Origin: Lentisphaerae bacterium GWF2_49_21 | Lineage (GTDB): Bacteria > Verrucomicrobiota > Lentisphaeria > Victivallales > GWF2-50-93 | NCBI GenBank assembly: GCA_001804805.1 | Contig: MHBH01000077.1 | Location: forward strand, 87,355 to 151,354 | DNA length: 64,000 bases | Direction: 5' to 3' | In this document: positions 1-64,000 of the stretch, in pieces | Position numbering within the stretch: the first letter of the stretch is position 1 | How the letters are laid out: each line of letters starts with the position of its first letter | Position numbers and translations under genes: made by a program | The notes under the pieces: model-generated | The model's database searches: none | Told to the model about the DNA's origin: nothing | The model's input: only the letters and a program-made list of their open reading frames with translations

Positions 1-1
1 G

Positions 2-388
2 AAGACCCACGACAACAGTGTGCTCACCGACATCATGTATCGATGCGGGATGTATTGGATAACAAGCGGAAGTTTCTGGCGTCAGAACTACCCGACTGAA
101 AGGTTCCACCGCCTCGTTTCACCGACAGACGGGCTGACCGTATGCGCATCGGGCTTCACAAACCGTGTACAGTGGTACGAGCTGCATGGCGGCCGCGGGG
201 CCAATCTGTGTCTGGCCGACGGCAGCGCCTTCTGGTTTCCTAAATCGATGTGGACACCGTACTTTCCCAAAACCGTCGACGAATACTACGACAGGTACCG
301 GGTCGACTTCAGCCACTACACTGTGAATAATTTCTCTGCCCGTTACAGGGGATTGAAACCCAAACCGAACGCCTATGGATATCAATAG
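2..388 (+). CDS. C-terminal fragment of a prepilin-type (type II secretion pseudopilin-like, DUF1559-like) protein; 5' end lies outside the window
   Basis: ORF is open to the window edge. HGGRGANLCLADGS resembles the H-X9/10-DG tail also present in the full-length paralog at 10882..11643. Confidence 0.55.
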   Translation, partial: KTHDNSVLTDIMYRCGMYWITSGSFWRQNYPTERFHRLVSPTDGLTVCASGFTNRVQWYELHGGRGANLCLADGSAFWFPKSMWTPYFPKTVDEYYDRYRVDFSHYTVNNFSARYRGLKPKPNAYGYQ

Positions 389-433
389 AAGCGTACTGCG
401 GCACGTCCACGAGGACAAGAATGCCCAATAAAG

Positions 434-1957
434 ATGGATGAGATTATGGCATCAAAAAAGTCTCTAAACGTACTTTTCATCTTCTCCGACCAGCACCGCT
501 GGAGCGCCCTGAACTGCTACGGCAACGCAGAGGTAATTTCACCCGCGTTCGACCGCATGGCCGAGGAGGGAGTGCGCTTCACGCACGCCATGAGCAGTTG
601 TCCGGTCTGTGCGCCCGTGCGCACAACGTTGCAGACGGGTCTGCACGCGCATCAGCACAATGTCCGTGGAAACCAGAGCCCCTGGGTGGGGCAGCATTTC
701 CGCAGCCTGGCCGACTATTTCAACGACGCCGGCTACGAGACCTGCTTCATCGGCAAGGCCCACTGGGGAAAGTACATGTTCTACGACATGAAGTGGAAGG
801 GCGGCTTTGTGCCGCCAGAAAGGCGCCTACGCTGGAAGCACTGGCTCAGCACGGAAGGCCACGTACAGTATGGGGAGAAAGTCTACGACGATGCTGGCGA
901 GGTTCTCTTTGACGGCACTGGCGTTCCCGAGGCAACTTTCGAGACCGGCTTGGCCTTCGACTTCATCCGGCAGTGCGGCGATAAACCATGGATCGCGCAC
1001 CTCGACTGGGGCCCGCCGCACACCATACAGCCGGGGCCGACCGTGAAATACAATGATGAATACTACGCACGTGGAAGACAGTTGAACAGGGATATGGGAT
1101 TCAACCTGCCAGACGAACTGTTCGTGGAAAAGGATCCCCGGCTGAAACTGCTCATGCCGCAGTCGCTCCTATTCGACATAGTGCCGCAGCGGTTCCTGGA
1201 CATGTACGATGTGGATTCAATCACAGTGGATCCAAACGTGCCTGAGCAATACCGGAAGCTTGCACGTTATCATTACCATGAATACTACGCTCTGATCACC
1301 AGCCTGGATGAGGAGCTTGCGCGGATTTTCGAATTCCTCCGGCAGACGGGCCATGATCGGGACACCCTGGTCGTCTACACCTCCGATCATGGGGACCGCA
1401 TCGCCGCACATTGCACGCTGGAAAAGTTCCGCACCAAGTCCAGTCCGCATCAGAACTCACTCCGGGTACCCCTCATGTTCTGGGGTCCGGGGCTTGGCGT
1501 TGGACAGGGCAAGGTGAACCAGACTCCGTTCAGTTCAGTTGATTTCATGCCGACCCTGCTGGACTGCATCGGCGTGCCTGTCGATGTCCACCTGCCTGGC
1601 GAATCCCTGAAAAATTGCTTCATGGGCGAATGCCGGGAGATGGAAAGGCACGTCCTGCTCAGCCTGGATCCGTGGCGCGCAATCACGGACGGACGTTACC
1701 TCTACGCGATCCGGAGCGAGGCGAAGGCCGGCCCGGTCCCGGTCTCGACCAGGAAACATGCCGTTCCGCCCGCGTGGACTCCGATCCATCTGATCGACAT
1801 GCAGGAAGATCCTTACGACATGCAGAACCTCCTGGAAAAACCCGAACTCCAGGCCGTACGCGAACGCCTGCACACGGAACTGGTGCGGCAGCTCATCGCC
1901 ACGTCCGACCATGACTTCGTGCTGCGGACGGGTCTTAAGCAAAGGGAATTGTTCTGA
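434..1957 (+). CDS. sulfatase (arylsulfatase A family)
   Basis: 507 aa. N-terminal LNVLFIFSDQHR and the formylglycine motif C-A-P-V-R (SSCPVCAPVRTTLQTG); C-terminal SDHGD. Confidence 0.9.
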   Translation: MDEIMASKKSLNVLFIFSDQHRWSALNCYGNAEVISPAFDRMAEEGVRFTHAMSSCPVCAPVRTTLQTGLHAHQHNVRGNQSPWVGQHFRSLADYFNDAGYETCFIGKAHWGKYMFYDMKWKGGFVPPERRLRWKHWLSTEGHVQYGEKVYDDAGEVLFDGTGVPEATFETGLAFDFIRQCGDKPWIAHLDWGPPHTIQPGPTVKYNDEYYARGRQLNRDMGFNLPDELFVEKDPRLKLLMPQSLLFDIVPQRFLDMYDVDSITVDPNVPEQYRKLARYHYHEYYALITSLDEELARIFEFLRQTGHDRDTLVVYTSDHGDRIAAHCTLEKFRTKSSPHQNSLRVPLMFWGPGLGVGQGKVNQTPFSSVDFMPTLLDCIGVPVDVHLPGESLKNCFMGECREMERHVLLSLDPWRAITDGRYLYAIRSEAKAGPVPVSTRKHAVPPAWTPIHLIDMQEDPYDMQNLLEKPELQAVRERLHTELVRQLIATSDHDFVLRTGLKQRELF

Positions 1958-1989
1958 ACAAGGGGTGGAAAGAATATGAAGGGCTTTGA

Positions 1990-3564
1990 ATGACGAATCG
2001 TCCCAACATAATATTGATTCTGAATGACGACATGGGGTATTCGGACCTCGGTTGTTATGGCGGTGAAATCCATACGCCCAATCTGGACTCCCTGGCTAAG
2101 GGGGGCTTGCGCTACACGCAGTTCTACAATACGGCTCGTTGCTGTCCTTCCAGGGCATCGCTATTGACCGGCCTATATCCGCATCAGGCCGATGTCGGGC
2201 ACATGATGGGTGATGACAGGATTGATGGCTATCTTGGAGACTTGAATCCAAACACTGTGACCATTGCCGAAGCTCTCAGACTCGGGGGATATGCCACATA
2301 CATGTCCGGCAAATGGCACGTGACAAGACATGTCGCCGGGCCTAAGCACAACTGGCCGGTACAGCGCGGATTCGATGACTATTACGGGATTATTTCAGGA
2401 GCTGCGAACTACTACCAGCCAGGCACCCTGACCCGGAACAATGAGCGCATTGAGCCGGAAGGGAAGGACTATTTCCTTACAGATGAGATCTCCAAGGAGG
2501 CCGTCCGCCAGATCCGCGAGCACGTTTCAAACAGGAAAGATACGCCGTTCTTCCAATATGTGGCGTATACTGCACCGCACTGGCCCTTGCATGCGCATGC
2601 GGAGGATGTTGCGAAATACAAGGGCCGGTTTGACTGCGGCTGGGACGAGATTCGCAGGCAGCGTCTGGATCGGATGATAGGAATGGGGATCATCCATGAG
2701 AACTGGAAATTAAGCGAACGCGACCTGTCGGTCAGGCCCTGGGAAGATGAGAATCACAAGGAGTGGCAGGCGCGGCGGATGGAAGTCTATGCCGCACAGA
2801 TCGACAGGATGGACCAGGGCATAGGCCGCATTCTGGATGCGCTCAGGGAGACGGGACAATGGGAGAACAGTCTGATTGTGTTCCTTTCGGACAACGGAGG
2901 CTGTGCCGAGGAGCTTGGAGAAGATTGCCGGAATTGGATTGCCACGAGCCATGAAAAGGCCGGCCCCCTTCTAACACGCGATGGTCGCAATGTCCGGTTT
3001 GGGAACAGTCCTGACATATTGCCTGGCGGCGAAGACACATATTCCAGCTACGGTGTGCCATGGGCGAATGTGTCCAATACTCCGTTCCGGCTTTACAAGC
3101 ACTGGGTCCACGAGGGAGGAATTTCCACGCCCTTCATCGTTCATTGGCCGGACGGCATCAGGGCGAGGAACGAACTGCGTCATCAGCCGGCGCAACTGCC
3201 CGACGTGATGGCCACTTTCATCGACATCGCATCTGTTGACTATCCCAGGACCTTCAATGGAAGGAGCATCCAGGGAATAGAGGGATTCAGCATGGCGGAT
3301 ACTTTTGAGAATCGTCCTCACAGACGGAAAGTGCTCTACTGGGAACATGAAGGCAACAAGGCAGTGCGTAAAGGGAGATGGAAGCTCGTCTGCAAATATC
3401 CGGGCGGCTGGGAGCTCTACGACATGGAAGCCGGGCGCACGGAATTGGACGATGTTTCCGCCGATCACCCGGATATTGTGCGGGATCTGTCCGGGCTTTA
3501 TGCCGAATGGGCTGGAAGATGCAAGATCGTACCGTGGGAGAAGCTGCTGGAAAGGCGAAAATAA
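1990..3564 (+). CDS. arylsulfatase
   Basis: 524 aa. NIILILNDDMGYSDLGCYG, CxPxR motif (CCPSRASLLTG), LSDNGG. Confidence 0.9.
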   Translation: MTNRPNIILILNDDMGYSDLGCYGGEIHTPNLDSLAKGGLRYTQFYNTARCCPSRASLLTGLYPHQADVGHMMGDDRIDGYLGDLNPNTVTIAEALRLGGYATYMSGKWHVTRHVAGPKHNWPVQRGFDDYYGIISGAANYYQPGTLTRNNERIEPEGKDYFLTDEISKEAVRQIREHVSNRKDTPFFQYVAYTAPHWPLHAHAEDVAKYKGRFDCGWDEIRRQRLDRMIGMGIIHENWKLSERDLSVRPWEDENHKEWQARRMEVYAAQIDRMDQGIGRILDALRETGQWENSLIVFLSDNGGCAEELGEDCRNWIATSHEKAGPLLTRDGRNVRFGNSPDILPGGEDTYSSYGVPWANVSNTPFRLYKHWVHEGGISTPFIVHWPDGIRARNELRHQPAQLPDVMATFIDIASVDYPRTFNGRSIQGIEGFSMADTFENRPHRRKVLYWEHEGNKAVRKGRWKLVCKYPGGWELYDMEAGRTELDDVSADHPDIVRDLSGLYAEWAGRCKIVPWEKLLERRK

Positions 3565-3608
3565 ATCTATGGTGCGGCGGCCAGGCAAAAGGAAGGCACC
3601 GAGAAGAA

Positions 3609-3637
3609 TTGACAGCACTATGGCCTCGGTGTAATAT
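3609..3637 (+). promoter_or_regulatory. sigma70-like promoter TTGACA-N17-TAATAT upstream of the third sulfatase gene
   Basis: TTGACA at 3609-3614, a 17-nt spacer, TAATAT at 3632-3637, about 45 nt before the ATG at 3683. Sequence match only. Confidence 0.4.
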
Positions 3638-3682
3638 GGCACGAAAATCCAATCAACAGGAAGCCGGGAGATAAGTAATAAA

Positions 3683-5005
3683 ATGGTAAAGGATAAAAGA
3701 CCGAACATTCTGGTGATAATGACCGATCAGCAGTCGGCGGCGGCGATGAGCTGCACCGGCAATCCCAATCTCCGGACGCCTGCAATGGATTCGCTTTCAG
3801 CGGGCGGCATGCGTTTTGAGAAGGCATACTCCTGCAATCCTATTTGCGTACCATCGCGGACAAGTATGTTCACAGGGCTGATGTGCCACCAGACGCAGGT
3901 GGAACACAATGATGCAAAAGGAATCGCAGCAGGCATCTGCCTGGGAAAATGCCTCAAGGACGCAGGTTATGATACTGGATATACTGGCAAATGGCATATC
4001 CCGCACAAGCTCCAGGATCAGGAATGGTCCGGCTTCGATTTCCTGTCCGCAACCGGCAACCACAGGATTGATGAAGCCATACCTGGCGCCTGCGGACAGT
4101 TCTTTAAAATCAGGAGGGACCGTCCTTTCTTCCTGGTCGCCTCCTTCCTGAATCCGCACGACACATGCCAGTTCGCACGGCGACTGTCCGGCATCAAGGA
4201 AGAACTTATGGAAGGAGAGATCGGCGAACCGCCGCCGGTGGAATTATGTCCTCCGCTTCCTCCGAATTTTGAGACGCCCTCAGATGAGCCGGAGGCTATC
4301 CGCATACACAAGCAGCATTCGAAGAACTGGGAGCGTGTCTACCCGACACGTAACTGGGATGAGGCCAGCTGGCGCCGCTATCTCTGGGGATACAGCCGCC
4401 TTGTCGAAAAAGTGGACACCCAGGTTGGGAAGGTACTGGCCACCCTCCGGGAAAACGGTCTTGAACAGGATACGGTGGTCATCTTCACCAGCGATCACGG
4501 CGATGGAATGGCATCTCACCGCTGGAACCAGAAGACCATCTTTTACGAGGAAGTTGCGCGTGTACCGTTCATCATTTCCCAGCCGGGAACCATCGCAGGC
4601 GGCGTTGTCGACACACGCATCCTGATCAACACCGGCATCGACCTAGCAACTACGTGCCTGGGCATTGCCGGAGTGCCGGTTCCTGCGGAACTGAAGGGAC
4701 AGGACCTCTACGCCTATGTTCAAGGAAAGACCTCCAATACGCATCCGTTCATCGTAGCCCAGACAGATCTCCTCAAGGCTCCGGACTGTGATCGTCACAT
4801 ACGCGGGCGCATGCTGCGTACCGACAAGTTCAAATACGTTGTTTTCGACCATGGGGCAAATCCCGAACAGCTTTTCAATCTTGAAACAGATCAGGGGGAA
4901 ATGCATAACCTCGCCTATCGGACGGAAGAAGCAGCGACTTTGGCCGCACATAGACAAATGCTTGAAAACTGGCTCAAGGAAAATGGAGATGATTTTATAA
5001 AATGA
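3683..5005 (+). CDS. sulfatase
   Basis: 440 aa. PNILVIMTDQQ, CVPSRTSMFTG (CxPxR), TSDHGD. Confidence 0.9.
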   Translation: MVKDKRPNILVIMTDQQSAAAMSCTGNPNLRTPAMDSLSAGGMRFEKAYSCNPICVPSRTSMFTGLMCHQTQVEHNDAKGIAAGICLGKCLKDAGYDTGYTGKWHIPHKLQDQEWSGFDFLSATGNHRIDEAIPGACGQFFKIRRDRPFFLVASFLNPHDTCQFARRLSGIKEELMEGEIGEPPPVELCPPLPPNFETPSDEPEAIRIHKQHSKNWERVYPTRNWDEASWRRYLWGYSRLVEKVDTQVGKVLATLRENGLEQDTVVIFTSDHGDGMASHRWNQKTIFYEEVARVPFIISQPGTIAGGVVDTRILINTGIDLATTCLGIAGVPVPAELKGQDLYAYVQGKTSNTHPFIVAQTDLLKAPDCDRHIRGRMLRTDKFKYVVFDHGANPEQLFNLETDQGEMHNLAYRTEEAATLAAHRQMLENWLKENGDDFIK

Positions 5006-6009
5006 AGAAAATAACATTGATACTTTCAGACAATCCCGCGAAGATAAGTGAGGTTTTCGGGAAGCAGCACATGGCAAGGCTGAAAAGCCTTGTCGAGCTT
5101 CATCCTGAAATACTTTCCAGATCCTCTCTTGGGAATGCCGGACTCGTGGAACTTTTCGGCAAGACCGAGATCCTTGTTTCGACATGGGGGTTCCCTGCCC
5201 TCACGAAGGAAGAGCTTAATGCTTTCCCGGAACTCAAGATTGTCCTGTATGCGGCGGGAACAGTCAAATATTTTGCAGAACCTTTCCTTGAACGCGGCAT
5301 TACGGTAGTAAGCGCCTGGCAGGCAAATGCAGTACCGGTCGCCGAGTTTTCGCTAGCGCAGATCCTGCTTTCGTGCAAAGGATATTTCAGAAATATCCGC
5401 GAAAGCCGCAATCCTGAGACAAGGCTCAAAGGGAAATGCTTCGCAGGACGCGGGATATATGGAGAGACAGTAGGACTGATTGGATGCGGGGCGATTGCGC
5501 GGGCTCTCATAGGACTTTTGAAAGCCTTCAACCTCAAGGTAGTTGTGTTCGATCCATATCTCTCGGATTCGGACGTGGAAAAACTTGGAGTGGAGAAAGT
5601 CGAACTCCTGGATCTTTTCAAGAGGGCTTATGTTGTCAGCAACCACCTTCCCAACCTGCCTTCGACGAAATCAATGCTGGATCGCCGCTGTTTTGAAAGC
5701 ATGAGGGAATCTGCGACATTCATAAACACAGGAAGAGGTGCACAGGTCGTCGAACAGGATCTGATCGATGAACTCAAGAAAAGGCCTTCCTTGTGCGCAC
5801 TGCTTGACGTGACATTTCCTGAGCCTCCCCCGGCTGATTCTGAAATGTACAGGCTGCCAAATCTGCATCTGAGCTCGCATATCGCCGGCTCTCTCAACGA
5901 CGAACTCGGTAGGATGGCGGAATATGTCATAGGCGATCTTGAAAGATGGCTCGTTGGAAAACCTCTGCAATATCAGATAGCCCCGGAAATGTTCAGGAGC
6001 ATGGCATGA
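5002..6009 (+). CDS. D-isomer-specific 2-hydroxyacid dehydrogenase family protein (NAD-binding)
   Basis: 335 aa. Rossmann motif GLIGCGAIARAL. ATGA overlap with the upstream gene. Confidence 0.8.
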   Translation: MKKITLILSDNPAKISEVFGKQHMARLKSLVELHPEILSRSSLGNAGLVELFGKTEILVSTWGFPALTKEELNAFPELKIVLYAAGTVKYFAEPFLERGITVVSAWQANAVPVAEFSLAQILLSCKGYFRNIRESRNPETRLKGKCFAGRGIYGETVGLIGCGAIARALIGLLKAFNLKVVVFDPYLSDSDVEKLGVEKVELLDLFKRAYVVSNHLPNLPSTKSMLDRRCFESMRESATFINTGRGAQVVEQDLIDELKKRPSLCALLDVTFPEPPPADSEMYRLPNLHLSSHIAGSLNDELGRMAEYVIGDLERWLVGKPLQYQIAPEMFRSMA

Positions 6010-6785
6010 TCAGGACAGGCATAGCCTCAGTAAGTTTCAGGGCCTTGAAGGCTGATGAAATCATATGCCTATCCCAGAAGGCGGGACTGGACGGAATTGA
6101 ATGGGGCGGAGACATACATGTGCCCCATGGAAATATTGTTGTTGCCGAAAAGGTGAAAGAAATGTCACGTGACGCCGGACTCGAATGCCCGTCCTACGGT
6201 TCATACTACAGGGCCGGCGAACTCGTCAAGGAAAAGAAGGTCAGCTTTGACGCTGTGCTTGACAGCGCCCTTGCCTTGGGAGCAAGGACAATACGCATAT
6301 GGGCCGGAGTCCAGTCTTCCGAAAGCTCGGATGACGTGTATTACTCGATTGTTTCAGATGATATAAACAAGGTGTCTGCCGCATCGTCAAGACATAATAT
6401 CAGCATTTCACTGGAGTATCATGGAAAGACCTTGACGGATTCCGTTGCGTCTGCCGACAAGCTTTTCACCATGCTTGATCCGGCAGTCAGGACCTACTGG
6501 CAACCATTGTCCCATCTTTCGGAACTTGAATGGGCGACCGGCCTGGAGAAGGCGCTTCCAAGGCTCTCCAACCTTCATGTGTATTCCTGGGAACCGCTAG
6601 ATGGAAAAAACATAAGGCATCCGCTCCGGCATGGAGCTGAAAACTGGAAAACATTTCTCGGGACGGCATCTGAATTGCCCGGAGAAAGATACGCGCATTT
6701 GGAGTTTTTCAAGGACGATTCTCCTGATCAGTTCCTTGAGGATGCGGCTACCTTGAAAAACATTATATTGTCAGTCCAGCTATGA
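6006..6785 (+). CDS. sugar phosphate isomerase/epimerase (xylose-isomerase-like TIM barrel)
   Basis: Start moved to the ATG at 6006 (ATGA overlap with the upstream stop). Family-typical GLDGIEWGG and IRIWAG motifs. Confidence 0.7.
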   Translation: MIRTGIASVSFRALKADEIICLSQKAGLDGIEWGGDIHVPHGNIVVAEKVKEMSRDAGLECPSYGSYYRAGELVKEKKVSFDAVLDSALALGARTIRIWAGVQSSESSDDVYYSIVSDDINKVSAASSRHNISISLEYHGKTLTDSVASADKLFTMLDPAVRTYWQPLSHLSELEWATGLEKALPRLSNLHVYSWEPLDGKNIRHPLRHGAENWKTFLGTASELPGERYAHLEFFKDDSPDQFLEDAATLKNIILSVQL

Positions 6786-8041
6786 AAAATAACATCTTTA
6801 AATCGGATTACGATGTCATCGTCTGCGGCGGAGGGCCAGCTGGCATAGGTGCGGCGATCGCCGCAGCACGTGGAGGCGTCAGGACACTTCTTGTCGAACA
6901 ACTCGGTCATGTCGGCGGAATGCCGACAAGCGCCGATCTTGTAGCCTTCTGTGATACCATGGGCGGCCCGGTCTACGATGAACTGGTCGACATGCTCATC
7001 AAAATGGACGCTGGCCGCTATGCGTATGATCCAAAAAACCATCACAAGCCGGGAAGGCTTCATTTCCACGCGGAAACGATGAAGGCCGTGGCAATGAAGA
7101 TGCTGCAGGAGGCTGAGGTGGAAGTCCTCCTTCATACAATTGCAACTGGAGCTCATCTGTCAAAAAGAAAAGCCGTTGAAGGTGTTTTTATCGCAAACAA
7201 GTCGGGATATCGTCTAATCCGATCGAAGTTTGTCGTTGACGCTACTGCCGATGGCGACATTGCCGCGAATGCCGGAGCGGAATTCCTGAAGGGAGATCCT
7301 GCCGATGGACGAATACAGCACGTAAACTTCCGCTATTCTATTGGAGGAATTGACAAGAATGCCTTTGGAAAAAGCAGACCGAATCCTGAACAGATGCGCA
7401 GATTATTCCGCAATGCGATAAGGAAAAAGGAGATTAATCCTCCTGATAATATTTTCTCGCCTCTTGGAAAATATTTCCCCTATAACGCAAAAAAGAATCA
7501 GCTTTCGCTGGCATACTGGGAAATAGAAAAGGTCGATCCTTCTGATGCATTTACCTTGAGCAGTACTCTCGCGCAGTGCCATGCTGCCGCATGCGATGTC
7601 GTCAGTTTCTGCAGGAAGCATATTCCCGGACATGAAAATGCGAAGATCGCACATCTTCCCGCGACACTCGGGACAAGGGAGTCAAGAAGAATACTTGGCG
7701 ATTACGTGCTGACAAAGGATGATGTTGTGAAAGGACGGAAGTTCAAGGATGCCGTGGCAAAGGCGAATTTCTGGATTGACCTTCATGACTCTCCGCCTGG
7801 ACAGGATTTCACTACCTACAGCGCCGGACATAAGAAAAACACTCGTCCTGCTGAAGGCGACTGGTTCGATATTCCCCTGAGATGCCTGACACCAAAAGGC
7901 TTCAAAGGAATTCTCGTCGCAGGCAGATGCATTTCCGCCGACAGGGCGGCTCAGGCAGCAACAAGGATGATACCGACATGTTTCTACACGGGACATGCTT
8001 CTGGAAAATATGCCGCAACACAAATTCGAAACAAGAAATGA
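6782..8041 (+). CDS. FAD-dependent oxidoreductase (paralog of 11681..12958)
   Basis: 419 aa. Dinucleotide-binding YDVIVCGGGPAGIGAAIAAARGG; C-terminal GRCIS...A motif shared with the paralog. Confidence 0.8.
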   Translation: MKNNIFKSDYDVIVCGGGPAGIGAAIAAARGGVRTLLVEQLGHVGGMPTSADLVAFCDTMGGPVYDELVDMLIKMDAGRYAYDPKNHHKPGRLHFHAETMKAVAMKMLQEAEVEVLLHTIATGAHLSKRKAVEGVFIANKSGYRLIRSKFVVDATADGDIAANAGAEFLKGDPADGRIQHVNFRYSIGGIDKNAFGKSRPNPEQMRRLFRNAIRKKEINPPDNIFSPLGKYFPYNAKKNQLSLAYWEIEKVDPSDAFTLSSTLAQCHAAACDVVSFCRKHIPGHENAKIAHLPATLGTRESRRILGDYVLTKDDVVKGRKFKDAVAKANFWIDLHDSPPGQDFTTYSAGHKKNTRPAEGDWFDIPLRCLTPKGFKGILVAGRCISADRAAQAATRMIPTCFYTGHASGKYAATQIRNKK

Positions 8042-8048
8042 GGTAAAC

Positions 8049-8510
8049 ATGGAATCAGGCTGTTTCAATAAAGGTAAAATCCACATACTACGGATCGATC
8101 CCGGAGAGGACGTGCTTGTTTCAGTCAGGAAATTCCTGTGTGACAGAAAGATCGCCCAGGCGATTGTCCTTGGTGGATACGGTACTCTCTCAGAATATCA
8201 CTTGCACTGGGTGACAAGAGGCACTCTTCCAAGCAGAAACGCCTTTGGCAAAGGAAAAGGTGGAATAGAAATTCTTGGAATGAATGGACTTATTGTCGGA
8301 GGCGAACCGCATATCCATGTGTCTCTATCCACTAGGAAGGGCGCATTTGGCGGACACATGGAGGATGGATGCAGGGCGTATGTCGTGTGCGAAATCTTCT
8401 TCCTGGAACTGAAAGGCAGGAAGCTTACAAGAAAAAGCACCCCGGTAAATATCCCAGGTATGGGCAGGGGGCAGGTGCAGAGACTCATTTTCGGAAAAGA
8501 AAAACCATAA
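8049..8510 (+). CDS. PPC (DUF296) domain protein
   Basis: Start at the ATG at 8049. GEDVLVSVRKF...GTLSEYHL...PHIHVSLS...GGHM pattern is typical of DUF296. Confidence 0.65.
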   Translation: MESGCFNKGKIHILRIDPGEDVLVSVRKFLCDRKIAQAIVLGGYGTLSEYHLHWVTRGTLPSRNAFGKGKGGIEILGMNGLIVGGEPHIHVSLSTRKGAFGGHMEDGCRAYVVCEIFFLELKGRKLTRKSTPVNIPGMGRGQVQRLIFGKEKP

Positions 8511-8537
8511 AGGGAAAAGAGGATTGGAGTCTAGGAT

Positions 8538-8582
8538 TGTCGGACACGTCAGACATGTCGGACAGGCCTGACACCCGACACC
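8538..8582 (+). repeat. 5 x 9-mer tandem array (TGTCGGACA CGTCAGACA TGTCGGACA GGCCTGACA CCCGACACC)
   Basis: Read directly from the sequence. It begins 28 nt after the stop at 8510. The unit TGTCnGACA is itself palindromic. Confidence 0.7.
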
Positions 8583-8614
8583 ATGAACTCGAAAACTTGA
8601 ATTTGGAGAATAAT

Positions 8615-9985
8615 ATGAATCTACAGGAAATCACAACATGTTCTCTTGAATCACCGATCATCCTCTGCCGGGCTCTGCCGCTCAGGCTTGGTTCCGGCGG
8701 GATTGATGCAGTCCTCCTGGCATATTCCAACAGCGCAGGCTCTAATCCATGGATAGAAATGTTCAGTTTTCCGGCCGACACCTTGAAGCTGGCCGTATTT
8801 GATCTTAAGGGGAAAAAGATCTGGCATCGCGATCTAGGCCCTGGAGTAATCCCGGATGGAAGTTTCTGCCCTATCTTTGCTTTCGACATGGATGGAGACG
8901 GAAAGGATGAGATTTATTTTTTAAACAACACCGATCCTGAACATCCGTTCGCCATCAGCAAATACCGGCTTGAAAGAAGTGATGCTGGCAACGGCAGGAC
9001 AACAGGACAATGGCAATGGCCCGGATACAATTCCGAATGCAACATGAATAATGCCTTCCGCAATACCATCACCGGAGGATATGTCCACGGCAAACCTGTT
9101 CTTGTGACAGCCCAAGGGCTTTATGATGACATGTATCTTCAGGCTTGGAATCCGGACATGTCGCATCGATGGGAGCTAACCATTGCGGCCGGCAGTCCCG
9201 GAGCCCGTGGAAGCCATATGCATCCGATAGTTGATATCAACAGTGATGGCGTCGATGAACTGATGTGGGGGGAAAGGTGCCTCAGTATCGACAATGGAAA
9301 AGAACTTTTTTGTTTCGACAGTGAGAACTACTGCGGGCACTCGGACATCATCCAGCCATTCATCGATCCTGCTTCTGGCCGATGGCTGGTGTTTTCAACC
9401 AGGGAGAAAAAGGGAACCGTTGCACCGCGAATTTCTGTCTTCGATGCGACTGGAAAAATTGTATGGGGCGACTTGGACAGGGGACACATTCACATAGGCT
9501 GGGTCGCGCGTCTGTCACCCGACAAGATGACTGCAATGGCTATACGGATAGGTTCCCAGATACAGACCAAGAAATGCAGGCAGATTTTCGACAGGGAAAT
9601 ATTCGCATATGATGCCAGCAGTGGAAAACACATTGAACTGCCATTTGATCCGTTTCAGACAATTCCTGTTGATTTGAACGGTGACGGAATTCATGAGCTC
9701 GTACGCGGAACGAAACATGATGGAAACTGCAACGGAGAAGTCCTGGACGGCAAGGGACAGGTAACTGGCTCTGTCAAAGGCACAGTATCTCTCGCATCCA
9801 AGATTCTCAACCTACCCGGAGAACAGCTGCTCACTTATGCGGCAGACGGGGCAATCCGGATATGGGCGGATTTAGATGCATGTGATTCTGAGGCCGCAAA
9901 AGAAAGATACCGGAATCCTTTCTATGACTTGAATCAACGATTGAGCGCCTGCGGCAACCATCTGCATGTGCTCGGAGGAATATAG
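8615..9985 (+). CDS. FG-GAP/Ca-binding beta-propeller-like protein (possible polysaccharide lyase-like enzyme)
   Basis: Start moved to the ATG at 8615 (GGAGA 6 nt upstream). Repeated DxDGDGxDE motifs (DMDGDGKDEIYF, DINSDGVDELMW, DLNGDGIHELV). Function is uncertain. Confidence 0.55.
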   Translation: MNLQEITTCSLESPIILCRALPLRLGSGGIDAVLLAYSNSAGSNPWIEMFSFPADTLKLAVFDLKGKKIWHRDLGPGVIPDGSFCPIFAFDMDGDGKDEIYFLNNTDPEHPFAISKYRLERSDAGNGRTTGQWQWPGYNSECNMNNAFRNTITGGYVHGKPVLVTAQGLYDDMYLQAWNPDMSHRWELTIAAGSPGARGSHMHPIVDINSDGVDELMWGERCLSIDNGKELFCFDSENYCGHSDIIQPFIDPASGRWLVFSTREKKGTVAPRISVFDATGKIVWGDLDRGHIHIGWVARLSPDKMTAMAIRIGSQIQTKKCRQIFDREIFAYDASSGKHIELPFDPFQTIPVDLNGDGIHELVRGTKHDGNCNGEVLDGKGQVTGSVKGTVSLASKILNLPGEQLLTYAADGAIRIWADLDACDSEAAKERYRNPFYDLNQRLSACGNHLHVLGGI

Positions 9986-9997
9986 GGTATCAGATTA

Positions 9998-10027
9998 TCG
10001 ACAGGATAACAGGATTAACAGGATAAT
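9998..10027 (+). promoter_or_regulatory. promoter module copy 1: TCGACA-N18-GATAAT, spacer = 3 x ACAGGATWA
   Basis: ACAGGATAACAGGATTAACAGGATAAT differs by 1 nt from the copy at 21497..21523. An inverted partial copy (AAAATCCTGTAATCCAGTC) lies at 10049..10067. Confidence 0.45.
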
Positions 10028-10102
10028 TATGCATAAAGGAAAATCATGAAAATCCTGTAATCCAGTCAAATAATAGATTATTAATAAAAGGAGGAATTGG
10101 AA

Positions 10103-10810
10103 ATGACGAAGAAGAATCTGATCGCTGCGATATTCGCAGCCGCCGTGTGTGTCGTGTCCGGACAGCTCTCAGCGCAGGATGTGACATCCCCGAAGATGAA
10201 GGCCGCTCCGACTATCGACGGCAAGCTTGACGACTGGAAGGGTGTTGCAACCTCAATCGGGATGAGCGACACCAGCAACATCGATGATCTGAAGGTCGAG
10301 AACGCCTACGTCACCTGGGACGACAAGAATCTCTATGTCGCTGTAAAGGTAATGGACAAGAAGATTGTGAACGACCAGCCGATAGAAAGGATGCAGGCCG
10401 CCGACGCCGTCGAGCTTAGGCTTGTGACAAAGAACATAAATCTCGGATCTTTCTACAGGATCGTCATTGCGCCTACTACGAAGGATGGCAAGCCGACATT
10501 CAAGCTGACAGAGCGCGACGCCAATTCCAAGAACGAGACTACTGTGGTGTCGACTACGGAAAACACTGACAAGTCAGGGGTAAAATGGGCCCTGGTGAAG
10601 GATGATACATCATGGACTGTCGAAGCTTCCATTCCTCTTTCATTGATTGCACTTACGGCGCCTGCGGGAAAGAAGATCCCGTTCGTCCTGGTTGTCTGGG
10701 ACAGGGACCGCACCGACATCAATGAATGGGCCGAGTGGAACAAGCGCACCGAGAGCTCGAGCCAGAAGAAGAAGATCGATGAATGGCCGAGTCTGATTCT
10801 GGCTGAATAG
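10103..10810 (+). CDS. secreted CBM9/DOMON-like carbohydrate-binding protein
   Basis: ATG at 10103, 8 nt after AAGGAGG. Signal peptide present; APTIDGKLDDWKG is typical of CBM9-like domains. Confidence 0.6.
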   Translation: MTKKNLIAAIFAAAVCVVSGQLSAQDVTSPKMKAAPTIDGKLDDWKGVATSIGMSDTSNIDDLKVENAYVTWDDKNLYVAVKVMDKKIVNDQPIERMQAADAVELRLVTKNINLGSFYRIVIAPTTKDGKPTFKLTERDANSKNETTVVSTTENTDKSGVKWALVKDDTSWTVEASIPLSLIALTAPAGKKIPFVLVVWDRDRTDINEWAEWNKRTESSSQKKKIDEWPSLILAE

Positions 10811-10839
10811 AATTGCCCTAAAAAGAAGTAGATTAAAAG

Positions 10840-10865
10840 GTTGAGGGAGGAGTCCTCCCCTCAAC
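10840..10865 (+). other. GC-rich hairpin GTTGAGGGAGGA-GT-CCTCCCCTCAAC between two genes
   Basis: About 11 bp of stem and no U-tract, 16 nt upstream of the ATG at 10882. It could be a terminator, a processing site or a 5' structure; undecided. Confidence 0.35.
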
Positions 10866-10881
10866 GCACAAGGGTTCCGAT

Positions 10882-11643
10882 ATGAAATCACGATTTACTT
10901 TGATTGAATTGCTTGTCGTCATTGCGATCATCGCAATTCTCGCTGCGCTGCTCCTTCCTGCATTGAAGCATGCAAAGGAAATGGCGAAAGACGTCGTGTG
11001 CAAAGGCCAGCAGAGGCAGTTAAGTGTCGGAGTGATAAGCTATGTTACCGATTCCGACGCCTGGCTGCCATTCAACGACATGTGGGCCTTTGATCTTTTC
11101 AGAACAGCCGGCACTCCCCCTGTCAGCCCTCCCGTGGGACTTCGGGAACCTTGGCCGGCTCACTACACCGGACTAGGCCTTTTGAAGGAACTTGACTATG
11201 TGAGAGGAGGATTGAATGTGTTCTGGTGTGGAAATGAAAGCGCAAGGCAGGGCGCGGAATGCGGTTCCGGAAACAGTACGAAAGGACTAAAAGGATTTTC
11301 GAAGGAGACACCGACTTCGACCATCCGGAACGACTATTGGTACCGCTGCGGCTGGTTCTATGAGAAGAATCTGAGCGAGAACATCGGCCTTCTGAATGCA
11401 GAAAGCGGACTCCTGATGTGCGGCGCATGGAGGAACTGGAGCGGATCTGCCAGCTATGTTCATTGGCAGGATCTCCATAATACACGAGGTTTCAACCTCG
11501 CGTTCATTGACGGGCATGGGGAATGGTATTCTTACAGTTCAAAGCCCATTCCAGACTTATGGGGTGATCTTTACGGAGACCGCTACAGACCTGATTTCCC
11601 GAAATCCACTTTGAACAAGGCGGTCTCGCTGCTTAGGAACTGA
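10882..11643 (+). CDS. prepilin-type N-terminal cleavage/methylation domain protein (DUF1559-like pseudopilin)
   Basis: N-terminus [28 protein letters not shown]; C-terminal [14 protein letters not shown]. Confidence 0.85.
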
Positions 11644-11680
11644 TATTTATAATTCATTTAAAGGAAAGGTTGAATATAAG

Positions 11681-12958
11681 ATGAAAAGACTTCGCATTTC
11701 TGAACCTGCAAGGAAAATTCCTGTCATGGCCGACGTTGATGCCGTGGTCTGCGGTGGCGGAACCGCAGGTGTCGCCGCCGCCATATGCGCTGCTAGGGAA
11801 GGGCTTTCAGTGGTGCTGATAGAGAAAAGCTCCATTCCAGGCGGCATGGTCACCCATGTTACGCAGTGGTTTTCCGATTTCGCAAACAAGGGTGGATTCC
11901 CTAAGGAGTTCATAACTCATCTGCGGAACAAAGGCATTGACGCGAAACCATATTACAATCCCTGGCTGGTTCTCCCCTATCTTGATTCCCTGCTGAAGGA
12001 TGCGGATGTCCGCGTCATTTATCTTGCCGATGCCGTCGCGCCAATCATCAAGGACAAGAAGCTTCAAGGTGTAATCATAGAATCAAAGTCGGGCAGGACA
12101 GCGATCAGGGCGAAGATTGTGATCGACGCCACTGGCGACGGCGATATCGCAGACCGCGCCGGGGCACGGTTTAAACAGGGACGCGCCGGGGACGGTGCCG
12201 TCCAGGCAATTTCATTGAGCCAGATCCTGATGAACTACACCGCTGGGCACATCAGCCATGATAAGATGAATGAGATATTTGTTGCCGCCGTGAAGAAGTC
12301 CGGCAGAAAATACTGGCAGCCATACAGCAGGTGGCATCCTTTCCCGGTTGTTGGAACCACCAACACCCTGATCCATACGGTTCCACACGCGACAGGATAC
12401 GATCCGACCGATGCTGCACAACTCTCAGATGCGCTCATTGAAATGCGCAGGCAGGCTTATGAGCTTTACGATCTCCTCAAAAACAATTCTGAGGAATTCA
12501 AGGACATTGAGTTCGGGCCTTTCTCCGCCATCCCGGGCGTCCGCGAAAGCCGCAGGATCATCTGCGACAGGATGGTGACGAAGAAAGATCTGCTTTCAGG
12601 TGCGAAATTCGTGGACGGGCTTTTTACAGTGACACAGGGGATCGACATCCACCGGCGCGACAGGAAGGAACCAGCCATAATGTGTGAAAAGATCCAGCCT
12701 TACGAAATCCCATATGGCGCACTTCTGCCGAAAGGACTGGAAAACATCCTCGTCGTCGGACGCTGCATAGGCGGCGACCATGAGGCGATGGCCAGCTACC
12801 GCATCATTGGCGACTGCATGGCCATGGGCGAAGCCGCCGCTCTGGCCGCGAAATCCGCAGTCACAGGCAAATGCTCCCTCAGAAAAATATCTGTCTCCAA
12901 GCTTGTGTCGGAAATGTCCGCAAGAGGATATGAAAGACAAGGCAAATGCAAGAATTGA
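11681..12958 (+). CDS. FAD-dependent oxidoreductase (paralog of 6782..8041)
   Basis: 425 aa. DAVVCGGGTAGVAAAICAAREG. Collinear similarity to 6782..8041 (VRESRRI, GRCIGGD). Confidence 0.8.
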   Translation: MKRLRISEPARKIPVMADVDAVVCGGGTAGVAAAICAAREGLSVVLIEKSSIPGGMVTHVTQWFSDFANKGGFPKEFITHLRNKGIDAKPYYNPWLVLPYLDSLLKDADVRVIYLADAVAPIIKDKKLQGVIIESKSGRTAIRAKIVIDATGDGDIADRAGARFKQGRAGDGAVQAISLSQILMNYTAGHISHDKMNEIFVAAVKKSGRKYWQPYSRWHPFPVVGTTNTLIHTVPHATGYDPTDAAQLSDALIEMRRQAYELYDLLKNNSEEFKDIEFGPFSAIPGVRESRRIICDRMVTKKDLLSGAKFVDGLFTVTQGIDIHRRDRKEPAIMCEKIQPYEIPYGALLPKGLENILVVGRCIGGDHEAMASYRIIGDCMAMGEAAALAAKSAVTGKCSLRKISVSKLVSEMSARGYERQGKCKN

Positions 12959-14397
12959 AACACCGTGGATATCTGGGTCTTGTCAGGTCGCATCTTGACA
13001 GGCAGCTGAAGTACGGTCTTGCAGATTTCGGTCCGTCGCCTTCGCCCATGTGGATGTCGAGCCTTGATACACGCACCGGGAAATATCCCGAGAATGACAG
13101 CAGGCCCGTCCATATTCCGCGCCGCCATTACAGGGCGATAGATGCGCCCAAAGGGTGTTCACTATACTGGGACCAGCCATCATGCGTTGCCGCACATGCG
13201 CTTTCTAAAATCACAGGAGAGAAAAGCTACGGTGCCGCCGTTGATTCATATGTTTCAGCATTTCTTGAACGTTGCATCGCAAAGAACGGAATATTCCTCT
13301 GGGGAAACCATTACTACTGGGATGCCTTCCAGGGCAAAACCCTGAAGTTCAAGGGCGAAGAAGTTCCAAAATCCGTTGACTTTGAAATTGAAAACGGCGA
13401 TTATCACGAAGCCAGGCCGATTCCGCCCGCCTGGGACCTTTTCTGGAAAGTCTCTCCGGAAAAGACGGAAAAGGAAATCCGGGCATACTGCCTGAATTCA
13501 TTCTTTGATCTCAAGACCGGAGGATTCAACCGTCATTCTGACAGGAAGAAAGGATGCGCATTCATCGAATCCGGAGGGATCATCGCTGAATCCCTTGCCT
13601 GGCTTTATGGAAAGACCAATGACAAGTCTCTTCTCGACCAGGCCAATCTAATCATCAATTACAGTTTCACCGAGAAAGGGCTGGAGACTGGTCTCCTCGT
13701 GAACAATCCAACTGTCACCCGCTGGGACAAGTTCGCCAGCACCACCGAGTGCGGGCTCTGGGGCGGATCCCTGCTCCGCGCATCCGCTTGTGCTGGCAGG
13801 AAAACCGAATGGATCGAAAAGGCCTCAAGCGCAGTTTCAGCTTATCTCAAATATGGGTATGACGAGAGCTCAGACAAATATTGGGGTCGGTTACGCGTCG
13901 CCGACGGTTCACCTATAATCGGCAAATCCGAATCTGACAAGCCCAACGACATCTCAGAAAAACACCAACCACTCGACTATGCCGACATATGGCGCCCGCT
14001 GTTTCCGGCCCATGACTATCCCATGCAGTTTGCGGAATGCTGTCTATGCATTTATGAGATCACTGGTGAAGAAATATACCGTGAAGCCTGCGATAGATGG
14101 GTGCGACAGATAAAGGAGTCATTGTCGGATAGAAATCATGGAAAATATGCCGAACATTACGGGCGCTGTATTCATTTCCTCTTGCGTTTTGGAAAAGACT
14201 CAAAGAATTCAGAATATCTGAAACTTGCTCAGACGTTAGCAGATGAAGCTGTGGAAACATTGTTCGACAATGGTATGTTCAGAGGACATCCCGGCGAGCA
14301 CAGATATGACGCGGTCGACGGCGTCGGCTTCCTGATGCTTGCGCTTCTTTGCCTTGAAACCGATAATGAAATTGACATGATGGGGATGGGATGGTAG
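12946..14397 (+). CDS. hypothetical protein (possibly an alpha/alpha-toroid glycan-active enzyme)
   Basis: 483-aa ORF with coding-like composition; overlaps the upstream gene by 13 nt. I recognise no diagnostic motif. Confidence 0.55.
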   Translation: MQELKHRGYLGLVRSHLDRQLKYGLADFGPSPSPMWMSSLDTRTGKYPENDSRPVHIPRRHYRAIDAPKGCSLYWDQPSCVAAHALSKITGEKSYGAAVDSYVSAFLERCIAKNGIFLWGNHYYWDAFQGKTLKFKGEEVPKSVDFEIENGDYHEARPIPPAWDLFWKVSPEKTEKEIRAYCLNSFFDLKTGGFNRHSDRKKGCAFIESGGIIAESLAWLYGKTNDKSLLDQANLIINYSFTEKGLETGLLVNNPTVTRWDKFASTTECGLWGGSLLRASACAGRKTEWIEKASSAVSAYLKYGYDESSDKYWGRLRVADGSPIIGKSESDKPNDISEKHQPLDYADIWRPLFPAHDYPMQFAECCLCIYEITGEEIYREACDRWVRQIKESLSDRNHGKYAEHYGRCIHFLLRFGKDSKNSEYLKLAQTLADEAVETLFDNGMFRGHPGEHRYDAVDGVGFLMLALLCLETDNEIDMMGMGW

Positions 14398-14402
14398 AAT
14401 TA

Positions 14403-14448
14403 GTATGTCGGGTTTTACCTGTACTGAGCATAGTCGAAGTAACCCGAC
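14403..14448 (+). repeat. REP-like hairpin, GTATG head, stem GTCGGGTT/AACCCGAC with a 26-nt loop insert
   Basis: GTATGTCGGGTT[ttacctgtactgagcatagtcgaagt]AACCCGAC. The insert is homologous to the loop inserts at 44880..44910 and 24175..24211. Confidence 0.7.
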
Positions 14449-14456
14449 GTTTAGTT

Positions 14457-14478
14457 GGCGGATTAAAATCCGCCCTAC
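14457..14478 (-). repeat. REP hairpin GTAGGGCGGA-TTTTAA-TCCGCC
   Basis: The plus strand reads GGCGGATTAAAATCCGCCCTAC. An inverted partner lies at 15351..15373 on the other side of the gene. Confidence 0.7.
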
Positions 14479-14511
14479 TTATGCGGTAAACATATATAGG
14501 AGTCGTAATCA

Positions 14512-15354
14512 ATGAAAATTCTTGCGGTCGGAAACAGTTTCTCGGGTAATTCAACGAGATTCTTCAAGGAAATCGTAAAAAGCGCCGGCGGATGCAGGCT
14601 CGTATTCGGTCATGCGTGCATCGGCGGATGTCCTCTTGAGAAACACTACAGGCTTGCGATCAAGCATGAGCGCAACACCAGCGCTCCAGAAGGCAAGCCA
14701 TACTGGCACAATGGCAAGAAGATGAGCCTGAAATCAATGCTCAAGGCGGAGAAATGGGATTATGTGACAATCCAGCAGTACAGCATGCACAGCTTCCAGA
14801 TCGGCACATACAGGCCGTGGGGAAAACGCCTTTACAACTATATAAAGAAATATGCCCCGCAGGCGGAAATCGTCTTCCACCAGACCTGGGCGTACAGGGA
14901 GGATGACAGGGAGCTTTTCAACAAGAAATTCACTCCTGATAAAATGTACAAGGATCTGGCCAAGGCATATCAGATTATCGCTTCCGAGATCGGAATAAAG
15001 AGGATTATTCCTGTCGGCGACGCTTTCCATCTTGCGACGAATTCTCCAAAATGGAAATTCATTCCTGACACTAAATTTTTCTCCAGCAATCCCGGGTTCC
15101 CCGCCCTTCCCAAGGACAAGCACTCAATTCATGGCGGATACCACTGGCGTGACAAGGACGGGATGAAAGTGCTTGGATATGACAGCCATCATGCGAACAA
15201 AGCAGGCGAGTTCATGGGCGGCTGCGTCTGGCTCGAGTTCTTCTTCGGCAAGGATTGCCGCAAGATAAAGTTCAGACCGAAGGAAGTTCCACCCAAAGAT
15301 GCGGAGTTCCTGAAGAAGATTGCGCATAGGGTAATAATTTCCACTCAAAAGTAG
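14512..15354 (+). CDS. DUF4886-like SGNH/GDSL-type hydrolase
   Basis: 280 aa. N-terminal MKILAVGNSFS block. AGGAG ribosome-binding site upstream. Confidence 0.6.
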   Translation: MKILAVGNSFSGNSTRFFKEIVKSAGGCRLVFGHACIGGCPLEKHYRLAIKHERNTSAPEGKPYWHNGKKMSLKSMLKAEKWDYVTIQQYSMHSFQIGTYRPWGKRLYNYIKKYAPQAEIVFHQTWAYREDDRELFNKKFTPDKMYKDLAKAYQIIASEIGIKRIIPVGDAFHLATNSPKWKFIPDTKFFSSNPGFPALPKDKHSIHGGYHWRDKDGMKVLGYDSHHANKAGEFMGGCVWLEFFFGKDCRKIKFRPKEVPPKDAEFLKKIAHRVIISTQK

Positions 15355-15373
15355 GGCGGTTTTTTAAACCGCC
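15351..15373 (+). repeat. REP hairpin GTAGGGCGG-TTTTTTAAA-CCGCC; its GTAG head contains the TAG stop codon
   Basis: Stop codon at 15352-15354 lies inside the GTAG head. Confidence 0.7.
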
Positions 15374-15382
15374 AACAGAATT

Positions 15383-15404
15383 GTCGGGCTAAAGCCCAAC
15401 ATAC
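15383..15404 (-). repeat. REP hairpin GTATGTTGGGC-TTTA-GCCCGAC abutting the stop of the minus-strand AraC gene
   Basis: The minus strand reads TAA|GTATGTTGGGCTTTAGCCCGAC. There is a T-G wobble in the stem. Confidence 0.7.
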
Positions 15405-16253
15405 TTACACCACCAGCCCTTTTGAGATATTTTTACGGAACACGGTCGGCGGGTAGCCGTAGCACTTCTTGAATTCGCGACTGAAGTGGAACTGGTTGCA
15501 GAATCCTGTCTGCTGGGCAATCTCCTCGAGCGATGAACTAGAGCTCCTGAGCATGTCCGAAGCCTTCGAAAGACGCATCTTCCGCACATGGTCCAGCGGC
15601 GAGTCTCCGAAAAGCCTTTTGAATTCGGCATGGAAGCGCGGCACGGACAGGTTGGCCCTTTTTGCGAGATCCGCAACTTCAAGTTTCTGGTCGAGATGAC
15701 GTCTGGCATATTCAAGGACAGGAAGGAGCCTCATGATACTCGGGTTAATATGCGGAACAATCCCTTTGCTCTCCAGGTATTCCAGAAGAAGATGAAGCAC
15801 GGAAAACCCCAGTTCATTGATGCGTGCGACCGACTTGATGGATTTTAAATCCTCCGCACGCTTGAGCAGAAGCATCTTTTCAGCTATCTCCCCGAAACGG
15901 TTCGCCCATCGGGCTTCAACGCACAATGGCAGTTCAAAGAGTTCCGCCAGGTTGATCGCATCAAAAACAGTGAAGTTGAAATGGATAAATCTTATAATCA
16001 TCCTTTTTGTCTTAGAATCGCAGTGATGCGAGATTACCAGAGGTACATTCGGAGCGGTGAGGAAAGCTTCACCTGTCTTTATCTCGGACGAACGACCGTC
16101 TCCGCACTCGATCGTGTATCTGCCCTCCAAGGGCTGGGCAATGATGATATACGGGACGGCCTTCCGGTGTACCCAGCCGTCGTTCGTCATCGTCCCCTTT
16201 CCGGGATCGGCGAAAGTCAACCTGATTGAGTCTGTCGAGAATATCATAAACAA
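15405..16253 (-). CDS. AraC family transcriptional regulator
   Basis: 282 aa. C-terminal double HTH (LEEIAQQTGFCNQFHFSREFKK). Confidence 0.85.
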   Translation of the reverse strand: MFMIFSTDSIRLTFADPGKGTMTNDGWVHRKAVPYIIIAQPLEGRYTIECGDGRSSEIKTGEAFLTAPNVPLVISHHCDSKTKRMIIRFIHFNFTVFDAINLAELFELPLCVEARWANRFGEIAEKMLLLKRAEDLKSIKSVARINELGFSVLHLLLEYLESKGIVPHINPSIMRLLPVLEYARRHLDQKLEVADLAKRANLSVPRFHAEFKRLFGDSPLDHVRKMRLSKASDMLRSSSSSLEEIAQQTGFCNQFHFSREFKKCYGYPPTVFRKNISKGLVV

Positions 16254-16333
16254 TAGTCCTATATATGGATAAGATAATCGTGTAAATTGCCTGATTCAAG
16301 ATGATGGGATATTTTCACGGAAGAAAAATCAAT

Positions 16334-16355
16334 GACGGGCTAAAGCCCATCATAC
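16334..16355 (-). repeat. REP hairpin GTATGATGGGC-TTTA-GCCCGTC
   Basis: Same architecture and the same T-G wobble as 15383..15404. It lies 15 nt upstream of the ATG at 16370. Confidence 0.65.
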
Positions 16356-16369
16356 TTAAAGGAGGAAAT

Positions 16370-17203
16370 ATGAGATTAGGCGGACCAGTGCATGGAAAAC
16401 ATGAAAGTCCGGAAGCCTGGGTGAAATTGGTCAAGGCGGCCGGATACCGTGCGGCATATTGTCCGGTAGGTGTGGAAACTGATATAAACCTCATCAAGGC
16501 ATACGAGTCTGCCGCTAAGAAGGCTGACATCGTGATCGCAGAGTGCGGTGCATGGAGCAATCCGATAAGCCCGGATGCAAAAATCCGGGAAGAAGCAATG
16601 TCCAAATGCAAGAAACAGCTCGCGCTTGCCGACGAGATCGGCGCATTGTGCTGTGTCAATATCGCAGGCTCACGAGGGGCGAAGTGGGACGGGCCTGACA
16701 AGAACGACTTCACTAAATCTACATTTGACCTGATAGTCGAATCCGTCAGGCAGATAATCGATGCCGTGAAGCCCAAGCGCGCTTTCTACACTCTTGAGAC
16801 CATGCCCTGGATGTATCCGGATTCCCCGGACTCCTATCTTGATCTGATCAAGGCGATCGACCGGAAGGCCTTTGCCGTACACCTGGATCCCGTGAATATC
16901 ATCTGCAGCCCCCAGAGGTATTTTAGCAACACCGACATTTTGAAGGAGTGCTTCAAAAAACTCGGTCCGTACATCAAATCCTGCCATGTAAAGGACATCA
17001 TCCTCAGGGACAAGCTGACAGTGCATCTCGACGAGTGCAGGCCTGGGACTGGAGGAATTGACTATGCGACTTATCTGAAGGAAGCAGGCAAATTGAACCA
17101 GGACGTGCCGTTGATGATAGAACATCTTCCGAACGGAGAGGAATACAGGCTGGCCGCGGAACACATGAGGTCTGTAGCGAAGAAGGAAGGACTGGAAATA
17201 TGA
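16370..17203 (+). CDS. sugar phosphate isomerase/epimerase (TIM barrel)
   Basis: Start at the ATG at 16370, after AAGGAGG. Family-like pattern HLDPVN...CHVKD. Confidence 0.75.
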   Translation: MRLGGPVHGKHESPEAWVKLVKAAGYRAAYCPVGVETDINLIKAYESAAKKADIVIAECGAWSNPISPDAKIREEAMSKCKKQLALADEIGALCCVNIAGSRGAKWDGPDKNDFTKSTFDLIVESVRQIIDAVKPKRAFYTLETMPWMYPDSPDSYLDLIKAIDRKAFAVHLDPVNIICSPQRYFSNTDILKECFKKLGPYIKSCHVKDIILRDKLTVHLDECRPGTGGIDYATYLKEAGKLNQDVPLMIEHLPNGEEYRLAAEHMRSVAKKEGLEI

Positions 17204-18171
17204 AGCATTATGCAGTCACTATTACCGCAAAGGAAAAGGCCGAACTCCGTGAGGTCGCTGAGCCTCCTGCCTTGAAGCCAAATGAGGTCAGAGGCAGGAC
17301 GCTCTGCACGTTGATCAGCCCCGGGACCGAACTCGCGTGGAACTATTGCGGAAAGAGTTTCCCGTCAAATCCGGGCTATGCCGCCGTATTCTCGGCCGAG
17401 GAGATGGGCACAGATGTCAAGGATATTAAAAAGGGGGATGTCTTTTTCTGCAAGAGCGGCCACAGGAGCATACAGCAGTGCGATGCCGGAGATGCCGTCA
17501 GGGTCCCGGAAGGTCTTGCCCCTGAGAAGGCGGTCATTGCAAGACTGATTGGTGTTTCATTGACGACATTGATCACGACTACAGCCAGACCGGGAGACAT
17601 TGTGATTGTCACCGGTGCCGGCCCTGTCGGATATCTTGCGTCCCAGATTTTCTCAATATCCGGCTATGAGGTTTTAATAGTCGAGCCGGATGCAGGCAGG
17701 AGGGATCTTGTAAAGAAGACATGCGGGCTCAAGGCGGTTGAAAAAATTCCATTTGAGGACAAATCAATTTGCGGAAATGTCGCGCTTGTCGTCGAATGTT
17801 CAGGCCATGAACAGGCTGTTCTCGAAGCATGCAAGGCGGTGAGGAAGCGCGGTGAAGTTGTGATGGTAGGCGTCCCATGGCAGAAAAAGACGGATCTTTG
17901 CGCTCACGAACTCCTCCATGCAGTCTTCCACAAGTATGTCGTCCTTAGAAGCGGATGGGAATGGGAGATTCCTCTTCATTCATCGGATTTCCGTCCGCAC
18001 AGCATATATTCAGGATATCAGACGGCGCTGAAATGGCTGGCTGAAGGGAAGGTCAAGCTTGACGGGCTGAGCACGCTGCTTGATCCGCGAAATCCGCAGG
18101 AGGCGTACCAGGATCTGCTGAACAAGCGCGCCAAAGGGCTTTTCTCGATCTTCGACTGGAGGATGATTTGA
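17200..18171 (+). CDS. zinc-type alcohol dehydrogenase (MDR) family oxidoreductase
   Basis: 323 aa. Rossmann VTGAGPVGYLASQ. ATGA overlap with the upstream gene. Confidence 0.75.
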   Translation: MKHYAVTITAKEKAELREVAEPPALKPNEVRGRTLCTLISPGTELAWNYCGKSFPSNPGYAAVFSAEEMGTDVKDIKKGDVFFCKSGHRSIQQCDAGDAVRVPEGLAPEKAVIARLIGVSLTTLITTTARPGDIVIVTGAGPVGYLASQIFSISGYEVLIVEPDAGRRDLVKKTCGLKAVEKIPFEDKSICGNVALVVECSGHEQAVLEACKAVRKRGEVVMVGVPWQKKTDLCAHELLHAVFHKYVVLRSGWEWEIPLHSSDFRPHSIYSGYQTALKWLAEGKVKLDGLSTLLDPRNPQEAYQDLLNKRAKGLFSIFDWRMI

Positions 18172-18205
18172 GGAACGTCTTATTGTAATATTGAACCTGA
18201 AACTT

Positions 18206-18342
18206 GTTGGTAGTTAAGCCCGTAAGGACTGTTTCTGGGAGTAGGTACGTGCTTCAGCATGTACCATCTTAATATTCAGGATTGGGACAGGCTAAAGCCC
18301 GTCCCTACTTTAAGAACATGTCTTGCGACATTAACTACAAAC
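18206..18342. repeat. two-shell composite REP element (137 bp)
   Basis: Outer shell: GTTGGTAGTTAA+hairpin (18206-18230) and hairpin+TTAACTACAAAC (18318-18342). Inner REPIN: GTAGGTACGTGCTTCAGCATGTACC (18241-18265) and GGGACAGGCTAAAGCCCGTCCCTAC (18284-18308). Confidence 0.8.
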
Positions 18343-18390
18343 GAATTCAAATAGGCGATTTAAAAACCGCCAGACCTGGGAGGAAATACT

Positions 18391-18756
18391 ATGATCATTC
18401 GCAAATTCGAAGCTGCCGTGAAGGAGTTCGACAAGTGCCATGACGGCAAGGGTGTTCTGCTCTGCACCGAGATGCTTGCGGAGTACCAGAGGAAGGAACC
18501 TGGAGTCAAGTTTTACCATGACAATATTCTTCAGCCGGGCGACAGCATAGGAGAGCATCTGCACAAGGACGACGAGGAGGTCTATATAATTATTGAAGGC
18601 ACTGGCATCATGAAAGTCGACGGAAAAGAGGAAAGGGTCCAGTCCGGAGATGTCTGCATCACCCGCAAAGGGCACAGCCATTCGCTTGTGAACACCGGGA
18701 AGACACCGATGCATTTCCTGGTGGTGGGAGTGGTGCTGCAAAAGGCAGGATATTAG
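18391..18756 (+). CDS. cupin domain protein
   Basis: 121 aa. GEHLHKDDEEVYIIIEGTG...GHSHSLVNTG, the two cupin motifs. Confidence 0.8.
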   Translation: MIIRKFEAAVKEFDKCHDGKGVLLCTEMLAEYQRKEPGVKFYHDNILQPGDSIGEHLHKDDEEVYIIIEGTGIMKVDGKEERVQSGDVCITRKGHSHSLVNTGKTPMHFLVVGVVLQKAGY

Positions 18757-18802
18757 AAGCGGCTATAAGAATACATTGCTAACTTGCTGCAGATATATTC
18801 CT

Positions 18803-18898
18803 GTTGGAGTTCACAGCTTTAGCGTGTGCATTTTTTTATTTTTTCATCCAGAAATTTCCCGGAATTACAAAGAACACGCTAAAGCTGTGAACTCCAAC
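18803..18898. repeat. GTTGGAG-headed REPIN doublet (perfect 25-bp inverted repeat)
   Basis: GTTGGAGTTCACAGCTTTAGCGTGT at 18803-18827 and its exact reverse complement at 18874-18898. Confidence 0.8.
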
Positions 18899-19024
18899 CT
18901 AATGATTTTACTAAGCGAAATATTTTCCCTGAATATCTCAATTGCCCTGCATCCCATGGCATGCTTTATGCTCCGTGACAATTAGATTCACTATGTTTGC
19001 ACAACGAAATTTTGGAGATGGCAA

Positions 19025-19405
19025 ATGATTCTTATCTTCGAAGACAACATGGATATCGGGCTCGTTCTGAAACGCATGCTAACCCACATGTTCCATGAGA
19101 ATGCCGTAGTGACATCCAATTTCGTTGATGCGGAAAATATGGTATTGGCCGGAGAAGTTGAACTTGTTCTGAGCGACCTGAATATTGAAGGCCACAAGGA
19201 ACAGGGGCTTGACCTCATTAAGAAAATAAGGAGGATCAAACCCCATACTTCTCCGCCAATCGTCGTCTATACCGGGGTGAACTGCAATGACACCTTGTAT
19301 GCCGAGGCGGAAAGGTTCTCCGACGAGATCTTCGAGAAGAGCGAAATCTCCCTGCCTCAGCTCTGCAAGGAGATGTACCGTCTGCTGAACCTCAGAAAAC
19401 GCTGA
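19025..19405 (+). CDS. stand-alone response regulator receiver domain protein
   Basis: 126 aa. CheY-like pattern (MILIFEDN..., LVLSDLNIEG, ...K). Confidence 0.7.
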   Translation: MILIFEDNMDIGLVLKRMLTHMFHENAVVTSNFVDAENMVLAGEVELVLSDLNIEGHKEQGLDLIKKIRRIKPHTSPPIVVYTGVNCNDTLYAEAERFSDEIFEKSEISLPQLCKEMYRLLNLRKR

Positions 19406-19410
19406 ATTCC

Positions 19411-19542
19411 AACCACGAAACACACGAAATAAAACTCTCTTAACCTCCCTGTTTTTTCTTAATCACAAAATCAATTGTTAATTTTTTGCGCAGCAAAACC
19501 TAAACAATGGTATTTTTCGTGTGATTAGTGTGTTTCGTGGTT
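19411..19542. repeat. inverted repeat built from tandem CACGAAA-type units
   Basis: AACCACGAAACACACGAAAT (19411-19430) against ATTTTTCGTGTGATTAGTGTGTTTCGTGGTT (19512-19542). A 15-bp perfect core. It starts 6 nt after the stop codon. Confidence 0.7.
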
Positions 19543-19614
19543 AATTCTTATCCCTTGCATTTAAAATCATTCCTAATATATTTAAAAACAAAACCAATTA
19601 AGGAATTATATCCC

Positions 19615-20619
19615 ATGCCACGCAAAAACGTCAAGATAAACAAACCGCCGGTGCTCATCAGGCAGACCCAGAAAAGCATCCAGAAGATCGAAAAGATGCT
19701 CGACGGGACTTTCCTATCATACTGGAATTCGCCCGGAGGATCCGTCTGCCACAACGATGTGATGGCGTTCTACGAGATCCTCAAATACATGAAGACCGGG
19801 AAGAATCTCTACCTCTTCATAAAGTCCAACGGCGGAGATGGAGAGGCTTCACTGCGAATCGTGAACCTGCTCAGGAAGCATTTCAACAAGATCATCGCGA
19901 TCCTCCCTCTTGAATGCGCGTCAGCGGCAACTATGATCGCCCTCGGCGCCGACGAGGTCCAGATGGGCCCCCTCGCCTACCTCACAGCAATCGACACCTC
20001 CCTCTGCCACAGTTTGTCGCCAGTCGACAAGAACAACCAGACGGTAAGCGTCAGCCAGGACGAGCTCACCCGCGTGATCCGCCTCTGGCACGAATATAAA
20101 CAGGGAGCCGGCGAAAATCCTTACAAATCGCTCTATCCGCACATACATCCCCTGGTTTTCGGGGCGATTGACAGGGCGAGTTCGCTTTCAATCAAGCTCT
20201 GCAAGGAAATTCTCTCGTACCACATAAAGGACGCCAAGGTTTCCGACAAGATAAGCCAGCACCTCAATTCGAACTATCCTTCGCACGAATATCCGATCAC
20301 CCTCCGCGAAGCCCAGAGGATCGGGCTGAAGGTCAAGGCGATAGATCCCGCCCTCAACGATCTGCTGATCGAACTGAACTCATATTATTCTGAGATGGGA
20401 CAGCGGGCCCTGACCGACTACGACGAGGAGAACTACCACAACAACGAGATCCTGAACATCCTCGAAGGCGACCGCATCCAGATCTACTACCAGAACGACA
20501 AGGACTGGCACTACAGGAAAGAGGAAAGGCGCTGGGTGCCTCTGAACGACATAAGCCTCTGGTACAGGCAGGTAGTCTCAGGGAAGAAGATCGTCTCTTC
20601 GAAGTTCCATATCAGATAA
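19615..20619 (+). CDS. ClpP-fold serine protease (SDH/SppA-like family)
   Basis: Start at the ATG at 19615. IKSNGGDGEASLRIVNLL...ECASAATMIALGADEV resembles serine dehydrogenase proteinase family proteins. Confidence 0.65.
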   Translation: MPRKNVKINKPPVLIRQTQKSIQKIEKMLDGTFLSYWNSPGGSVCHNDVMAFYEILKYMKTGKNLYLFIKSNGGDGEASLRIVNLLRKHFNKIIAILPLECASAATMIALGADEVQMGPLAYLTAIDTSLCHSLSPVDKNNQTVSVSQDELTRVIRLWHEYKQGAGENPYKSLYPHIHPLVFGAIDRASSLSIKLCKEILSYHIKDAKVSDKISQHLNSNYPSHEYPITLREAQRIGLKVKAIDPALNDLLIELNSYYSEMGQRALTDYDEENYHNNEILNILEGDRIQIYYQNDKDWHYRKEERRWVPLNDISLWYRQVVSGKKIVSSKFHIR

Positions 20620-20645
20620 ATTTCCGGACGGAAATTTATATTTTG
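20617..20645 (+). terminator. stop-codon-embedded palindrome TAAATTTCCG-GA-CGGAAATTTA followed by TATTTTG
   Basis: 10-bp stem whose first three bases are the TAA stop codon; a T-rich tail follows. Confidence 0.5.
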
Positions 20646-20649
20646 ATTT

Positions 20650-20787
20650 GCTTGTAGTAGTGCAATTTATTGCACATTCTAGAAGTAGGGACGGGCTTTA
20701 GCCTGTCCCACTCTTATAATCAAGATGGTACATGCTGAAGCACGTACCTACTTGGAATAACGGCGTATAAATTCGCCTACTACAAAC
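20650..20787. repeat. two-shell composite REP element (138 bp)
   Basis: Outer shell: GCTTGTAGTAG+TGCAATTTATTGCA and GGCGTATAAATTCGCC+TACTACAAAC. Inner REPIN at 20685-20751, same as the 18241 unit in opposite orientation with a diverged spacer. Confidence 0.8.
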
Positions 20788-20811
20788 ATGATCTGCGTGA
20801 AACTTGAACTC

Positions 20812-20879
20812 GTTGGAGTACAAACTTTAGTTTGTCTTCAGGATCAAAAAAATACGCAAGCTAAAGCTTGTACTCCAAC
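20812..20879. repeat. GTTGGAG-headed REPIN doublet with non-identical stems
   Basis: GTTGGAGTACAAACTTTAGTTTGTC (20812-20836) and CAAGCTAAAGCTTGTACTCCAAC (20857-20879). Confidence 0.75.
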
Positions 20880-20883
20880 CTAA

Positions 20884-21477
20884 TCAATTGGATCGGCGCA
20901 GGTCTTCTTGTAATTTTTTAACGGCCTTATACTCCTCCGAATCTGATTCCGTGCCGGCGACTACCGCCTTCACTATCGCCGAAATCTTCTCCTGCTGCTC
21001 CGGATTTATCCCGGCTTTTCCAAGTATTTCAGAAACTCCATCGATATATTTTTTTCCGCTGGCGGAAAAAAATATTATGACAAGAGAAGTCTTCACGACA
21101 CACGGATCACACTTGGTTCCGCCAAGGACATTGTCCGCCAGCTTGCACGCCTTTTCAAGATCCTTCTGGGCTTTGTCATCCAGCTTGAACTGACTGGAAA
21201 GAAGCGCCTTGACCTTCTCGATTACAGGTGATGCTGATTCGTCCTTTGAAGCCCTTCCGAGGCACTGGTCGGCGAACTTGCACCATTTGGCGCAGCCAAG
21301 ATCTATTCTGGGATTCTTGATCTCATTGCTGCATTTTTTGCAGATAAGGAAAGGTTCATCTTTCCAGAATTCCATCTCATTGCCGCAGTGCGGACATTTC
21401 AGCGTGAATATGTCCTCCGGCTTCCAGAATCTCATGTCCTGCCCCGGACACCTTGGCCTTGCGTTGTCGGATTTCAT
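20884..21477 (-). CDS. zinc-ribbon domain hypothetical protein
   Basis: 197 aa. N-terminal CPHCG...CKKC plus further Cys pairs. I recognise no family. Confidence 0.55.
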   Translation of the reverse strand: MKSDNARPRCPGQDMRFWKPEDIFTLKCPHCGNEMEFWKDEPFLICKKCSNEIKNPRIDLGCAKWCKFADQCLGRASKDESASPVIEKVKALLSSQFKLDDKAQKDLEKACKLADNVLGGTKCDPCVVKTSLVIIFFSASGKKYIDGVSEILGKAGINPEQQEKISAIVKAVVAGTESDSEEYKAVKKLQEDLRRSN

Positions 21478-21493
21478 TTATCAAAACCTTTTT

Positions 21494-21523
21494 TTGACAG
21501 GATAACAGGATTTACAGGATAAT
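21494..21523 (+). promoter_or_regulatory. promoter module copy 2: TTGACA-N18-GATAAT, spacer = 3 x ACAGGATWA; candidate promoter of the C1 operon
   Basis: Perfect -35 at 21494-21499 and GATAAT at 21518-21523. The next plus-strand gene starts at 21985, implying a leader of about 450 nt. Confidence 0.5.
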
Positions 21524-21600
21524 AATATTGTATGCCTTAGCATGCGGAAATCAAGCTTAATATTTTCATGTAACCGCCGGACTCGCAACGTTCCTATTTC

Positions 21601-21740
21601 GCTTGCAGTAGTCCGCCTAGGCGGATTTGCGCGTTAAGTAGGTACGTGCTTTAGCATGTACCATCTTAGTTTCCAGGAATGGGACAGGCTAAAGCCCGTC
21701 CCTACTTTAAAAAAACGCGCAAACATGCGCTACTACGAAC
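21601..21740. repeat. two-shell composite REP element (140 bp) with an extra 10-bp stem
   Basis: Outer shell: GCTTGCAGTAG+TCCGCCTAGGCGGA and GCGCAAACATGCGC+TACTACGAAC. Extra stem TTTGCGCGTT/AACGCGCAAA. Inner REPIN at 21638-21705. Confidence 0.8.
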
Positions 21741-21771
21741 GGAATCCTTTATTTTGCCAAGTCAGATGCTT

Positions 21772-21795
21772 TTGCCGGCGAGACGCCAGCGCTCC
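21772..21795 (+). repeat. left copy of a 24-bp perfect inverted repeat bracketing the homocysteine methyltransferase gene
   Basis: TTGCCGGCGAGACGCCAGCGCTCC. Its exact reverse complement is at 22925-22948. It contains a local GGCG-AGA-CGCC hairpin. Confidence 0.8.
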
Positions 21796-21805
21796 CTTAT
21801 TGATA

Positions 21806-21856
21806 ATAATGCCAATATGCCTTGCCATTTCTCAGGGCAAAGCATATTGGCATTAT
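21806..21856 (+). other. long hairpin (about 20 bp) in the putative operon leader
   Basis: ATAATGCCAATATGC-C-TTGCC[atttctcag]GGCAA-A-GCATATTGGCATTAT. No U-tract follows. Confidence 0.6.
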
Positions 21857-21984
21857 CCTGCAATATACTTGAAGTTTGCTATAAAGCTGCAAAACCCGGC
21901 TTTTATTTATTCGGGTGTATAATTATTGTTTGGCGTTTACTTGAGCGATGCAATATTTTACCAAAATTATTTTAGGAGGCTGAT

Positions 21985-22881
21985 ATGGGCAGGGGAAAAA
22001 TTGTTGACGCGCTGAAGAGCGGAAAAATCCTGGTTTCCGACGGGGCATGGGGGACTTTCCTTCAGAAAAAAGGACTTAAGCCGGGCGAGTGTCCGGAACT
22101 CTGGTGCATAGACCGTCCGGACGATGTCTATGATGTCGCCAAGAACTACATCGATGCCGGTGCGGACATGGTCGAATCCGACAGTTTCGGCGGAACCTGC
22201 TTCAAGCTCGAGCACTACCACCTCGCGGAAAGGACCGCCGAGATCAACATTGCCTCCGCCAAAATCTCCCGCAAGGCCGCCGGTGACAATAAATGGGTCA
22301 TAGCGTCAATTGGACCGACAGGAAAAATGCTTGTCATGGGGGATGTCACCGAAGACGATCTCTACAAGGCCTTCAAGGAACAGGCTGTCGCGCTGGAAAA
22401 AGGTGGAGCCGACGCCATCTGCATCGAGACAATGAGCGCGACCGACGAGGCTGCAATAGCCATCAAGGCCGTCAAGGAAAACACAAAATGCGAAGTCATC
22501 TGCACGTTCACCTTCGAACTGACCGCGCACGGCGGATACAGGACCATGATGGGCGTCACTCCTGCCGATGCCGCAAAGGCCGCGCTTGAAGCAGGCGCCG
22601 ACATAATCGGTCCGAACTGCGGGAACGGCATTGAACGAATGATCGAGATCGTCAGGGAAATAAAGAAAGCCGCTCCTAAGTCATTTATCCTCGTCCATGC
22701 GAACGCCGGACTTCCGAAAAACGTCAACGGCGTTGACATATTCCCGGAGACGCCAGAAGAAATGGCGAAGAGGGTTCCTGAACTTATCAAAGCCGGCGCA
22801 AACATCATCGGCGGCTGCTGCGGAACGACACCGGCACATATAAAGGCGATAAAGCAGGCGGTGGAAACCTGCAAGAAGTAA
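21985..22881 (+). CDS. stand-alone homocysteine S-methyltransferase domain protein (MetH N-terminal module type)
   Basis: 298 aa. LVSDGAWGT, IGPTG, ETMSA, GPNCG, HANAGLP and GGCCGTTPAHIK align with the MetH Hcy-binding domain, including the Zn-ligand cysteines. Confidence 0.85.
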   Translation: MGRGKIVDALKSGKILVSDGAWGTFLQKKGLKPGECPELWCIDRPDDVYDVAKNYIDAGADMVESDSFGGTCFKLEHYHLAERTAEINIASAKISRKAAGDNKWVIASIGPTGKMLVMGDVTEDDLYKAFKEQAVALEKGGADAICIETMSATDEAAIAIKAVKENTKCEVICTFTFELTAHGGYRTMMGVTPADAAKAALEAGADIIGPNCGNGIERMIEIVREIKKAAPKSFILVHANAGLPKNVNGVDIFPETPEEMAKRVPELIKAGANIIGGCCGTTPAHIKAIKQAVETCKK

Positions 22882-22882
22882 T

Positions 22883-22917
22883 TTGATACTTGATACTCGT
22901 AACTTGAAATTGGAAAT
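22883..22917 (+). repeat. 5 x 7-mer tandem array (TTGATAC TTGATAC TCGTAAC TTGAAAT TGGAAAT)
   Basis: Begins 2 nt after the stop codon at 22879-22881. Confidence 0.65.
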
Positions 22918-22924
22918 TATTATC

Positions 22925-22948
22925 GGAGCGCTGGCGTCTCGCCGGCAA
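22925..22948 (-). repeat. right copy of the 24-bp inverted repeat (GGAGCGCTGGCGTCTCGCCGGCAA)
   Basis: Exact reverse complement of 21772-21795. Confidence 0.8.
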
Positions 22949-22970
22949 TTGATTTAGAAATTCGAAATTA

Positions 22971-22995
22971 GTTGGAGTTCACAGCTTTAGCGTGT
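22971..22995 (+). repeat. single GTTGGAG-headed REP
   Basis: GTTGGAGTTCACAGCTTTAGCGTGT, identical to 18803-18827. Confidence 0.75.
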
Positions 22996-23038
22996 TCTTT
23001 AATTATCGATAAATAATATAATTGGAGGAATTGTTAAT

Positions 23039-24106
23039 ATGAAAACCAAATTCACCGCCACAGGCATTGGCAGTATGCCATTTCCGGATCCCGACTACGC
23101 AGTAAAGGTATCCCTCTCGAAGATGTGCAACGCCCCGATCTGGCCCCAGCTCCCGAAGCTCGGCCTGCATGAACAGATGGAGATCCAGTATTCCGAAGGC
23201 ATGCCCTGCACAGTGATCGATGAGGAGAAGCACAGGATGTATTTCGACACGTCAAAGGATTATTCCGAATCTTTTGCGCAACTCTACGAAGGCTACATTG
23301 CCGCATCCGAGGAAGGTGGAACCAGGGATTTCTCAAAGATGGCGATAAGCCCGGATTTCTCAAAGGGGATATACGCGCTCGAAAAGGCGCTCCAGGCAAA
23401 AGGCGGAGCAAAACTCCCGTTCGTGAAAGTGCAGACGACCGGTCCGTGCAGTTTCGCCCTGACACTCGTCGACGAGAACAAGCGCGCCATCTACTACAAC
23501 GAAGAGTTCCGCGACATGATCCTCAAGGCTCTTGCCATGAAATCCCGCTGGCAGATCCAGATGTTCCAGCCCTATGCTGAAAAGATCATCTGCTTCATCG
23601 ACGAACCCATCCTCTCGGCTTTCGGAAGCTCGACATATGTATCGGTCAAACGCGATGACGTTGTCATACTCGTAAACGAAGTCTCGGAAGCCATCCATGC
23701 GGAAAAAGCCCTTTCCGGAGTCCATTGCTGTGGAAATACAGAATGGAGCATACTCATCGACGCCGGCGTCGATATCGTAAACTTCGACGCATTCGGTTTC
23801 GGCGAGACGATCGCAATGTATCCGGAAGCTGTAAAGATGCATCTCGAACGCGGTGGAATCCTCGCATGGGGCGTTGTGCCTACATCGACCGCGATAAGGG
23901 ATCAGACCGTCGAGAAGCTTGCCGCGCATCTCGAGAAAATGATGGACAATCTGGCTTCAAAGGGAATCAACAAAAAGCTTATCGCGGAACAGGCGATGAT
24001 CACACCGTCATGCGGAACTGGCTCGATGGAACCGGCTGATGCGGAAAAAGTCTTCGAGACATTGTTCCAGCTCTCGAACACAATGAAAGCTAAGTATGGT
24101 TTTTAA
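23039..24106 (+). CDS. core-MetE-like (cobalamin-independent methionine synthase catalytic-domain family) zinc methyltransferase; candidate corrinoid-protein-dependent methionine synthase
   Basis: 355 aa. TATGIGSMP (compare MetE TTTIGSFP), IDEPIL, GVHCCGN and ITPSCGTG (MetE-type His/Cys/Cys zinc ligands). No N-terminal MetE domain. Confidence 0.65.
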   Translation: MKTKFTATGIGSMPFPDPDYAVKVSLSKMCNAPIWPQLPKLGLHEQMEIQYSEGMPCTVIDEEKHRMYFDTSKDYSESFAQLYEGYIAASEEGGTRDFSKMAISPDFSKGIYALEKALQAKGGAKLPFVKVQTTGPCSFALTLVDENKRAIYYNEEFRDMILKALAMKSRWQIQMFQPYAEKIICFIDEPILSAFGSSTYVSVKRDDVVILVNEVSEAIHAEKALSGVHCCGNTEWSILIDAGVDIVNFDAFGFGETIAMYPEAVKMHLERGGILAWGVVPTSTAIRDQTVEKLAAHLEKMMDNLASKGINKKLIAEQAMITPSCGTGSMEPADAEKVFETLFQLSNTMKAKYGF

Positions 24107-24262
24107 GTAGGTACGGGCTTTAGCCTGTACCATTGGTACACCCTAAAGGGCATACCTAAGAAGTAGGGACGGCCTTTCTGTGTCCGGCGTAGCCTTTTGG
24201 CGAAGTCGGAAGGCTGTCCCAATCAAGAACGTAGAATGGTACAGGCTAAAGCCCGTACCTAC
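24107..24262. repeat. compound REPIN filling the whole intergenic gap (4 REPs)
   Basis: GTAGGTACGGGCTTTAGCCTGTACC at 24107-24131, directly after the TAA stop. Its perfect inverse is at 24238-24262. Inside are a degenerate REP (24135-24160) and GTAGGGACGGCC[37-nt insert]GGCTGTCCC (24163-24220). Confidence 0.85.
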
Positions 24263-24278
24263 TTTAAGAAGATAAACT

Positions 24279-25058
24279 ATGAAAATCGCAATATCAGGGA
24301 AAGGGGGGGTGGGCAAATCGACACTTGCCGCCGCCCTCGCCCTGCTCATGGCGGAGAAGAAGAGAAAAGTGCTTGCGCTAGACACGGATCCGGCTGCGAA
24401 TCTCGCAAACGCCATCGGCATTCCTGCAGACATCAGGAACAAGATTATCCCAATTTCCAAACAAAAATCCCTGATCGAAGAGCGCACCGGCGCAAAAGTG
24501 AAACAATACGGACAGATGTTCAAGCTGAATCCTGAAGTCTCTGACATCGCCGACAAGTACGCCGTCAATTACAATGGAGTCTCCCTCATCGTGGTTGGCG
24601 CGATCGAAAAAGGCGGGAGCGGCTGTGCGTGTCCGGAGAGCGTCCTGATCAGGGCACTTGTGACAAACCTCGTGCTCCACAGGAACGAGGCGCTGATAAT
24701 GGACATGGAGGCCGGTGTCGAACATCTCGGCAGGGCGACCGCCAGCGGTGTCGACGGCATGATCATAGTCGTGGAGCCCGGACAGCGTTCCATCGACTGC
24801 GCAAAGGCGATAATCGGGATGGCCCATGACATCGGACTGAAGAAGCTGCATATCGTCGCAAACAGGGTGACCTGCCATGAAGACGAAACTTTTGTCAAGA
24901 ATTCTTTTCCTGACCAGGAACTGCTTGGATCTATCCCATTCTCGGAGAAGGTCCGCAAGTCCGATATGAACGAGGTTTCCGTCCTTGAGAAGATAGAACC
25001 GGAGACAAGAAAGGCTTTTGAATCAATTCTAAATAATGTTGAGAGGCTTTTAAAATGA
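24279..25058 (+). CDS. cooC: CODH/ACS nickel-insertion ATPase (CooC/AcsF family)
   Basis: 259 aa. P-loop GKGGVGKST; CooC CxC motif (GSGCACPES). Confidence 0.85.
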   Translation: MKIAISGKGGVGKSTLAAALALLMAEKKRKVLALDTDPAANLANAIGIPADIRNKIIPISKQKSLIEERTGAKVKQYGQMFKLNPEVSDIADKYAVNYNGVSLIVVGAIEKGGSGCACPESVLIRALVTNLVLHRNEALIMDMEAGVEHLGRATASGVDGMIIVVEPGQRSIDCAKAIIGMAHDIGLKKLHIVANRVTCHEDETFVKNSFPDQELLGSIPFSEKVRKSDMNEVSVLEKIEPETRKAFESILNNVERLLK

Positions 25059-25267
25059 AAACGGATGTCGTGCGTGAAAAATATGTCCGTCTCATGACGG
25101 AAATCGAGGATCTCGAGGACAAGATCGAGAAAGCTGAGAAAAAAGTTTCAAAGAAGGCCGGAAAGAAGGCTGAAAAGGAGCTTGAGCTGATGAAAGAACA
25201 GCTTGCGGCGAAAAGGAACGAGCTCGCAAGGATCAGCGACGGCTGCGGAAAACCGCATGCGCATTAG
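25055..25267 (+). CDS. small coiled-coil protein with a C-terminal Cys/His tail (hypothetical)
   Basis: 70 aa. ATGA overlap with cooC (translational coupling). Lys/Glu-rich heptad-like sequence ending in DGCGKPHAH. Confidence 0.45.
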   Translation: MKTDVVREKYVRLMTEIEDLEDKIEKAEKKVSKKAGKKAEKELELMKEQLAAKRNELARISDGCGKPHAH

Positions 25268-25269
25268 AA

Positions 25270-25439
25270 GTAGGGACGGCCTTTCTGTGTCCGGCGTAGC
25301 CTTTTGGCGAAGTCGGAAGGCTGTCCCAAGCAAGAAAGCAGAATGGTACAGGCTAAAGCCCGTACCTAAGAAGTAGGGACGGCCTTTAGGCTGTCCCAAG
25401 TAAGAATGTAGAATGGTACAGGCTAAAGCCCGTACCTAC
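25270..25439. repeat. two tandem REPIN doublets
   Basis: 25270-25327 is identical to 24163-24220 (the insert-bearing REP). Paired REP at 25345-25366. GTAGGGACGGCCTTTAGGCTGTCCC at 25373-25397 is the insert-free version. GGTACAGGCTAAAGCCCGTACCTAC at 25415-25439. Confidence 0.85.
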
Positions 25440-25448
25440 TTAAACAAA

Positions 25449-26279
25449 ATGTCCTACACAATAGCAGTGACAGGCAAAGGCGGGGTCGGCAAGACGACAG
25501 TGACCGGGCTTATCATCAACCGGCTCCTGGCGAACGGACGGACGCCTGTGCTTGCCGTAGACGCGGATGCAAATTCATGCCTGCATTCCGTTCTCGGGGT
25601 GACGGTTGAGAATTCTGTCGGCAAAATCCGTGAAGAAGCACGAGAGGAAGCGTCGAAGGGAAAAGTCACGGGAATCGCAAAACAGCAGATGCTCGAAATG
25701 AAGATAGCAGAATGTCTTGTCGAAGCGAAGGATTTCGATCTTATCGCGATGGGCAGGCCCGAAGGACCGGGCTGCTACTGCTACGCGAACAATGTATTGA
25801 GGGACGTAATCCGGAAACTTTCATCGAGCTATCCATACGTGGTAATCGACAACGAGGCGGGACTTGAAAACCTTTCGCGGCGTATTGTCCAGAAGGTCGA
25901 TCTTCTTGTGATGGTCGCGGATCCTTCGAAGAACGGAATCGAGACTATCAGGCGTCTTCACAAGCTTGCCTTTGAGATGAAAATAGATTTCAAGAAGCTC
26001 TGCATCTTCATCAACAGGACCAGGGACGGCAAGATTCCTGAAGAGGCGAAATATCTGAAGAATGAGACTGAAGCTGATTTTATCATACCTCTACCCGACA
26101 ACAAGGAAATTGCATCATTCTCGGAAAAGGGAACTTCACTGTTCGAGCTTTCCGTTGAGAACGAAGTGTCCAAGATAGTAGATGAATTTGTAGGACAATT
26201 GGATTGCATATTTGGCTGCGCCAAATCTGCAAAAGCAACTGCGTTGCAGGAGAAAATGGCAGCGAAGCTGCACATATAG
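25449..26279 (+). CDS. cooC: CODH nickel-insertion ATPase (CooC family), second copy
   Basis: Start at the ATG at 25449 (the upstream part of the ORF is REP sequence). GKGGVGKTT P-loop and GPGCYCY CxC motif. Confidence 0.8.
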   Translation: MSYTIAVTGKGGVGKTTVTGLIINRLLANGRTPVLAVDADANSCLHSVLGVTVENSVGKIREEAREEASKGKVTGIAKQQMLEMKIAECLVEAKDFDLIAMGRPEGPGCYCYANNVLRDVIRKLSSSYPYVVIDNEAGLENLSRRIVQKVDLLVMVADPSKNGIETIRRLHKLAFEMKIDFKKLCIFINRTRDGKIPEEAKYLKNETEADFIIPLPDNKEIASFSEKGTSLFELSVENEVSKIVDEFVGQLDCIFGCAKSAKATALQEKMAAKLHI

Positions 26280-26311
26280 ACTGCGAAGCAGGATATATAA
26301 GGAGAATATAA

Positions 26312-28261
26312 ATGGCCAAGGAAGCTAAAAGACCGGAAGAGCTGGTTTCCGACCAGGCGTCGATCGAGACGATATTGAAAGCTCAGCTCGACTGCGTCGA
26401 AACTTGTTTCGTCAGGGCTGAAGCCCAGGGGATGCCCTGCAAGTTCGGAACACTCGGAGTATGCTGCAAGATATGCCACATGGGACCGTGCAAGATAACT
26501 CCGAAGTCTCCGCGCGGCGTCTGCGGAGCCGATGCCGACACGATTGTCGCCAGGAATTTCCTGCGCGAAACAGCTGCCGGAACTGCAGCCCATTCTGACC
26601 ATGGGCGCCATCTCGCCCTACGTTTCAAGAAGATTGCCGAAGGCAAGGAACCGGACTACAAGATCACCGATGTCAAGGCACTCCACAGGATAGCCGGAAA
26701 ATATGGAATAAAGACCGAAGGACGCGCTCAGAATGAAATAGCCCTTGAACTTGCGAATACGTTCATGTCCGAATTCACATCCCAGGAGGAACCGCTCAAG
26801 ACATTGAATCTAGCGCCGGAAAAGACCCGGGCCGTATGGAAAAAGACCAAAATCGAACCATACGGGGCAGACAGGATGGTGGTCGAGGCGATGCACCGTA
26901 CACATATGGGAGTTGATCATGATTACAGGAATCTTCTCGACATGGCCTTCAGGACTTCACTTGCAGACGGCTGGGGCGGAGCGCATGTTGCAACGCAGAT
27001 TTCCGACATAATGTTCGGAACGCCTGAACCTGTCAAAAGCAGTGCCAATCTCGGTGTGCTCGAAGAGAAGAAGGTAAATATAATTGTTCATGGACACGAG
27101 CCTGCTCTTTCGGAAATGCTCGCAACTGCGGTCTATGATCCGGAGATAATTGAATATGCGAAGAAGGCTGGAGCTGAAGGAGTGAACCTTGCAGGGCTCT
27201 GCTGCACTGCGAATGAGATCCTCATGCGCCGCGGAATAAATGTCGCCGGAAACTTCCTCCAGCAGGAACTTGCAATCATCACCGGCGCCGTTGAAATGAT
27301 GGTGGTCGATGTGCAGTGTGTGATGCCGAGCCTTCCGTCGGTCGCCGCGTCATATCATACATTGGTTGTTTCTACAACGGACATCGCAAAGACCATCGGA
27401 GCAATCCACATGGAGTTCGACGAGGATCACGCCTATCTTTCGGCAAAAAACTTAATTAAGAAGGCTATCGACAATTTCAAGAACCGCGATCCGAAGAAAA
27501 TGCAGATCCCGAAAGTCAAGGAACCTCTCATCGCAGGATTCAGCGTTGAAGCGATAAGATACATGCTCGGTGGATCATTCAGGGCTTCATTCCGCCCTCT
27601 CAACGACGCCATAATCCAGGGCAGGATCCGCGGAATCGCCGGAATCGTCGGCTGCAACAACATCAAGACTAAAACAGATTCGTATATCAACTCTATTACA
27701 AGAGAACTTATTAAACGGAACGTCCTAATTCTTAAGACGGGATGCGCCGCACAGGCCTCAGGCAAGGCTGGAAAACTTACTCCTGAAACCGCTCTGGGAG
27801 AGGCCGGACAGGGACTGCGCGAAGTCTGCGAGGCCGTAGGAATTCCGCCGATCCTCCACATGGGGAGCTGTGTCGACAACACGCGCATCCTCGAGGCTGC
27901 TTCTGAAATCGTCTATGAAGGCGGACTCGGTGACAGCATCGCGAAAGTTCCCGCAGTGGGCGTCGCCCCCGAATGGATGAGCGAGAAGGCCGTCGCGATC
28001 GGTTGTTATTTTGTGGCGTCAGGAGTCGATGTGATCCTTGGACAGCCTTTCCATATTTCCGGTTCGGAGAACGTGGTGAAATATCTCGACGAAGGGGCGA
28101 GGGAGAAGTACGGCGGGGGTTTCATATATATTCCTGATCCTATGGAGGCCGTCGAGAAGATCATGTCGCTCATCGAGGCAAAGCGTGAGAAGCTCGGTAT
28201 CAACAAGAAGGCCGAACGCAAGCTGCTCGACATGAAAGATAGGAGATCTACCAATGTCTAA
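26312..28261 (+). CDS. cooS: anaerobic Ni-Fe carbon monoxide dehydrogenase catalytic subunit
   Basis: 649 aa. N-terminal Cys clusters (CKFGTLGVCCKICHMGPC...CGA), AHSDHGRHL, GCNN, HMGSCVDN. Confidence 0.92.
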   Translation: MAKEAKRPEELVSDQASIETILKAQLDCVETCFVRAEAQGMPCKFGTLGVCCKICHMGPCKITPKSPRGVCGADADTIVARNFLRETAAGTAAHSDHGRHLALRFKKIAEGKEPDYKITDVKALHRIAGKYGIKTEGRAQNEIALELANTFMSEFTSQEEPLKTLNLAPEKTRAVWKKTKIEPYGADRMVVEAMHRTHMGVDHDYRNLLDMAFRTSLADGWGGAHVATQISDIMFGTPEPVKSSANLGVLEEKKVNIIVHGHEPALSEMLATAVYDPEIIEYAKKAGAEGVNLAGLCCTANEILMRRGINVAGNFLQQELAIITGAVEMMVVDVQCVMPSLPSVAASYHTLVVSTTDIAKTIGAIHMEFDEDHAYLSAKNLIKKAIDNFKNRDPKKMQIPKVKEPLIAGFSVEAIRYMLGGSFRASFRPLNDAIIQGRIRGIAGIVGCNNIKTKTDSYINSITRELIKRNVLILKTGCAAQASGKAGKLTPETALGEAGQGLREVCEAVGIPPILHMGSCVDNTRILEAASEIVYEGGLGDSIAKVPAVGVAPEWMSEKAVAIGCYFVASGVDVILGQPFHISGSENVVKYLDEGAREKYGGGFIYIPDPMEAVEKIMSLIEAKREKLGINKKAERKLLDMKDRRSTNV

Positions 28262-31200
28262 GATAATCTGCGGAAGCGCAATTGACGGAGCTATCGAATG
28301 GGTGGCGAAAGCCGAGGCCATACTCGACAAGGCTGTAAAGCTAAAAGGCGAATCAAGTCCGGTCGCATTTCCGAACACTGCCTATTACCTGCCTGTGATC
28401 TATTCGTTCACCGGCGAGAAGATGGAGAAGCTCTCGGATTTAAGAAGGATACTCAAGCTGGCTAAAAGCCTTCTTCCGGCGCGCCCAACCGACAAAGTTT
28501 GGCTGCCGTATCTCGGAAAGGCGCTTGATGCGGGCGCAGCAGCACTTTTCGCCTGTGAAGTGATCGAGGCGTGCAAATATCTCATCGGCCCAAATCCGGT
28601 CGACGGTATCTGGCTCGGTGCGGCGAACGATGTCATCATGCGTGAACGCGGAATTGAATTCGTCGACGGCACTGCTCCAGGATTCGCCGCCATCACCGGC
28701 GCGGCTCCGAACAGCAAGATAGCCGTAAAGATCGCGCGCGAACTCCAGGAAAAGAACCTTTATGTGTTCATGGCCGGCTGCACCAATGGCAAGCAGTTCG
28801 CCGAACAGCTCGCAGAAGAAGGCGTACAGCTCGGATGGGAGACACGGCTTGTTCCTTTCGGACGCGATGTGTCCGCTCTTATCTACGCACTTGGATTTGC
28901 GAACCGCGCAGCCCTTTCGTTCGGAGGAGTAAAACCCGGCGACTTCAAAGGAAACCTTAAATACAACAAGGAAAGAATATTTGCATTCGTCCTCGCATTG
29001 GGCGAAGTCACGGCCGACAAATATGCGGCGGCCGCAGGAGCGATCAACTACGGATTCCCTGTTATCGCCGACACCGCGATCCCGGAAATCCTACCGACCG
29101 GCGTCTGCACATACGAACATGTAGTCTCAAAAATCCCGCATGAGACGATGGTCGAGAAGGCGCTTGAAGTCAGAGGCTGCAAGATCAGGATAACAAAAGT
29201 TCCGATCCCGGTACCGTATGGCCCGGCGTTCGAGGGCGAACGCATCCGCAAGGCCGATGTCCATGTCGAATTCGGCGGGAACAAGACACCTGCATTCGAG
29301 TTTGTGACATCCGTAGATCTGGAAAGCATCAACGACGGCGAGATCGAGATCATAGGCCCTGACATTGACAAGGTAAAGGAAGGAGAAGCACTTCCTTTCG
29401 GAATCTGGGTCGAGGCCGCAGGCCGCAAGATGCAGTCCGACTTCGAACCCATCCTCGAACGCCAGATCCATCACCTGGTGAACGGCGCCGAGGGAATCTG
29501 GCACATGGGCCAGCGCGACATCATCTGGACGCGTGTCTCGAAAAACGGCTTCGCAAAAGGCCTTCGGTTGCGCCATTACGGCGAAATCCTTCATGCAAAA
29601 CTGCTTTCGGATTATCCGGCAATCGTAGACAAGGTGAAGGTCACACTAATAACCGATCTCAAGGAAGTTGAGAAACGCCTTGCCATAGCGAGGAAAGTCT
29701 ATGACGAACGCAACCGCCGTCTTGAATCCATGACAGACGAATCGGTCGACACCTTCTATTCATGCCTGCTCTGCCAGTCATTCGCGCCGAACCACGTCTG
29801 CATAATCACACCAGAACGACTCGGACTTTGCGGCGCATACAACTGGCTCGATGGAAAGGCCGCGTTTGAAATCGACGAGACCGGGCCCAACCAGCCTGTC
29901 AAGAAAGGCGAATGCCTCGATCCGGTCAAGGGCATATGGAAAGGCATCAACGATTATGTGTTCCCTAACAGCCATAAGACCGTGGATACGTTCTGCGCAT
30001 ATTCGATCATGGACAGGCCGATGACAAGCTGCGGATGCTTCGAAGTCATCTGTGCATATCTGCCGGAATGCAACGGAGTCATGGTAGTCAACCGCGAATT
30101 CCAGGGCGATACGCCTGTAGGAATGACGTTCTCCACCCTTGCCGGAAACGTCGGAGGCGGACAGCAGACGCCGGGATTCATGGGCTGTGGAAAAGTATTC
30201 CTGACTTCAAGGAAATTCCTCGGTGCCGAAGGAGGATTCAGAAGACTTGTCTGGATGCCGAAGGAGCTCAAGGAGCTTCTCGCGGCCGATCTCAAGCTGC
30301 GCTTCAAGGAACAGGGGGTTACTGATCTCATGGACAAAATAGCAGACGAGACGGTCGCGACCGAAGCCGGCGAAGTCCGCAAATATCTTGAGAAAATCGG
30401 CCATCCCGCGATCAAGATGGAGGACATGGGAGTATATGCGCATTCAGGAACCGCCGAAGCTGCTAGCCAGCCCGAGCAGGCTCCTGTCGAAATAAAACCT
30501 GTTGAGAAATTAGATGCTCCTGCCACAGACAGGAAACCGGAGGAGGAGGAAATGAAGATAACGCCTGAACTGATAAACCAGATCAAGAATCAGATCTCAA
30601 AAGAGATTTCCGATGAGCTCAAATCGACAATCGCCAAAGACATTGTCAAGGATATCATCGGAACACTGAGCGAGAAATATCTCAGGGAGAAGATCACGCA
30701 GGAACCTGCGGCGAAACCAGAGGTTCCCAAAACTGAACCAGTTCCTGTAAAGACTGTTGAAGCTCCGGTTGAAAAACCCCTCGCACAACAGGCCCCTGCC
30801 CCTACGCCAGTTGAAAGATTATCCTCGCTGAAGACCTTCAAGATCAGGAAGGACAAATGCGAGGTTCCGGTCTGGACCGTCAAGCTTGGCGCTGGCAAGA
30901 AGGAAGGCGGAACTAGAGGAAAGACCTATTCCGTCGGAGGTGCGACCTGCATGCCGTTCCATCTCTGGGAAGGTGAAATGCCAAACAGGCCTCTTGTAGC
31001 AATGGAAGTGTTCGATGTAGTCAACGATAAATATCCGCAGGTCCTCAGAAACACCTACGGCGATCTTCTTGCGAATCCCGCAAAGATGGCGAAGGCCTGC
31101 GTCGAGAAATACGGCGCGGATCTCATAAGCATCCGGCTCGAGGGGACTCATCCGGAAAAGGGCAACCGTTCACCTGAAGATTCAGTTAAACTCGTCAAGT

Positions 31201-31796
31201 CAGTTCTTGAAGCCGTCGATGTTCCGCTGATCATAACCGGGCACAACAACTTCGACAGGAACAACGAAGTGATGAAAGCTGTCGCACAGGCTTGCGCCGG
31301 AGAGAACCTGCTCCTCAACTGGGTAGAACAGAACAACTACCGCACCATCGCCGGAGCCGCGCTCGGTTACGGGCATTCGCTCGTTGCGCAGTCCCCGATC
31401 GACGTGAACATTGGCAAGCAGTTGAACATCCTCCTGACCAACATGGATGTGAAGATCGAACAGATCGTGATGGATCCGATGACAGGTTCCGTCGGCTACG
31501 GGATCGAATACACATACTCCGTGATGGAGCGCGTGAGATACACCGGACTGACCGGCGATAAGATGCTTGCAGGACCGATGATCGTCTCACCCGGACAGGA
31601 ATGCGCCAAGGTGAAGGAAGCCAAGGCCGAGGAGAAGGACTTCCCGGCATGGGGTGATCTCAAGAAACGCGCCGCCCTCTGGGAATACACGACTGCGGCG
31701 AATTTGCTTTATTCCGGCGCCGACATCCTGATCATGTACAGCCCGGAAGCGGCCGTAGCAATAAGGAAGTTAATAACAAAATTAATTAATAAATAA
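28254..31796 (+). CDS. acsB: acetyl-CoA synthase (AcsB) fused to the corrinoid Fe-S protein small subunit (AcsD)
   Basis: 1180 aa. Residues 1-725 are AcsB-like (CLLCQSFAPNHVC...LCGA and the A-cluster motif SCGCFE). Residues 726-859 form a Pro/Glu/Lys-rich linker with an amphipathic helix. Residues 860-1180 are AcsD/CdhD-like (VGGATCMPFH..., TIM-barrel type). Confidence 0.85.
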   Translation: MSKIICGSAIDGAIEWVAKAEAILDKAVKLKGESSPVAFPNTAYYLPVIYSFTGEKMEKLSDLRRILKLAKSLLPARPTDKVWLPYLGKALDAGAAALFACEVIEACKYLIGPNPVDGIWLGAANDVIMRERGIEFVDGTAPGFAAITGAAPNSKIAVKIARELQEKNLYVFMAGCTNGKQFAEQLAEEGVQLGWETRLVPFGRDVSALIYALGFANRAALSFGGVKPGDFKGNLKYNKERIFAFVLALGEVTADKYAAAAGAINYGFPVIADTAIPEILPTGVCTYEHVVSKIPHETMVEKALEVRGCKIRITKVPIPVPYGPAFEGERIRKADVHVEFGGNKTPAFEFVTSVDLESINDGEIEIIGPDIDKVKEGEALPFGIWVEAAGRKMQSDFEPILERQIHHLVNGAEGIWHMGQRDIIWTRVSKNGFAKGLRLRHYGEILHAKLLSDYPAIVDKVKVTLITDLKEVEKRLAIARKVYDERNRRLESMTDESVDTFYSCLLCQSFAPNHVCIITPERLGLCGAYNWLDGKAAFEIDETGPNQPVKKGECLDPVKGIWKGINDYVFPNSHKTVDTFCAYSIMDRPMTSCGCFEVICAYLPECNGVMVVNREFQGDTPVGMTFSTLAGNVGGGQQTPGFMGCGKVFLTSRKFLGAEGGFRRLVWMPKELKELLAADLKLRFKEQGVTDLMDKIADETVATEAGEVRKYLEKIGHPAIKMEDMGVYAHSGTAEAASQPEQAPVEIKPVEKLDAPATDRKPEEEEMKITPELINQIKNQISKEISDELKSTIAKDIVKDIIGTLSEKYLREKITQEPAAKPEVPKTEPVPVKTVEAPVEKPLAQQAPAPTPVERLSSLKTFKIRKDKCEVPVWTVKLGAGKKEGGTRGKTYSVGGATCMPFHLWEGEMPNRPLVAMEVFDVVNDKYPQVLRNTYGDLLANPAKMAKACVEKYGADLISIRLEGTHPEKGNRSPEDSVKLVKSVLEAVDVPLIITGHNNFDRNNEVMKAVAQACAGENLLLNWVEQNNYRTIAGAALGYGHSLVAQSPIDVNIGKQLNILLTNMDVKIEQIVMDPMTGSVGYGIEYTYSVMERVRYTGLTGDKMLAGPMIVSPGQECAKVKEAKAEEKDFPAWGDLKKRAALWEYTTAANLLYSGADILIMYSPEAAVAIRKLITKLINK

Positions 31797-31797
31797 T

Positions 31798-31878
31798 CTC
31801 GCACTAAGGCACAAAGGCTCTAAGTATTATGAAATTCAAAATAGATGAAACTTCGTGGCTTTGTGACTTTGTGAGAGG
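31798..31878. repeat. inverted repeat of tandem CACAAAGG-type units between acsB-D and acsC
   Basis: CTCGCACTAAGGCACAAAGGCTCTAAG against CTTCGTGGCTTTGTGACTTTGTGAGAGG. It begins 2 nt after the stop codon. Confidence 0.6.
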
Positions 31879-31902
31879 ATAAAGTTCAAGGAGGTATTCA
31901 CC

Positions 31903-33240
31903 ATGGCATTGACAGGATTACAGATACAGAAACTTCTACCGAAGACGAACTGCAAGGAATGCGGTTCGAACACGTGTCTCGCGTTTGCGATGAAGCTTGC
32001 AGCGAAAAAAGCGGAACTTTCACAATGCCCGTACGCGTCAGAAGAGGCGAAGAAAGTACTCGGTGCGGCAAGTGAACCACCGGTGAAATCAATCGTACTC
32101 GGACCCGACAAGAAACTCAAACTCGGTGAGGAGACTGTCCTTTACAGGCACGAAAAGACTTTTGTCAACCAGACCGCCCTCGCTGTCAACATAAACGACA
32201 CCGACAAGCCGGAGTCGATTGAAAAGACGCTCCGCGCGGTCGGCAGCTACCTGCTCGAGCGTGTCGGCGAAAAGCTCATCGTCGACATGGTCTGCATAAC
32301 CTGCAAGAGCGGAGATCCTGCGAAGTTCGCAAACATCTGCTCCAAGGCGTATGAGATCGCAAAGCGCCCGATCGTGATGCGCAGTTCCAGCGTCCAGGAA
32401 ATCTCAGCCGCGGCGAAGGCGGTGAAAGGTTCGAACAGCGTTATCGCATCGGCGAATCCAAAGACAGCCGATGAACTGAAAAAAATCGCCGAGGAGAACG
32501 GTCATGCGCTCGCATTGACAGCTCCTAACCTCGATGAGCTTTCAGCGCTGACTTCAAGGATCAAGGAGTCCGGCTTCAACAACATCATCCTCAATTTCGA
32601 GACGTTCTCGCTTTCAGAGCAGTTCCAGGTGAATTCAATCGCACGCAGGGCGGCGCTGAAGGACTCGTTCAAGCCTCTCGGATATCCTTCGATCAAATTC
32701 ATCGATGGAGGAGAAATGTTCGACATCGCCGGCGAGGCGATAAACGAGATCACAAAATACGGGGGGATCTGCGTGCTTCCATACTTCGATTCGGCAATGC
32801 TGGTTTCCCTGATGACGCTCCGTCTGAACATCTATACGGATCCTCAGAAGCCAATCCAGGTTGAGCCGAAAGTATATTCTATCGGCGAACCGGACAAGAA
32901 CTCCCCGGTATTCGTCACGACAAACTTCTCGCTCACATATTTTATTGTATCGGGCGAGATCGAGAACAGCGGGACAAACGCGTGGCTCGTGGTTCCAGAG
33001 TGCGAAGGCATGAGCGTCCTGACCGCCTGGGCTGCCGGTAAGTTCTCCGGCGCGTCGATCGCGAAGTTCATAAAGGGGATCGGGCTCGAGGAGCAGGTCG
33101 CCACGCGTCAGATCATAATCCCCGGCTACGTCGCGCAGATCAGCGGTGAACTCGAGGAAAGCCTTCCGGGATGGAAGGTCGTCGTAGGGCCGCAGGAAGC
33201 CGCCGACATTGAAAGCTTCGTGAAGGCGAGGATTAAGTAA
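31903..33240 (+). CDS. acsC: corrinoid iron-sulfur protein large subunit
   Basis: 445 aa. N-terminal 4Fe-4S motif CKECGSNTCLAF...C. AAGGAGG ribosome-binding site. Confidence 0.9.
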   Translation: MALTGLQIQKLLPKTNCKECGSNTCLAFAMKLAAKKAELSQCPYASEEAKKVLGAASEPPVKSIVLGPDKKLKLGEETVLYRHEKTFVNQTALAVNINDTDKPESIEKTLRAVGSYLLERVGEKLIVDMVCITCKSGDPAKFANICSKAYEIAKRPIVMRSSSVQEISAAAKAVKGSNSVIASANPKTADELKKIAEENGHALALTAPNLDELSALTSRIKESGFNNIILNFETFSLSEQFQVNSIARRAALKDSFKPLGYPSIKFIDGGEMFDIAGEAINEITKYGGICVLPYFDSAMLVSLMTLRLNIYTDPQKPIQVEPKVYSIGEPDKNSPVFVTTNFSLTYFIVSGEIENSGTNAWLVVPECEGMSVLTAWAAGKFSGASIAKFIKGIGLEEQVATRQIIIPGYVAQISGELEESLPGWKVVVGPQEAADIESFVKARIK

Positions 33241-33262
33241 TAAATTTTGCAGGCAAAATTTA
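33241..33262 (+). promoter_or_regulatory. 22-nt palindrome TAAATTTTGC-AG-GCAAAATTTA filling the acsC/RACo intergenic gap
   Basis: It starts right after the TAA stop and ends 1 nt before the ATG at 33264. No Shine-Dalgarno sequence is visible. Same outer arms as the palindrome at 20617. Confidence 0.5.
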
Positions 33263-33263
33263 T

Positions 33264-35195
33264 ATGCCACTCATCACATTCAAACCATCCGGCAAGACGA
33301 TTGATGTTCCAGCGGGAACAGAACTCCTCGAAGCCGCTAGAAAAGCAGGGATAAAGATCGACTCCCCCTGCGGGGGGAAGGGTTCCTGCGGAAAATGCAT
33401 TGTGCATGTGCTTTCCGGAATTGTCGATTCCGACAGCCTCGGTGTTCTTCCGCAGACCGCGGTCGCCGACGGCTATGTGCTTGCATGCAAGACAAAAGTT
33501 CTTGATGGTCAGATAACTGTAGACATACCGGAACAGGTCGGCAGGACCGGCGGAAAATTCACAAAGGCGACCACCGAGGATTTCAACCTGATCCGCCAGG
33601 AACTTCTTCCGGAACGATGGGAATACGAACCGCTGGCGATAAAATGGATGATCAAGGTTCCCCCTGCAAAGATCGAGGACGGACTTTCCGACCTCGACCG
33701 ACTCTCACGTGCGCTTAAAAGGGAATGGGGCGAATGCGAGATCATATATAGCCTTCCCGTCCTGAGAAAAATCCCCGACACGCTCCGCGAAAAGGATGGA
33801 ATGGTCACTTTCACGTTGGTCAATGACGCCAAGCGCTGCTATGTGATCAACATCCAGCCGGGGGATACGACAGTCAATCATTATGGTGTCGCCATCGATG
33901 TCGGGACGACAACAGTCGCCGTGGAACTCGTCTATCTCTTCCTCGGTGAAGTCGTGGCGGTGAGAAGCGACTACAACGACCAGATAGACTGCGGACTCGA
34001 CGTGATAAGCAGGATAAACTACGCAAAGAATCCAGAACGACTGGAAGAGCTCAGGAAAAGAGTATTGAATTCCGTCAACCGGCTGATAAAACAGGCCGCT
34101 GAAAGCCATAATATTGATCTGAACGACATTTCGAGCGGTGTTATTTCCGGCAATACTGCGATGATCCATCTGATGCTCGGGATCAATTCAGAATATCTGC
34201 GTTTGGAACCTTATACTCCGACCATCCGCGAATCTCCATTCCTGACCGCCGCCGAAGTCGGACTGGACATCAACCCGCAGTCATGGCTTTATTTCTCCCC
34301 CCATGTAGGAAGCTATGTCGGAGGTGACATCACTGCCGGGATACTCTGCACGGATCTTGCGACTGACAGCAAGGACATCAGCCTTTTCATCGACATCGGA
34401 ACCAACGGAGAACTTGTGATAGGAAATTCTGATTTCATGCTGACATGTGCGTGTTCCGCAGGACCGGCGTTCGAAGGCGGCGGCATCGAGTTCGGGATGA
34501 GGGCCGCACTTGGAGCAGTCGAAAAAGCCGAGGTCGATCCGAAGACTGGACGCGCGCATTACTGGACAATAGGAAATGTGAAGGCGAAAGGAATTTGCGG
34601 ATCGGGAATGATCTCTCTTCTTGCCAATCTCTATCTGACGGGATGGATCGATGCATCCGGCAAGTTCAACCGCCAGATGAAATCAAAGTATATCATCGTA
34701 GAAGGACGTTTTGCAAAATATATCATCGTGCCGGCAAAGGAAAGTGCGACAGGCAAAGACATTACCATCAGCGAGATGGACATCGAGAACATTGTCCGTG
34801 CAAAAGCCGCGATCTACTCTGCGTGCAACCTGATGCTCGAACAGGTCGGGATGAAGTTCGAGGATCTCTCTACAGTATATATAGCGGGTGGATTCGGAAG
34901 GTCGCTCGATCTTGAAAAGGCGATTGTCATCGGACTCGTGCCCGACCTGCCACGCGAAAAATTCCATTATATCGGCAACTCGTCCCTGATGGGCACATAC
35001 ATGGTGCTTCTTTCAAAGGAGTTCAGGGAGAAGCAGCTCGAGCTTGCACGGAAGATGACCTATGTCGAACTCAACACCGCCCCGGCATACATGGACCAGT
35101 ACATAGGCGCCCTATTCCTCCCGCACACCGACATCAACAGGTTCCCGACAGTTAAGAAAATGAAAGATGATTTCACCACGAAGGGCACGAAGTAA
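33264..35195 (+). CDS. corrinoid activation/regeneration protein (RACo-type; 2Fe-2S ferredoxin + ASKHA ATPase)
   Basis: 643 aa. N-terminal plant-type ferredoxin motif (CGGKGSCGKC...C) followed by an ASKHA-like domain (AIDVGTTT, DIGTNGE). Confidence 0.85.
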   Translation: MPLITFKPSGKTIDVPAGTELLEAARKAGIKIDSPCGGKGSCGKCIVHVLSGIVDSDSLGVLPQTAVADGYVLACKTKVLDGQITVDIPEQVGRTGGKFTKATTEDFNLIRQELLPERWEYEPLAIKWMIKVPPAKIEDGLSDLDRLSRALKREWGECEIIYSLPVLRKIPDTLREKDGMVTFTLVNDAKRCYVINIQPGDTTVNHYGVAIDVGTTTVAVELVYLFLGEVVAVRSDYNDQIDCGLDVISRINYAKNPERLEELRKRVLNSVNRLIKQAAESHNIDLNDISSGVISGNTAMIHLMLGINSEYLRLEPYTPTIRESPFLTAAEVGLDINPQSWLYFSPHVGSYVGGDITAGILCTDLATDSKDISLFIDIGTNGELVIGNSDFMLTCACSAGPAFEGGGIEFGMRAALGAVEKAEVDPKTGRAHYWTIGNVKAKGICGSGMISLLANLYLTGWIDASGKFNRQMKSKYIIVEGRFAKYIIVPAKESATGKDITISEMDIENIVRAKAAIYSACNLMLEQVGMKFEDLSTVYIAGGFGRSLDLEKAIVIGLVPDLPREKFHYIGNSSLMGTYMVLLSKEFREKQLELARKMTYVELNTAPAYMDQYIGALFLPHTDINRFPTVKKMKDDFTTKGTK

Positions 35196-35198
35196 TAA

Positions 35199-35228
35199 CG
35201 GACTGGATAACGGAATTTACAGGATTAT
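35199..35228 (+). promoter_or_regulatory. promoter module copy 3 (diverged): CGGACT-N18-GATTAT
   Basis: ACTGGATAACGGAATTTACAGGATTAT aligns with the 27-mers at 10001 and 21497. The -35 is weak. Confidence 0.3.
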
Positions 35229-35314
35229 TTTATGGTTATAATTCCCACAAAGAAAAAGTAATCTCTAGTCTGTGAAAGTCTGTGGCAAAATAATCTCAAA
35301 GGATTCTATATCTG

Positions 35315-35914
35315 ATGTCCAAGACCGAAGGGCAGAACGAGGCGATCAGGATTGCGGCTGCGAAACTCGCAGGGGCGGATATGTCCAGGCGTGCGGACAA
35401 CCTCGGGTTCAGCTTCATGGACAAGGGAACAATCCTAATACGTGCCTTCGGGGCCGACTACACGGTTGATTTGAAAAGTTTCGATGTCAGGAATAAAAAG
35501 GCAGGTCAGCCGGTGAGACCCGACCTGAAGATCATAATTCTCCATTATCTGCTCTTCGATAATAAATTTTCCGAAACCGGAAAATTTATAACTTTCAGGG
35601 ATCTGCCTGGCGGACAGTTCTATCTTGAGCCTTACAAATCCAGGAGTGTCAACATCTTGTCCAGCGTGATAAAGGACGACGTTGCCCGATTGAAGAAGAA
35701 TCTTGGCCGTCTTGACTGGAAGGATAAGACTCCCGGCGACATCGGGGCGGAAATCCACGTTATTGGGAAAATCAAAGTGAACCTGATCTATTACAAGAGC
35801 GACGAAGAAATGCCGGCGACCGCAGATTTCGTATATGATTCGTCCATAAAGAACGTATTCAGCACGGAAGATGTGGTTGTAATGGCCTCATTGATATGCA
35901 GGATGCTGTTGTAA
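35315..35914 (+). CDS. hypothetical protein, DUF3786-like (a family I recall as co-occurring with acs clusters)
   Basis: 199-aa ORF, last gene of the cluster. The family assignment is from memory of its general character, not from a motif. Confidence 0.45.
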   Translation: MSKTEGQNEAIRIAAAKLAGADMSRRADNLGFSFMDKGTILIRAFGADYTVDLKSFDVRNKKAGQPVRPDLKIIILHYLLFDNKFSETGKFITFRDLPGGQFYLEPYKSRSVNILSSVIKDDVARLKKNLGRLDWKDKTPGDIGAEIHVIGKIKVNLIYYKSDEEMPATADFVYDSSIKNVFSTEDVVVMASLICRMLL

Positions 35915-35920
35915 TAGAGC

Positions 35921-35955
35921 CGTCGGTCGTCAGTGGTCAGTCGTCAGTTGTCAGT
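35921..35955 (+). repeat. 5 x 7-mer tandem array (CGTCGGT CGTCAGT GGTCAGT CGTCAGT TGTCAGT)
   Basis: Begins 7 nt after the stop codon at 35912-35914. Confidence 0.7.
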
Positions 35956-36011
35956 AGCTGATGTCATATCTACCAGTAAAGCAAGTTTTTTACAACCATA
36001 TTCCAATTTGA

Positions 36012-36049
36012 CTTGCCATTCGAAGCTAGCAAAGCGATAGCGAAGAATG
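36012..36049 (+). repeat. direct repeat 1 flanking the GIY-YIG gene
   Basis: CTTGCCATTCGAAGC...GAAGAATG. An imperfect copy lies at 36392-36432. Confidence 0.6.
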
Positions 36050-36316
36050 TTAAAATTCTAACTTCTTGAGTAAGTGCTTGCTGATGAATGCCTTTCCTGA
36101 AGAAGATTTAAGATATTTCTCGAAGTTGAAGGCTGTAGCGGAGTCGGAAAACACAGTATATGTTTCTAGCTCCCACGGAGCATATCTTTTAGTGTATATC
36201 TGTGACTCTGAGTTATGTTCCTGTATTCTTCTTGAAAGATTTTCAGTGCAACCAACATAAACTTTATCTGGGGATTTAACACTTCTTAGGATATATACAT
36301 AATATTTTTCATTCAT
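36050..36316 (-). CDS. GIY-YIG nuclease family protein (small, stand-alone)
   Basis: 88 aa. YYVYIL...VYVGCT...R..EH motif series of the GIY-YIG domain. Confidence 0.8.
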   Translation of the reverse strand: MNEKYYVYILRSVKSPDKVYVGCTENLSRRIQEHNSESQIYTKRYAPWELETYTVFSDSATAFNFEKYLKSSSGKAFISKHLLKKLEF

Positions 36317-36391
36317 AGATATATTCTCCTGGAATTATTATCCTTGCATGTCTAAAGTAGAATCAAGATATCAAGCATATTCAATATCCGG

Positions 36392-36432
36392 CTTGCCATT
36401 CGAAGCCACGAACGGAGTGAGGGTGAAGAATG
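36392..36432 (+). repeat. direct repeat 2 flanking the GIY-YIG gene, abutting the tRNA 3' end
   Basis: CTTGCCATTCGAAGC...GAAGAATG. It ends at the CCA end of tRNA-Pro. Confidence 0.6.
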
Positions 36433-36508
36433 GTCGGGACGGTGAGATTCGAACTCACGGCCTACAGACCCCCAGTCTGACGCGCTAACCAGGCTGCGCT
36501 ACGTCCCG
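36431..36508 (-). tRNA. tRNA-Pro (anticodon GGG), CCA encoded
   Basis: Manual cloverleaf fold: acceptor CGGGACG/CGTCCCG, D stem GCGC/GCGC, anticodon loop CTGGGGG, T arm GTGAG-TTCGAAT-CTCAC, discriminator A plus CCA. Confidence 0.9.
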
Positions 36509-36518
36509 ACGACGCCCC

Positions 36519-36548
36519 TTAAAATGTAACAAAGGTTGTTTTTTTCAA
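36519..36548 (-). promoter_or_regulatory. candidate tRNA promoter TTGAAA-N18-TTTTAA
   Basis: Minus-strand reading. The -10 ends 10 nt before the mature tRNA 5' end. Sequence match only. Confidence 0.3.
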
Positions 36549-36678
36549 GGACGACAACAGAATATTTCAATTTTTAAGAAAATTTCATTTTTTATTTGAA
36601 AGAATGGATTATTTGCAATAGATTAATGGAATTGTTAAATAATTTTATTTCCTAAGTATCAGAGAAAGGACGCTAAAG

Positions 36679-37239
36679 ATGAAAAAAATTGTTGCTCTGG
36701 TGGTGATTGTATTTGCCATGACGGCCGGGACTGTAACTCAGGCTACGGTGCTGGACAAGATTGTGATGTACATCCCGAACAGGATCGTCGATGTGACGGA
36801 TATAATCTCGCTTTCACTTGGATTCGGACCATGCGCAAGAGCTGAAATGTGGTGCACAAGGCCGTTTTCCTTCGGAGCCGGTACAGGCGTCGAAGCCAAG
36901 ATGATAAAGGGTTACAACCGCCAGTACGGTTTCGGTCTTGAATCCGGATGGGATACCAGTTTCGTGATGATTTCCGCCGAAGGCAAGGAACTCCAGTCAA
37001 CTATCGGAACTGTAAAGACCGTTGAATACTATGCCTCAGGCGTTCCGGATCTCAGGAAGAAGGACTACAGCTATTCCGAAGGTTCAAGGGACTACTGGTC
37101 AGTAGGCGTCCAGGCTGGCTGCGGAATCGCCGAAGTCGACGCTGAATTCCATGCCATCGAACTCTTCGACTTTTTTGCCGGCTTCATTTTCTTTGATCTC
37201 AAGGATGACGATATAACAATGAATGACCTGAGCAACTGA
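36679..37239 (+). CDS. secreted hypothetical protein
   Basis: 186 aa. Signal peptide MKKIVALVVIVFAMTAGTVTQA. A strong terminator lies downstream. Confidence 0.55.
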   Translation: MKKIVALVVIVFAMTAGTVTQATVLDKIVMYIPNRIVDVTDIISLSLGFGPCARAEMWCTRPFSFGAGTGVEAKMIKGYNRQYGFGLESGWDTSFVMISAEGKELQSTIGTVKTVEYYASGVPDLRKKDYSYSEGSRDYWSVGVQAGCGIAEVDAEFHAIELFDFFAGFIFFDLKDDDITMNDLSN

Positions 37240-37261
37240 TACTTGATTGAATGATACTGAA

Positions 37262-37291
37262 GGGCGCGGAAAAATCCGCGCCCTTTTTTTT
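37262..37291 (+). terminator. rho-independent terminator
   Basis: GGGCGCGGA-AAAA-TCCGCGCCC followed by T8. Confidence 0.85.
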
Positions 37292-37323
37292 CGACATAGC
37301 AGAAAGCCGGCCAATGATAATAG

Positions 37324-37511
37324 CTGCAGGTTGACGCAATAGTGAACGCCGCGAACTGCTCCCTCCTCGGGGGTGGCAGGGTTGACAGAGCAATTCAAAG
37401 GGCCGCAGGCCCGGAGCTTCTCGAGGAATGCAGGAAGTCATATTTACTGCGTTCAGCACTGATGCTGAAGATATCTACAAGTCGCTCATCAAAGAAATTT
37501 CCCCGAAATAA
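37324..37511 (+). pseudogene. macro domain (O-acetyl-ADP-ribose deacetylase-like) gene remnant
   Basis: [38 protein letters not shown] is the macro-domain N-terminal motif, but no start codon is present. In another frame, after a frame shift at about 37440, there is a C-terminal-like tail [23 protein letters not shown]. Roughly 110 internal codons are missing. Confidence 0.65.
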
Positions 37512-37578
37512 AAATTTTTTATTTGACAATTCGCCTATTTATATTTAATTGCGATTGTCATAATAAACGGAGAAATTA

Positions 37579-38688
37579 ATGGGCGACACGGAAAATCTCA
37601 AGCTGACTCCTCTCTATAACAGGCATCTGGCCCTCGGAGCTAAAATGGTTCCCTTTGCCGGCTGGAACATGCCTGTCCAGTATTCCGAAGGAATCATCGC
37701 CGAGCACAGGCACACCAGGACCCACGTTTCCATATTCGACATATTCCACATGGGCGAGTTCCGCGTAAAAGGTTCAGGAGCTGCCGCCGCACTCGACAAG
37801 CTTCTCGCCAGGGCGGTAGCCGACCAGAAGACAGGAACCTGCAGATATAATTTCCTGCTAAATGAAAAAGGTACCGTGATCGACGACCTTATTGTATACA
37901 GGATGGATGAAAATGAGTTTTTCATTGTCGTCAATGCTGGAACAAGGGGGAACGATGCGGCAAGATTCCGCAAGCTCCTTCCCTCTGATGTATCATTCGC
38001 GGATGAATCCGACTCAACTGCCAAGCTTGATCTCCAGGGACCTGAAAGCGCGGATGTGCTCATTGGCCTGGGATTCAAAAAGGAAAACCTTCCGCTTTAC
38101 TACAAATGGATCAAGACGCAGATCAATGGCATTCCATGCATCCTGAGCCGGACCGGATACACCGGGGAACTCGGTTTCGAGATTTATTTCCCGGCCGACA
38201 AATCCGAAACTATGTGGGATCTCCTGCTGAAACAGAAGAATGTCAAGCCCGCCGGCCTTGGCGCACGCGACACGCTCCGCCTTGAAATGGGCTATCCCCT
38301 CTACGGACATGAGCTCAATCTCGAAACAACTCTGGTGGAGGCTGGATTCGCACCTATCCTCAAGCTTGGAGAAAAACGCGATTTCATAGGTTCCGACGTG
38401 CTGCGGAATTCGCATCCTGCAAAAAGACTCGCAGGAATAGTCCTGGACGGGCGCCGCGCCGCAAGGGAGGGGACTCCTGTGTTCATCTCCGGAAAGGAGG
38501 CCGGCAAGGTTTCTTCAGGCACTTTCTCTCCTTCGCTTGAAAAAGCAGTGGCCATGGCGTTTATTGGATCCGTATTCAAAATAGAAGACGGAACTCCGGT
38601 GGAGCTTGCAACTGACAGATTCAAGATAACGGGCAGAATTGCATCTGTTCCATTCTATAAGAACGGGACGGCACGGATTAAAATTTAA
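37579..38688 (+). CDS. gcvT: glycine cleavage system aminomethyltransferase T
   Basis: 369 aa. TPLYNRHLALGAKMVPFAGWNMPVQY, SRTGYTGELGFEI. Confidence 0.92.
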   Translation: MGDTENLKLTPLYNRHLALGAKMVPFAGWNMPVQYSEGIIAEHRHTRTHVSIFDIFHMGEFRVKGSGAAAALDKLLARAVADQKTGTCRYNFLLNEKGTVIDDLIVYRMDENEFFIVVNAGTRGNDAARFRKLLPSDVSFADESDSTAKLDLQGPESADVLIGLGFKKENLPLYYKWIKTQINGIPCILSRTGYTGELGFEIYFPADKSETMWDLLLKQKNVKPAGLGARDTLRLEMGYPLYGHELNLETTLVEAGFAPILKLGEKRDFIGSDVLRNSHPAKRLAGIVLDGRRAAREGTPVFISGKEAGKVSSGTFSPSLEKAVAMAFIGSVFKIEDGTPVELATDRFKITGRIASVPFYKNGTARIKI

Positions 38689-38779
38689 AAAAACTATAAA
38701 AAATATTTTTTTCGCCCTATTATTTTTAAAAAAACAAATTATATAAAAACATTCTTTCGAAATTCACTTGGAGGCTTAG

Positions 38780-39166
38780 ATGAAAAAATACACTAAAGAA
38801 CATGAATGGGTGGAGATAAAAGGCCGGGAGGCAGTCATAGGCATCACCGCCTATGCCGCCAAGGAGCTTGGAGATATCACTTTTGTCGAAGTCCATCCGG
38901 AGGGGACAGATGTGATCGTCGGAGATGTGATAGGGACTATTGAGTCCGTCAAAGCCGCGTCCGACGTATATTCCCCGATAAGCGGAACTATCTCCGCGAC
39001 CAACACGGAGCTCGAGGAGGAACCGGCGATAGTGAACAATTCCCCCGAGGAGAAGGGCTGGGTCTGCAAGCTTGACAACATAGACCTTGTCGAACTTGAA
39101 GAGCTCATGACAAAGGAGCAATACGACAAATTCCTCAAGGAGTCCGCTTCCTCGTCCAAGAAGTAA
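38780..39166 (+). CDS. gcvH: glycine cleavage system H protein
   Basis: 128 aa. YTKEHEWV and the lipoyl-lysine context ESVKAASD. Confidence 0.92.
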   Translation: MKKYTKEHEWVEIKGREAVIGITAYAAKELGDITFVEVHPEGTDVIVGDVIGTIESVKAASDVYSPISGTISATNTELEEEPAIVNNSPEEKGWVCKLDNIDLVELEELMTKEQYDKFLKESASSSKK

Positions 39167-39202
39167 TTCTCAAAATGCCAGCAGTTGATTGAAAAGGGAA
39201 CA

Positions 39203-40549
39203 ATGCCTTATATTCCGAATACTGATGCCGATAGGAAGGAGATGCTTGAAGCCATAGAATGCAAAAGCATCGATGAACTCTGGCAGAAGGCTCAGATAAG
39301 GACCCCTCCGCCAGCTCTTGAAAACATCCCCGCCGGCATGTCTGAATACGAAGTCACGCGCCATCTGAACTCCCTCGCCTCCCAGAATGCAACTCATCTT
39401 GTGAATTTTGTCGGAAGCGGATATTACGATCATCTGATACCGGCAGCTGTGGGGACAATGGTCGGTCGTTCAGAATTCTATACCGCATATACCCCATACC
39501 AGCCTGAAGCCTCGCAGGGTACCCTCCAGGCAATCTATGAATATCAGTCCGCAATATGCCGCCTGACATCCATGCCGATGTCAAACGCCTCCCTCTACGA
39601 CGGTGGAACTGCTCTGTTCGAGGCAATCATGATGGCTGTCAGGATCACAAACCGCCGCCAGGCCGTGATCTCCGGAGCAGTCTCCCCGATATTCCGCGAA
39701 ATGATCAGATGCTACAGCAGCAATCTTGACATCGAACTTATCGTCGTGCCTGTCAAATCTTCAAAGACAGATTCCTCGCAGGGCGCCCTGGTTGACGCTG
39801 TAACCGACAAGACCGCCTGCGTCCTCGTCCAATACCCGAATGTCTTTGGAACTGTCGAAGAATGGTCTGACACCGTTGAAAAGATCCATGCAAAGGGCGC
39901 CATCGCCGTCTGTTCCGTCTATCCAATCGCCCTCGCCATGCTTAAAACCCCAGGTGAAATGGGATTTGACATTGTCACCGGCGAAGGACAGAGCCTTGGA
40001 ATTCCGCTCAGCTTCGGCGGTCCGTACCTCGGATTCATGGCAGTCAAGGAAAAACTGGTCCGCAAAATGCCGGGAAGGATTGTCGGCAGGACCGTCGATC
40101 TCGACGGGAAACCTGGATTCGTACTGACTCTCCAGGCCCGCGAGCAGCATATCCGCCGCGAAAACGCGATGTCGAACATCTGCTCCAATGAAAGTCTCTG
40201 TGCACTGACCGCCCTCGCCTATCTCACATGCATCGGAAAGGAAGGACTCCTTCAGGTCGCCAACCTTTGTGCTGCAAAAGCGAATTTCGCAAGGGATCTC
40301 CTCCTTCAGATAAAAGGCATCGAACCTGTCGGTGAAAAGGCGTTCTTCAACGAATTCGTGATAAAGCTGCCCGGCGACTCATCTGAGATCGTCGGAAACA
40401 TGATCGACAAGGGCTTCGCCGCCGGATTTCCTCTTGGAAGATATTACAGCGACAGGAAGAACCAGCTGCTCGTGGCTGTCACCGAGAAAAGGACCCGCGA
40501 GGAGATCAAGGCGTTTGCAAACGCAATGGAGGCCGTGCTGTGGAGCTGA
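39203..40549 (+). CDS. gcvPA: glycine dehydrogenase (decarboxylating) subunit 1
   Basis: ATG at 39203 (MPYIPNTD). FLGAGxYxH-like GSGYYDH, YTPYQPEASQGTLQ. Confidence 0.9.
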   Translation: MPYIPNTDADRKEMLEAIECKSIDELWQKAQIRTPPPALENIPAGMSEYEVTRHLNSLASQNATHLVNFVGSGYYDHLIPAAVGTMVGRSEFYTAYTPYQPEASQGTLQAIYEYQSAICRLTSMPMSNASLYDGGTALFEAIMMAVRITNRRQAVISGAVSPIFREMIRCYSSNLDIELIVVPVKSSKTDSSQGALVDAVTDKTACVLVQYPNVFGTVEEWSDTVEKIHAKGAIAVCSVYPIALAMLKTPGEMGFDIVTGEGQSLGIPLSFGGPYLGFMAVKEKLVRKMPGRIVGRTVDLDGKPGFVLTLQAREQHIRRENAMSNICSNESLCALTALAYLTCIGKEGLLQVANLCAAKANFARDLLLQIKGIEPVGEKAFFNEFVIKLPGDSSEIVGNMIDKGFAAGFPLGRYYSDRKNQLLVAVTEKRTREEIKAFANAMEAVLWS

Positions 40550-41991
40550 TCTATTCAAAAGGCAAATCTGGAAGACGCGGTTCATCGCTGCCGAAGCTTG
40601 ATGTTCCGGACGCCAACTCAATTCCATCCTCTCTCAGGAGGAAAAAGGCCGCACAGATGCCTGAAGTTTCAGAGCTCGAAGCCGTAAGACATTTCACACT
40701 TCTCAGCAGGAAGAACATGGGCGTGGACTCGAACTTCTATCCTCTCGGTTCCTGCACGATGAAATACAATCCGAAGGTGAATGAGAAGATTGCCGCAATG
40801 CCGGGATTTGCCGACCTTCATCCACTTCTCCCCCAGCTCAGGCGCGGGGGAGCCCTCACTCAGGGTGCGCTGGCCGTAATATATGAAACTGAACGCATGC
40901 TCAGCGAACTTCTCGGTTTCTCCCAGACGACGATGCAGCCACTGGCCGGAGCACATGGCGAACTTACCGGTGTCATGCTCATCGCCGCTTATCACAAGGC
41001 GCATGGAGACACGAAAAGAAAGATCATGCTCATTCCCGATGCCGCCCATGGGACAAATCCGGCAAGCGCGGCAATGGCGGGATTCGATACAGTGACAATC
41101 CCTTCCGATCCGGACGGAAATGTCGATTTGGACGCTCTCAAGAAAGAACTGAACGAGAATGTCGCCGGAATCATGCTCACATGTCCGAACACTCTCGGAA
41201 TGTTCGACAAGAATGTCAAAGAAATCTGTGAACTCATCCATAAGGCCGGCGCTTTAGCCTACTGCGACGGTGCAAACTTCAATGCGATCATCGGCAGGCT
41301 ACGTCCGGGCGACATCGGATTCGACGTGATGCACGTCAATCTCCACAAGACGTTCTCCACTCCTCACGGCGCCGGCGGCCCCGGTTCGGGTCCTGTCGGA
41401 GTCTGCGAGAAGCTTGTTCCATATCTGCCGGTTTCATGCGTTGCAAAACGCAGCGATGGAACATATGCGCTTGAGTACCATCATAAGGAAAGCATCGGAT
41501 ATATTGCACCGTTCTACGGAAATTTCGGAATCATCCTCAGGGCCTATGCCTATCTTCTTACTCTCGGAAAAGAAGGTCTTGTGAGAGTCAGCGAAAATGC
41601 CGTGCTCAACGCCAATTATATCCGGGCAAAACTCATTCCATACTATGACCAGCAACATCCCGGCTACTGCATGCATGAATGCGTATTCTCCGCGACACGC
41701 CAGTCTGAAAAAGGTGTCCATGCCCTGGATATCGCAAAGGCCCTGATCGACCGCGGAATCCATCCGCCAACCATCTACTTTCCTCTGATAGTCAAGGAAG
41801 CTCTCATGATCGAGCCTACGGAGACTGAGTCCATTGAGGATATCAATAAGTTCATCCAGGTGATGATCGACATTGCGAAACTCGCAGACGAGAATCCCGA
41901 AGCGATCAAGCAGTGCCCGCTGACGACTCCCATCAAACGCCTAGACGAAACCCAGGCCGCCCGGAAACTGGATCTGGCTTCGCTGGAATAA
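40540..41991 (+). CDS. gcvPB: glycine dehydrogenase (decarboxylating) subunit 2
   Basis: GTG start overlapping the gcvPA stop. PLGSCTMKYNP; PLP-lysine context NLHKTFSTPHGGGGPG. Confidence 0.9.
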   Translation: MELIYSKGKSGRRGSSLPKLDVPDANSIPSSLRRKKAAQMPEVSELEAVRHFTLLSRKNMGVDSNFYPLGSCTMKYNPKVNEKIAAMPGFADLHPLLPQLRRGGALTQGALAVIYETERMLSELLGFSQTTMQPLAGAHGELTGVMLIAAYHKAHGDTKRKIMLIPDAAHGTNPASAAMAGFDTVTIPSDPDGNVDLDALKKELNENVAGIMLTCPNTLGMFDKNVKEICELIHKAGALAYCDGANFNAIIGRLRPGDIGFDVMHVNLHKTFSTPHGAGGPGSGPVGVCEKLVPYLPVSCVAKRSDGTYALEYHHKESIGYIAPFYGNFGIILRAYAYLLTLGKEGLVRVSENAVLNANYIRAKLIPYYDQQHPGYCMHECVFSATRQSEKGVHALDIAKALIDRGIHPPTIYFPLIVKEALMIEPTETESIEDINKFIQVMIDIAKLADENPEAIKQCPLTTPIKRLDETQAARKLDLASLE

Positions 41992-42033
41992 ATGTAACAT
42001 CCGCCTTCGCTGAGATGCCTCTGCAACTTCCCC

Positions 42034-43770
42034 CTACGGATTCTTCGACAGGATCTTCCGAATCTTCTTCATGTCGAATTTTTCCGAGCGGTCATAGTTG
42101 TAGATGCCATTCTGTTCCTGCTCGACATCAGTCAACTGGGTATAGCAGTATCCCTTGATATGTTTGTGGCTCAGCAGTGCATTGACCTGTCCTTCCAGAC
42201 GGTTGTAGACTTCTTCTAGAGATTTCGGAGCATCTCCATATCCCCATGTATTGTCCGCAAAGGCTGCGCCCACAACCCATTTGATCCCACCGAATTCATC
42301 TACAAAGTAAGGCTGTCCCTGATACTTCACTTCCTTTTCCGGATGGTTTCTCCAGACGCCTTTTTCTCTGTCAGGAGTAAGCTGAGCCTTGAGCTTTTCA
42401 GGATTCTGCTCATAGTTGTGGACTGTCCAGAGATCCGTTTTCACATGGACATAGCCGCTTGCCTCGTTGACAGGTCTTGTCGGATCAAGAGATTTTGTAA
42501 TATCATAAAGGTCCGCGTGGAATCTTGAGTGTTGCACCCCGTCTCCAGTATCCCATGTCTCATTAAGAGGTGTCCATGCTATTATGGAAGGATGGTTCAG
42601 GTCACGGGCTACGACTTCAGCCCATTCCGTGATGAAATTCCTGGCGGCGACAGGATCCTTCACATCGGTACCCCAACTCGGGAACTCGCCCCAGGTAAGA
42701 TAACCAAGCTTGTCCGCCCAGTAATGGAATCTTTCCTCGAATACTTTCTGATGGAGCCTTGCACCATTGAATCCGGCCTTCATGGAAAGTTCAATGTCCT
42801 TTTTCAAGGCTGAATCGCTTGGCGCGGTCCAGATACCGTCAGGATAGAATCCCTGGTCGAGGACGAGTCGCAGATAATAAGGTTTGTTGTTGAGATAGAG
42901 AGTGTCCCCCTCGATATGCACCTTCCTTATTCCAGCATAGCTTTTCACGGAATCCACCACTTTCCCTCCGTCAACAACTTCAAACAGGATGCTGTAGAGG
43001 AATGGACTTTCCGGAGACCAGACCTTCGGATTGCCGACTGCGAGTTGGACTGGCACTCCGCTTTGTGCGGGAAATTCACCCTTTGCTGCAATTTTTTCTC
43101 CATCTTTCACAGCAATCCTCACCTTTAAATTTCTTTTCATACCGCGGAAGAGCGGTGTGAAAAGAAATTTATTACCGTCAAGATCGGGGAGAATTCTACA
43201 AGACTGGAGGGAGAACTCCGATACTGCTTCTAGCCAGACGGTCTGCCAGATCCCGGTAGTACGGGTGTAATGACAACCAGCCGACTTGAATCCGAAGGAT
43301 TGTTTTCCGCCTGGCTGCTTCCCGTGGCGCGTGTCGTCGGAAACATGTAGGACCAGTGAATGCTTCTTGCCAGCTTCCACATAATCCGAAATGTCATAGT
43401 CAAAAGAGGAACTTCCTCCGAAATGCCTGCCGACGTACCTGCCATCAACGAAGATTTCAGCTATATAGTCTACGGCACCGAAATGGAGAATGACTTTACT
43501 TCCCCGCCAATCCTTTGGAATCTGGATGTCTTTCTGATACCACATCATCTCGATGAAGTCCTTGTACCCGACGCCGGAGAGTTCGCTTTCCGGGCAGAAT
43601 GGAACGGTGATCTTACCAGCAAAACCTTTGCTGTCCTTGAATCCTCTTTCGGCTCCCGACTTGCCGAAATCAAAAGCATAGGTCCACTGTCCGTTAAGGT
43701 TGATCCAGCTTTCCCTTTCAAACTGGGGCTTGGGATGTTCAGGACGGGGAATCGTTGAATTCTTAGCCAT
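42034..43770 (-). CDS. glycoside hydrolase family 2 (beta-galactosidase/beta-glucuronidase-like)
   Basis: 578 aa. Sugar-binding domain, Ig-like domain and TIM barrel order; NGARLHQ and WGEFPSWG motifs. Confidence 0.85.
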   Translation of the reverse strand: MAKNSTIPRPEHPKPQFERESWINLNGQWTYAFDFGKSGAERGFKDSKGFAGKITVPFCPESELSGVGYKDFIEMMWYQKDIQIPKDWRGSKVILHFGAVDYIAEIFVDGRYVGRHFGGSSSFDYDISDYVEAGKKHSLVLHVSDDTRHGKQPGGKQSFGFKSAGCHYTRTTGIWQTVWLEAVSEFSLQSCRILPDLDGNKFLFTPLFRGMKRNLKVRIAVKDGEKIAAKGEFPAQSGVPVQLAVGNPKVWSPESPFLYSILFEVVDGGKVVDSVKSYAGIRKVHIEGDTLYLNNKPYYLRLVLDQGFYPDGIWTAPSDSALKKDIELSMKAGFNGARLHQKVFEERFHYWADKLGYLTWGEFPSWGTDVKDPVAARNFITEWAEVVARDLNHPSIIAWTPLNETWDTGDGVQHSRFHADLYDITKSLDPTRPVNEASGYVHVKTDLWTVHNYEQNPEKLKAQLTPDREKGVWRNHPEKEVKYQGQPYFVDEFGGIKWVVGAAFADNTWGYGDAPKSLEEVYNRLEGQVNALLSHKHIKGYCYTQLTDVEQEQNGIYNYDRSEKFDMKKIRKILSKNP

Positions 43771-43790
43771 TTGAAACTCCTTATAAAAAT

Positions 43791-43873
43791 TGGATTAATG
43801 GATTGCTGGATTTATGGATTAATGGTTTTGGATATTAACCCAGTCATCCAACCATCCATCAATCCAATCATCC
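43791..43873. repeat. inverted repeat built from tandem TGGATTWA 8-mers
   Basis: TGGATTAA TGGATTGC TGGATTTA TGGATTAA TGGTTT TGGATATT (43791-43836), followed by inverted ATCCA units (43841-43873). Confidence 0.65.
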
Positions 43874-43966
43874 TTGCTCCACTTACTTTAATGTGCTATA
43901 TTATCACTTCAAGAGAATATGCCATGCGTATAATTTGCATTTTAATGAGGTATATGCGCATTATAA

Positions 43967-44034
43967 GTAGATACGCCCTTCAGGGTGTATCATTCTTAAA
44001 TATTAAGATGGTACATGCTAAAGCACGTACCTAC
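43967..44034. repeat. REPIN doublet upstream of araC
   Basis: GTAGATACGCCCTTCAGGGTGTATC (43967-43991) and GGTACATGCTAAAGCACGTACCTAC (44010-44034). Confidence 0.8.
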
Positions 44035-44046
44035 TTTAGGAGCACC

Positions 44047-44859
44047 ATGCGCGAAGACATCATAAATTTCTCAGGATTGAAGGCGGAAGAGTCGAATTTC
44101 CATCTGGACTTGGCTGGAATTTCATACTGCGATGGAAGCTACCGCATAGCCAGGAAAAACTCACCAATTTTCGTTTTCGAATATGTGATCGAAGGAAGTG
44201 GGACGCTTATCCATAGCGGGATGAAGCTGTATCCTGAAAGAGGAGATGTATATATTGTCCACAAGGGAACCGATCACTCATATTTTTCAAGTGCGGACAA
44301 TCCCTGGACCAAGATTTGGTTCAATGTTGGAGGAGTTCTTGTTGAAAGACTTGTCGAGGCATATGGCCTCAATGTCGTCTGGCTTGTGAAAAACTGCGAA
44401 ATTCGCAGACTTTTTGAAGACGGACTTGCCTATGCCAGGAAAAAGCCAACGGACGTCCATGAGAAGACCGCAATTGTAATCCACAGGATAATCCAGGCCA
44501 TTTCCAATGAACTGAAAAAACGCGAGGACATCCACCATTCAGAAGAAGGGTTGAAACTCAAAAACTTCATTGATGCGAACTTCGCAGAAATCAAGGAGCT
44601 TGACAAGCTGTCCGGGCTCATAGGCCGTTCCCCGTCGCAGACGATCAGGATCTTCAAGCGTGAATGGAAGCGGACCCCCTACGACTACGTACTGGAGAAA
44701 CGGATCGGCGCAGCAAAATCATTGCTGCTGGGAACGACGTTCACGGTCAAGGAGATCTCTTCGAGGACCGGCTTCAAGGACCAGTTCTACTTCTCCAACA
44801 TCTTCAAGAGGAAGACTGGAACCGCACCGGAAAACTACAGGAAGGCGAATTCTCAATAA
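44047..44859 (+). CDS. AraC family transcriptional regulator (cupin N-domain)
   Basis: Start at the ATG at 44047, after AGGAG (the upstream part of the ORF is REP sequence). C-terminal HTH VKEISSRTGFKDQFYFSNIFKR. Confidence 0.8.
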   Translation: MREDIINFSGLKAEESNFHLDLAGISYCDGSYRIARKNSPIFVFEYVIEGSGTLIHSGMKLYPERGDVYIVHKGTDHSYFSSADNPWTKIWFNVGGVLVERLVEAYGLNVVWLVKNCEIRRLFEDGLAYARKKPTDVHEKTAIVIHRIIQAISNELKKREDIHHSEEGLKLKNFIDANFAEIKELDKLSGLIGRSPSQTIRIFKREWKRTPYDYVLEKRIGAAKSLLLGTTFTVKEISSRTGFKDQFYFSNIFKRKTGTAPENYRKANSQ

Positions 44860-44867
44860 AATTTCCA

Positions 44868-44991
44868 GTAGGTACGTGCTTTCCTGTCCTGAGCTTATCG
44901 AAGGGAGAATGTACCATCTTTTCTCAATAATGGTACACCCTGAAGGGCGTACCTACTTTTAAGAACATCCCTTACGGGATTAACTATAAAC
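44868..44991. repeat. REPIN doublet (left unit carries a loop insert) plus a right-hand outer-shell arm only
   Basis: GTAGGTACGTGC[tttcctgtcctgagcttatcgaagggagaat]GTACC (44868-44915); GGTACACCCTGAAGGGCGTACCTAC (44932-44956); ATCCCTTACGGGAT+TAACTATAAAC (44967-44991). Confidence 0.75.
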
Positions 44992-45136
44992 AAATTCAAA
45001 TCTCGTAGCTCTTCAACTTAAAATGGCCAATTTTATGCTCTGAAAAGATTGATTTCAGGTATCTCTTAGTGTAATTAATGCAAATGAATTTTGCAGTAAA
45101 ATTAAATCCTGAACCAATAACCTCAGAGAGACTACC

Positions 45137-46084
45137 ATGAACATAGATCTTGAGAAATCCTCCGGCCTTATAAAGAAGATAAAGGACAATGTGACAAAAG
45201 TCTTCCTCGGGAAGGATGATGTCACCGAAAAAGTAATCAAGGCGATGCTTTCAGGAGGGCATATCCTTCTTGAAGACATTCCCGGAGTCGGAAAGACACT
45301 GCTGGCAAAAGCTGTCGCCAGGTCGGTCTCCGGCGAATACCGCAGAATCCAGTTCACAGCCGATCTTCTTCCCACGGACGTAACAGGCGTCACCGTATAC
45401 CAGCAGAAGGATGGAAGTTTTGTATTCAGGCCCGGTCCGGTATTCTGCAATGTCCTGCTTGCCGATGAAATAAACAGGGCCACCCCGAGAACCCAGTCGA
45501 GTCTGCTCGAAGCTATGGAGGAACTGCAAGTGACGGTTGAAGGGCAGCTTCATAAGCTCAACGAGCCGTTTTTCGTCATTGCGACACAGAATCCGATCGA
45601 GTTGGAGGGGACGTATCCCCTTCCCTTCTCGCAGATGGACCGTTTCATGGTCAGATTGAAAATAGGTTATCCGGACTTCACAAATGAAAAGAGGATACTT
45701 GCCGAACAACGGGTTCTGGATCCGATTGACACGCTAACCTCAGTGATCGAAATAGAAGAACTCCTGAAACTGCAGGATACTGTAAGAAACCTTAAAGTTT
45801 CCGATCCGGTCTCAGAATATATTGTAAAAATAGCGCGCCGGTCAAGAGACATAGAAAGCGCTGAATACGGAGTGAGCCCGCGATGCTGCCTTGATCTGAT
45901 GCGATACAGCCAGGCAGCGGCATTGTGCGCCGGAAGAGACTTCGTCACGCCCGATGACGTCAAATCCTCCGCAGAGGCCGTAATGGGGCACAGGATCATC
46001 GTCCGCAAGGGAAGCCGTCTCGCCACTTCATCGGAAACAGAAGCGGTTGACAGCATTGTCGAATCGGTGGAAGTACCGCTTTAA
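45137..46084 (+). CDS. MoxR-family AAA+ ATPase
   Basis: 315 aa. Walker A GVGKT; LLADEINRATPRTQSSLLEAM; ATQNPIE. Confidence 0.9.
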   Translation: MNIDLEKSSGLIKKIKDNVTKVFLGKDDVTEKVIKAMLSGGHILLEDIPGVGKTLLAKAVARSVSGEYRRIQFTADLLPTDVTGVTVYQQKDGSFVFRPGPVFCNVLLADEINRATPRTQSSLLEAMEELQVTVEGQLHKLNEPFFVIATQNPIELEGTYPLPFSQMDRFMVRLKIGYPDFTNEKRILAEQRVLDPIDTLTSVIEIEELLKLQDTVRNLKVSDPVSEYIVKIARRSRDIESAEYGVSPRCCLDLMRYSQAAALCAGRDFVTPDDVKSSAEAVMGHRIIVRKGSRLATSSETEAVDSIVESVEVPL

Positions 46085-46124
46085 CAGTTCTATCAACTTT
46101 GAGATTGAAAATCTTTTCAGGCAA

Positions 46125-46192
46125 GTTTGTAGTTAAGCCATTTTTGGCTGTGAATATAAACACGAAGAAACACGCAAGAATGCGTTAACTAC
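46125..46192. repeat. empty outer-shell element (no inner REPIN)
   Basis: GTTTGTAGTTAA+GCCA-TTTT-TGGC ... ACGCA-AGAA-TGCGT+TAACTAC. Confidence 0.7.
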
Positions 46193-46277
46193 CAGCAAAT
46201 AAACATACGATATTTTGACTGCAGCAGTTATTAACAGAGGCAATTTCAAAATTGCCTCTTTTGAGCTGATTGCTAAA

Positions 46278-46346
46278 GTAGGAGTTCACAGCTTTAGATG
46301 TGCATCCAATTGATGATAAGACACAACTGAAGTTGTGAACTCCAAC
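46278..46346. repeat. GT[A/T]GGAG-headed REPIN doublet
   Basis: GTAGGAGTTCACAGCTTTAGATGTG (46278-46302) and ACACAACTGAAGTTGTGAACTCCAAC (46321-46346). Confidence 0.75.
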
Positions 46347-46414
46347 AGGGGTATTGCCATAACAAGCGTTTCCCTGCATTTTGCAATCAGCTCAGCAAAT
46401 AGAATAAGGTCTCC

Positions 46415-47551
46415 ATGCAAAGGCTTTTCAACATTCCTGTGATCGCACCGACCAAGAAAGGCATTGTCTTCCTCTGCCTATGCGCCCTCATATATCTTTC
46501 CGCTACACAGTCCCAGTCAGGACTTCTCTTCCTCGTCCTCGGCATCATTGTAGGAGCATTAGTCCTTAATATCTTCCTGGCATTCCAGCTGATCAGGAAA
46601 GTCAAAGTGGACATGGACGAGATCATCAAGGCCACGGAAGGATGTCCTGTCCCGTCACCCATGAAAATAACCAACAGGTCCAAGTTCAGCCTTGGTCTCA
46701 TCGAAATCAGCTCACAGCACGGAATCCTGACAAAGATATATTCGCTGCCGGCAGTCACTGATTCGCATGTGATGCCGGAAATAGTTTTCCCGCGGCGCGG
46801 GATCTATCCTCTGAAGAAGCTGCTTTTGAAATCCACCTATCCCTTCGGTCTTGTAAAGGCAACCCTGAACCTTTCTGGCTCAGGAGAGGCGGTAGTGTTC
46901 CCCGACATATACAAATGCCTTCCTGCACAGGCTTCGGGATTTGAACCGATGGTCGGGGGAAGCTGCAGCGACAGGCACACTAGCCCTTCAGGATTCGACT
47001 TCTCCGGGGTACGCCCCATGCAGAGCGGTGATTCGTTCCGCCACATCCACTGGAAGTCATCTGCAAAAGGCACGGGCATAATGATAAAGGAGTTCAGCGA
47101 GGAACTTTCGGGACGGCTTACGATAATACTCGACAACAGGGCTTCCGCCGGGATGGAGCTCTGCGACATAGCCGCACGTGCGGCCGGATCCCTGGCCTTC
47201 TCATCATTGGATGCCGGACATCATGTTGAAATGGTCGATCCTTCGCGTGCGGACACGCTTGTCGTCCCTCCGTTTTCCACCGGTGATGCACTGCTTGAGT
47301 TCATAGCCAGGACGGAACTATCTGCGGATTTCAATCTTCTGGAAAAAATAAAAGATATACTCGGTAAGATCTCAAGCCGCTCATCAGTCGTCATCGTAGC
47401 CGTGAAGAGGGAGGGGCTGGATGAAGCGGTTGAATATCTTTTATCACAGAACAGGAAAGTCTCATTGTATATCCCTGAAACAATGAAGGAAGACTCATTC
47501 CCGGCAAACATCAAGGTACACAAATATGCAAGGAACACCATATACCAGTAA
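46415..47551 (+). CDS. DUF58 domain protein (MoxR partner)
   Basis: 378 aa. Two N-terminal TM helices. FDFSGVRPMQSGDSFRHIHWKSSAKG is the DUF58 signature. Confidence 0.75.
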   Translation: MQRLFNIPVIAPTKKGIVFLCLCALIYLSATQSQSGLLFLVLGIIVGALVLNIFLAFQLIRKVKVDMDEIIKATEGCPVPSPMKITNRSKFSLGLIEISSQHGILTKIYSLPAVTDSHVMPEIVFPRRGIYPLKKLLLKSTYPFGLVKATLNLSGSGEAVVFPDIYKCLPAQASGFEPMVGGSCSDRHTSPSGFDFSGVRPMQSGDSFRHIHWKSSAKGTGIMIKEFSEELSGRLTIILDNRASAGMELCDIAARAAGSLAFSSLDAGHHVEMVDPSRADTLVVPPFSTGDALLEFIARTELSADFNLLEKIKDILGKISSRSSVVIVAVKREGLDEAVEYLLSQNRKVSLYIPETMKEDSFPANIKVHKYARNTIYQ

Positions 47552-49622
47552 TGCGAAGGCTGGCACAGCCGGATACGGAACCAGCGGTTCCTGGTTCGGA
47601 CGCATACTCCTGCCGCTTATGGGCCGCCAGCGGGAGAAGTTCAAGGATCCATTCTATCTCCTGATACTTCTTGGTTTCATTTCCCAGGGTTTCTTCTGGG
47701 AAAATGCCATAATGCCGGTGGTGCTTGCGATCCTCTGGTTCCTGCTGATACATCTCTCAGGTAAAAAATACGCTGTAAATGAGACCACTGAAATCCTTAT
47801 TCTCCTCCTTGGACTTCTGGTGTCGATACATTTCGGACGGACAGCATTCATGAGATCCCTGTCATTTGGTAACGGGCTCCTCGTCCTGCAGTGCATGAGA
47901 ATGCTCAGACCTCTCACACCGAGGGAGAAATGTCTTTCCGCCGGAATAGCGATTGTCAATATCGCGGTCGGCAGCCAGATGATGCTTGAATACAGCTACA
48001 TACTTGTGCTTATGGCCGCACTTGTGCTCATCCTGCAGACTTTCCACAAGCTGGAAGCGGAGGTATGCGGATTTGCCGAATCCAAGTTCCTGCCTTCCGC
48101 AAAATGGAAGGAATTCACTTTTGTATTCATTGCAATGATTGTCTTTTTCATGATCTTCCCTAGGTACAAGGCGTTTTCTTCAGTGACAACAAACCTCTCC
48201 ATAGGACGGAACGCGCCAATAGCACCGACCCTTGATCCTGCTTCAGGAGGCATGGAGGGTTCAGGACGCCTGATAATGCAGATTTCAGGAGATGATGTCG
48301 GTTATCTTAAGACTTTCACCCTCGACACATTCGACGGGACAAGATGGAATCCAGGAAAACATGCAACAGCCTACAGAAGGAATTTGCGGCTCGAACCGAG
48401 GACGGAACTCAAATACCGCAAAGTAACTGTCAAGGAGATCACTCTTCTCAACGGTTCTCTTCCGACCGATGGATATCCGGTCGCCCTGAAAGGGAATTTC
48501 TTCCAGGACGAATATGTCTCCTGGCAGGGAAGCGTCCGTGTCTCGCGCTACTGGCCTGCAGACACCAACATCTACGAATACTGGACGGATCTCACTAAAA
48601 TCCAGGAGGCTGACAGCCGCGAGACGGCATCATGCCTCAAGATTCCTGAACTTTCAGCTAGAACGGTTAAATTCATAACGGACGCCACCGCCGGAGCTGT
48701 CGGGGAATACAACAAGGCCCGCGCGCTGGAAAAGCATTTCCGCGACAATTTCACCTATGAACTCGGTACCTATGACCTGAACCGCCTGAATCCGTTGGAG
48801 GATTTCCTTTTCAACGAGAAGAACGGGCACTGTGAACGTTACGCCTCGGCGCTCGCGCTCCTTTTCAGGCAGATGGGAATCCCCTCGAGAATAGCCATCG
48901 GCTTCGTACCAACTGAAAAAAATGAGATCGGAGGATTCTACAATATAAGGGATACCAACGCCCACGCCTGGACAGAGGCCTATCTCCCAGAACGCGGATG
49001 GATCATCTTTGACGCGACACCTGTTTCAGACAGGATATTGCAGAGGCAGACCGGCGGGATTGCGCTGACGATGCGCGACTGGATTGAATTTTTATGGTAC
49101 CAGAAGATTGTCGGTTTCACCTCCAACGACCAGGTAATGCTATATAAATTCACAGTTGGAAGCATAGATGTCGCTACAGAGAAAATTTCCCGGAATTCAG
49201 GAATTGCTATACTGCTGGTCACAGGACTGCTAATGCTCATCGGCGCGATGGTATTGCTGAAAAGATATTCGGCGAGGAAGGCCTACCGGCTTGAATCCAT
49301 CACGTATGCGGAAGTGTATGCCGAACATTTCTACCGCGACCTCCTCAGGGAACTTGCTTCCGCCGGGATCAGGAGATCTCCATTCGAAACTCCCGGGGAA
49401 ATCCTCAAAAGAGCCTCTGTGAAAATCCCTTCGGCCTCTCCTGAAATAAGCTTCATTACCGATGAGTTCTGCAAAATCAGATACGGCGGACGGAAACCGG
49501 AGGAAAATTTGCATGACAGAGTGAAGAAAGCACTGTATGCTGTGAAATCGGCAATAAGGGGAAGAATTGTTCAACCACAGAACACACTGAAAACACAGAA
49601 AATGATGGATGGTATAGACTAA
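47526..49622 (+). CDS. transglutaminase-like membrane protein
   Basis: 698 aa. Multiple TM helices. Cys-His-Asp core (NGHCERYASALALL...NAHAWTEAY...FDAT). The start is uncertain (alternative ATG at 47619). Confidence 0.8.
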   Translation: MQGTPYTSNAKAGTAGYGTSGSWFGRILLPLMGRQREKFKDPFYLLILLGFISQGFFWENAIMPVVLAILWFLLIHLSGKKYAVNETTEILILLLGLLVSIHFGRTAFMRSLSFGNGLLVLQCMRMLRPLTPREKCLSAGIAIVNIAVGSQMMLEYSYILVLMAALVLILQTFHKLEAEVCGFAESKFLPSAKWKEFTFVFIAMIVFFMIFPRYKAFSSVTTNLSIGRNAPIAPTLDPASGGMEGSGRLIMQISGDDVGYLKTFTLDTFDGTRWNPGKHATAYRRNLRLEPRTELKYRKVTVKEITLLNGSLPTDGYPVALKGNFFQDEYVSWQGSVRVSRYWPADTNIYEYWTDLTKIQEADSRETASCLKIPELSARTVKFITDATAGAVGEYNKARALEKHFRDNFTYELGTYDLNRLNPLEDFLFNEKNGHCERYASALALLFRQMGIPSRIAIGFVPTEKNEIGGFYNIRDTNAHAWTEAYLPERGWIIFDATPVSDRILQRQTGGIALTMRDWIEFLWYQKIVGFTSNDQVMLYKFTVGSIDVATEKISRNSGIAILLVTGLLMLIGAMVLLKRYSARKAYRLESITYAEVYAEHFYRDLLRELASAGIRRSPFETPGEILKRASVKIPSASPEISFITDEFCKIRYGGRKPEENLHDRVKKALYAVKSAIRGRIVQPQNTLKTQKMMDGID

Positions 49623-49649
49623 ACGGAAAATCTAATTTCTTTGATACTC

Positions 49650-49674
49650 GTTTGTAGTTAAGCTCGCAAGAGCT
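49650..49674 (+). repeat. single outer-shell-type REP GTTTGTAGTTA+AGCTC-GCAA-GAGCT
   Basis: Same 11-nt head as at 46125 and 18206. GNRA-type loop. Confidence 0.7.
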
Positions 49675-49717
49675 GTTCTCCTCCCACTCCCTCTTTTTTT
49701 TATTATTTGATTTCATC

Positions 49718-49741
49718 CCCCAGCCTAACTGCTGGGGCTAC
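49718..49741 (-). repeat. REP hairpin GTAG+CCCCAGC-AGTTAG-GCTGGGG
   Basis: The plus strand reads CCCCAGCCTAACTGCTGGGGCTAC. Confidence 0.6.
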
Positions 49742-49810
49742 AATATGCCACCCTCTGCGAGGGCTGTGGAAAAATTGTTAATGGCTGCATAATTGACTTG
49801 AAATTCCAAA

Positions 49811-49983
49811 GGAGCGCGGGTTTGACACTTCGCTGCCATCCCGTTGGGCTGCCCTAATTCGCAGGCTCATTTTCCAACCCGCGAGGCGGACTGGAAATAA
49901 ATCAATATAAGATGAAGACGGAAGCCGCTTAGCCGAGCAAAGCGACGCTTGCCGAAGGCAAAACGGCGTCCCTCCATGGCTTC
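49811..49983 (+). other. GC-rich multi-hairpin non-coding block upstream of cstA
   Basis: GGAG+CGCGGGTT[53 nt]AACCCGCG (49811-49883) and nested stems GAAGCC/GGCTTC, GACGC/GCGTC, TTGCC/GGCAA (49921-49983). No ORF. Confidence 0.4.
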
Positions 49984-50051
49984 GCCATTATCAAAATTAG
50001 CTTCACAAACAAGTTGAGAATGCGATATTATATGATAAATTTTTTATTCCC

Positions 50052-52085
50052 ATGAAAAATTTATTGAAAATACTGTTCTGGGTTTCACTCAGTCTTCTTG
50101 GTGCGATATCGCTTGCGATAGTCGCATTCAAGCGGGGTGAATCTGTAAATGCGTTATGGCTGATCACGGCATCAATCTGCGTTTTCGCCGTCAGCTACCG
50201 CTTCTACAGCAAATGGCTATTCACGAAAGTCTTCGTGCTCGATCTCAAGCGCGCCACTCCTGCGTGCGTGAAGGAGGACGGCAAGGACTATGTCAAGACT
50301 AATTCCTGGATAGTCTTCGGGCATCATTTCGCGGCAATTGCCGGACCCGGACCGCTCGTCGGACCGGTGCTTGCGGCACAGTTCGGATATCTTCCCGGCG
50401 CATTATGGATACTTGTCGGTGCGGCGCTTGGCGGAGCCGTCCATGATTCCATGATCCTTTTCTGCTCGATGCGCCGCAACGGAAAATCACTAGGACAGAT
50501 GGTCAAGGAGGAAATAAACTCGTTTGCTGGAAGGATCGCACTTGTCGGCATAATCTCAATACTTGTAATACTCATAGCATTTCTCTCGCTGGTGGTGGTG
50601 AAAGCCCTGGCGGAAAGTCCCTGGGGCGTCTTTACAATCGCGATGACAATCCCGATCGCCATTGTGATGGGCTCTGCTCTCAGGTACATCTGCCCGAAGA
50701 ATATCGGATATATTACCGCTTTCGGAGTCATAGCCCTTCTGCTTTCAGTCTATCTCGGCCAGTATCTGACACATTTTCCGACAATTGAAAATCTTTTTAC
50801 CTTGGATGGAAAATTTCTTGCCATAACGATCATCATCTATGGTTTTGCCGCCTCGACCCTGCCTGTCTGGCTCCTTCTCGCGCCGCGAGATTACCTGAGC
50901 ACGTTCATGAAAGTCGGGACGGTTGCCTTCCTCGCCCTTGCGATCATCGCAATCGCCCCATCTTTCCAGATGCCGGCGGTGACAAAATTCATCGACGGGT
51001 CCGGACTCGTACTCGCGGGGACAGTCTTCCCATTCTGCTTCATCACCATAGCCTGTGGCGCCATGTCAGGTTTCCACGCCCTGATCTCCTCCGGGACCAG
51101 TCCGAAGATGATCACCAGCGAATCCTGCGTGAAGACCATCGGCTACGGCGCAATGCTTGTAGAAATGATGGTCGCAATAATGGCGCTTATTGCCGCAAGC
51201 ACCATGAAACCCGGAGTCTACTTCAGCATCAACATGAAAGGTGAACCGGCGGCAGTTGTCCAAAAAGCTACAGACGCCGGATTTGCGGTAACGGAACAGG
51301 AGATGAAGGATCTCGCGGAACTCCTTGGGGAAAAGACAATGATCGGCAGGACAGGTGGAGCTCCGACATTCGCCGTCGGCATGGCGGAAATGCTCTCAAA
51401 GATCTTCGGCACTTCGGCGCTCGCGCTCTGGTATCATTTCGCGATCATGTTCGAGGCGCTGTTCATACTCACGACCATTGACGCCGGCACCCGCGTCGGA
51501 CGATTCCTCATGCAGGACCTCCTTGGACAAATCACGCCCGTGCTCGGAAATACAGGCACAATTTTTTCAAATGTCATTGCAAGCGTCCTCTTCTGCGGCG
51601 CCTGGGGATGGTTCCTCGTACAAGGCGTAATTGATCCCCGCGGAGGAGTCAACAGCCTTCTTCCTATTTTTGGAATTGCGAACCAGCTCCTTGCCGTCAT
51701 CGCACTTTCACTTGGAACTACAATCATGATCAAGATGGGCAAGGCAAAGTACATATGGGTGACACTGGTTCCCCTGATCTGGCTTTTCGCCGTGACAATG
51801 TCCGCTGGATTCCTGAAGATCTTCAGCGCAGATCCCCGGATAGGATTCATTGCAGAGACGAAATCGTATTCAGCCCAAATCGCCGCAGGCGCAGCAGGTG
51901 AAAATCTCATACGCCTCAAGGATCTCATTGTGAACGACTACATCAACATTACTGTATGTGCCGTATTTATGATTCTTGTCCTGCTGATCGTGTGCGCCTG
52001 CATCAGGGAATGGTATCTGCTGCTGTCAAAGAAGAAGGCCCCGGTACTCCACGAATCTGAATATGTCGTGCTGGAGACGGCGTGA
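50052..52085 (+). CDS. cstA: carbon starvation protein A family transporter
   Basis: 677 aa, polytopic. FGHHFAAIAGPGPLVGPVLAAQFGYLPG is the CstA signature region. Confidence 0.9.
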   Translation: MKNLLKILFWVSLSLLGAISLAIVAFKRGESVNALWLITASICVFAVSYRFYSKWLFTKVFVLDLKRATPACVKEDGKDYVKTNSWIVFGHHFAAIAGPGPLVGPVLAAQFGYLPGALWILVGAALGGAVHDSMILFCSMRRNGKSLGQMVKEEINSFAGRIALVGIISILVILIAFLSLVVVKALAESPWGVFTIAMTIPIAIVMGSALRYICPKNIGYITAFGVIALLLSVYLGQYLTHFPTIENLFTLDGKFLAITIIIYGFAASTLPVWLLLAPRDYLSTFMKVGTVAFLALAIIAIAPSFQMPAVTKFIDGSGLVLAGTVFPFCFITIACGAMSGFHALISSGTSPKMITSESCVKTIGYGAMLVEMMVAIMALIAASTMKPGVYFSINMKGEPAAVVQKATDAGFAVTEQEMKDLAELLGEKTMIGRTGGAPTFAVGMAEMLSKIFGTSALALWYHFAIMFEALFILTTIDAGTRVGRFLMQDLLGQITPVLGNTGTIFSNVIASVLFCGAWGWFLVQGVIDPRGGVNSLLPIFGIANQLLAVIALSLGTTIMIKMGKAKYIWVTLVPLIWLFAVTMSAGFLKIFSADPRIGFIAETKSYSAQIAAGAAGENLIRLKDLIVNDYINITVCAVFMILVLLIVCACIREWYLLLSKKKAPVLHESEYVVLETA

Positions 52086-52102
52086 GGAAGAACGTATCGG
52101 GG

Positions 52103-52126
52103 TAATGGCGTAACGGCGTGTCGGCG
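52103..52126 (+). repeat. 3 x 8-mer tandem array (TAATGGCG TAACGGCG TGTCGGCG)
   Basis: Begins 18 nt after the cstA stop. Further CGGCG units lie at about 52153-52176. Confidence 0.55.
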
Positions 52127-52200
52127 TATTGGAGAATCCGCCTTCACAAAATAAGAGCTACGGCGGACACAGTCGGCGAAAAAACTCACCAGCTAAAAAA

Positions 52201-52593
52201 TCAGCCTCCCAAGCTGACCATCTGTAAAAAAGGTGCCAGCATTCCATATATTATGAATTGATGCATCAGCAGTAAAGCCAGAAGAGTTGTCAGGAACAAA
52301 AGTATTGGGAAGATATTATTCGTCGTCCTCATATTAAGCAGAGCCAGAGCAAATAAAACGAGAATAAATGGAATGATCCAAAGGAATCTATATGTGGAAA
52401 TCAACCACTGTGTAACTAGTGGCACCTTCTCACCTTCAAACAACTCAGAAAGCAGTTTTTCAAGTTTTGGAATTTCTATAAAAGCCGCAACAGAAAGATA
52501 TAACTGATATAGAATAAATATCAACAAGCATACAAGTAATTGCTTTTTTGAGATTTTATAAAATTTTGATTCCTCCACAAAAGCTCCCTTCAA
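52201..52593 (-). CDS. hypothetical membrane protein
   Basis: 130 aa, 3-4 predicted TM helices, AT-rich. Start lies 4 nt after the upstream gene's stop. Confidence 0.5.
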   Translation of the reverse strand: MKGAFVEESKFYKISKKQLLVCLLIFILYQLYLSVAAFIEIPKLEKLLSELFEGEKVPLVTQWLISTYRFLWIIPFILVLFALALLNMRTTNNIFPILLFLTTLLALLLMHQFIIYGMLAPFLQMVSLGG

Positions 52594-52596
52594 ATT

Positions 52597-53853
52597 TTAC
52601 TGGTTTACAGGCTCCACCGGTTTTTCCTGTATGGGCTGTGCGGGTTCCGCCGGAATTTCAGGTTTCTTCAGTTCTTCAGGTTTTTCAGCGGGAGCTGGCT
52701 GGACCGGTTCTGCAGGTTTTATCTCTGGATTTTCAACTTTAATTTCCTGCGGAGGTTGCTCTATTTTCGGCTGGGCATCTTTGTTTTCCAGAATCATCTG
52801 AGGAGTTTCTCCAGGCTGTTCAAGCTTCTGCTGCAGGCTCTCTTGAGCAGGCTGGTCGACAGGCTTGGGTTGTTCGATCTTCTCGGGTGGCTGGACTGGT
52901 TGTTTCGCCGTCTCATCCGGTTTCTTCTCCTGGGGAGTTTTGGCAGGTTCAGCGGGCTTCTTGGCGGTATCTGTCTTCTTATCCTTGTTAGCCGGCTTGG
53001 GTGGTGGTGGCTTGAACATCGGGTGATCAGGATTCAGTGTCTTGAAAATCGCCTTGTTATATGCGGAAGCATAACTCCCTTCATCCTTCTGGAACTTCTT
53101 CGGATCGACATCAGGCTTCTTCTCGACCTTTATCCTTTCAGGATATTTCTCAAGGAGTTCCTTCCCTATCTCCTTGGCGAAATAGACTTCCCATTTCCCG
53201 GATCCCGGCTTCTTCGAATCCTCCCTGTAGACCTCTATGAATCTTATCTTGCCGCGTTCTATATCAGTTTTAGCGAGATCCTGCGCCTTCACCTTGTCCA
53301 TGGGAATGTCGCCAGTGTCGATAATCACCGGCGGAGGAGGTGGTGGCTTTGCAGCAACAGGCTTGCTGTCCTTCTTCTTATTATCCTTGGCTTCCAGCTT
53401 GGCGTCCTTTTTCGCGGGTGCATCCTTCTGTGAAGCATCAACTTTCTGGGGCGGGGGATTCTTGGCAATCAGGCTTTTCTCCCTCTCATTTACAAAGCCA
53501 CCCATTGTCTTATTATAGGAATTTGCAAAACTCGATTCGTTTTTCCTAAATGTATTTATGTCAAGATCAGGATCTTTTTCAATACGTATCTTGGATCCAT
53601 ATTTATCTACAATCTTCTGTCCTACCGAAGGAACCTCCCATTTGCTGTTCGCAGGCTCCTTCGTGTCCTCCTTGTATACTTCAATGAATCTTATCCTGCC
53701 GGCGTCAAAATCTGATTTGGCCAGTTCTCCCGCCTTGACATTCTTCATTGATATCTCGTTGGAGAATGCTGGAAGATTCATGATATAGGTTGCAAGAACA
53801 AGAATGCCGATTACACCGGCAACTATTCCAATCACCTTCAATTTGGCCATCAT
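52597..53853 (-). CDS. membrane-anchored protein with two internal domain repeats and Pro/Lys/Glu-rich linkers
   Basis: 418 aa. N-terminal TM helix. Two homologous modules of about 80 aa (KVKAGELAKSDFDAGRIRFIEVYKED... and KVKAQDLAKTDIERGKIRFIEVYRED...). PE/KP-rich tail. Confidence 0.6.
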   Translation of the reverse strand: MMAKLKVIGIVAGVIGILVLATYIMNLPAFSNEISMKNVKAGELAKSDFDAGRIRFIEVYKEDTKEPANSKWEVPSVGQKIVDKYGSKIRIEKDPDLDINTFRKNESSFANSYNKTMGGFVNEREKSLIAKNPPPQKVDASQKDAPAKKDAKLEAKDNKKKDSKPVAAKPPPPPPVIIDTGDIPMDKVKAQDLAKTDIERGKIRFIEVYREDSKKPGSGKWEVYFAKEIGKELLEKYPERIKVEKKPDVDPKKFQKDEGSYASAYNKAIFKTLNPDHPMFKPPPPKPANKDKKTDTAKKPAEPAKTPQEKKPDETAKQPVQPPEKIEQPKPVDQPAQESLQQKLEQPGETPQMILENKDAQPKIEQPPQEIKVENPEIKPAEPVQPAPAEKPEELKKPEIPAEPAQPIQEKPVEPVNQ

Positions 53854-53928
53854 GACCGGCCCCCCTTTTTAACAGGTTCCAGAATCTATTTTTCAAACCT
53901 AATATATCCTATATACCAGAAAAGGAAA

Positions 53929-53954
53929 ATAAATTTTCCCGCAGGAAAATTTAT
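53929..53954 (-). terminator. stop-codon-embedded palindrome ATAAATTTTCC-NNNN-GGAAAATTTAT after pmm
   Basis: 11-bp stem that includes the TAA stop codon (53951-53953, minus strand). T-rich sequence follows on the minus strand. Confidence 0.5.
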
Positions 53955-55267
53955 CCCCTGATTATTTTAAGAAGCTCGTCTCGCCTGGCTTCCATCGTCT
54001 TCTTGTCCCTGGCCTCGGTGATCAGCCTCAGGAGCGGCTCGGTGTTGGATGCCCTCACATTGAACCACCAGTCCTTGTACTCCACGGAGATCCCGTCAAG
54101 CTCGAACATCCTGCCGTCGGAATATTTCTCCTTGATCTTTTCCAGTACCGTCTTCACGTCGGCCACCTTGGAATTGATCTCGCCGCTGGAGCAATATATC
54201 CTGAGAGGGGCGACAAGTTCGCTTACCTTCTTCTTCGTCTTGCACACAAGGTTTGCAAGCTTCAGCATCGCGAGCCCCTGCGATTCCGTCGTGTAGTTCT
54301 GCTTGAAATAGTAATGCCCTGAGAGCTCCCCTGCGAAAACCGCACCATATTCGCGCATCTGCGCCTTGATGAAGGCGTGCCCTACCCTGGACATGATAGC
54401 CTTGCCTCCGTTCTTCTCGATGCACTCCTTGACCGCCCAGCTGCTCCTTAGATCATATAGGATTGTCGCCGGTCCTTCGGAAAGGATGTCCTGGGCGATG
54501 AGGGCCGTGAAAAGATCCATGGGGATGATTTCGCCTTTGTCGTCTATAAAACCGCAGCGGTCGGCATCGCCGTCGAAGCCTGCTCCGAAATCCGCTCCGA
54601 CCTCCTTGACCTTGGCGCGAAGGGCGTCAAGCGTATGTGTCTCCAGCGGATTCGCCTCGTGGTTGGGGAAAGTGCCATCAAGTTTTTCATACAGTGGAAT
54701 AAGTTCGAACATGTCCCTGATCCCGGCGATCTCGTAAGAGCCCATGGCGTTTGCGAAATCCGCAACAACTTTAAGCTTCCGGTCGAGTTTCGCATACTTC
54801 CTCAGGAATTCACCATATTCCTTGGAAATGTCATATGTTGATTTCTTTCCTTTGACCGCGCAGTTCTTCCAGAGCCTGTCATGCACGATCTTCTCGATGT
54901 CGGCTATGCCTGTCGCGCCGCTGATCGGAATAGCCTGGTTGCGGCAGAGCTTGAACCCGTTCCACTGCCCGGGATTGTGAGAGGCGGTGATCATGACGCT
55001 GCCGTCGGCACCGAGTTTTCCGTTCGCGTAATATGACATCGGCGTCGAGCAGAGCCCGATGTCGATCACGTCCGCCCCCTGCCCTGTCATGCCTTTCGCG
55101 AGCGCCTCGAAAAGAGGGACCGAGTGCGGGCGCATGTCGCGTCCGACGACGACTTTTCTTGCACCTGTGAAATGAATGAATGCGCGTCCTATGTTTTCAG
55201 CCGTCTGTTCGTTGAGCTGATCCGGATATATTCCTCTGATATCATAAGCCTTGAAGATTCCAGCCAT
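53951..55267 (-). CDS. phosphomannomutase/phosphoglucomutase
   Basis: 438 aa. Active-site TASHNPGQWNGFK; metal loop DGDADR. Confidence 0.9.
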   Translation of the reverse strand: MAGIFKAYDIRGIYPDQLNEQTAENIGRAFIHFTGARKVVVGRDMRPHSVPLFEALAKGMTGQGADVIDIGLCSTPMSYYANGKLGADGSVMITASHNPGQWNGFKLCRNQAIPISGATGIADIEKIVHDRLWKNCAVKGKKSTYDISKEYGEFLRKYAKLDRKLKVVADFANAMGSYEIAGIRDMFELIPLYEKLDGTFPNHEANPLETHTLDALRAKVKEVGADFGAGFDGDADRCGFIDDKGEIIPMDLFTALIAQDILSEGPATILYDLRSSWAVKECIEKNGGKAIMSRVGHAFIKAQMREYGAVFAGELSGHYYFKQNYTTESQGLAMLKLANLVCKTKKKVSELVAPLRIYCSSGEINSKVADVKTVLEKIKEKYSDGRMFELDGISVEYKDWWFNVRASNTEPLLRLITEARDKKTMEARRDELLKIIRG

Positions 55268-55331
55268 TGTCGATCTCCTGATAATTAATTTTGAATGTTT
55301 CCTATATTGTATTGTCTTTTTACATTATGTC

Positions 55332-55353
55332 AAAAATCCGACGCCGGATTTTT
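55332..55353. terminator. bidirectional terminator-like hairpin AAAAATCCG-ACGC-CGGATTTTT
   Basis: 5-bp GC/AT stem flanked by an A-run and a T-run. No annotated gene ends here. Confidence 0.45.
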
Positions 55354-55355
55354 CA

Positions 55356-55620
55356 TCCGTAAATAAAGAATCTCCTGACGGCCATCCTATCCCCGCCGCA
55401 TCCGGCTTCGCAAGACTACGCCGTGACAAGAGCAGCGGGGTATTACGGACGCCCTCCCTCGCCTCGCGGCGGGCCGGATATTCTTTATAACAAAAGAAAT
55501 TCTAAGCCGACCCAAGGGTTCGGGGAATTTGACCCAACTAAGATTAATGGGTATGCCTCCCCTTTTGGCACAAATACCGCATCCCGCTTGGAAATAGCAG
55601 TTCCCCGCGTGTATTTTACT
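55356..55620. other. GC-rich structured non-coding region (candidate small RNA; strand unknown)
   Basis: No ORF. Complementary blocks CCCGCCGC/GCGGCGGG and ATCCGG/CCGGAT in mutually exclusive order. Hairpins at 55507-55524 and 55550-55578. Confidence 0.3.
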
Positions 55621-55656
55621 GGTTTTATTTTATAGAAGCAACTTTAAAGAGACCTG

Positions 55657-56931
55657 ATGAACCATTTCCTGACAGATCTGTTCCTGGCATGGCGCTACCT
55701 GAAGCCCAAGCGAAATGCAGTTTCCCTTATAACCTGCATGTCCGTCATGGGAGTCACGCTCGGTGTCGCCGTCCTCATTGTCGTCCTGGCGGTCATGACC
55801 GGCTTTACAGACGAGATGAAGGAGAAGATGATCGACACGATGGCGCACATACAGATCCAGGACGTGAGGAGAGGATACATTTCCAATCCCGGAAAGGTGC
55901 TGAAGGAGGTCAAGGCGCTAGGCTGCGAAGCTTCGCCAGTGGTATACAGGTACGGACTCCTGCAGAAGGGCGAAAGCCTGATTCCGCGCACAGTGATCGG
56001 GATCCGGCCGGAAGAGCAGAACTCCGGCATAGATGTGAAGAGATACATGTTCATCGGCAAGTTCTCCCTCGCCAAGGGTGAAGCCCTCATCAGCGACATC
56101 ACCGCCCAGGAGCTCAACCTCAGGATCGGCGACAAGATAATCCTCCATTCGCCTTCGAAGATAACCAGGATGTTCAAATACGAGGAGGGAAAGGGCTTCA
56201 AGTTCAACGAGGACAAGGCGAAGGTCTTCCTCCCTGACGAATACAGGATTTCCGGAATATTCTCCTTCGGAAAATACGACTTCGACAATTCAGTCCTCTT
56301 CATAAACATCGACGACGCCGCCGAACTCTTCGACCTTCCATGGGATTCTGCAACGGCAGTATATGTACGCACAAAGGATCCCTTCAATCTCAACGACACC
56401 TTGACATCGCTCGAGAAGAGCCTGCCTGAACTCCAGATATACTCCTGGCAGCAGCTCAACAGGCAGTTCCTCGGAGTGCTGGCGGTTGAAAAGAACATGA
56501 TGTTCTTCCTGCTGATATTCATAGTGCTGGTCGCTGCGTTCAGCATATCGAACACACTCATCACGGTCGTTCTCCAGAAGACCCGCGAGATAGGGCTGAT
56601 CAAGGCCCTGGGCGCCTCCCCTCTCGCCATACTCCGCACATTCGTCCTCCAAGGTTTCATTGTCGGAATACTTGGCACGTTCTGCGGAACATTGCTTGGA
56701 ATCGCGGTGATACACTGGCGGAATGGAATCATGCATGCCGTAAGCAGTCTCACGGGCATGGAACTTTTCCCGAAGAAGTTTTATTTCTTCAGCGAACTGC
56801 CGGCCAGGATTGTGACAGGAGATCTCGTGCTGATATGCGTTGTCTCAATCATTCTTTGCACCATAGGCGCACTGATTCCGGCATGGAGGGCGGCCAGGTT
56901 GGATCCGGCCAAGGCGCTGAGATACGAGTGA
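55657..56931 (+). CDS. lolC: lipoprotein-releasing system permease (LolC/E, FtsX family)
   Basis: 424 aa. N-terminal FLAWRYLKPKR; 4 TM helices plus a periplasmic domain. Confidence 0.85.
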   Translation: MNHFLTDLFLAWRYLKPKRNAVSLITCMSVMGVTLGVAVLIVVLAVMTGFTDEMKEKMIDTMAHIQIQDVRRGYISNPGKVLKEVKALGCEASPVVYRYGLLQKGESLIPRTVIGIRPEEQNSGIDVKRYMFIGKFSLAKGEALISDITAQELNLRIGDKIILHSPSKITRMFKYEEGKGFKFNEDKAKVFLPDEYRISGIFSFGKYDFDNSVLFINIDDAAELFDLPWDSATAVYVRTKDPFNLNDTLTSLEKSLPELQIYSWQQLNRQFLGVLAVEKNMMFFLLIFIVLVAAFSISNTLITVVLQKTREIGLIKALGASPLAILRTFVLQGFIVGILGTFCGTLLGIAVIHWRNGIMHAVSSLTGMELFPKKFYFFSELPARIVTGDLVLICVVSIILCTIGALIPAWRAARLDPAKALRYE

Positions 56932-56980
56932 TACGCAGCGGACGCTGCGTATATATAAAATAAGGGATGATAATTTTATC

Positions 56981-57670
56981 ATGAGTGAAGGCTTCATACA
57001 GGCAAGGGGTATATACAAGGACTACAAGATCGAGAAGACCAAGATCTCGGTCCTGCGCGGCGCCAATCTGGATGTCCGGAAAGGTGAATGGATCGCCCTT
57101 CTGGGAGCCTCAGGCAGCGGCAAGACCACCCTGCTCAATATCATCGGCGCCCTTGAAAGCCCCGACCAGGGGGATATTACTTTCGACGGATTCAAGTATT
57201 CCTCGATGTCCAGGGAGAAGTCGTCCGACTTCCGTCTCAACAAGGTCGGTTTCATTTTCCAGGCATATCACATGCTGCCGGAACTTACCATCCTTGAGAA
57301 TGTAAAGCTCCCGGCGATGCTCAAGGGACGCCACGGGGAGGCCGTCTCGGTGGAAGCGCGGGAACTTCTCGACAAGGTCGGACTCGGCCACCGTCTCAAA
57401 CACAAGCCGGCGGAGCTTTCCGGAGGTGAACAGCAGAGGGCGGCTATTGCAAGGGCCCTGATAAACTCCCCTCTCCTCGTGCTGGCCGATGAGCCGACGG
57501 GCAACCTGGACTCCAAAACCGGCTCCGAGATACTTGAAATTTTCAAAAAACTGCATAGTAGTGATTCAGGCAAGACGATGATCATGGTCACCCACGATCC
57601 GGATGTCGCAACGCTTGCAGACAGGATCGTCCACATGAAAGACGGGATAATCGTTGAGTCCGCTCAATGA
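56981..57670 (+). CDS. lolD: lipoprotein-releasing system ATP-binding protein
   Basis: 229 aa. Walker A GASGSGKTT, signature LSGGEQQR, Walker B LVLADEP. Confidence 0.88.
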   Translation: MSEGFIQARGIYKDYKIEKTKISVLRGANLDVRKGEWIALLGASGSGKTTLLNIIGALESPDQGDITFDGFKYSSMSREKSSDFRLNKVGFIFQAYHMLPELTILENVKLPAMLKGRHGEAVSVEARELLDKVGLGHRLKHKPAELSGGEQQRAAIARALINSPLLVLADEPTGNLDSKTGSEILEIFKKLHSSDSGKTMIMVTHDPDVATLADRIVHMKDGIIVESAQ

Positions 57671-57682
57671 TGGAGGGATAAA

Positions 57683-58234
57683 ATGCTTTGCGAAATCTGC
57701 CATAAGAATGAAGCCACGATACATATACAGGAAATCATAAATTCCCAGAAGAAGGCCCTTCACATCTGCCAGGACTGCGCATCAAAGAAAAATACCGGCA
57801 ACGGCATATTCAACGGCCTCAATCTTGCGGACATCCTCTATAATATCTCATCAAATATCTCCAGTACTGCGCCCGATGCGGAAAAAATACAGGATAAGAC
57901 AGTCACACCGGTACCGGTGATAACCTGCGGCAAATGCGGCTGGACCACGGCCAAGTTCAGTGAAAAGGGGAGGATCGGATGCGCCAACTGCTACAATGTC
58001 TTCAGGGATATCCTCTCCCTGGCGTTGAAAAACATGCACAAGGGCACATTGCATGTGGGGAAACGCCCGGGTGCGCGGCGTCCCGAGGATGAGGAGGCAG
58101 GAAGGAACGCCATCGAGATCATGAAGCTCCAGAAACAGCTCGAAGAGCATGTCATCAGGGAGGAATATGAGAAGGCCGCCCAGATCAGGGACAGGATATC
58201 CACTCTGAAGAGCAAGAATAAAAAAAGCAGATAG
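57683..58234 (+). CDS. mcsA: McsA-like protein (zinc fingers + UVR motif), arginine kinase activator
   Basis: 183 aa. CEIC...CQDC and CGKC...CANC; C-terminal EEYEKAAQIRDRI UVR motif. Confidence 0.75.
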   Translation: MLCEICHKNEATIHIQEIINSQKKALHICQDCASKKNTGNGIFNGLNLADILYNISSNISSTAPDAEKIQDKTVTPVPVITCGKCGWTTAKFSEKGRIGCANCYNVFRDILSLALKNMHKGTLHVGKRPGARRPEDEEAGRNAIEIMKLQKQLEEHVIREEYEKAAQIRDRISTLKSKNKKSR

Positions 58235-58248
58235 GACTCAGCGGAACC

Positions 58249-59319
58249 ATGCAGGACAATCCGGTAAACAAACTTTTTGAAAAACGTGTAAGCTGGCTCG
58301 CGGACAGCGGCCCCGAGGACGACATAGCCATAAGCTCAAGGATACGTCTCGCGAGAAACCTGTGCGATCTGCCTTTTCCTTCGAATGCAAGCACGGAACA
58401 TCTTGATTCCTCCACCGCCGCGGTCCTCCTGGCCGTGGAAAAATTGAAGATCTTCAAGAAATTCTACGAGATCGACATGTCCAAGCTGAGCGCCCTCGAC
58501 AGGCAGGTCCTCCTTGAAAGAAGGCTCATAAGCAGGGAGTTCTACGCGAAGAAGCAGAACACCGCCCTTATAATGACGGATGATGAGATATGCGCCATCA
58601 TGATCAACGAGGAGGACCACCTGAGGATGCAGGCGATACTCTCGGGACTGCGCCTCGGCGAAGTCTGGAAGATCATTGACAGGATGGATGACAGGCTCTC
58701 GACCGAGCTTCCTTTCGCCTTCGATGTGAACCTTGGATACCTGACATCCTGTCCTACAAATGTCGGAACGGGAATCAGGGCTTCGGTAATGCTGCATCTC
58801 CCGGGACTTGTCCTTTGCGAACAGATAAACGCCGTCATCCAGGCGGTAAACAAGCTCGGACTTGCCGTCAGGGGTATTTTCGGAGAGGGAACTGAAAGCC
58901 TTGGAAACCTTTTCCAGATCTCGAACCAGAGCACTCTCGGCGAAACGGAGGTTCAGATCATCGACAGGCTCGAATCGGTCATCAGGCAGATAATCAACCA
59001 TGAGAAGAACTCCCGCCAGAAGCTCCTGCATAACCGCAGGGAATTCCTGATGAACCACATTGGAAGGGCATTTGGAATACTGAGGCATTCATACATCGTA
59101 TCGAGCGAGGAGACACTGAACTCCCTTTCCGCGCTGAGACTCGGCGTTGACATGGGCATGTTCTCGTCAGTAGACATTCATACGGTAAATGAGCTGTTCG
59201 TGACAGTACAGCCCGGACATCTGCAGAAATACGCCGGCAAGGAGATCGATCCCTCCGAGCGCGATATTTTCCGGGCCACTCTAATAAGGGAGAGGTTGAA
59301 GTCTTCGGAAAAGAAATGA
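58249..59319 (+). CDS. mcsB: protein arginine kinase (ATP:guanido phosphotransferase)
   Basis: 356 aa. CPTNVGTGIRASVMLHLPGL signature. Confidence 0.88.
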   Translation: MQDNPVNKLFEKRVSWLADSGPEDDIAISSRIRLARNLCDLPFPSNASTEHLDSSTAAVLLAVEKLKIFKKFYEIDMSKLSALDRQVLLERRLISREFYAKKQNTALIMTDDEICAIMINEEDHLRMQAILSGLRLGEVWKIIDRMDDRLSTELPFAFDVNLGYLTSCPTNVGTGIRASVMLHLPGLVLCEQINAVIQAVNKLGLAVRGIFGEGTESLGNLFQISNQSTLGETEVQIIDRLESVIRQIINHEKNSRQKLLHNRREFLMNHIGRAFGILRHSYIVSSEETLNSLSALRLGVDMGMFSSVDIHTVNELFVTVQPGHLQKYAGKEIDPSERDIFRATLIRERLKSSEKK

Positions 59320-59320
59320 A

Positions 59321-59430
59321 TGTCCAATATCGAACAAGGAATGTCGAATGTTGAAGTAAATTTCCCGGAAAATGATTTTGATTCCACTTGGATATTGGAA
59401 ATTCCTTGTTGGATATTGGTTATTCAAGGA
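59321..59430. repeat. heptamer-periodic inverted repeat between mcsB and the kinase gene
   Basis: TGTCCAA TATCGAA CAAGGAA TGTCGAA TGTTGAA (59321-59355) against TTCCACT TGGATAT TGGAAAT TCCTTGT TGGATAT TGGTTAT (59382-59423). A 19-nt core matches with 1 mismatch. Confidence 0.65.
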
Positions 59431-59441
59431 AAGATGTTTTA

Positions 59442-61415
59442 ATGGAAACAACGATAACATGCGTACTGGCCCTTCTTGAGATGACTTTCATCTTCGTGGG
59501 GCTCCTTATACTCCACGGCCTCAGGAAGGAGATCGGAAGTTCGGCCTTCTATATTGCCATCGGGCTCCTGCTTATTTTCACCCAGCTGGTGAGTGCAACC
59601 GAATTGAAGGTCATAATCGGATTCCAGGGCGCTGATTTCTATATTGCTCAAAGCGTGCTTTTCCTTCCATATCTCGCAGCCCTGATGGTCATCTATATAA
59701 CAGAGGGGACGCTCACCACCCACAGGTTCATAATCGGCGCCATGGCGACCCTCGGCCTCTACGTCTACCTGAGCTACATCACGGGAATGCAATGCGGCTG
59801 GGCCGGCATGACCATATCCCAGGGCGCATCTGCAAGCTCCTTTGAAAACCTCCTCTCCAACAGCCAGAGGACCATGGCAAGTTCCATCCTCGCGCAGACA
59901 CTGGACCTCTTCCTGATTCCAATCTTCTTCCAGAGACTGAGAAACCTAGGATGCAGAATGTTCTTCTCGGTGCTCGGTTCGCTGATGCTGACGCAGCTTG
60001 TCGACACCTTCGTCTATTCCTTCGTATGCTTCTGGGGCGAACCGCAGCTCTGGGTCTACCTGAGATCCTCATATATCGCAAAAGCCGTCTTCACGATTGT
60101 GCTCAGCGTGATCGCCACAATATATCTAACCAAGATCGAGACCGAGATCCCCGGCGAAAAACGCAGGACGCTCGATATCATAGTCGCATTCCTTGAAAGC
60201 TACAGCAAGACTAAGATCCTCGAAAGGAACCTGCAGGAATCGGAAGGCAGATACCGTACCGTGATTGAAAACGCAAGCGACATGATACTGCTCCTGAACC
60301 GGGATGGAAAGATCCTCGATGCAAACAACACCGCACTCTCCCTGCTCCATATGAAAGCCAAGAAGGAGATCATCGGAAAATCATTCCCCGAAATGCTCAC
60401 GGACACTTCCGAATTCCCGTTCAACATAGACTCCTACTGGGATGAGACTGTCAGAAAGACAAAACTTGGCGAACCCCACATCCACAATTTCCAGCTCCAC
60501 GCTCTTTCCCCGAACGGAAAGAAAATCGAACTCGATGTGGCCCTCAACGTCATGGAAGTGGAGAACGTGCAGGTGCTGATAGTGTTTGGCAGGGATGTCA
60601 CCGAACAGAACAGGCTCAACCGGGAACAGGAGGAGCTCCGCGAGGAACTCGCGCACGCACAGAGGCTGGAATCAGTCGGACAGCTCGCCGGCGGCGTCGC
60701 GCACGACTTCAACAACTACCTCCACGCCATCCAGGGCAATCTCGACATCCTTCTTTATATGCACGAAATCGAGGACAAGAAGGTCATCAAGCACCTGAAC
60801 AGGATTACTGACATCACCGGACAGGCATCCAAGCTGACAGGGGAGCTGCTCGGTTTCGCACGCAAGGGCAAATACCGCGAAGAGATACTGGACCTTTCAA
60901 AGCTCATGCGCGAAACTATCGAGCTCTTCAGTCCGCCGTCTCTCGGAAACATTGAACTGGCAATTGACATCGACAAGGGCAAAATGACTGTCAAGGGCGA
61001 TGCCGTCCAGCTCAAGCAGGTCTTCCTGAACATACTGATAAACGCCAGGGACGCCGTTGAATCCAAGGCCGGAAAGAACGCCAGGATATCGCTGGAAGCC
61101 AAAAACGCCGAAGTCTTCATAGAAAAATATTTCCCGCCTCCAGAAAAGGAGAACATGAAAATATCGTCGTTCTTCTGCGTCAGGATACAGGACAATGGAA
61201 TCGGGATGGACAAGGAGACGCTGAGCCGCATCTATGATCCTTTCTTCACGACCAAGCCCATAGGGAAAGGCACCGGCATGGGGCTCGCGATGGCCTATGG
61301 CGCAATCTCCAACCATCATGGATGGATGTACGTAGAAAGCAATGAGGGCGAAGGCTCCGCCTTCTACATATTCCTGCCCCGATACGATGGAAAGGAAGAA
61401 TTGCAACATGCTTAA
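59442..61415 (+). CDS. membrane PAS sensor histidine kinase
   Basis: Polytopic N-terminus, PAS domain (SEGRYRTVIENASD), H-box VAHDFNNYL, HATPase GTGMGLAMAYG. Start could instead be the TTG at 59388. Confidence 0.85.
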   Translation: METTITCVLALLEMTFIFVGLLILHGLRKEIGSSAFYIAIGLLLIFTQLVSATELKVIIGFQGADFYIAQSVLFLPYLAALMVIYITEGTLTTHRFIIGAMATLGLYVYLSYITGMQCGWAGMTISQGASASSFENLLSNSQRTMASSILAQTLDLFLIPIFFQRLRNLGCRMFFSVLGSLMLTQLVDTFVYSFVCFWGEPQLWVYLRSSYIAKAVFTIVLSVIATIYLTKIETEIPGEKRRTLDIIVAFLESYSKTKILERNLQESEGRYRTVIENASDMILLLNRDGKILDANNTALSLLHMKAKKEIIGKSFPEMLTDTSEFPFNIDSYWDETVRKTKLGEPHIHNFQLHALSPNGKKIELDVALNVMEVENVQVLIVFGRDVTEQNRLNREQEELREELAHAQRLESVGQLAGGVAHDFNNYLHAIQGNLDILLYMHEIEDKKVIKHLNRITDITGQASKLTGELLGFARKGKYREEILDLSKLMRETIELFSPPSLGNIELAIDIDKGKMTVKGDAVQLKQVFLNILINARDAVESKAGKNARISLEAKNAEVFIEKYFPPPEKENMKISSFFCVRIQDNGIGMDKETLSRIYDPFFTTKPIGKGTGMGLAMAYGAISNHHGWMYVESNEGEGSAFYIFLPRYDGKEELQHA

Positions 61416-62304
61416 AAATCCATTTCCTGGAAACATCAAACATATCGCCATCGTATCACTGGCGGGAAAACCCAAGAAAGAGGCGGTATCGGCAACGTGC
61501 AAGCTTCTGAAGGAGCTCGGTATAAGGATTACTGTCATGCCTAACGTCTTCGCCCCCGAGCATGGACCACAACTTCCTTCCGGCTGCGAGCTCCGCATTT
61601 CTGACCTGCACAGGGCGCTGAAGGACAAATCCGTCGATCTCATCCTTTGTTCACGTGGAGGACATGGTTCGGCACATCTTCTTGACAAGGTTGACTGGGC
61701 GCTACTGAAAAAAAGGAATATTCCTGTCCTCGGATACAGCGACATCACCACCTTCCATCTTGCGATGTTCGCAAAAAAGGCCGGAACCGCCATCTCGTCC
61801 CCCATGCCTTTTGAACTTCCAAGGGCGCTGAAACATCCTCTTACATGGGATTCCCTGCATCACTCCTTTGATGATGATTCAAAGAAAAATTTTCCGCTCG
61901 CGGAAAAATTTAAAATTAACGTGATAAGAAGAGGCAAGGCCTCCGGAAGGATAATCCCAGTAAACCTCACAGTTCTTACGACCATGCTCGGGACTCCATA
62001 CCTGCCCGATTTTAAAGGTGCTGTACTTCTTATAGAGGATCTCAATGAGCCCGTCTACAAACTCGACCGTTACCTCACACATCTTAGGCTTGCCGGGGTG
62101 TTGAAGGATATTTCAGCATTGCTTTTCGGAAATTTCCGGCGATGTGGGAATGAGAAGGAAAGGAAGAGAATCTTTGCGAAATTCGCAGAAGATGTCAAGG
62201 GCCCGGTAATCTCCGGCATTCCCTTCGGCCACATCAAGCGCCGCCTCTGCCTGCGCTTCGGCTCCAAAGTCAAAATTGACAACGATAAAATATCCTATCT
62301 ATGA
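61408..62304 (+). CDS. ldcA: LD-carboxypeptidase (peptidase S66)
   Basis: Start at the ATG at 61408 (8-nt overlap with the kinase gene). Nucleophile motif GYSDITTFH. Confidence 0.8.
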   Translation: MLKNPFPGNIKHIAIVSLAGKPKKEAVSATCKLLKELGIRITVMPNVFAPEHGPQLPSGCELRISDLHRALKDKSVDLILCSRGGHGSAHLLDKVDWALLKKRNIPVLGYSDITTFHLAMFAKKAGTAISSPMPFELPRALKHPLTWDSLHHSFDDDSKKNFPLAEKFKINVIRRGKASGRIIPVNLTVLTTMLGTPYLPDFKGAVLLIEDLNEPVYKLDRYLTHLRLAGVLKDISALLFGNFRRCGNEKERKRIFAKFAEDVKGPVISGIPFGHIKRRLCLRFGSKVKIDNDKISYL

Positions 62305-62903
62305 TCTCGACTCCAGTATTAGTGCTGAGGAAGACTCCTTACAGCGAGACAAGCATCATTGCCGCAACGCTGAGCCCTGAGCATGGCCGTCTGGACTTCA
62401 TGATCAAGGGGGCGAGACAGATCTCCAGGAAAAAATTTCCACAGGTAGATCTTTTCCGTGAGCTTGAAGTCCATTTCCACCATAATAATTCCGGCCTCAA
62501 CAACATACATTCCGTTGAACTTATAAGCTCCTTTGACAACATAGCATCCTTTCCATCAAACTATCTGAGTGGATGCGAGATCGCGACATTCGTCCTGCGG
62601 AATTCGCAGAGCATGATCCCTTCGCCAGAGGTCTATTCTGCTTTAAAGACATCATTCTCGGCTTTGAGCAGTTCTAAGACGGATATTCCATGGACAGCTC
62701 TTTTGAAGCTTGTCTATCTTGATGAACATGGTTTCCTACCGGAAGACATGGATTTGAGCGGTGATTCAAAAAAACAGGAAGTGATGGAAAACCTGCTCGA
62801 TGCTGTGATCCTAGGTTCACCCCTGCCCGATTTCCCCAGTAAAACCTGGCAGAAACTCGCCGAATGGGCCGACAAGCTCTGCAAGTACCATGAACTAGAG
62901 TAA
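62301..62903 (+). CDS. recO: DNA repair protein RecO (short form)
   Basis: 200 aa. N-terminal OB-fold pattern VLVLRKTPYSETSIIAATLSPEHGRLDFMIKGAR. Confidence 0.7.
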   Translation: MISTPVLVLRKTPYSETSIIAATLSPEHGRLDFMIKGARQISRKKFPQVDLFRELEVHFHHNNSGLNNIHSVELISSFDNIASFPSNYLSGCEIATFVLRNSQSMIPSPEVYSALKTSFSALSSSKTDIPWTALLKLVYLDEHGFLPEDMDLSGDSKKQEVMENLLDAVILGSPLPDFPSKTWQKLAEWADKLCKYHELE

Positions 62904-62945
62904 GATTGAGTCGGAGAACCGACCATAAAGAGAGTCTTGTGCATT

Positions 62946-63087
62946 GCTGTAGCCGCGTCACTCTGATGACGCGTCTAGTATTGAAGAACACGCCAACAGA
63001 GTGGCGTGGCTACAGCAGAGCAATTATAGAAAAACAAATCATTAGAAACAGAAGGGACGCGTCAGCAGAGTGACGCGGCTACAGTGG
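62946..63087 (+). repeat. REP cluster (3 REPs), left direct repeat of the RAYT cassette
   Basis: GTAGCCGCGTCACTCTGATGACGCGTC (62949-62975, forward), GTAGCCACGCCACTCTGTTGGCGTG (62989-63013, reverse), GTAGCCGCGTCACTCTGCTGACGCGTC (63056-63082, reverse). Confidence 0.85.
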
Positions 63088-63113
63088 AAATAATTATATA
63101 AGGAGCATGCGAT

Positions 63114-63593
63114 ATGGAGGAATATCCTAAGAGACCGCCCCGCCTTACGACATTGTTCAGCGGCGTAAAACCATTTTATTTCGTAACGTTCAACACTCGC
63201 AACAGGAAAAGCGTTCTTGCAAATGACAAGATCTATGAACGTTTTCTATCCTTCTGCAATGAAGCGAAAGAACATGGAGTCTTCGTCGGGACATTCGTAA
63301 TCATGCCAGATCACATTCACTTGTACGTCTGGATAAATCTTGAAAGCTGTGGCCTCAAGAAATGGATTAAATCCTTGAAATGCTTTTTAAGCGTCAGTCT
63401 GGATGAAATGAACGTCAAAAGACCTCATTGGCAAGAAGGATTTTTCGACCATATCCTACGAAGCTCCGACAGCTACAGGGAGAAGAGCATTTACATGATG
63501 AATAATCCTGCAAGGGCAGGTTTATGTAAACCACCTGATGAATGGAAGTACAAAGGGACAATGAAAGACATCTACTGGTCTGACTACGATTAA
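63114..63593 (+). CDS. REP-associated tyrosine transposase (IS200/IS605-like Y1 HUH enzyme)
   Basis: 159 aa. HUH motif (MPDHIHLYV) and catalytic Tyr context (SIYMMNNP). Flanked by GTAG-headed REPs. Confidence 0.85.
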   Translation: MEEYPKRPPRLTTLFSGVKPFYFVTFNTRNRKSVLANDKIYERFLSFCNEAKEHGVFVGTFVIMPDHIHLYVWINLESCGLKKWIKSLKCFLSVSLDEMNVKRPHWQEGFFDHILRSSDSYREKSIYMMNNPARAGLCKPPDEWKYKGTMKDIYWSDYD

Positions 63594-63610
63594 ATTGATC
63601 TCTCGGCTTC

Positions 63611-63753
63611 GCTGTAGCCGCGTCACTCTGCTGACGCGTCTTGTATTGAAGAACACGCCAACAGAGTGGCGTGGCTACAGCAGAGCAATTATAGAAAAAA
63701 CAAATCATTAGAAACAGAAAGGACGCGTCAGCAGAGTGACGCGGCTACAGCGG
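63611..63753 (+). repeat. REP cluster (3 REPs), right direct repeat of the RAYT cassette
   Basis: REPs at 63614-63640 (forward), 63654-63678 (reverse) and 63722-63748 (reverse). Confidence 0.85.
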
Positions 63754-63755
63754 AA

Positions 63756-64000
63756 TCAACAAAGAGGGCAATTTTTCAGGCACCCGCCCTTCCTGCAATG
63801 TTCCTTCGCCATGCGGACGAAAAGGGCATGGAATTCGTTGAAGATCTTTGGCTCATTCGGCAGATTGTCCATGAAATATTTCCTGAGTTCATGGTAGTCG
63901 ATGTCAGGCTTGAATCCGAAATGCCTCGACATGATCCTCTTCGTATATGCATCGATCACGAATGTCGGAAGATTGAAGCTGTACAGGAGGATGCTGTCCG
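63756..64000 (-). CDS. endonuclease III-like (HhH-GPD) protein, C-terminal part; 5' end lies outside the window
   Basis: ORF is open to the window edge. IDAYTKRIMSRHF... and the C-terminal Cys cluster (HCRKGGCLKNCPLC). Confidence 0.55.
   Translation of the reverse strand, partial: DSILLYSFNLPTFVIDAYTKRIMSRHFGFKPDIDYHELRKYFMDNLPNEPKIFNEFHALFVRMAKEHCRKGGCLKNCPLC

Follow-up and report, generated by a model that had tools for sequence, protein, structure and literature searches.

Tandem 7-9-nt arrays between the genes of a Victivallales genome: candidate stem arms of small IVS-like hairpin cassettes

Genomic context

In this study, a stretch of 64,000 nucleotides from Lentisphaerae bacterium GWF2_49_21 (hereafter the window) was analyzed. 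It carries a Wood-Ljungdahl gene cluster encoding ACS/CODH, CdhD, RACo, and DUF3786, of which the DUF3786 gene is the last and is followed by a short tandem array starting at position 35921. The acetyl-CoA synthase (ACS) gene (28254-31796, + strand) encodes a 1180-aa fusion composed of a CODH alpha N-terminal domain, CdhC/ACS beta, and a CdhD-like C-terminal part. This ACS/CODH fusion protein shares 91% identity with an uncultured Victivallis contig, and the source of the window is a Victivallales (Lentisphaerota) metagenome-assembled genome. The same DNA is also present in ENA ERZ27254744 (264-kb contig) and in GCA_003488745.1. As comparison set, 19 Lentisphaerota loci and 61 loci of other phyla were retrieved with the same protein; the fusion is common to these 80 loci from many phyla. 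Loci used for comparison are designated by L and a number. Within the window, Rfam matched tRNA-Pro only. A stretch initially taken for intergenic contains an ORF of 70 aa (25055-25267, + strand; MKTDVVREKYVRLMTEIEDLEDKIEK...GCGKPHAH), which is kept in L001, L003, L005, and L006 and thus probably represents a real small gene.

Tandem arrays and hairpin arms in the window

A preliminary description of the window had listed short units repeated 3-6 times in tandem, starting just after stop codons and often followed by an inverted array. By direct inspection and with Tandem Repeats Finder (TRF), all of these arrays were found, together with some that had been overlooked. The following features were recorded:

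8538-8582 (+): solo array, TGTCGGACA-like, period 9, 3-4 units, detected by TRF
9995-10030 (+): 5' arm, GACAGGATA-ACAGGATTA-ACAGGATAA, copy 1 of the ACAGGATA element, ~10 nt past the stop at 9985
10043-10067 (+): 3' arm, ATCCTGTAATCCAGTC, inverted partner of 9995-10030 (p = 0.005)
19409-19436 (+): 5' arm, CCACGAAACACACGAAA, 4-6 nt past the stop at 19405 (z = -7.7)
19512-19545 (+): 3' arm, TTTCGTGTG...GTGTGTTTCGTGG, ends at the following gene's start region
21491-21526 (+): solo copy 2 of the ACAGGATA element in a divergent gap, 89% identity to 9995-10030
22883-22923 (+): solo array, TTGATAC x2, then TCGTAAC, TTGAAAT, TGGAAAT, 1 nt past the stop
31797-31824 (+): 5' arm, CTCGCACTAAGGCACAAAGGCTCTAAG, directly 3' of the ACS stop, arm of a gene-less GxxExxY cassette
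31825-31850 (+): loop, TATTATGAAATTCAAAATAGATGAAA, by alignment a degraded remnant of the GxxExxY ORF's initial codons
31851-31880 (+): 3' arm, CTTCGTGGCTTTGTGACTTTGTGAGAGG (p = 0.01), ~20 nt upstream of the CdhD start at 31903
35196-35231 (+): copy 3, ACAGGATA-type element, directly past the RACo stop, 75% identity to copy 1
35921-35955 (+): solo array, NGTCAGT x5 (CGTCAGT-like), 6 nt past the DUF3786 stop
43789-43825 (+): 5' arm, TGGATTAA x4-5, in the divergent gap between GH2 and AraC, arm of a gene-less four-helix-bundle cassette
43834-43873 (+): 3' arm, inverted CATCCAAC-type array, 35 nt being 80% complementary to the 43789 arm
49568-49604 (+): CCACAGAACACAC-type array covering the last codons of the ORF 47526-49622
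52093-52128 (+): solo array, GGCGTAAC-like, period 8, in a convergent gap after the CstA stop
59317-59357 (+): 5' arm, TCCAATATCGAACAAGGAAT..., overlapping the stop at 59319 (z = -3.9)
59386-59426 (+): 3' arm, TTGGATATTGGAAATTCCTTGTTGGATATTGG, ending 15 nt before a probable ATG at 59442

As tandem arrays, those at 19411, 31798, and 59321 are weak, with 2-4 degenerate units, each being the 5' arm in a long inverted repeat. The described downstream partners in inverted orientation were confirmed for the four pairs 19411/19512, 31797/31851, 43789/43834, and 59317/59386, with RNA fold z-scores of -2.0 to -7.7. The pair 9995-10030/10043-10067 had been overlooked, as had the ACAGGATA element copies at 21491 and 35196 and the CCACAGAACACAC-type array at ~49570. 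Thus, the window holds five pairs of arms (9995/10043, 19409/19512, 31797/31851, 43789/43834, and 59317/59386), and the loops of these hairpins span 10-80 nt. The 9995/10043 hairpin folds with z = -3.5 on the + strand and -6.1 on the - strand, the 43789/43834 hairpin with -2.7 and -5.5, respectively. The 19409 arm contains a 15-nt exact complement to its partner at 19512, and in the L001 counterpart both arms are changed in a matching, pair-preserving manner as judged by eye. The 59317/59386 arms comprise 41 nt with 80% complementarity, and this element family (59317-59426) also occurs in L026 at 13560-13690.

No inverted partner in the own gap was found for the solo arrays 8538, 22883, 35921, and 52093, and their sense-strand fold was no better than that of shuffled sequences. 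The 8538 array (p = 0.32 for a partner) lies between a stop at 8510, 28 nt upstream, and a probable start at 8616. The 22883 array consists of two exact TTGATAC units and three degenerate ones; a G+C-rich hairpin follows behind it, with a second direct run, TTAGAAA/TTCGAAA, located 3' of this hairpin at 22947-22972, and the equivalent site of L001 has the TTGAAATTGGAAAT part only. Depending on the caller, the 52093 array starts 8-14 nt past the CstA stop (TRF 52093; lag scan 52099). By eye, the 49568 array resembles arrays at L001 1976 and L164 11292; by blastn-short, it was not recovered as a paralogue of 19409. When the window arms were searched with blastn-short against the window, only a link between 9995 and 21496 appeared beyond the known pairs.

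The 35921 array (TRF: period 7, 5.0 copies, 85% matches) starts 6 nt after the TAA at 35912-35914. In its 764-nt gap, no inverted partner was detected anywhere (p = 0.63). The exact unit GTCAGTN had no other occurrence in the loci scanned and is private to this genome there, the array is absent from L001 and L005, and it is identical in the assemblies aligned. It adjoins a window-specific insertion of a GIY-YIG gene beside tRNA-Pro; a weak ATCAAGNAT repeat beyond this gene showed no complementarity to the array by eye. The GIY-YIG gene (88 aa; 36053-36316, - strand) is flanked by two ~40-nt copies of CTTGCCATTCGAAGC...GAAGAATG (~36003-36050 and 36385-36432) and lies just downstream of the tRNA, tRNA-Pro(GGG) at 36431-36508. 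L001 has one CTTGCCATTCGAAGC...GAAGAATG copy without the gene, as if a small insertion had duplicated its target in the window.

Recurrence of unit families

According to the preliminary description, the unit sequence was unique to each locus. This did not hold, as unit families recur at non-orthologous loci and in other genomes. Recurring units are ACAGGATA, CACAAAGG/CACAGAGG, TGGATTAA, TTGGATA/AACAAGGAAT, and the GTCAG type. The ACAGGATA element, 36 nt long, has three copies in the window (9995, 21491, 35196) and further ones in L001, L039, and L046; the copy at 35196 has an orthologous counterpart in L001. TGGAGTRR/TGGATTAA goes with one four-helix-bundle subfamily, and CACAAAGR with GxxExxY genes. 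The unit is therefore a mark of the element lineage and not of the locus. A core motif common to the unit families was not seen, in line with the earlier statement that a single family of DNA-binding sites does not account for the arrays. The commonest number of units in an arm is 3-4.

Two observations concern the surroundings of ACAGGATA copies. The copy at 21494-21523 (+) contains the best sigma-70-like match of its region (TTGACA, 18 nt, GATAAT; 11/12), located upstream of a methyltransferase gene, the first of a gene cluster; judged by this match, the repeat may supply a promoter. In the RACo-DUF3786 gap of L001 (17060-17330), an ORF of ~85 aa, hydrophobic by eye, lies between the ACAGGATA element and a GTCTGTGAAA repeat. 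The corresponding window stretch 35232-35266 has kept both repeats and lost the small ORF.

Array excess, placement, and pairing

For detection of arrays, a tandem score was calculated as self-similarity at lags 4-14 with a threshold score of at least 8, and 200 dinucleotide shuffles served as control. The 6 kb of intergenic DNA in the window contained 8 arrays of period 7-9 versus ~0.65 in shuffles (~12x), i.e., 2, 3, and 3 arrays for periods 7, 8, and 9 at ~0.2 expected each, and none of period 4-6. An excess over shuffled controls, as proposed, is thus present. It is a lineage property common to other Victivallales/Lentisphaerota loci: the density per kb of intergenic DNA was 1.81 in the 19 Lentisphaerota loci and 0.56 in the 61 loci of other phyla. 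Intergenic density exceeded coding density 22-fold for period 7 and 12-fold for period 8, and only 3.5-fold for period 9.

The described start just after a stop codon is a real but partial tendency: of 38 arrays in co-directional gaps of the window and the 19 Lentisphaerota loci, 10 begin within the 10% of free space nearest to the stop (binomial p = 0.003), and the others are scattered over the remainder. For 22/71 arrays (31%), the gap also contains a significant inverted partner. The 35921 array and the 59317 pair were identical between independent assemblies of the same organism; hence, no ongoing slippage was seen. At the 22883 site, unit number differs between the window (TTGATAC x2) and L001 (a single diverged unit). 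Comparing stem stability on sense and antisense strands (G-U versus A-C) gave 43 versus 28 (p = 0.15), with a mixed picture in the window, and thereby no signature of selection at the RNA rather than the DNA level.

The ACS-CdhD gap and GxxExxY cassettes

A comparison of orthologous gaps had been suggested, and at ACS-CdhD it revealed the same site to be empty, gene-less, or gene-carrying depending on the lineage. Six more distant Victivallales have a bare gap of 25-35 nt without an array. One CACAAAGG/CTTTGTG hairpin, in which CTCNCACAAAGGCAC... pairs with ...CTTTGTGGCTTTGTGAGAG, is common to the window, L001, L002, L004, and L006. In L004, it encloses a 127-aa GxxExxY ORF (TIGR04256, E = 2e-41). 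The first 17 nt of this ORF read ATGAATGAAAATGAAAT in both L004 and L006, the gene-less loop of L006 having kept them exactly; the gene-less loops of L001 and L002 contain a diverged version and that of the window a degraded remnant only. Since gene-less loops retain this ORF start, the short hairpins are deletion derivatives. The window hairpin is kept in five relatives with 26 pairs, of which 4 show compensatory changes; G-U changes occur as well.

Other lineages have different occupants at this site. In L003 and L005, TGGATTAA arms surround a gene for a 157-aa PF05635 '23S rRNA intervening sequence protein', and the order of the four units in their 5' arm nearly matches that at window positions 43789-43825; for L003, the four units agree at ~31/34 bases (both by eye). 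L015 carries another four-helix-bundle cassette, and L026 the element family of window 59317-59426. Among the ACS loci, all four-helix-bundle ORFs (7/7) and both GxxExxY ORFs (2/2) are bracketed by arms.

Further GxxExxY loci (8/8, representing 6 proteins/neighbourhoods) have the window's own arm type and an ATGAATG start, so that overall the GxxExxY genes at 10/10 loci are bracketed by inverted 7-9-nt arrays. The GxxExxY proteins share 75-80% identity across phyla, and no relatives were found in viral contigs. In L169 (1100-1240), a gene-less hairpin is nested directly 3' of the GxxExxY gene.

Four-helix-bundle cassettes

A metagenome scan was performed with an alignment of three four-helix-bundle sequences, as one of five sequences was too divergent. 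It returned 80 loci, of which 71, from one four-helix-bundle subfamily, had enough flanking sequence. Period-8 arrays were present on both sides in 66/71, and inverse-complementary flanks in 69/71, the dominant unit being TGGAGTRR paired with YYACTCCA. Neighbouring genes were similarly bracketed in only 4/61 cases, and all 4 have a gene-less hairpin with the same unit on one side and a full cassette on the other. Cassette length ranges from 493 to 780 nt, and at least 18 different neighbourhoods are represented. Upstream and downstream genes are mostly co-directional (34/38 and 39/44, respectively). In 25/34 cassettes, the distance from the upstream stop to the start of the 5' arm is -13 to +7 nt, and in 26/39 a spacing of 0-23 nt separates the end of the 3' arm from the following ORF. 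In the window pairs and most cassettes, the 3' arm is followed by the ribosome-binding site of the next gene and not by a T run. Rfam gave no match in 20 cassette loci.

In L087, L123, L128, and L150 (~440-660), gene-less hairpins and gene-carrying cassettes with the same unit occupy successive gaps of one operon and surround an ABC transporter ATPase gene. Each TGGAGTRR unit in the 5' arms of L083-L162 has GGAG followed by ATG; where inspected, the four-helix-bundle ORF appears to take both its ribosome-binding site and its start codon from the last unit. These loci have a 3' arm that is rich in CUCC and resembles an anti-Shine-Dalgarno sequence, so pairing would hide the start region.

Discussion

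On balance, we consider it probable that the arrays belong to small selfish hairpin cassettes of the same type as the intervening sequences (IVS) of 23S rRNA genes, but located between protein genes; the arrays would be their terminal stem arms or single arms left behind. A complete cassette consists of a 5' arm of ~3-6 tandem 7-9-nt units, a small ORF, and an inverted-complement 3' arm. The ORF belongs to one of two families, the four-helix-bundle 'S23p/23S rRNA IVS protein' (TIGR02436/PF05635) and GxxExxY (TIGR04256/PF13366). Cassettes usually have host-operon orientation, begin within a few bases of a stop codon, and finish just before the next ribosome-binding site, probably because the operon tolerates ~100-600 extra bases only there. 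Slippage would later alter number and sequence of the units in place. In the transcript, the arms are expected to pair into a stem of 25-40 bp, which RNase III probably cuts as in the Coxiella IVS, whereby the insert would be removed or the operon RNA cut. The window stems of 25-40 bp would in principle be long enough for this enzyme, and a role of the arrays as RNA processing sites, as suggested in the preliminary description, is plausible by analogy. A terminator role suggested there found no support: in a scan of 19000-38900, none of the arrays overlapped a G+C-rich stem followed by a T run.

Two of the five window hairpins (31797, 43789) are directly linked to gene-carrying cassettes. No cargo ORF of either family was found in the window by tblastn or among the called genes of the flanking 20 kb; for this genome, the claim therefore rests on homology to relatives. 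The distribution of the cassettes suggests that they move or have moved; neither a transposase for them nor a target-site duplication nor an exact pair of empty and filled sites was identified, and the element boundaries are too fuzzy for scoring duplications. Less surely than for the paired arrays, single arrays may be lone arms or products of local slippage. The 35921 array is the weakest fit to the cassette explanation and could be either.

Pure local slippage would make all arrays long simple-sequence repeats of 5-11 nt with dominant heptamers, formed in place without element identity or function and tolerated only outside genes, their inverted partners having arisen by template switching. 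Frameshift purging predicts what was seen in coding DNA, namely strong depletion of periods 7 and 8 and much less of period 9. The TTGATAC x2 of the window opposite a single diverged unit in L001, the solo arrays without a fold, and the private 35921 unit, absent from L001/L005, also agree with slippage, which was proposed for heptamer excess by Mrazek 2007 as summarised in PMC4679880. It does not account for three ACAGGATA copies at non-orthologous loci, the presence of the 59317 element in L026, the almost unchanged order of units between the TGGATTAA arms of the window and L003 (by eye), arms travelling with specific genes across phyla, inverted partners for 31% of the arrays, or equal copy number between the compared assemblies. 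For the paired arrays this reading is already contradicted, and as a general explanation we regard it as unlikely. The earlier view that simple slippage is insufficient is thus borne out, since multi-unit arrangements recur across loci and genomes and homologues of the paired arrays enclose genes. It is quite unlikely, too, that the hairpins are RNA structures serving the host, either by setting stability and stoichiometry of operon segments like REP sequences of E. coli or by terminating transcription. They do occur at operon ends and, in the Wood-Ljungdahl operon, between cistrons; five relatives retain the hairpin behind ACS, in which some positions show compensatory or G-U changes; and RNase III cuts the homologous IVS stem (PMC4990558). 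However, more distant relatives manage the same gene pair with a bare gap of 25-35 nt, unrelated hairpin types occupy the same site in different lineages, no terminator-like site falls on arrays in 19000-38900, a sense-strand preference is lacking, and Rfam gave no match.

If each array were read by an oligomeric regulator that binds RNA or DNA as TRAP, HutP, or CsrA do, or by AraC at 43791, a short core at regular spacing would be explained. The four-helix-bundle arms have GGAG and ATG in each unit, S23p is a homopentamer (Lin 2006, cited in PMC4990558), and TAACTGA repeats have been proposed to bind S1, Csp, or CsrA (PMC4679880). Against such sites stand the missing core across unit families, a peak at 3-4 and not 5 units per arm, TGGATTAA arrays far from any AraC gene, and the lack of an identified binding protein, which makes this explanation very unlikely. 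An AraC operator at 43791 in particular was rejected, as the same arms occur after ACS and elsewhere, and a match of unit number to a pentameric protein found no support at a mode of 3-4 units. We also rejected the idea that the arms close all three reading frames with stops (10/61 observed versus 16 expected). Finally, the arrays might be REP/REPIN elements moved by the RAYT-type Y1 transposase of the window (PF01797, 63114-63593), in a genome rich in REP-like hairpin doublets and with paired arrays that are hairpin-forming doublets themselves. As the transposase gene lies between copies of another repeat, CTGTAGCCGCGTCACTCTGCTGACGCGTC, rather than between periodic arrays, and as periodic arms travel with four-helix-bundle and GxxExxY genes in many phyla, there is hardly any likelihood for this.

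The cassette explanation has its closest precedent in rRNA IVS (Coxiella, Leptospira, Brucella; PMC4990558). The Coxiella 23S rRNA IVS is a selfish element with a 28-bp terminal stem and an ORF for S23p, a four-helix-bundle protein; 2-4 tandem GACAGAT heptamers, whose number varies among strains, precede the ATG, and RNase III cuts at the first repeat (PMC4990558). Shared features are a long terminal inverted-repeat stem, an ORF of the same family (PF05635/TIGR02436) in the loop, tandem heptamers in the 5' arm before the ATG, sporadic distribution, and ORF decay. Terminal inverted repeats forming a long stem were found in the five window pairs, 69/71 four-helix-bundle loci, and 8/8 GxxExxY loci, but not in the four solo arrays. 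The window arms have tandem heptamer-class repeats in the 5' stem arm, and an S23p/four-helix-bundle ORF in the loop is missing from the window and present in homologous cassettes of relatives. In contrast to rRNA IVS, the cassettes lie between protein genes and not in 23S rRNA helices 9, 25, or 45; no rRNA was found in the window or in 20 cassette loci and thus no insertion in helix 9/25/45 of 23S or 16S rRNA. Also unlike rRNA IVS, the window copies are without ORF, and a second cargo family, GxxExxY, uses the same layout. A literature search limited to open-access publications found no description of these cassettes outside rRNA genes.

Heptamer repeats such as STRR, GGGNATC, and TAACTGA, and the long simple-sequence repeats (LSSR) of Mrazek 2007, likewise consist of few tandem units of the 7-nt class in lineage-specific intergenic DNA. 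In the window, too, tandem arrays of 7-9-nt units exceed chance and are concentrated between genes. GGGNATC repeats of Xanthomonas and Nostoc are located up to 50 bp after the stop when on the coding strand and up to 50 bp before an ORF when on the other strand, no association with mobile elements being stated (PMC4692102), and share the placement rule with our arrays. TAACTGA repeats are intergenic in Beggiatoaceae and are reported to follow this rule as well (PMC4679880). The arrays here differ by many unit families per genome instead of one to three, by a third of arrays in inverted pairs, and by the link to gene-carrying cassettes, the last of these not being described in PMC4692102 and PMC4679880.

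MITEs are comparable as short gene-less derivatives that retain the terminal inverted repeats of a longer element and are present in several intergenic copies per genome. Derivatives of this type, sharing their termini with a longer element, were seen in the ACS-CdhD alignment and among TGGAGTRR hairpins, which occur gene-less and gene-carrying in one operon. Different from MITEs, the terminal repeats are internally periodic and the cargo is a four-helix-bundle or PD-(D/E)XK-like protein. To our knowledge, these cassettes have no transposase-encoding parent, and we know of no cargo protein among them that is a transposase. REP/BIME/REPIN sequences also form intergenic hairpin doublets after stop codons inside operons, but REP units are single imperfect palindromes without 7-9-nt periodicity.

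A farther-reaching version, which we regard as unlikely as a whole, would take the tandem 7-9-mers as cis sites by which oligomeric cargo proteins, namely pentameric four-helix-bundle S23p/Avd-like and PD-(D/E)XK-like GxxExxY proteins, recognise and propagate their own cassette. The cassettes might then be tiny autonomous elements of a new class, either mobile or homing, that target the gap between stop codon and ribosome-binding site, with rRNA IVS as a special case, and the cyanobacterial STRR, Xanthomonas GGGNATC, and Beggiatoaceae TAACTGA repeats might be their gene-less footprints.

S23p-like four-helix-bundle and GxxExxY proteins are among the commonest small protein families of unknown role. 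We know of no explanation for the intergenic heptamer-class repeats of cyanobacteria, Xanthomonas, and sulfur bacteria despite decades of cataloguing. One layout joins these two questions with that of the origin of rRNA IVS: periodic inverted arms around a small gene were found at 69/71 and 10/10 sampled loci in many phyla, placement after stop codons is of near-base precision, and gene-less descendants look exactly like the puzzling repeats. If the cassette explanation is true, many 'simple repeats' would have to be annotated as element remnants, operon gaps with such arrays would be expected RNA cleavage points, and the S23p and GxxExxY families would gain a testable role.

Other repeats in the window

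The Y1 transposase gene (PF01797, 159 aa; 63114-63593, + strand) has inverted 29-31-nt CTGTAGCCGCGTCACTCTGCTGACGCGTC copies on both sides (62941-63089 and 63606-63755), an arrangement of a RAYT with REP sequences; a CTGTAGCCGCGTCACTCTGCTGACGCGTC copy was also found in the hairpin loop of L006. REP/BIME-like hairpin doublets (e.g., GGTACGGGCTTTAGCCTGTACC) are located at 18237-18319, 20681-20762, 21634-21716, 24103-24273, 25318-25450, 43963-44045, and 44931-44974, and also occur in L003 and L005. They have a constant loop (CTTTAG/CTAAAG/CTTCAG), variable stems, and a recurrent G-T mismatch at one stem position. Two further dispersed families of intergenic hairpins, GTTGGAGTTCACAGCTTTAG... and GTAGTTAAGCC..., were detected at 18802-18822, 22970-22990, and 46277-46297, and also at 18198, 46117, and 49642.

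Follow-up and report, generated by a model that had tools for sequence, protein, structure and literature searches.

A probable REPtron in Lentisphaerae bacterium GWF2_49_21: a RAYT gene between two directly repeated three-REP blocks

RAYT/REP biology comes almost entirely from Enterobacteria, Pseudomonas and Stenotrophomonas, and the remark in a preliminary description of the DNA analysed here, that such systems are mostly characterised in Proteobacteria, is to that extent sound. In the IS200/IS605 insertion sequences, the hairpins that border the coding sequence are recognised on one strand. Outside the usual model organisms, however, GTAG REPs and RAYTs of the PVC group have already been documented in Opitutus terrae (PMC3733652), so the remark needs to be qualified; that survey (Di Nocera et al. 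2013) did not include Lentisphaerae/Victivallales. Mechanistic precedent for the action of TnpA-REP is available as well (PMC8266576, PMC3333891, PMC3479197).

The DNA considered here (the window, meaning the whole stretch of 64,000 nt that was analysed) originates from Lentisphaerae bacterium GWF2_49_21, contig MHBH01000077.1 (GCA_001804805.1), positions 87,355-151,354 of the forward strand. Among the matches listed, its closest relatives are Victivallales MAGs, and therefore the host is assigned to the PVC group, as the gene content had already suggested. Near its right-hand end the window contains what is very probably a REPtron, namely a domesticated, single-copy and vertically inherited RAYT with cognate REP clusters on both sides. 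As such, the locus represents a known system, well formed and in a lineage that has been little studied, and not a new kind of element.

The RAYT gene and its flanking blocks

The RAYT/TnpA-REP gene (63114..63593, plus strand) encodes a protein of 159 aa, in which the HUH motif is H67-I-H69, followed by W106-Q107 and by a catalytic-type tyrosine, Y127, within Y-x-x-x-N-P; the Y1/HUH features first described (HIH, and a tyrosine in YMMNNP) are thus present in this reading frame. The gene is placed between recO upstream (62301..62903, plus strand) and an nth-like gene (HhH-GPD, minus strand, 63756), with which it is convergent. An AAGGAG ribosome-binding site (63100..63105, plus strand) lies 8 nt upstream of the open reading frame, and a promoter scan of the leader upstream of RAYT found no sigma-70-like promoter, although promoters of PVC bacteria may depart from that consensus.

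On either side of the gene lies a block of three REPs. The left block (62946..63087, 142 nt) reads REP(+), 15 nt, REP(-), 44 nt, REP(-), and the right block (63611..63753, 143 nt), which separates RAYT from the convergent nth-like gene, is a direct repeat of it, with 4 mismatches and one 1-nt indel in an A-run (~96.5% identity). The direct repeats themselves extend over 62941-63034/63606-63699 (96%) and 63030-63089/63696-63755 (97%), at a spacing of 665/666 nt. These values agree with the two near-identical, directly oriented blocks of 142 bp and about 97% identity reported initially, and the spacers of 13 and 42 nt given there differ from ours by definition only, because REPs are here delimited by their stem.

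More specifically, REP1-L (GTAGCCGCGTCACTCTGATGACGCG; 62949..62973, plus strand) has a stem of the GCGTCA type and lies 45 nt past the recO stop, and REP2-L (GTAGCCACGCCACTCTGTTGGCGTG; 62989..63013, minus strand), whose variant stem has two compensatory changes, makes up a heterotypic, tail-to-tail doublet with it. REP3-L (GTAGCCGCGTCACTCTGCTGACGCG; 63058..63082, minus strand) is found 31 nt upstream of the RAYT ATG, a position that is kept at RAYT loci of related genomes, while the leader from this REP to the ATG is kept in the ortholog of a Victivallales MAG (JBAQUG, locus L112). In the right block, REP1-R (63614..63638, plus strand) lies 20 nt past the RAYT stop, and its hairpin is followed by TCTTGTATTG and scans as terminator-like; REP2-R (63654..63678, minus strand) carries the ACGCCA stem variant; and REP3-R (63724..63748, minus strand), 7 nt past the nth-like stop, is terminator-like on the minus strand. 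Each flanking REP consists of GTAG, then C, then a perfect 7-bp stem with a 6-nt loop. The pattern GTAGCCRCGYCACTCTG has six exact matches, with heads at 62949+, 63013-, 63082-, 63614+, 63678- and 63748-, where shuffled sequences give an expectation of 0.25 and none of 100 shuffles reaches six. Folded as single-stranded DNA, the left block has a predicted energy of -42.9 kcal/mol (z -10.8), its outer REPs pairing into a hairpin of ~30 bp that encloses the inner REP, and the right block one of -52.2 kcal/mol (z -13.0).

Four RAYT loci, from three genomes, have the REP/iREP layout with the same REP class on either side, and it is therefore a conserved feature of this clade; one further locus (L119) has REP doublets in the same layout on both sides of its RAYT, and REPs of the same format also flank RAYTs of ~50% identity from MAGs of Chthoniobacterales and Verrucomicrobiota. 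The order REP, iREP, iREP, gene, REP, iREP, iREP is the gene-proximal layout conserved in this Victivallales RAYT clade, and it echoes the same-strand hairpins at both IS200/IS605 ends. Left and right blocks are 96-97% identical in the window, and 83% and 71% identical at two other loci, with 55-79% identity between loci. This is best explained by concerted evolution (gene conversion or re-copying) keeping the two blocks nearly identical within a genome. Directly repeated clusters of another REP class (class A) also flank an ordinary cooC-like gene in the window; a direct-repeat block is not peculiar to the RAYT locus.

The R-class REPs and the other REP classes

The flanking REPs belong to a family, here called the R class, with a TGTAGCC head, a 7-bp stem and a CTCTGY loop, of which three Victivallales genomes hold at least 62, at least 38 and at least 36 copies, and which is also found in Verrucomicrobiae. 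The head is preceded at position -1 by a T that is 99% conserved; 63% of copies have a CT 5′ of GTAG, and a CT occurs 3′ of the hairpin too. Two stem pairs vary, of types GC/AT and TA/CG/GC. Over 199 copies, Watson-Crick pairing holds for 99.5% at one and 98.5% at the other, where independent columns would give 52% and 59%; judged by this covariation, the R-class stems show compensatory changes.

R-class REPs also come as doublets. Among the matches listed, 43 are head-to-head (14-15 nt gap) and 7 are tail-to-tail (15 nt), and in 56 of 57 doublets the two members are different stem variants in fixed combinations. The head-to-head doublet spans ~80 nt with the spacer counted in, and more than 40 loci, spread over at least five genomes, have it in nearly identical form. 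In one relative (JBAZRS, locus L044) a doublet lies between orthologs of the genes around window positions 31797-31902, where the window is without it. Such presence or absence at an orthologous site provides comparative evidence of movement, in a single case (n = 1) in which doublet boundaries are blurred by divergence of the spacer.

Away from the RAYT locus no dispersed R-class REP was found in the window and the 9.6 kb downstream of it (73.6 kb). Similarly, 826 kb from class-A-bearing relatives contain 2 R-class REPs (one doublet) versus 244 of class A, 22 of class C and 18 of class B. The metagenome sample is a mixture of related species, 78-85% identical to the window, and the rarity should accordingly be read as one of the lineage, not strictly of the strain. 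Given such scarcity in class-A-bearing relatives, RAYT may have very few substrates in this lineage, and its conservation could reflect another role.

REPs beside gene ends probably also act as terminators or RNA-stabilising hairpins for recO, RAYT and nth. Carried further, this becomes an explanation that we consider unlikely, in which the blocks serve chiefly as regulatory hairpins for the host, acting as bidirectional terminators or as stabilisers of mRNA, and have spread by recombination, and RAYT has a role other than transposition. REPs do follow directly upon the recO, RAYT and nth stops, two of them scanning as terminator-like, and REPs downstream of ORFs are a general pattern (PMC3733652); the class A clusters around the cooC-like gene and the scarcity of R-class REPs in class-A-rich lineages point the same way. 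However, the strict association between RAYT and REP class across loci, down to 50% protein identity, is left unexplained, as are the near-identical ~80-nt doublets dispersed in relatives, and a regulatory function of the hairpins can hold alongside a REPtron and does not compete with it.

The other REPs in the window, ~34 in total, fall into classes A (13-17), B (5-7), C (6), D (2) and E (2). In every class a short perfect hairpin comes after a GTAG or GTTG head, and none of these five matches the flanking class beyond the GTAG head, in keeping with the earlier count of roughly 35 other REPs that share only this head with it, and of at least five classes. Regularly spaced arrays of class A (locus L139, period 55 nt) were considered as CRISPR-like and rejected; because their spacers are identical, they are tandem duplications.

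The statement that one RAYT coexists with at least five REP classes is correct inside the 64 kb, where the RAYT count is one, but fails beyond the window, because a related metagenomic contig encodes a separate RAYT (NF047646 85.4 bits, ~29% identical) with class A REPs tightly on both sides. The reading implied by that statement, in which one RAYT would service all REP classes of the genome (A-E and its own), is accordingly quite improbable. It could draw on the head and short perfect hairpin common to all classes, on the single RAYT within 64 kb, on the three REP types handled by E. coli TnpA-REP (PMC8266576) and on the rarity in this lineage of the cognate R class, the gene being nonetheless conserved. 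Against it stand the distinct RAYT flanked by class A, the specific loop bases read by group 3 enzymes (PMC8266576), the loops here being CTCTGY versus TTYA, and the repeat-specific REPtrons of genomes with several REP families (PMC3733652), a published rule that the class A-flanked RAYT fits.

Identity and inheritance of the RAYT protein

The RAYT protein passes the REP_Tyr_transpos model NF047646 by a small margin (85.1 bits, cutoff 80) and fails the IS200 model NF033573 (23.9 bits, cutoff 55). E. coli TnpA-REP (4ER8) is its top PDB sequence match (2e-8), with the HUH motif and tyrosine aligned and H67/H69 falling on HMH. When an AF2 model of the protein (pLDDT 81.5) served as query, Foldseek likewise placed 4ER8_A first (E 1.5e-7, TM 0.66), before IS608 and ISDra2. 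Residues H67, H69, W106, Q107, Y127 and N131 are invariant among 38 homologs. According to the published motifs, class 2 proteins are marked by Y-x-x-x-N-P and a WQ motif and the tyrosine motif of class 1 differs (PMC6006769); the protein has the class 2 signature in Y127-MMN-N131-P132 and W106-Q107. Sequence and modelled fold thus identify it as a RAYT/TnpA-REP, as opposed to an ordinary IS200 transposase. Relatives of the protein already carry the RayT annotation in public databases.

The exact protein occurs in one genomic context only, across 5-7 contigs, and the window, the related loci and the assemblies examined showed no further full-length, near-identical copy at an unrelated site. 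In another species, represented by the MAG JBAQUG, an ortholog of 88% identity occupies the corresponding locus, with the gene order LD-carboxypeptidase-recO-RAYT, and in V. vadensis (L096) recO is followed by the same REPs as in the window. The gene evolves under purifying selection (dN/dS 0.05-0.14). A paralog lineage adjoins yggS, one related genome has a second RAYT copy ~6 kb away, and the paralogs, old by their dS of 1.5-2.4, likewise evolve under purifying selection. Contigs of the homologs P0007, P0009 and P0054, all from other samples, yielded no same-genome paralogous RAYTs; a tblastn search of 120 homologs against all loci returned, apart from R-class RAYTs, only distant Y1 proteins; and no strain without RAYT between recO and nth was seen among the contigs encoding the exact RecO protein, two short unitigs of this kind stopping inside the left block. 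On this comparative evidence, the RAYT gene is single-copy and vertically inherited at a conserved chromosomal position.

These observations make it very unlikely that the 665-bp unit of block and gene is an autonomous, mobile insertion sequence of the IS200/IS605 type that has inserted between recO and nth. There are points of resemblance: the REP(+) copies to the left and right of the gene (62949 and 63614) share one strand, as in IS608, with REP(-) at 63013/63082 and 63678/63748, a likeness of layout only; the fold is common to the TnpA of IS608 and ISDra2; and a second RAYT copy lies ~6 kb away in a related genome. Nevertheless, the protein passes the RAYT model and fails that for IS200, its tyrosine motif is of class 2 and not class 1, the gene has a single context in all assemblies examined, its locus is orthologous in another species (with V. 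vadensis sharing recO and the REPs), and the paralogs are old and constrained. Indeed, neither clustering with IS200 transposases nor identical copies elsewhere, both of which the preliminary description had set against a RAYT, was found in the sequences examined. That the second block might be a mis-assembled duplicate has a negligible probability, since three independent assemblies (ENA, NCBI, JGI) are 100% identical at the locus, including the 4 left/right mismatches and the indel, and the two-sided layout is seen in other genomes too, even if the left block is a point at which short-read unitigs break, and the contig of L112 runs out within the downstream REP.

Proposed mechanism and comparison with known systems

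What is observed for the REPtron is that the protein belongs to the family, how the locus is built and conserved, that the REP class is dispersed in relatives and that its stems covary. A mechanism can be proposed by homology with the TnpA-REP of E. coli, Stenotrophomonas and Marinomonas, from which catalysis, cleavage site, mobilisation and regulatory role are all inferred. The enzyme would bind the folded single-stranded REP (GTAG head, 7-bp stem, CTCTGY loop) on one strand only, would cleave at a nearby CT through Y127, the HUH histidines holding a metal ion, and would then rejoin the strands, so that REP doublets (REPIN- or BIME-like units) would be mobilised around the chromosome.

A bolder and rather doubtful proposition is that the two-sided, homogenised layout marks a functional ‘master’ locus, where the enzyme acts on its own flanks, combined with REP-RAYT co-evolution from Lentisphaeria to Chthoniobacterales/Opitutales. 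Such a locus could serve for autoregulation, or new doublets could arise from it through continual re-copying. If this were true, the R-class REPs and their RAYT would be among the most deeply conserved REP-RAYT pairs, and this genome would keep an enzyme under selection with almost no dispersed substrates.

The current picture of what RAYTs are is unchanged by this locus. Together with the comparative data, it offers a clean non-proteobacterial case, with (i) a compact enzyme, (ii) a short, perfectly paired REP with conserved loop and head, (iii) compensatory stem evolution and (iv) a heterotypic doublet that is nearly identical across species. The case could be used to test rules of loop and head recognition outside the model systems. 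Relatives range from dozens of R-class copies to almost none, with the gene still under selection, and this contrast could probe what maintains a RAYT with a small REPIN population.

Among described systems, the E. coli REPtron (4ER8; RAYT group 2/subclass 2.2) gives the best match in sequence and fold. Both enzymes are short (~160 aa) single-domain Y1 HUH proteins with Y-x-x-x-N-P encoded by a single-copy gene, which GTAG-headed REPs border, and both systems have inverted heterotypic doublets, like the Y/Z BIMEs. Unlike in E. coli, the host belongs to the Victivallales, the gene is flanked by a directly repeated pair of three-REP blocks, and the REPs have a perfect 7-bp hairpin and a 6-nt loop, without the bulge required by the E. 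coli enzyme, to which the RAYT is only ~21-30% identical.

The group 3/subclass 2.5 systems (Pseudomonas, Stenotrophomonas, Marinomonas) share with this locus short, perfectly palindromic REPs whose GTAG adjoins the stem or lies 1-2 nt from it, a conserved loop, which in the R class suggests loop read-out by analogy, and the doublet as replicating unit. In both, several REP families with their own RAYTs may share a genome, and there is vertical inheritance with old paralogs. Unlike in group 3, the doublets here are heterotypic and not near-perfect inverted copies, and in the lineage of the window the cognate REPs appear to be very few.

The IS200/IS605 elements (IS608, ISDra2) have the same catalytic fold and hairpins bordering the coding sequence, REP(+) here being on the same strand on both sides; the locus differs from them in the failed IS200 model, the class 2 tyrosine motif, the lack of multiple identical copies in the sequences examined and a position kept across species. 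Finally, the GTAG REPs of other PVC bacteria (Opitutus terrae, Rhodopirellula baltica; PMC3733652) resemble those of the window in having several families per genome with repeat-specific REPtrons, and in forming dimers and trimers near the 3′ ends of genes.

The RAYT gene and its flanking blocks

The gene for the REP-associated tyrosine transposase (RAYT), at 63114-63593 (+), codes for a protein of 159 aa and is preceded at 8 nt by an AAGGAG ribosome-binding site. It lies between two blocks of three 25-nt REPs, a left one of 142 nt (62946-63087) and a right one of 143 nt (63611-63753). In a repeat search the blocks appear as direct repeats (94 nt at 96% and 60 nt at 97%, start-to-start spacing 665/666 nt), and the differences between them are four substitutions and a 1-nt length change in an A-run. 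Each REP consists of a GTAG head, a C and a perfectly paired 7-bp stem that closes a 6-nt loop. Specifically, REP1 on the plus strand (GTAGCCGCGTCACTCTG[A/C]TGACGCG) is followed, after a 15-nt spacer, by REP2 on the minus strand, which has a different stem with two compensatory changes (GTAGCCACGCCACTCTGTTGGCGTG), and 44 nt after this by REP3, again on the minus strand and of the REP1 type. The 17-nt REP core occurs six times in the window, always in the blocks, with 0.25 occurrences expected by chance. The region is 100% identical, inter-block differences included, in three independent assemblies (ENA ERZ27254744; NCBI GCA_003488745.1, contig DNKO01000089.1; JGI 3300025154). Therefore, the RAYT gene between near-identical direct three-REP blocks, as noticed in the preliminary description, is real and far beyond chance.

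In the predicted single-strand fold, the outer REPs of each block pair as a ~30-bp hairpin around the inner REP, with folding energies of -43 and -52 kcal/mol for the two blocks (z -11 and -13). REP1 of the right block lies 20 nt past the RAYT stop and REP3 lies 7 nt past the nth stop (both terminator-like in a scan), and REP3 of the left block occupies a conserved leader position 31 nt 5′ of the RAYT ATG. A secondary role of the flanking REPs in termination or in the control of RAYT expression is plausible from these positions.

The protein matches Pfam Y1_Tnp (31.8 bits) and the NCBIfam model REP_Tyr_transpos NF047646 (85.1 bits, cutoff 80), whereas the IS200/IS605 model gives only 23.9 bits, below its cutoff of 55. 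The gene is thus a RAYT rather than an ordinary IS200 transposase, and the exact protein has a single genomic context in each assembly carrying it. Its best solved relative by sequence is the E. coli TnpA-REP with bound REP hairpin (4ER8, E 2e-8), to which it aligns with HIH over HMH and Y127 over the Tyr of the YIYINP segment; its tyrosine motif, Y-x-x-x-N-P, is the published signature of class 2 (TnpA-REP) enzymes (PMC6006769). In an AlphaFold model from 38 homologs (pLDDT 81.5), 4ER8 is also the top structural match (TM 0.66), ahead of the IS608 and ISDra2 transposases. H67, H69, W106, Q107, Y127 and N131 are invariant in 38/38 homologs. Family, fold and catalytic motifs are clearly those of a RAYT.

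Conserved layout and inheritance of the locus

Four RAYT loci were compared, each oriented by its gene. On the 5′ side, all four have REP(+), ~15 nt, REP(-), 45-65 nt, and REP(-) ~31 nt before the ATG, and on the 3′ side a REP(+) ~20 nt past the stop is followed after 15 nt by REP(-), with or without another REP(-). A complete three-REP block stands on both sides of the RAYT at L078, and the flanks at L042 and L112 are partly decayed; at L112 the first REP lacks precisely its hairpin, and the contig ends within the downstream REP. At L119, a locus from an unrelated sample whose RAYT is 48% identical, a REP(+)/REP(-) doublet lies on each side in direct orientation. As read from these alignments, the two-sided block architecture is conserved and not accidental, and the layout of this REPtron (a RAYT gene with flanking cognate REPs) is firmly established. 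Left and right blocks are 96-97% identical in the window, 83% at L042 and 71% at L078, with 55-79% between loci. This greater likeness within than between loci points to concerted evolution of the blocks of each genome, which may be kept alike by re-copying or gene conversion. More distant RAYTs (~50% identical), from Chthoniobacterales and Verrucomicrobiota MAGs, share the synteny ADH-RAYT-KhpB/R3H-YidC and carry same-format REPs at their flanks, with a CTGTAGCC head, a GCGGCG-type stem and a CTCAGT loop.

Upstream of the RAYT gene lies recO (62301-62903), preceded by an LD-carboxypeptidase gene, and on the other side a convergent HhH-GPD (nth-like) gene ends at 63756. The initial guess of a PVC-like host proved right, since Victivallales MAGs supply the closest homologs of both the RAYT and its neighbours. 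The RAYT of L112, in Victivallales MAG JBAQUG, is 88% identical and sits at the same LD-carboxypeptidase-recO site, and in a V. vadensis MAG (L096) recO is followed by the same REPs and then the contig end. A paralog, 81-83% identical, adjoins yggS in JBAQUG and JBAZRS (L042, L078), ~6 kb from the recO-site RAYT position in the same conserved neighbourhood. Among these genes dN/dS is 0.05-0.14, and dS, which is 0.55-0.69 among genes of one locus type, rises to 1.5-2.4 across the recO-site and yggS-side types. By these rates, the two types are two old paralog lineages under purifying selection, in line with the housekeeping-like evolution described for domesticated RAYTs (PMC5581495). The RAYT is inherited vertically. 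Repair and recombination genes are numerous near the RAYT in 61342-64000 and in L002, 10643-16808 (recO upstream, nth-like downstream, ruvA at ~6 kb), and the paralog in other genomes adjoins yggS/ruvA; this neighbourhood may be coincidence.

REP classes and their RAYTs

The REP class beside the window RAYT (R class) was sought elsewhere by scanning GTAGCCRCGYCACTCTGNTGRCGYG in one genome per prokaryotic species, which gave at least 115 loci in at least 15 genomes. The matches listed are mostly in Victivallales, Victivallis and 'Lentisphaerae' MAGs, and also in Opitutaceae, Opitutales, Lentimonas and Chthoniobacterales; in three of the genomes, a relaxed search of these loci found at least 62, 38 and 36 copies. 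Across 196 copies the consensus reads G-C-T-GTAGCC-R-CG-Y-CA-CTCTGY-TG-R-CG-Y-G-(T/C)TCTTT, with T at position -1 in 99% and a CT dinucleotide 5′ of GTAG in 63% of copies; CT also occurs 3′ of the stem. Of 199 copies, 99.5% and 98.5% keep Watson-Crick pairing at the two variable stem pairs (GC/AT and TA/CG/GC), against 52% and 59% expected under independence, which shows selection on the hairpin of this cognate family with conserved head and loop, as judged from covariation in which independent compensatory events are few because many copies share descent. Most copies from the relaxed search form inverted doublets, 43 head-to-head (14-15-nt gap) and seven tail-to-tail (15-nt gap), the latter being the type beside the window RAYT. 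Fixed combinations of two different stem variants make up 56 of 57 doublets, reminiscent of E. coli Y/Z BIMEs. The head-to-head doublet is a ~80-nt unit that recurs, spacer included, in near-identical form at over 40 loci of at least five genomes, and has been recently amplified in relatives. One doublet lies between orthologs of the genes flanking 31797-31902 and is absent from the window there; this interval holds an intergenic inverted repeat of CACAAAGGC/GCCTTTGTG-type motifs, which the JBAZRS ortholog (L044) keeps with the R-class doublet inside. A lone hairpin at 49718-49741 (-), with a TGTAGCC head but another stem and loop (GTAGCCCCAGCAGTTAGGCTGGGG), could be a divergent R-class relative.

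The further REPs of the window, first put at roughly 35 with at least five classes, an estimate that holds, number ~34: class A (GTAGGnACnnnCTTyAGnnnGTnCC, 13-17 copies), B (GTwGGAGTTCAC..., 5-7), C (GTAGTTAA plus hairpin, 6), D (2) and E (2). Classes A-D also occur in related Victivallales MAGs. Two class A clusters, at 24107-24262 and 25266-25440, are 97% identical over 103 nt, in direct orientation with 1107-nt spacing. Between them lie an ordinary cooC-like P-loop ATPase gene (24279-25058) and a short lysine-rich ORF (25055-25267). The arrangement repeats that of the RAYT locus but includes no transposase; direct REP clusters on both sides of a gene are thus not confined to RAYTs.

Metagenome contigs sampled by class A sequence (114 loci, 826 kb), many from the JGI sample holding the exact RAYT contig and including related species 78-85% identical to the window, contain 244 A, 22 C, 18 B, 5 D and 2 R-class REPs, the last two being one head-to-head doublet. 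Since no dispersed R-class copy was found in the window and 9.6 kb downstream either, the R class is, in the sequence sampled, nearly confined to the flanks of its RAYT in class-A-rich lineages. The same sample holds a different RAYT (L182, 7067-7705, -; NF047646 85.4 bits), ~29% identical to the window family, with class A REPs abutting both ends, an iREP (inverted REP) before the start codon and a REP after the stop, as at window-type loci. In species with several GTAG families, REPtrons are repeat-specific (PMC3733652). Thus, the earlier reading of one RAYT for five REP classes stands inside the 64-kb window, where one RAYT is detectable, but the related contig and this rule argue against it beyond. 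The class-A-specific REPtron of L182 (Ga0154564_109, 6980-7846) has a ~200-aa RAYT with NHVH as its HUH motif, and three class A REPs stand in tandem upstream; L229 9721-10317 and L227 11790-12452 encode similar proteins. A 340-aa long-form Y1 protein in a Victivallis sp. MAG (L076, 5100-6122, -), with HYH, YIHLNP and a long C-terminal extension, resembles RAYT group 1/subclass 2.1 and has no obvious flanking REPs.

Other repeats were seen alongside. One class A REP (GTAGGGACGGCC...GGCTGTCCC), present in both cooC-flanking clusters (24163-24220, 25270-25327), has a ~35-nt loop insertion with its own GTAGCC-headed segment (CTGTGTCCGGCGTAGCCTTTTGGCGAAGTCGGAA). Nested composites at 18198-18352, 20649-20788 and 46117-46346 (C[A A]C, E[A A]E, C C B B) place the inverted doublet of one class inside the inverted pair of another. 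A tandem array of six class A REPs with a regular 55-nt period (L139, Ga0209417_1000429, 1621-1921) has a CRISPR-like geometry, but the 'spacers' are identical and carry their own small hairpin, indicating tandem duplication. At 25413-26279 and L182 7067-7705 the longest frame begins inside a class A REP, giving a spurious 'MVQAKARTY...'/'MVQPKGRTY...' N-terminus, and automatic gene calls in these genomes may run too far into REPs. Non-GTAG intergenic repeats comprise imperfect inverted repeats of 41 and 35 nt (59317-59426, 43789-43868), built from short AT-rich sub-repeats (GGATTAATGGATT..., TGTCCAATATCGAA...), and a three-copy family, GACAGGATAACAGGATTTACAGGAT (9995-10030, 21491-21526, 35196-35231).

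Proposed mechanism and relation to known systems

By analogy with characterised enzymes (PMC3333891, PMC3479197, PMC8266576), the RAYT would bind the folded REP on one strand only, reading the GTAG head and loop bases, and would cleave at a flanking CT through Y127, forming a 5′-phosphotyrosine link. The strands would then be transferred and REP doublets mobilised, with single-stranded DNA at replication forks as the probable setting. With their same-strand hairpins, the blocks around the gene recall the ends of an ancestral IS200/IS605-like element.

The locus belongs to a known kind, since a 2013 survey (PMC3733652) described GTAG REPs in PVC bacteria ('highly enriched' in Opitutus terrae), REP families that coexist, REP dimers and trimers, and REPtrons flanked by monomers or dimers, and public annotation already labels relatives of this RAYT as RayT. 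Four features go somewhat beyond the literature examined, namely (i) the conserved two-sided three-REP layout with homogenisation within genomes, (ii) a heterotypic doublet unit almost unchanged among Victivallales species, (iii) the reach of the REP format and RAYT clade across Verrucomicrobiota and (iv) conservation of the RAYT in the window's lineage, where dispersed cognate REPs are very few.
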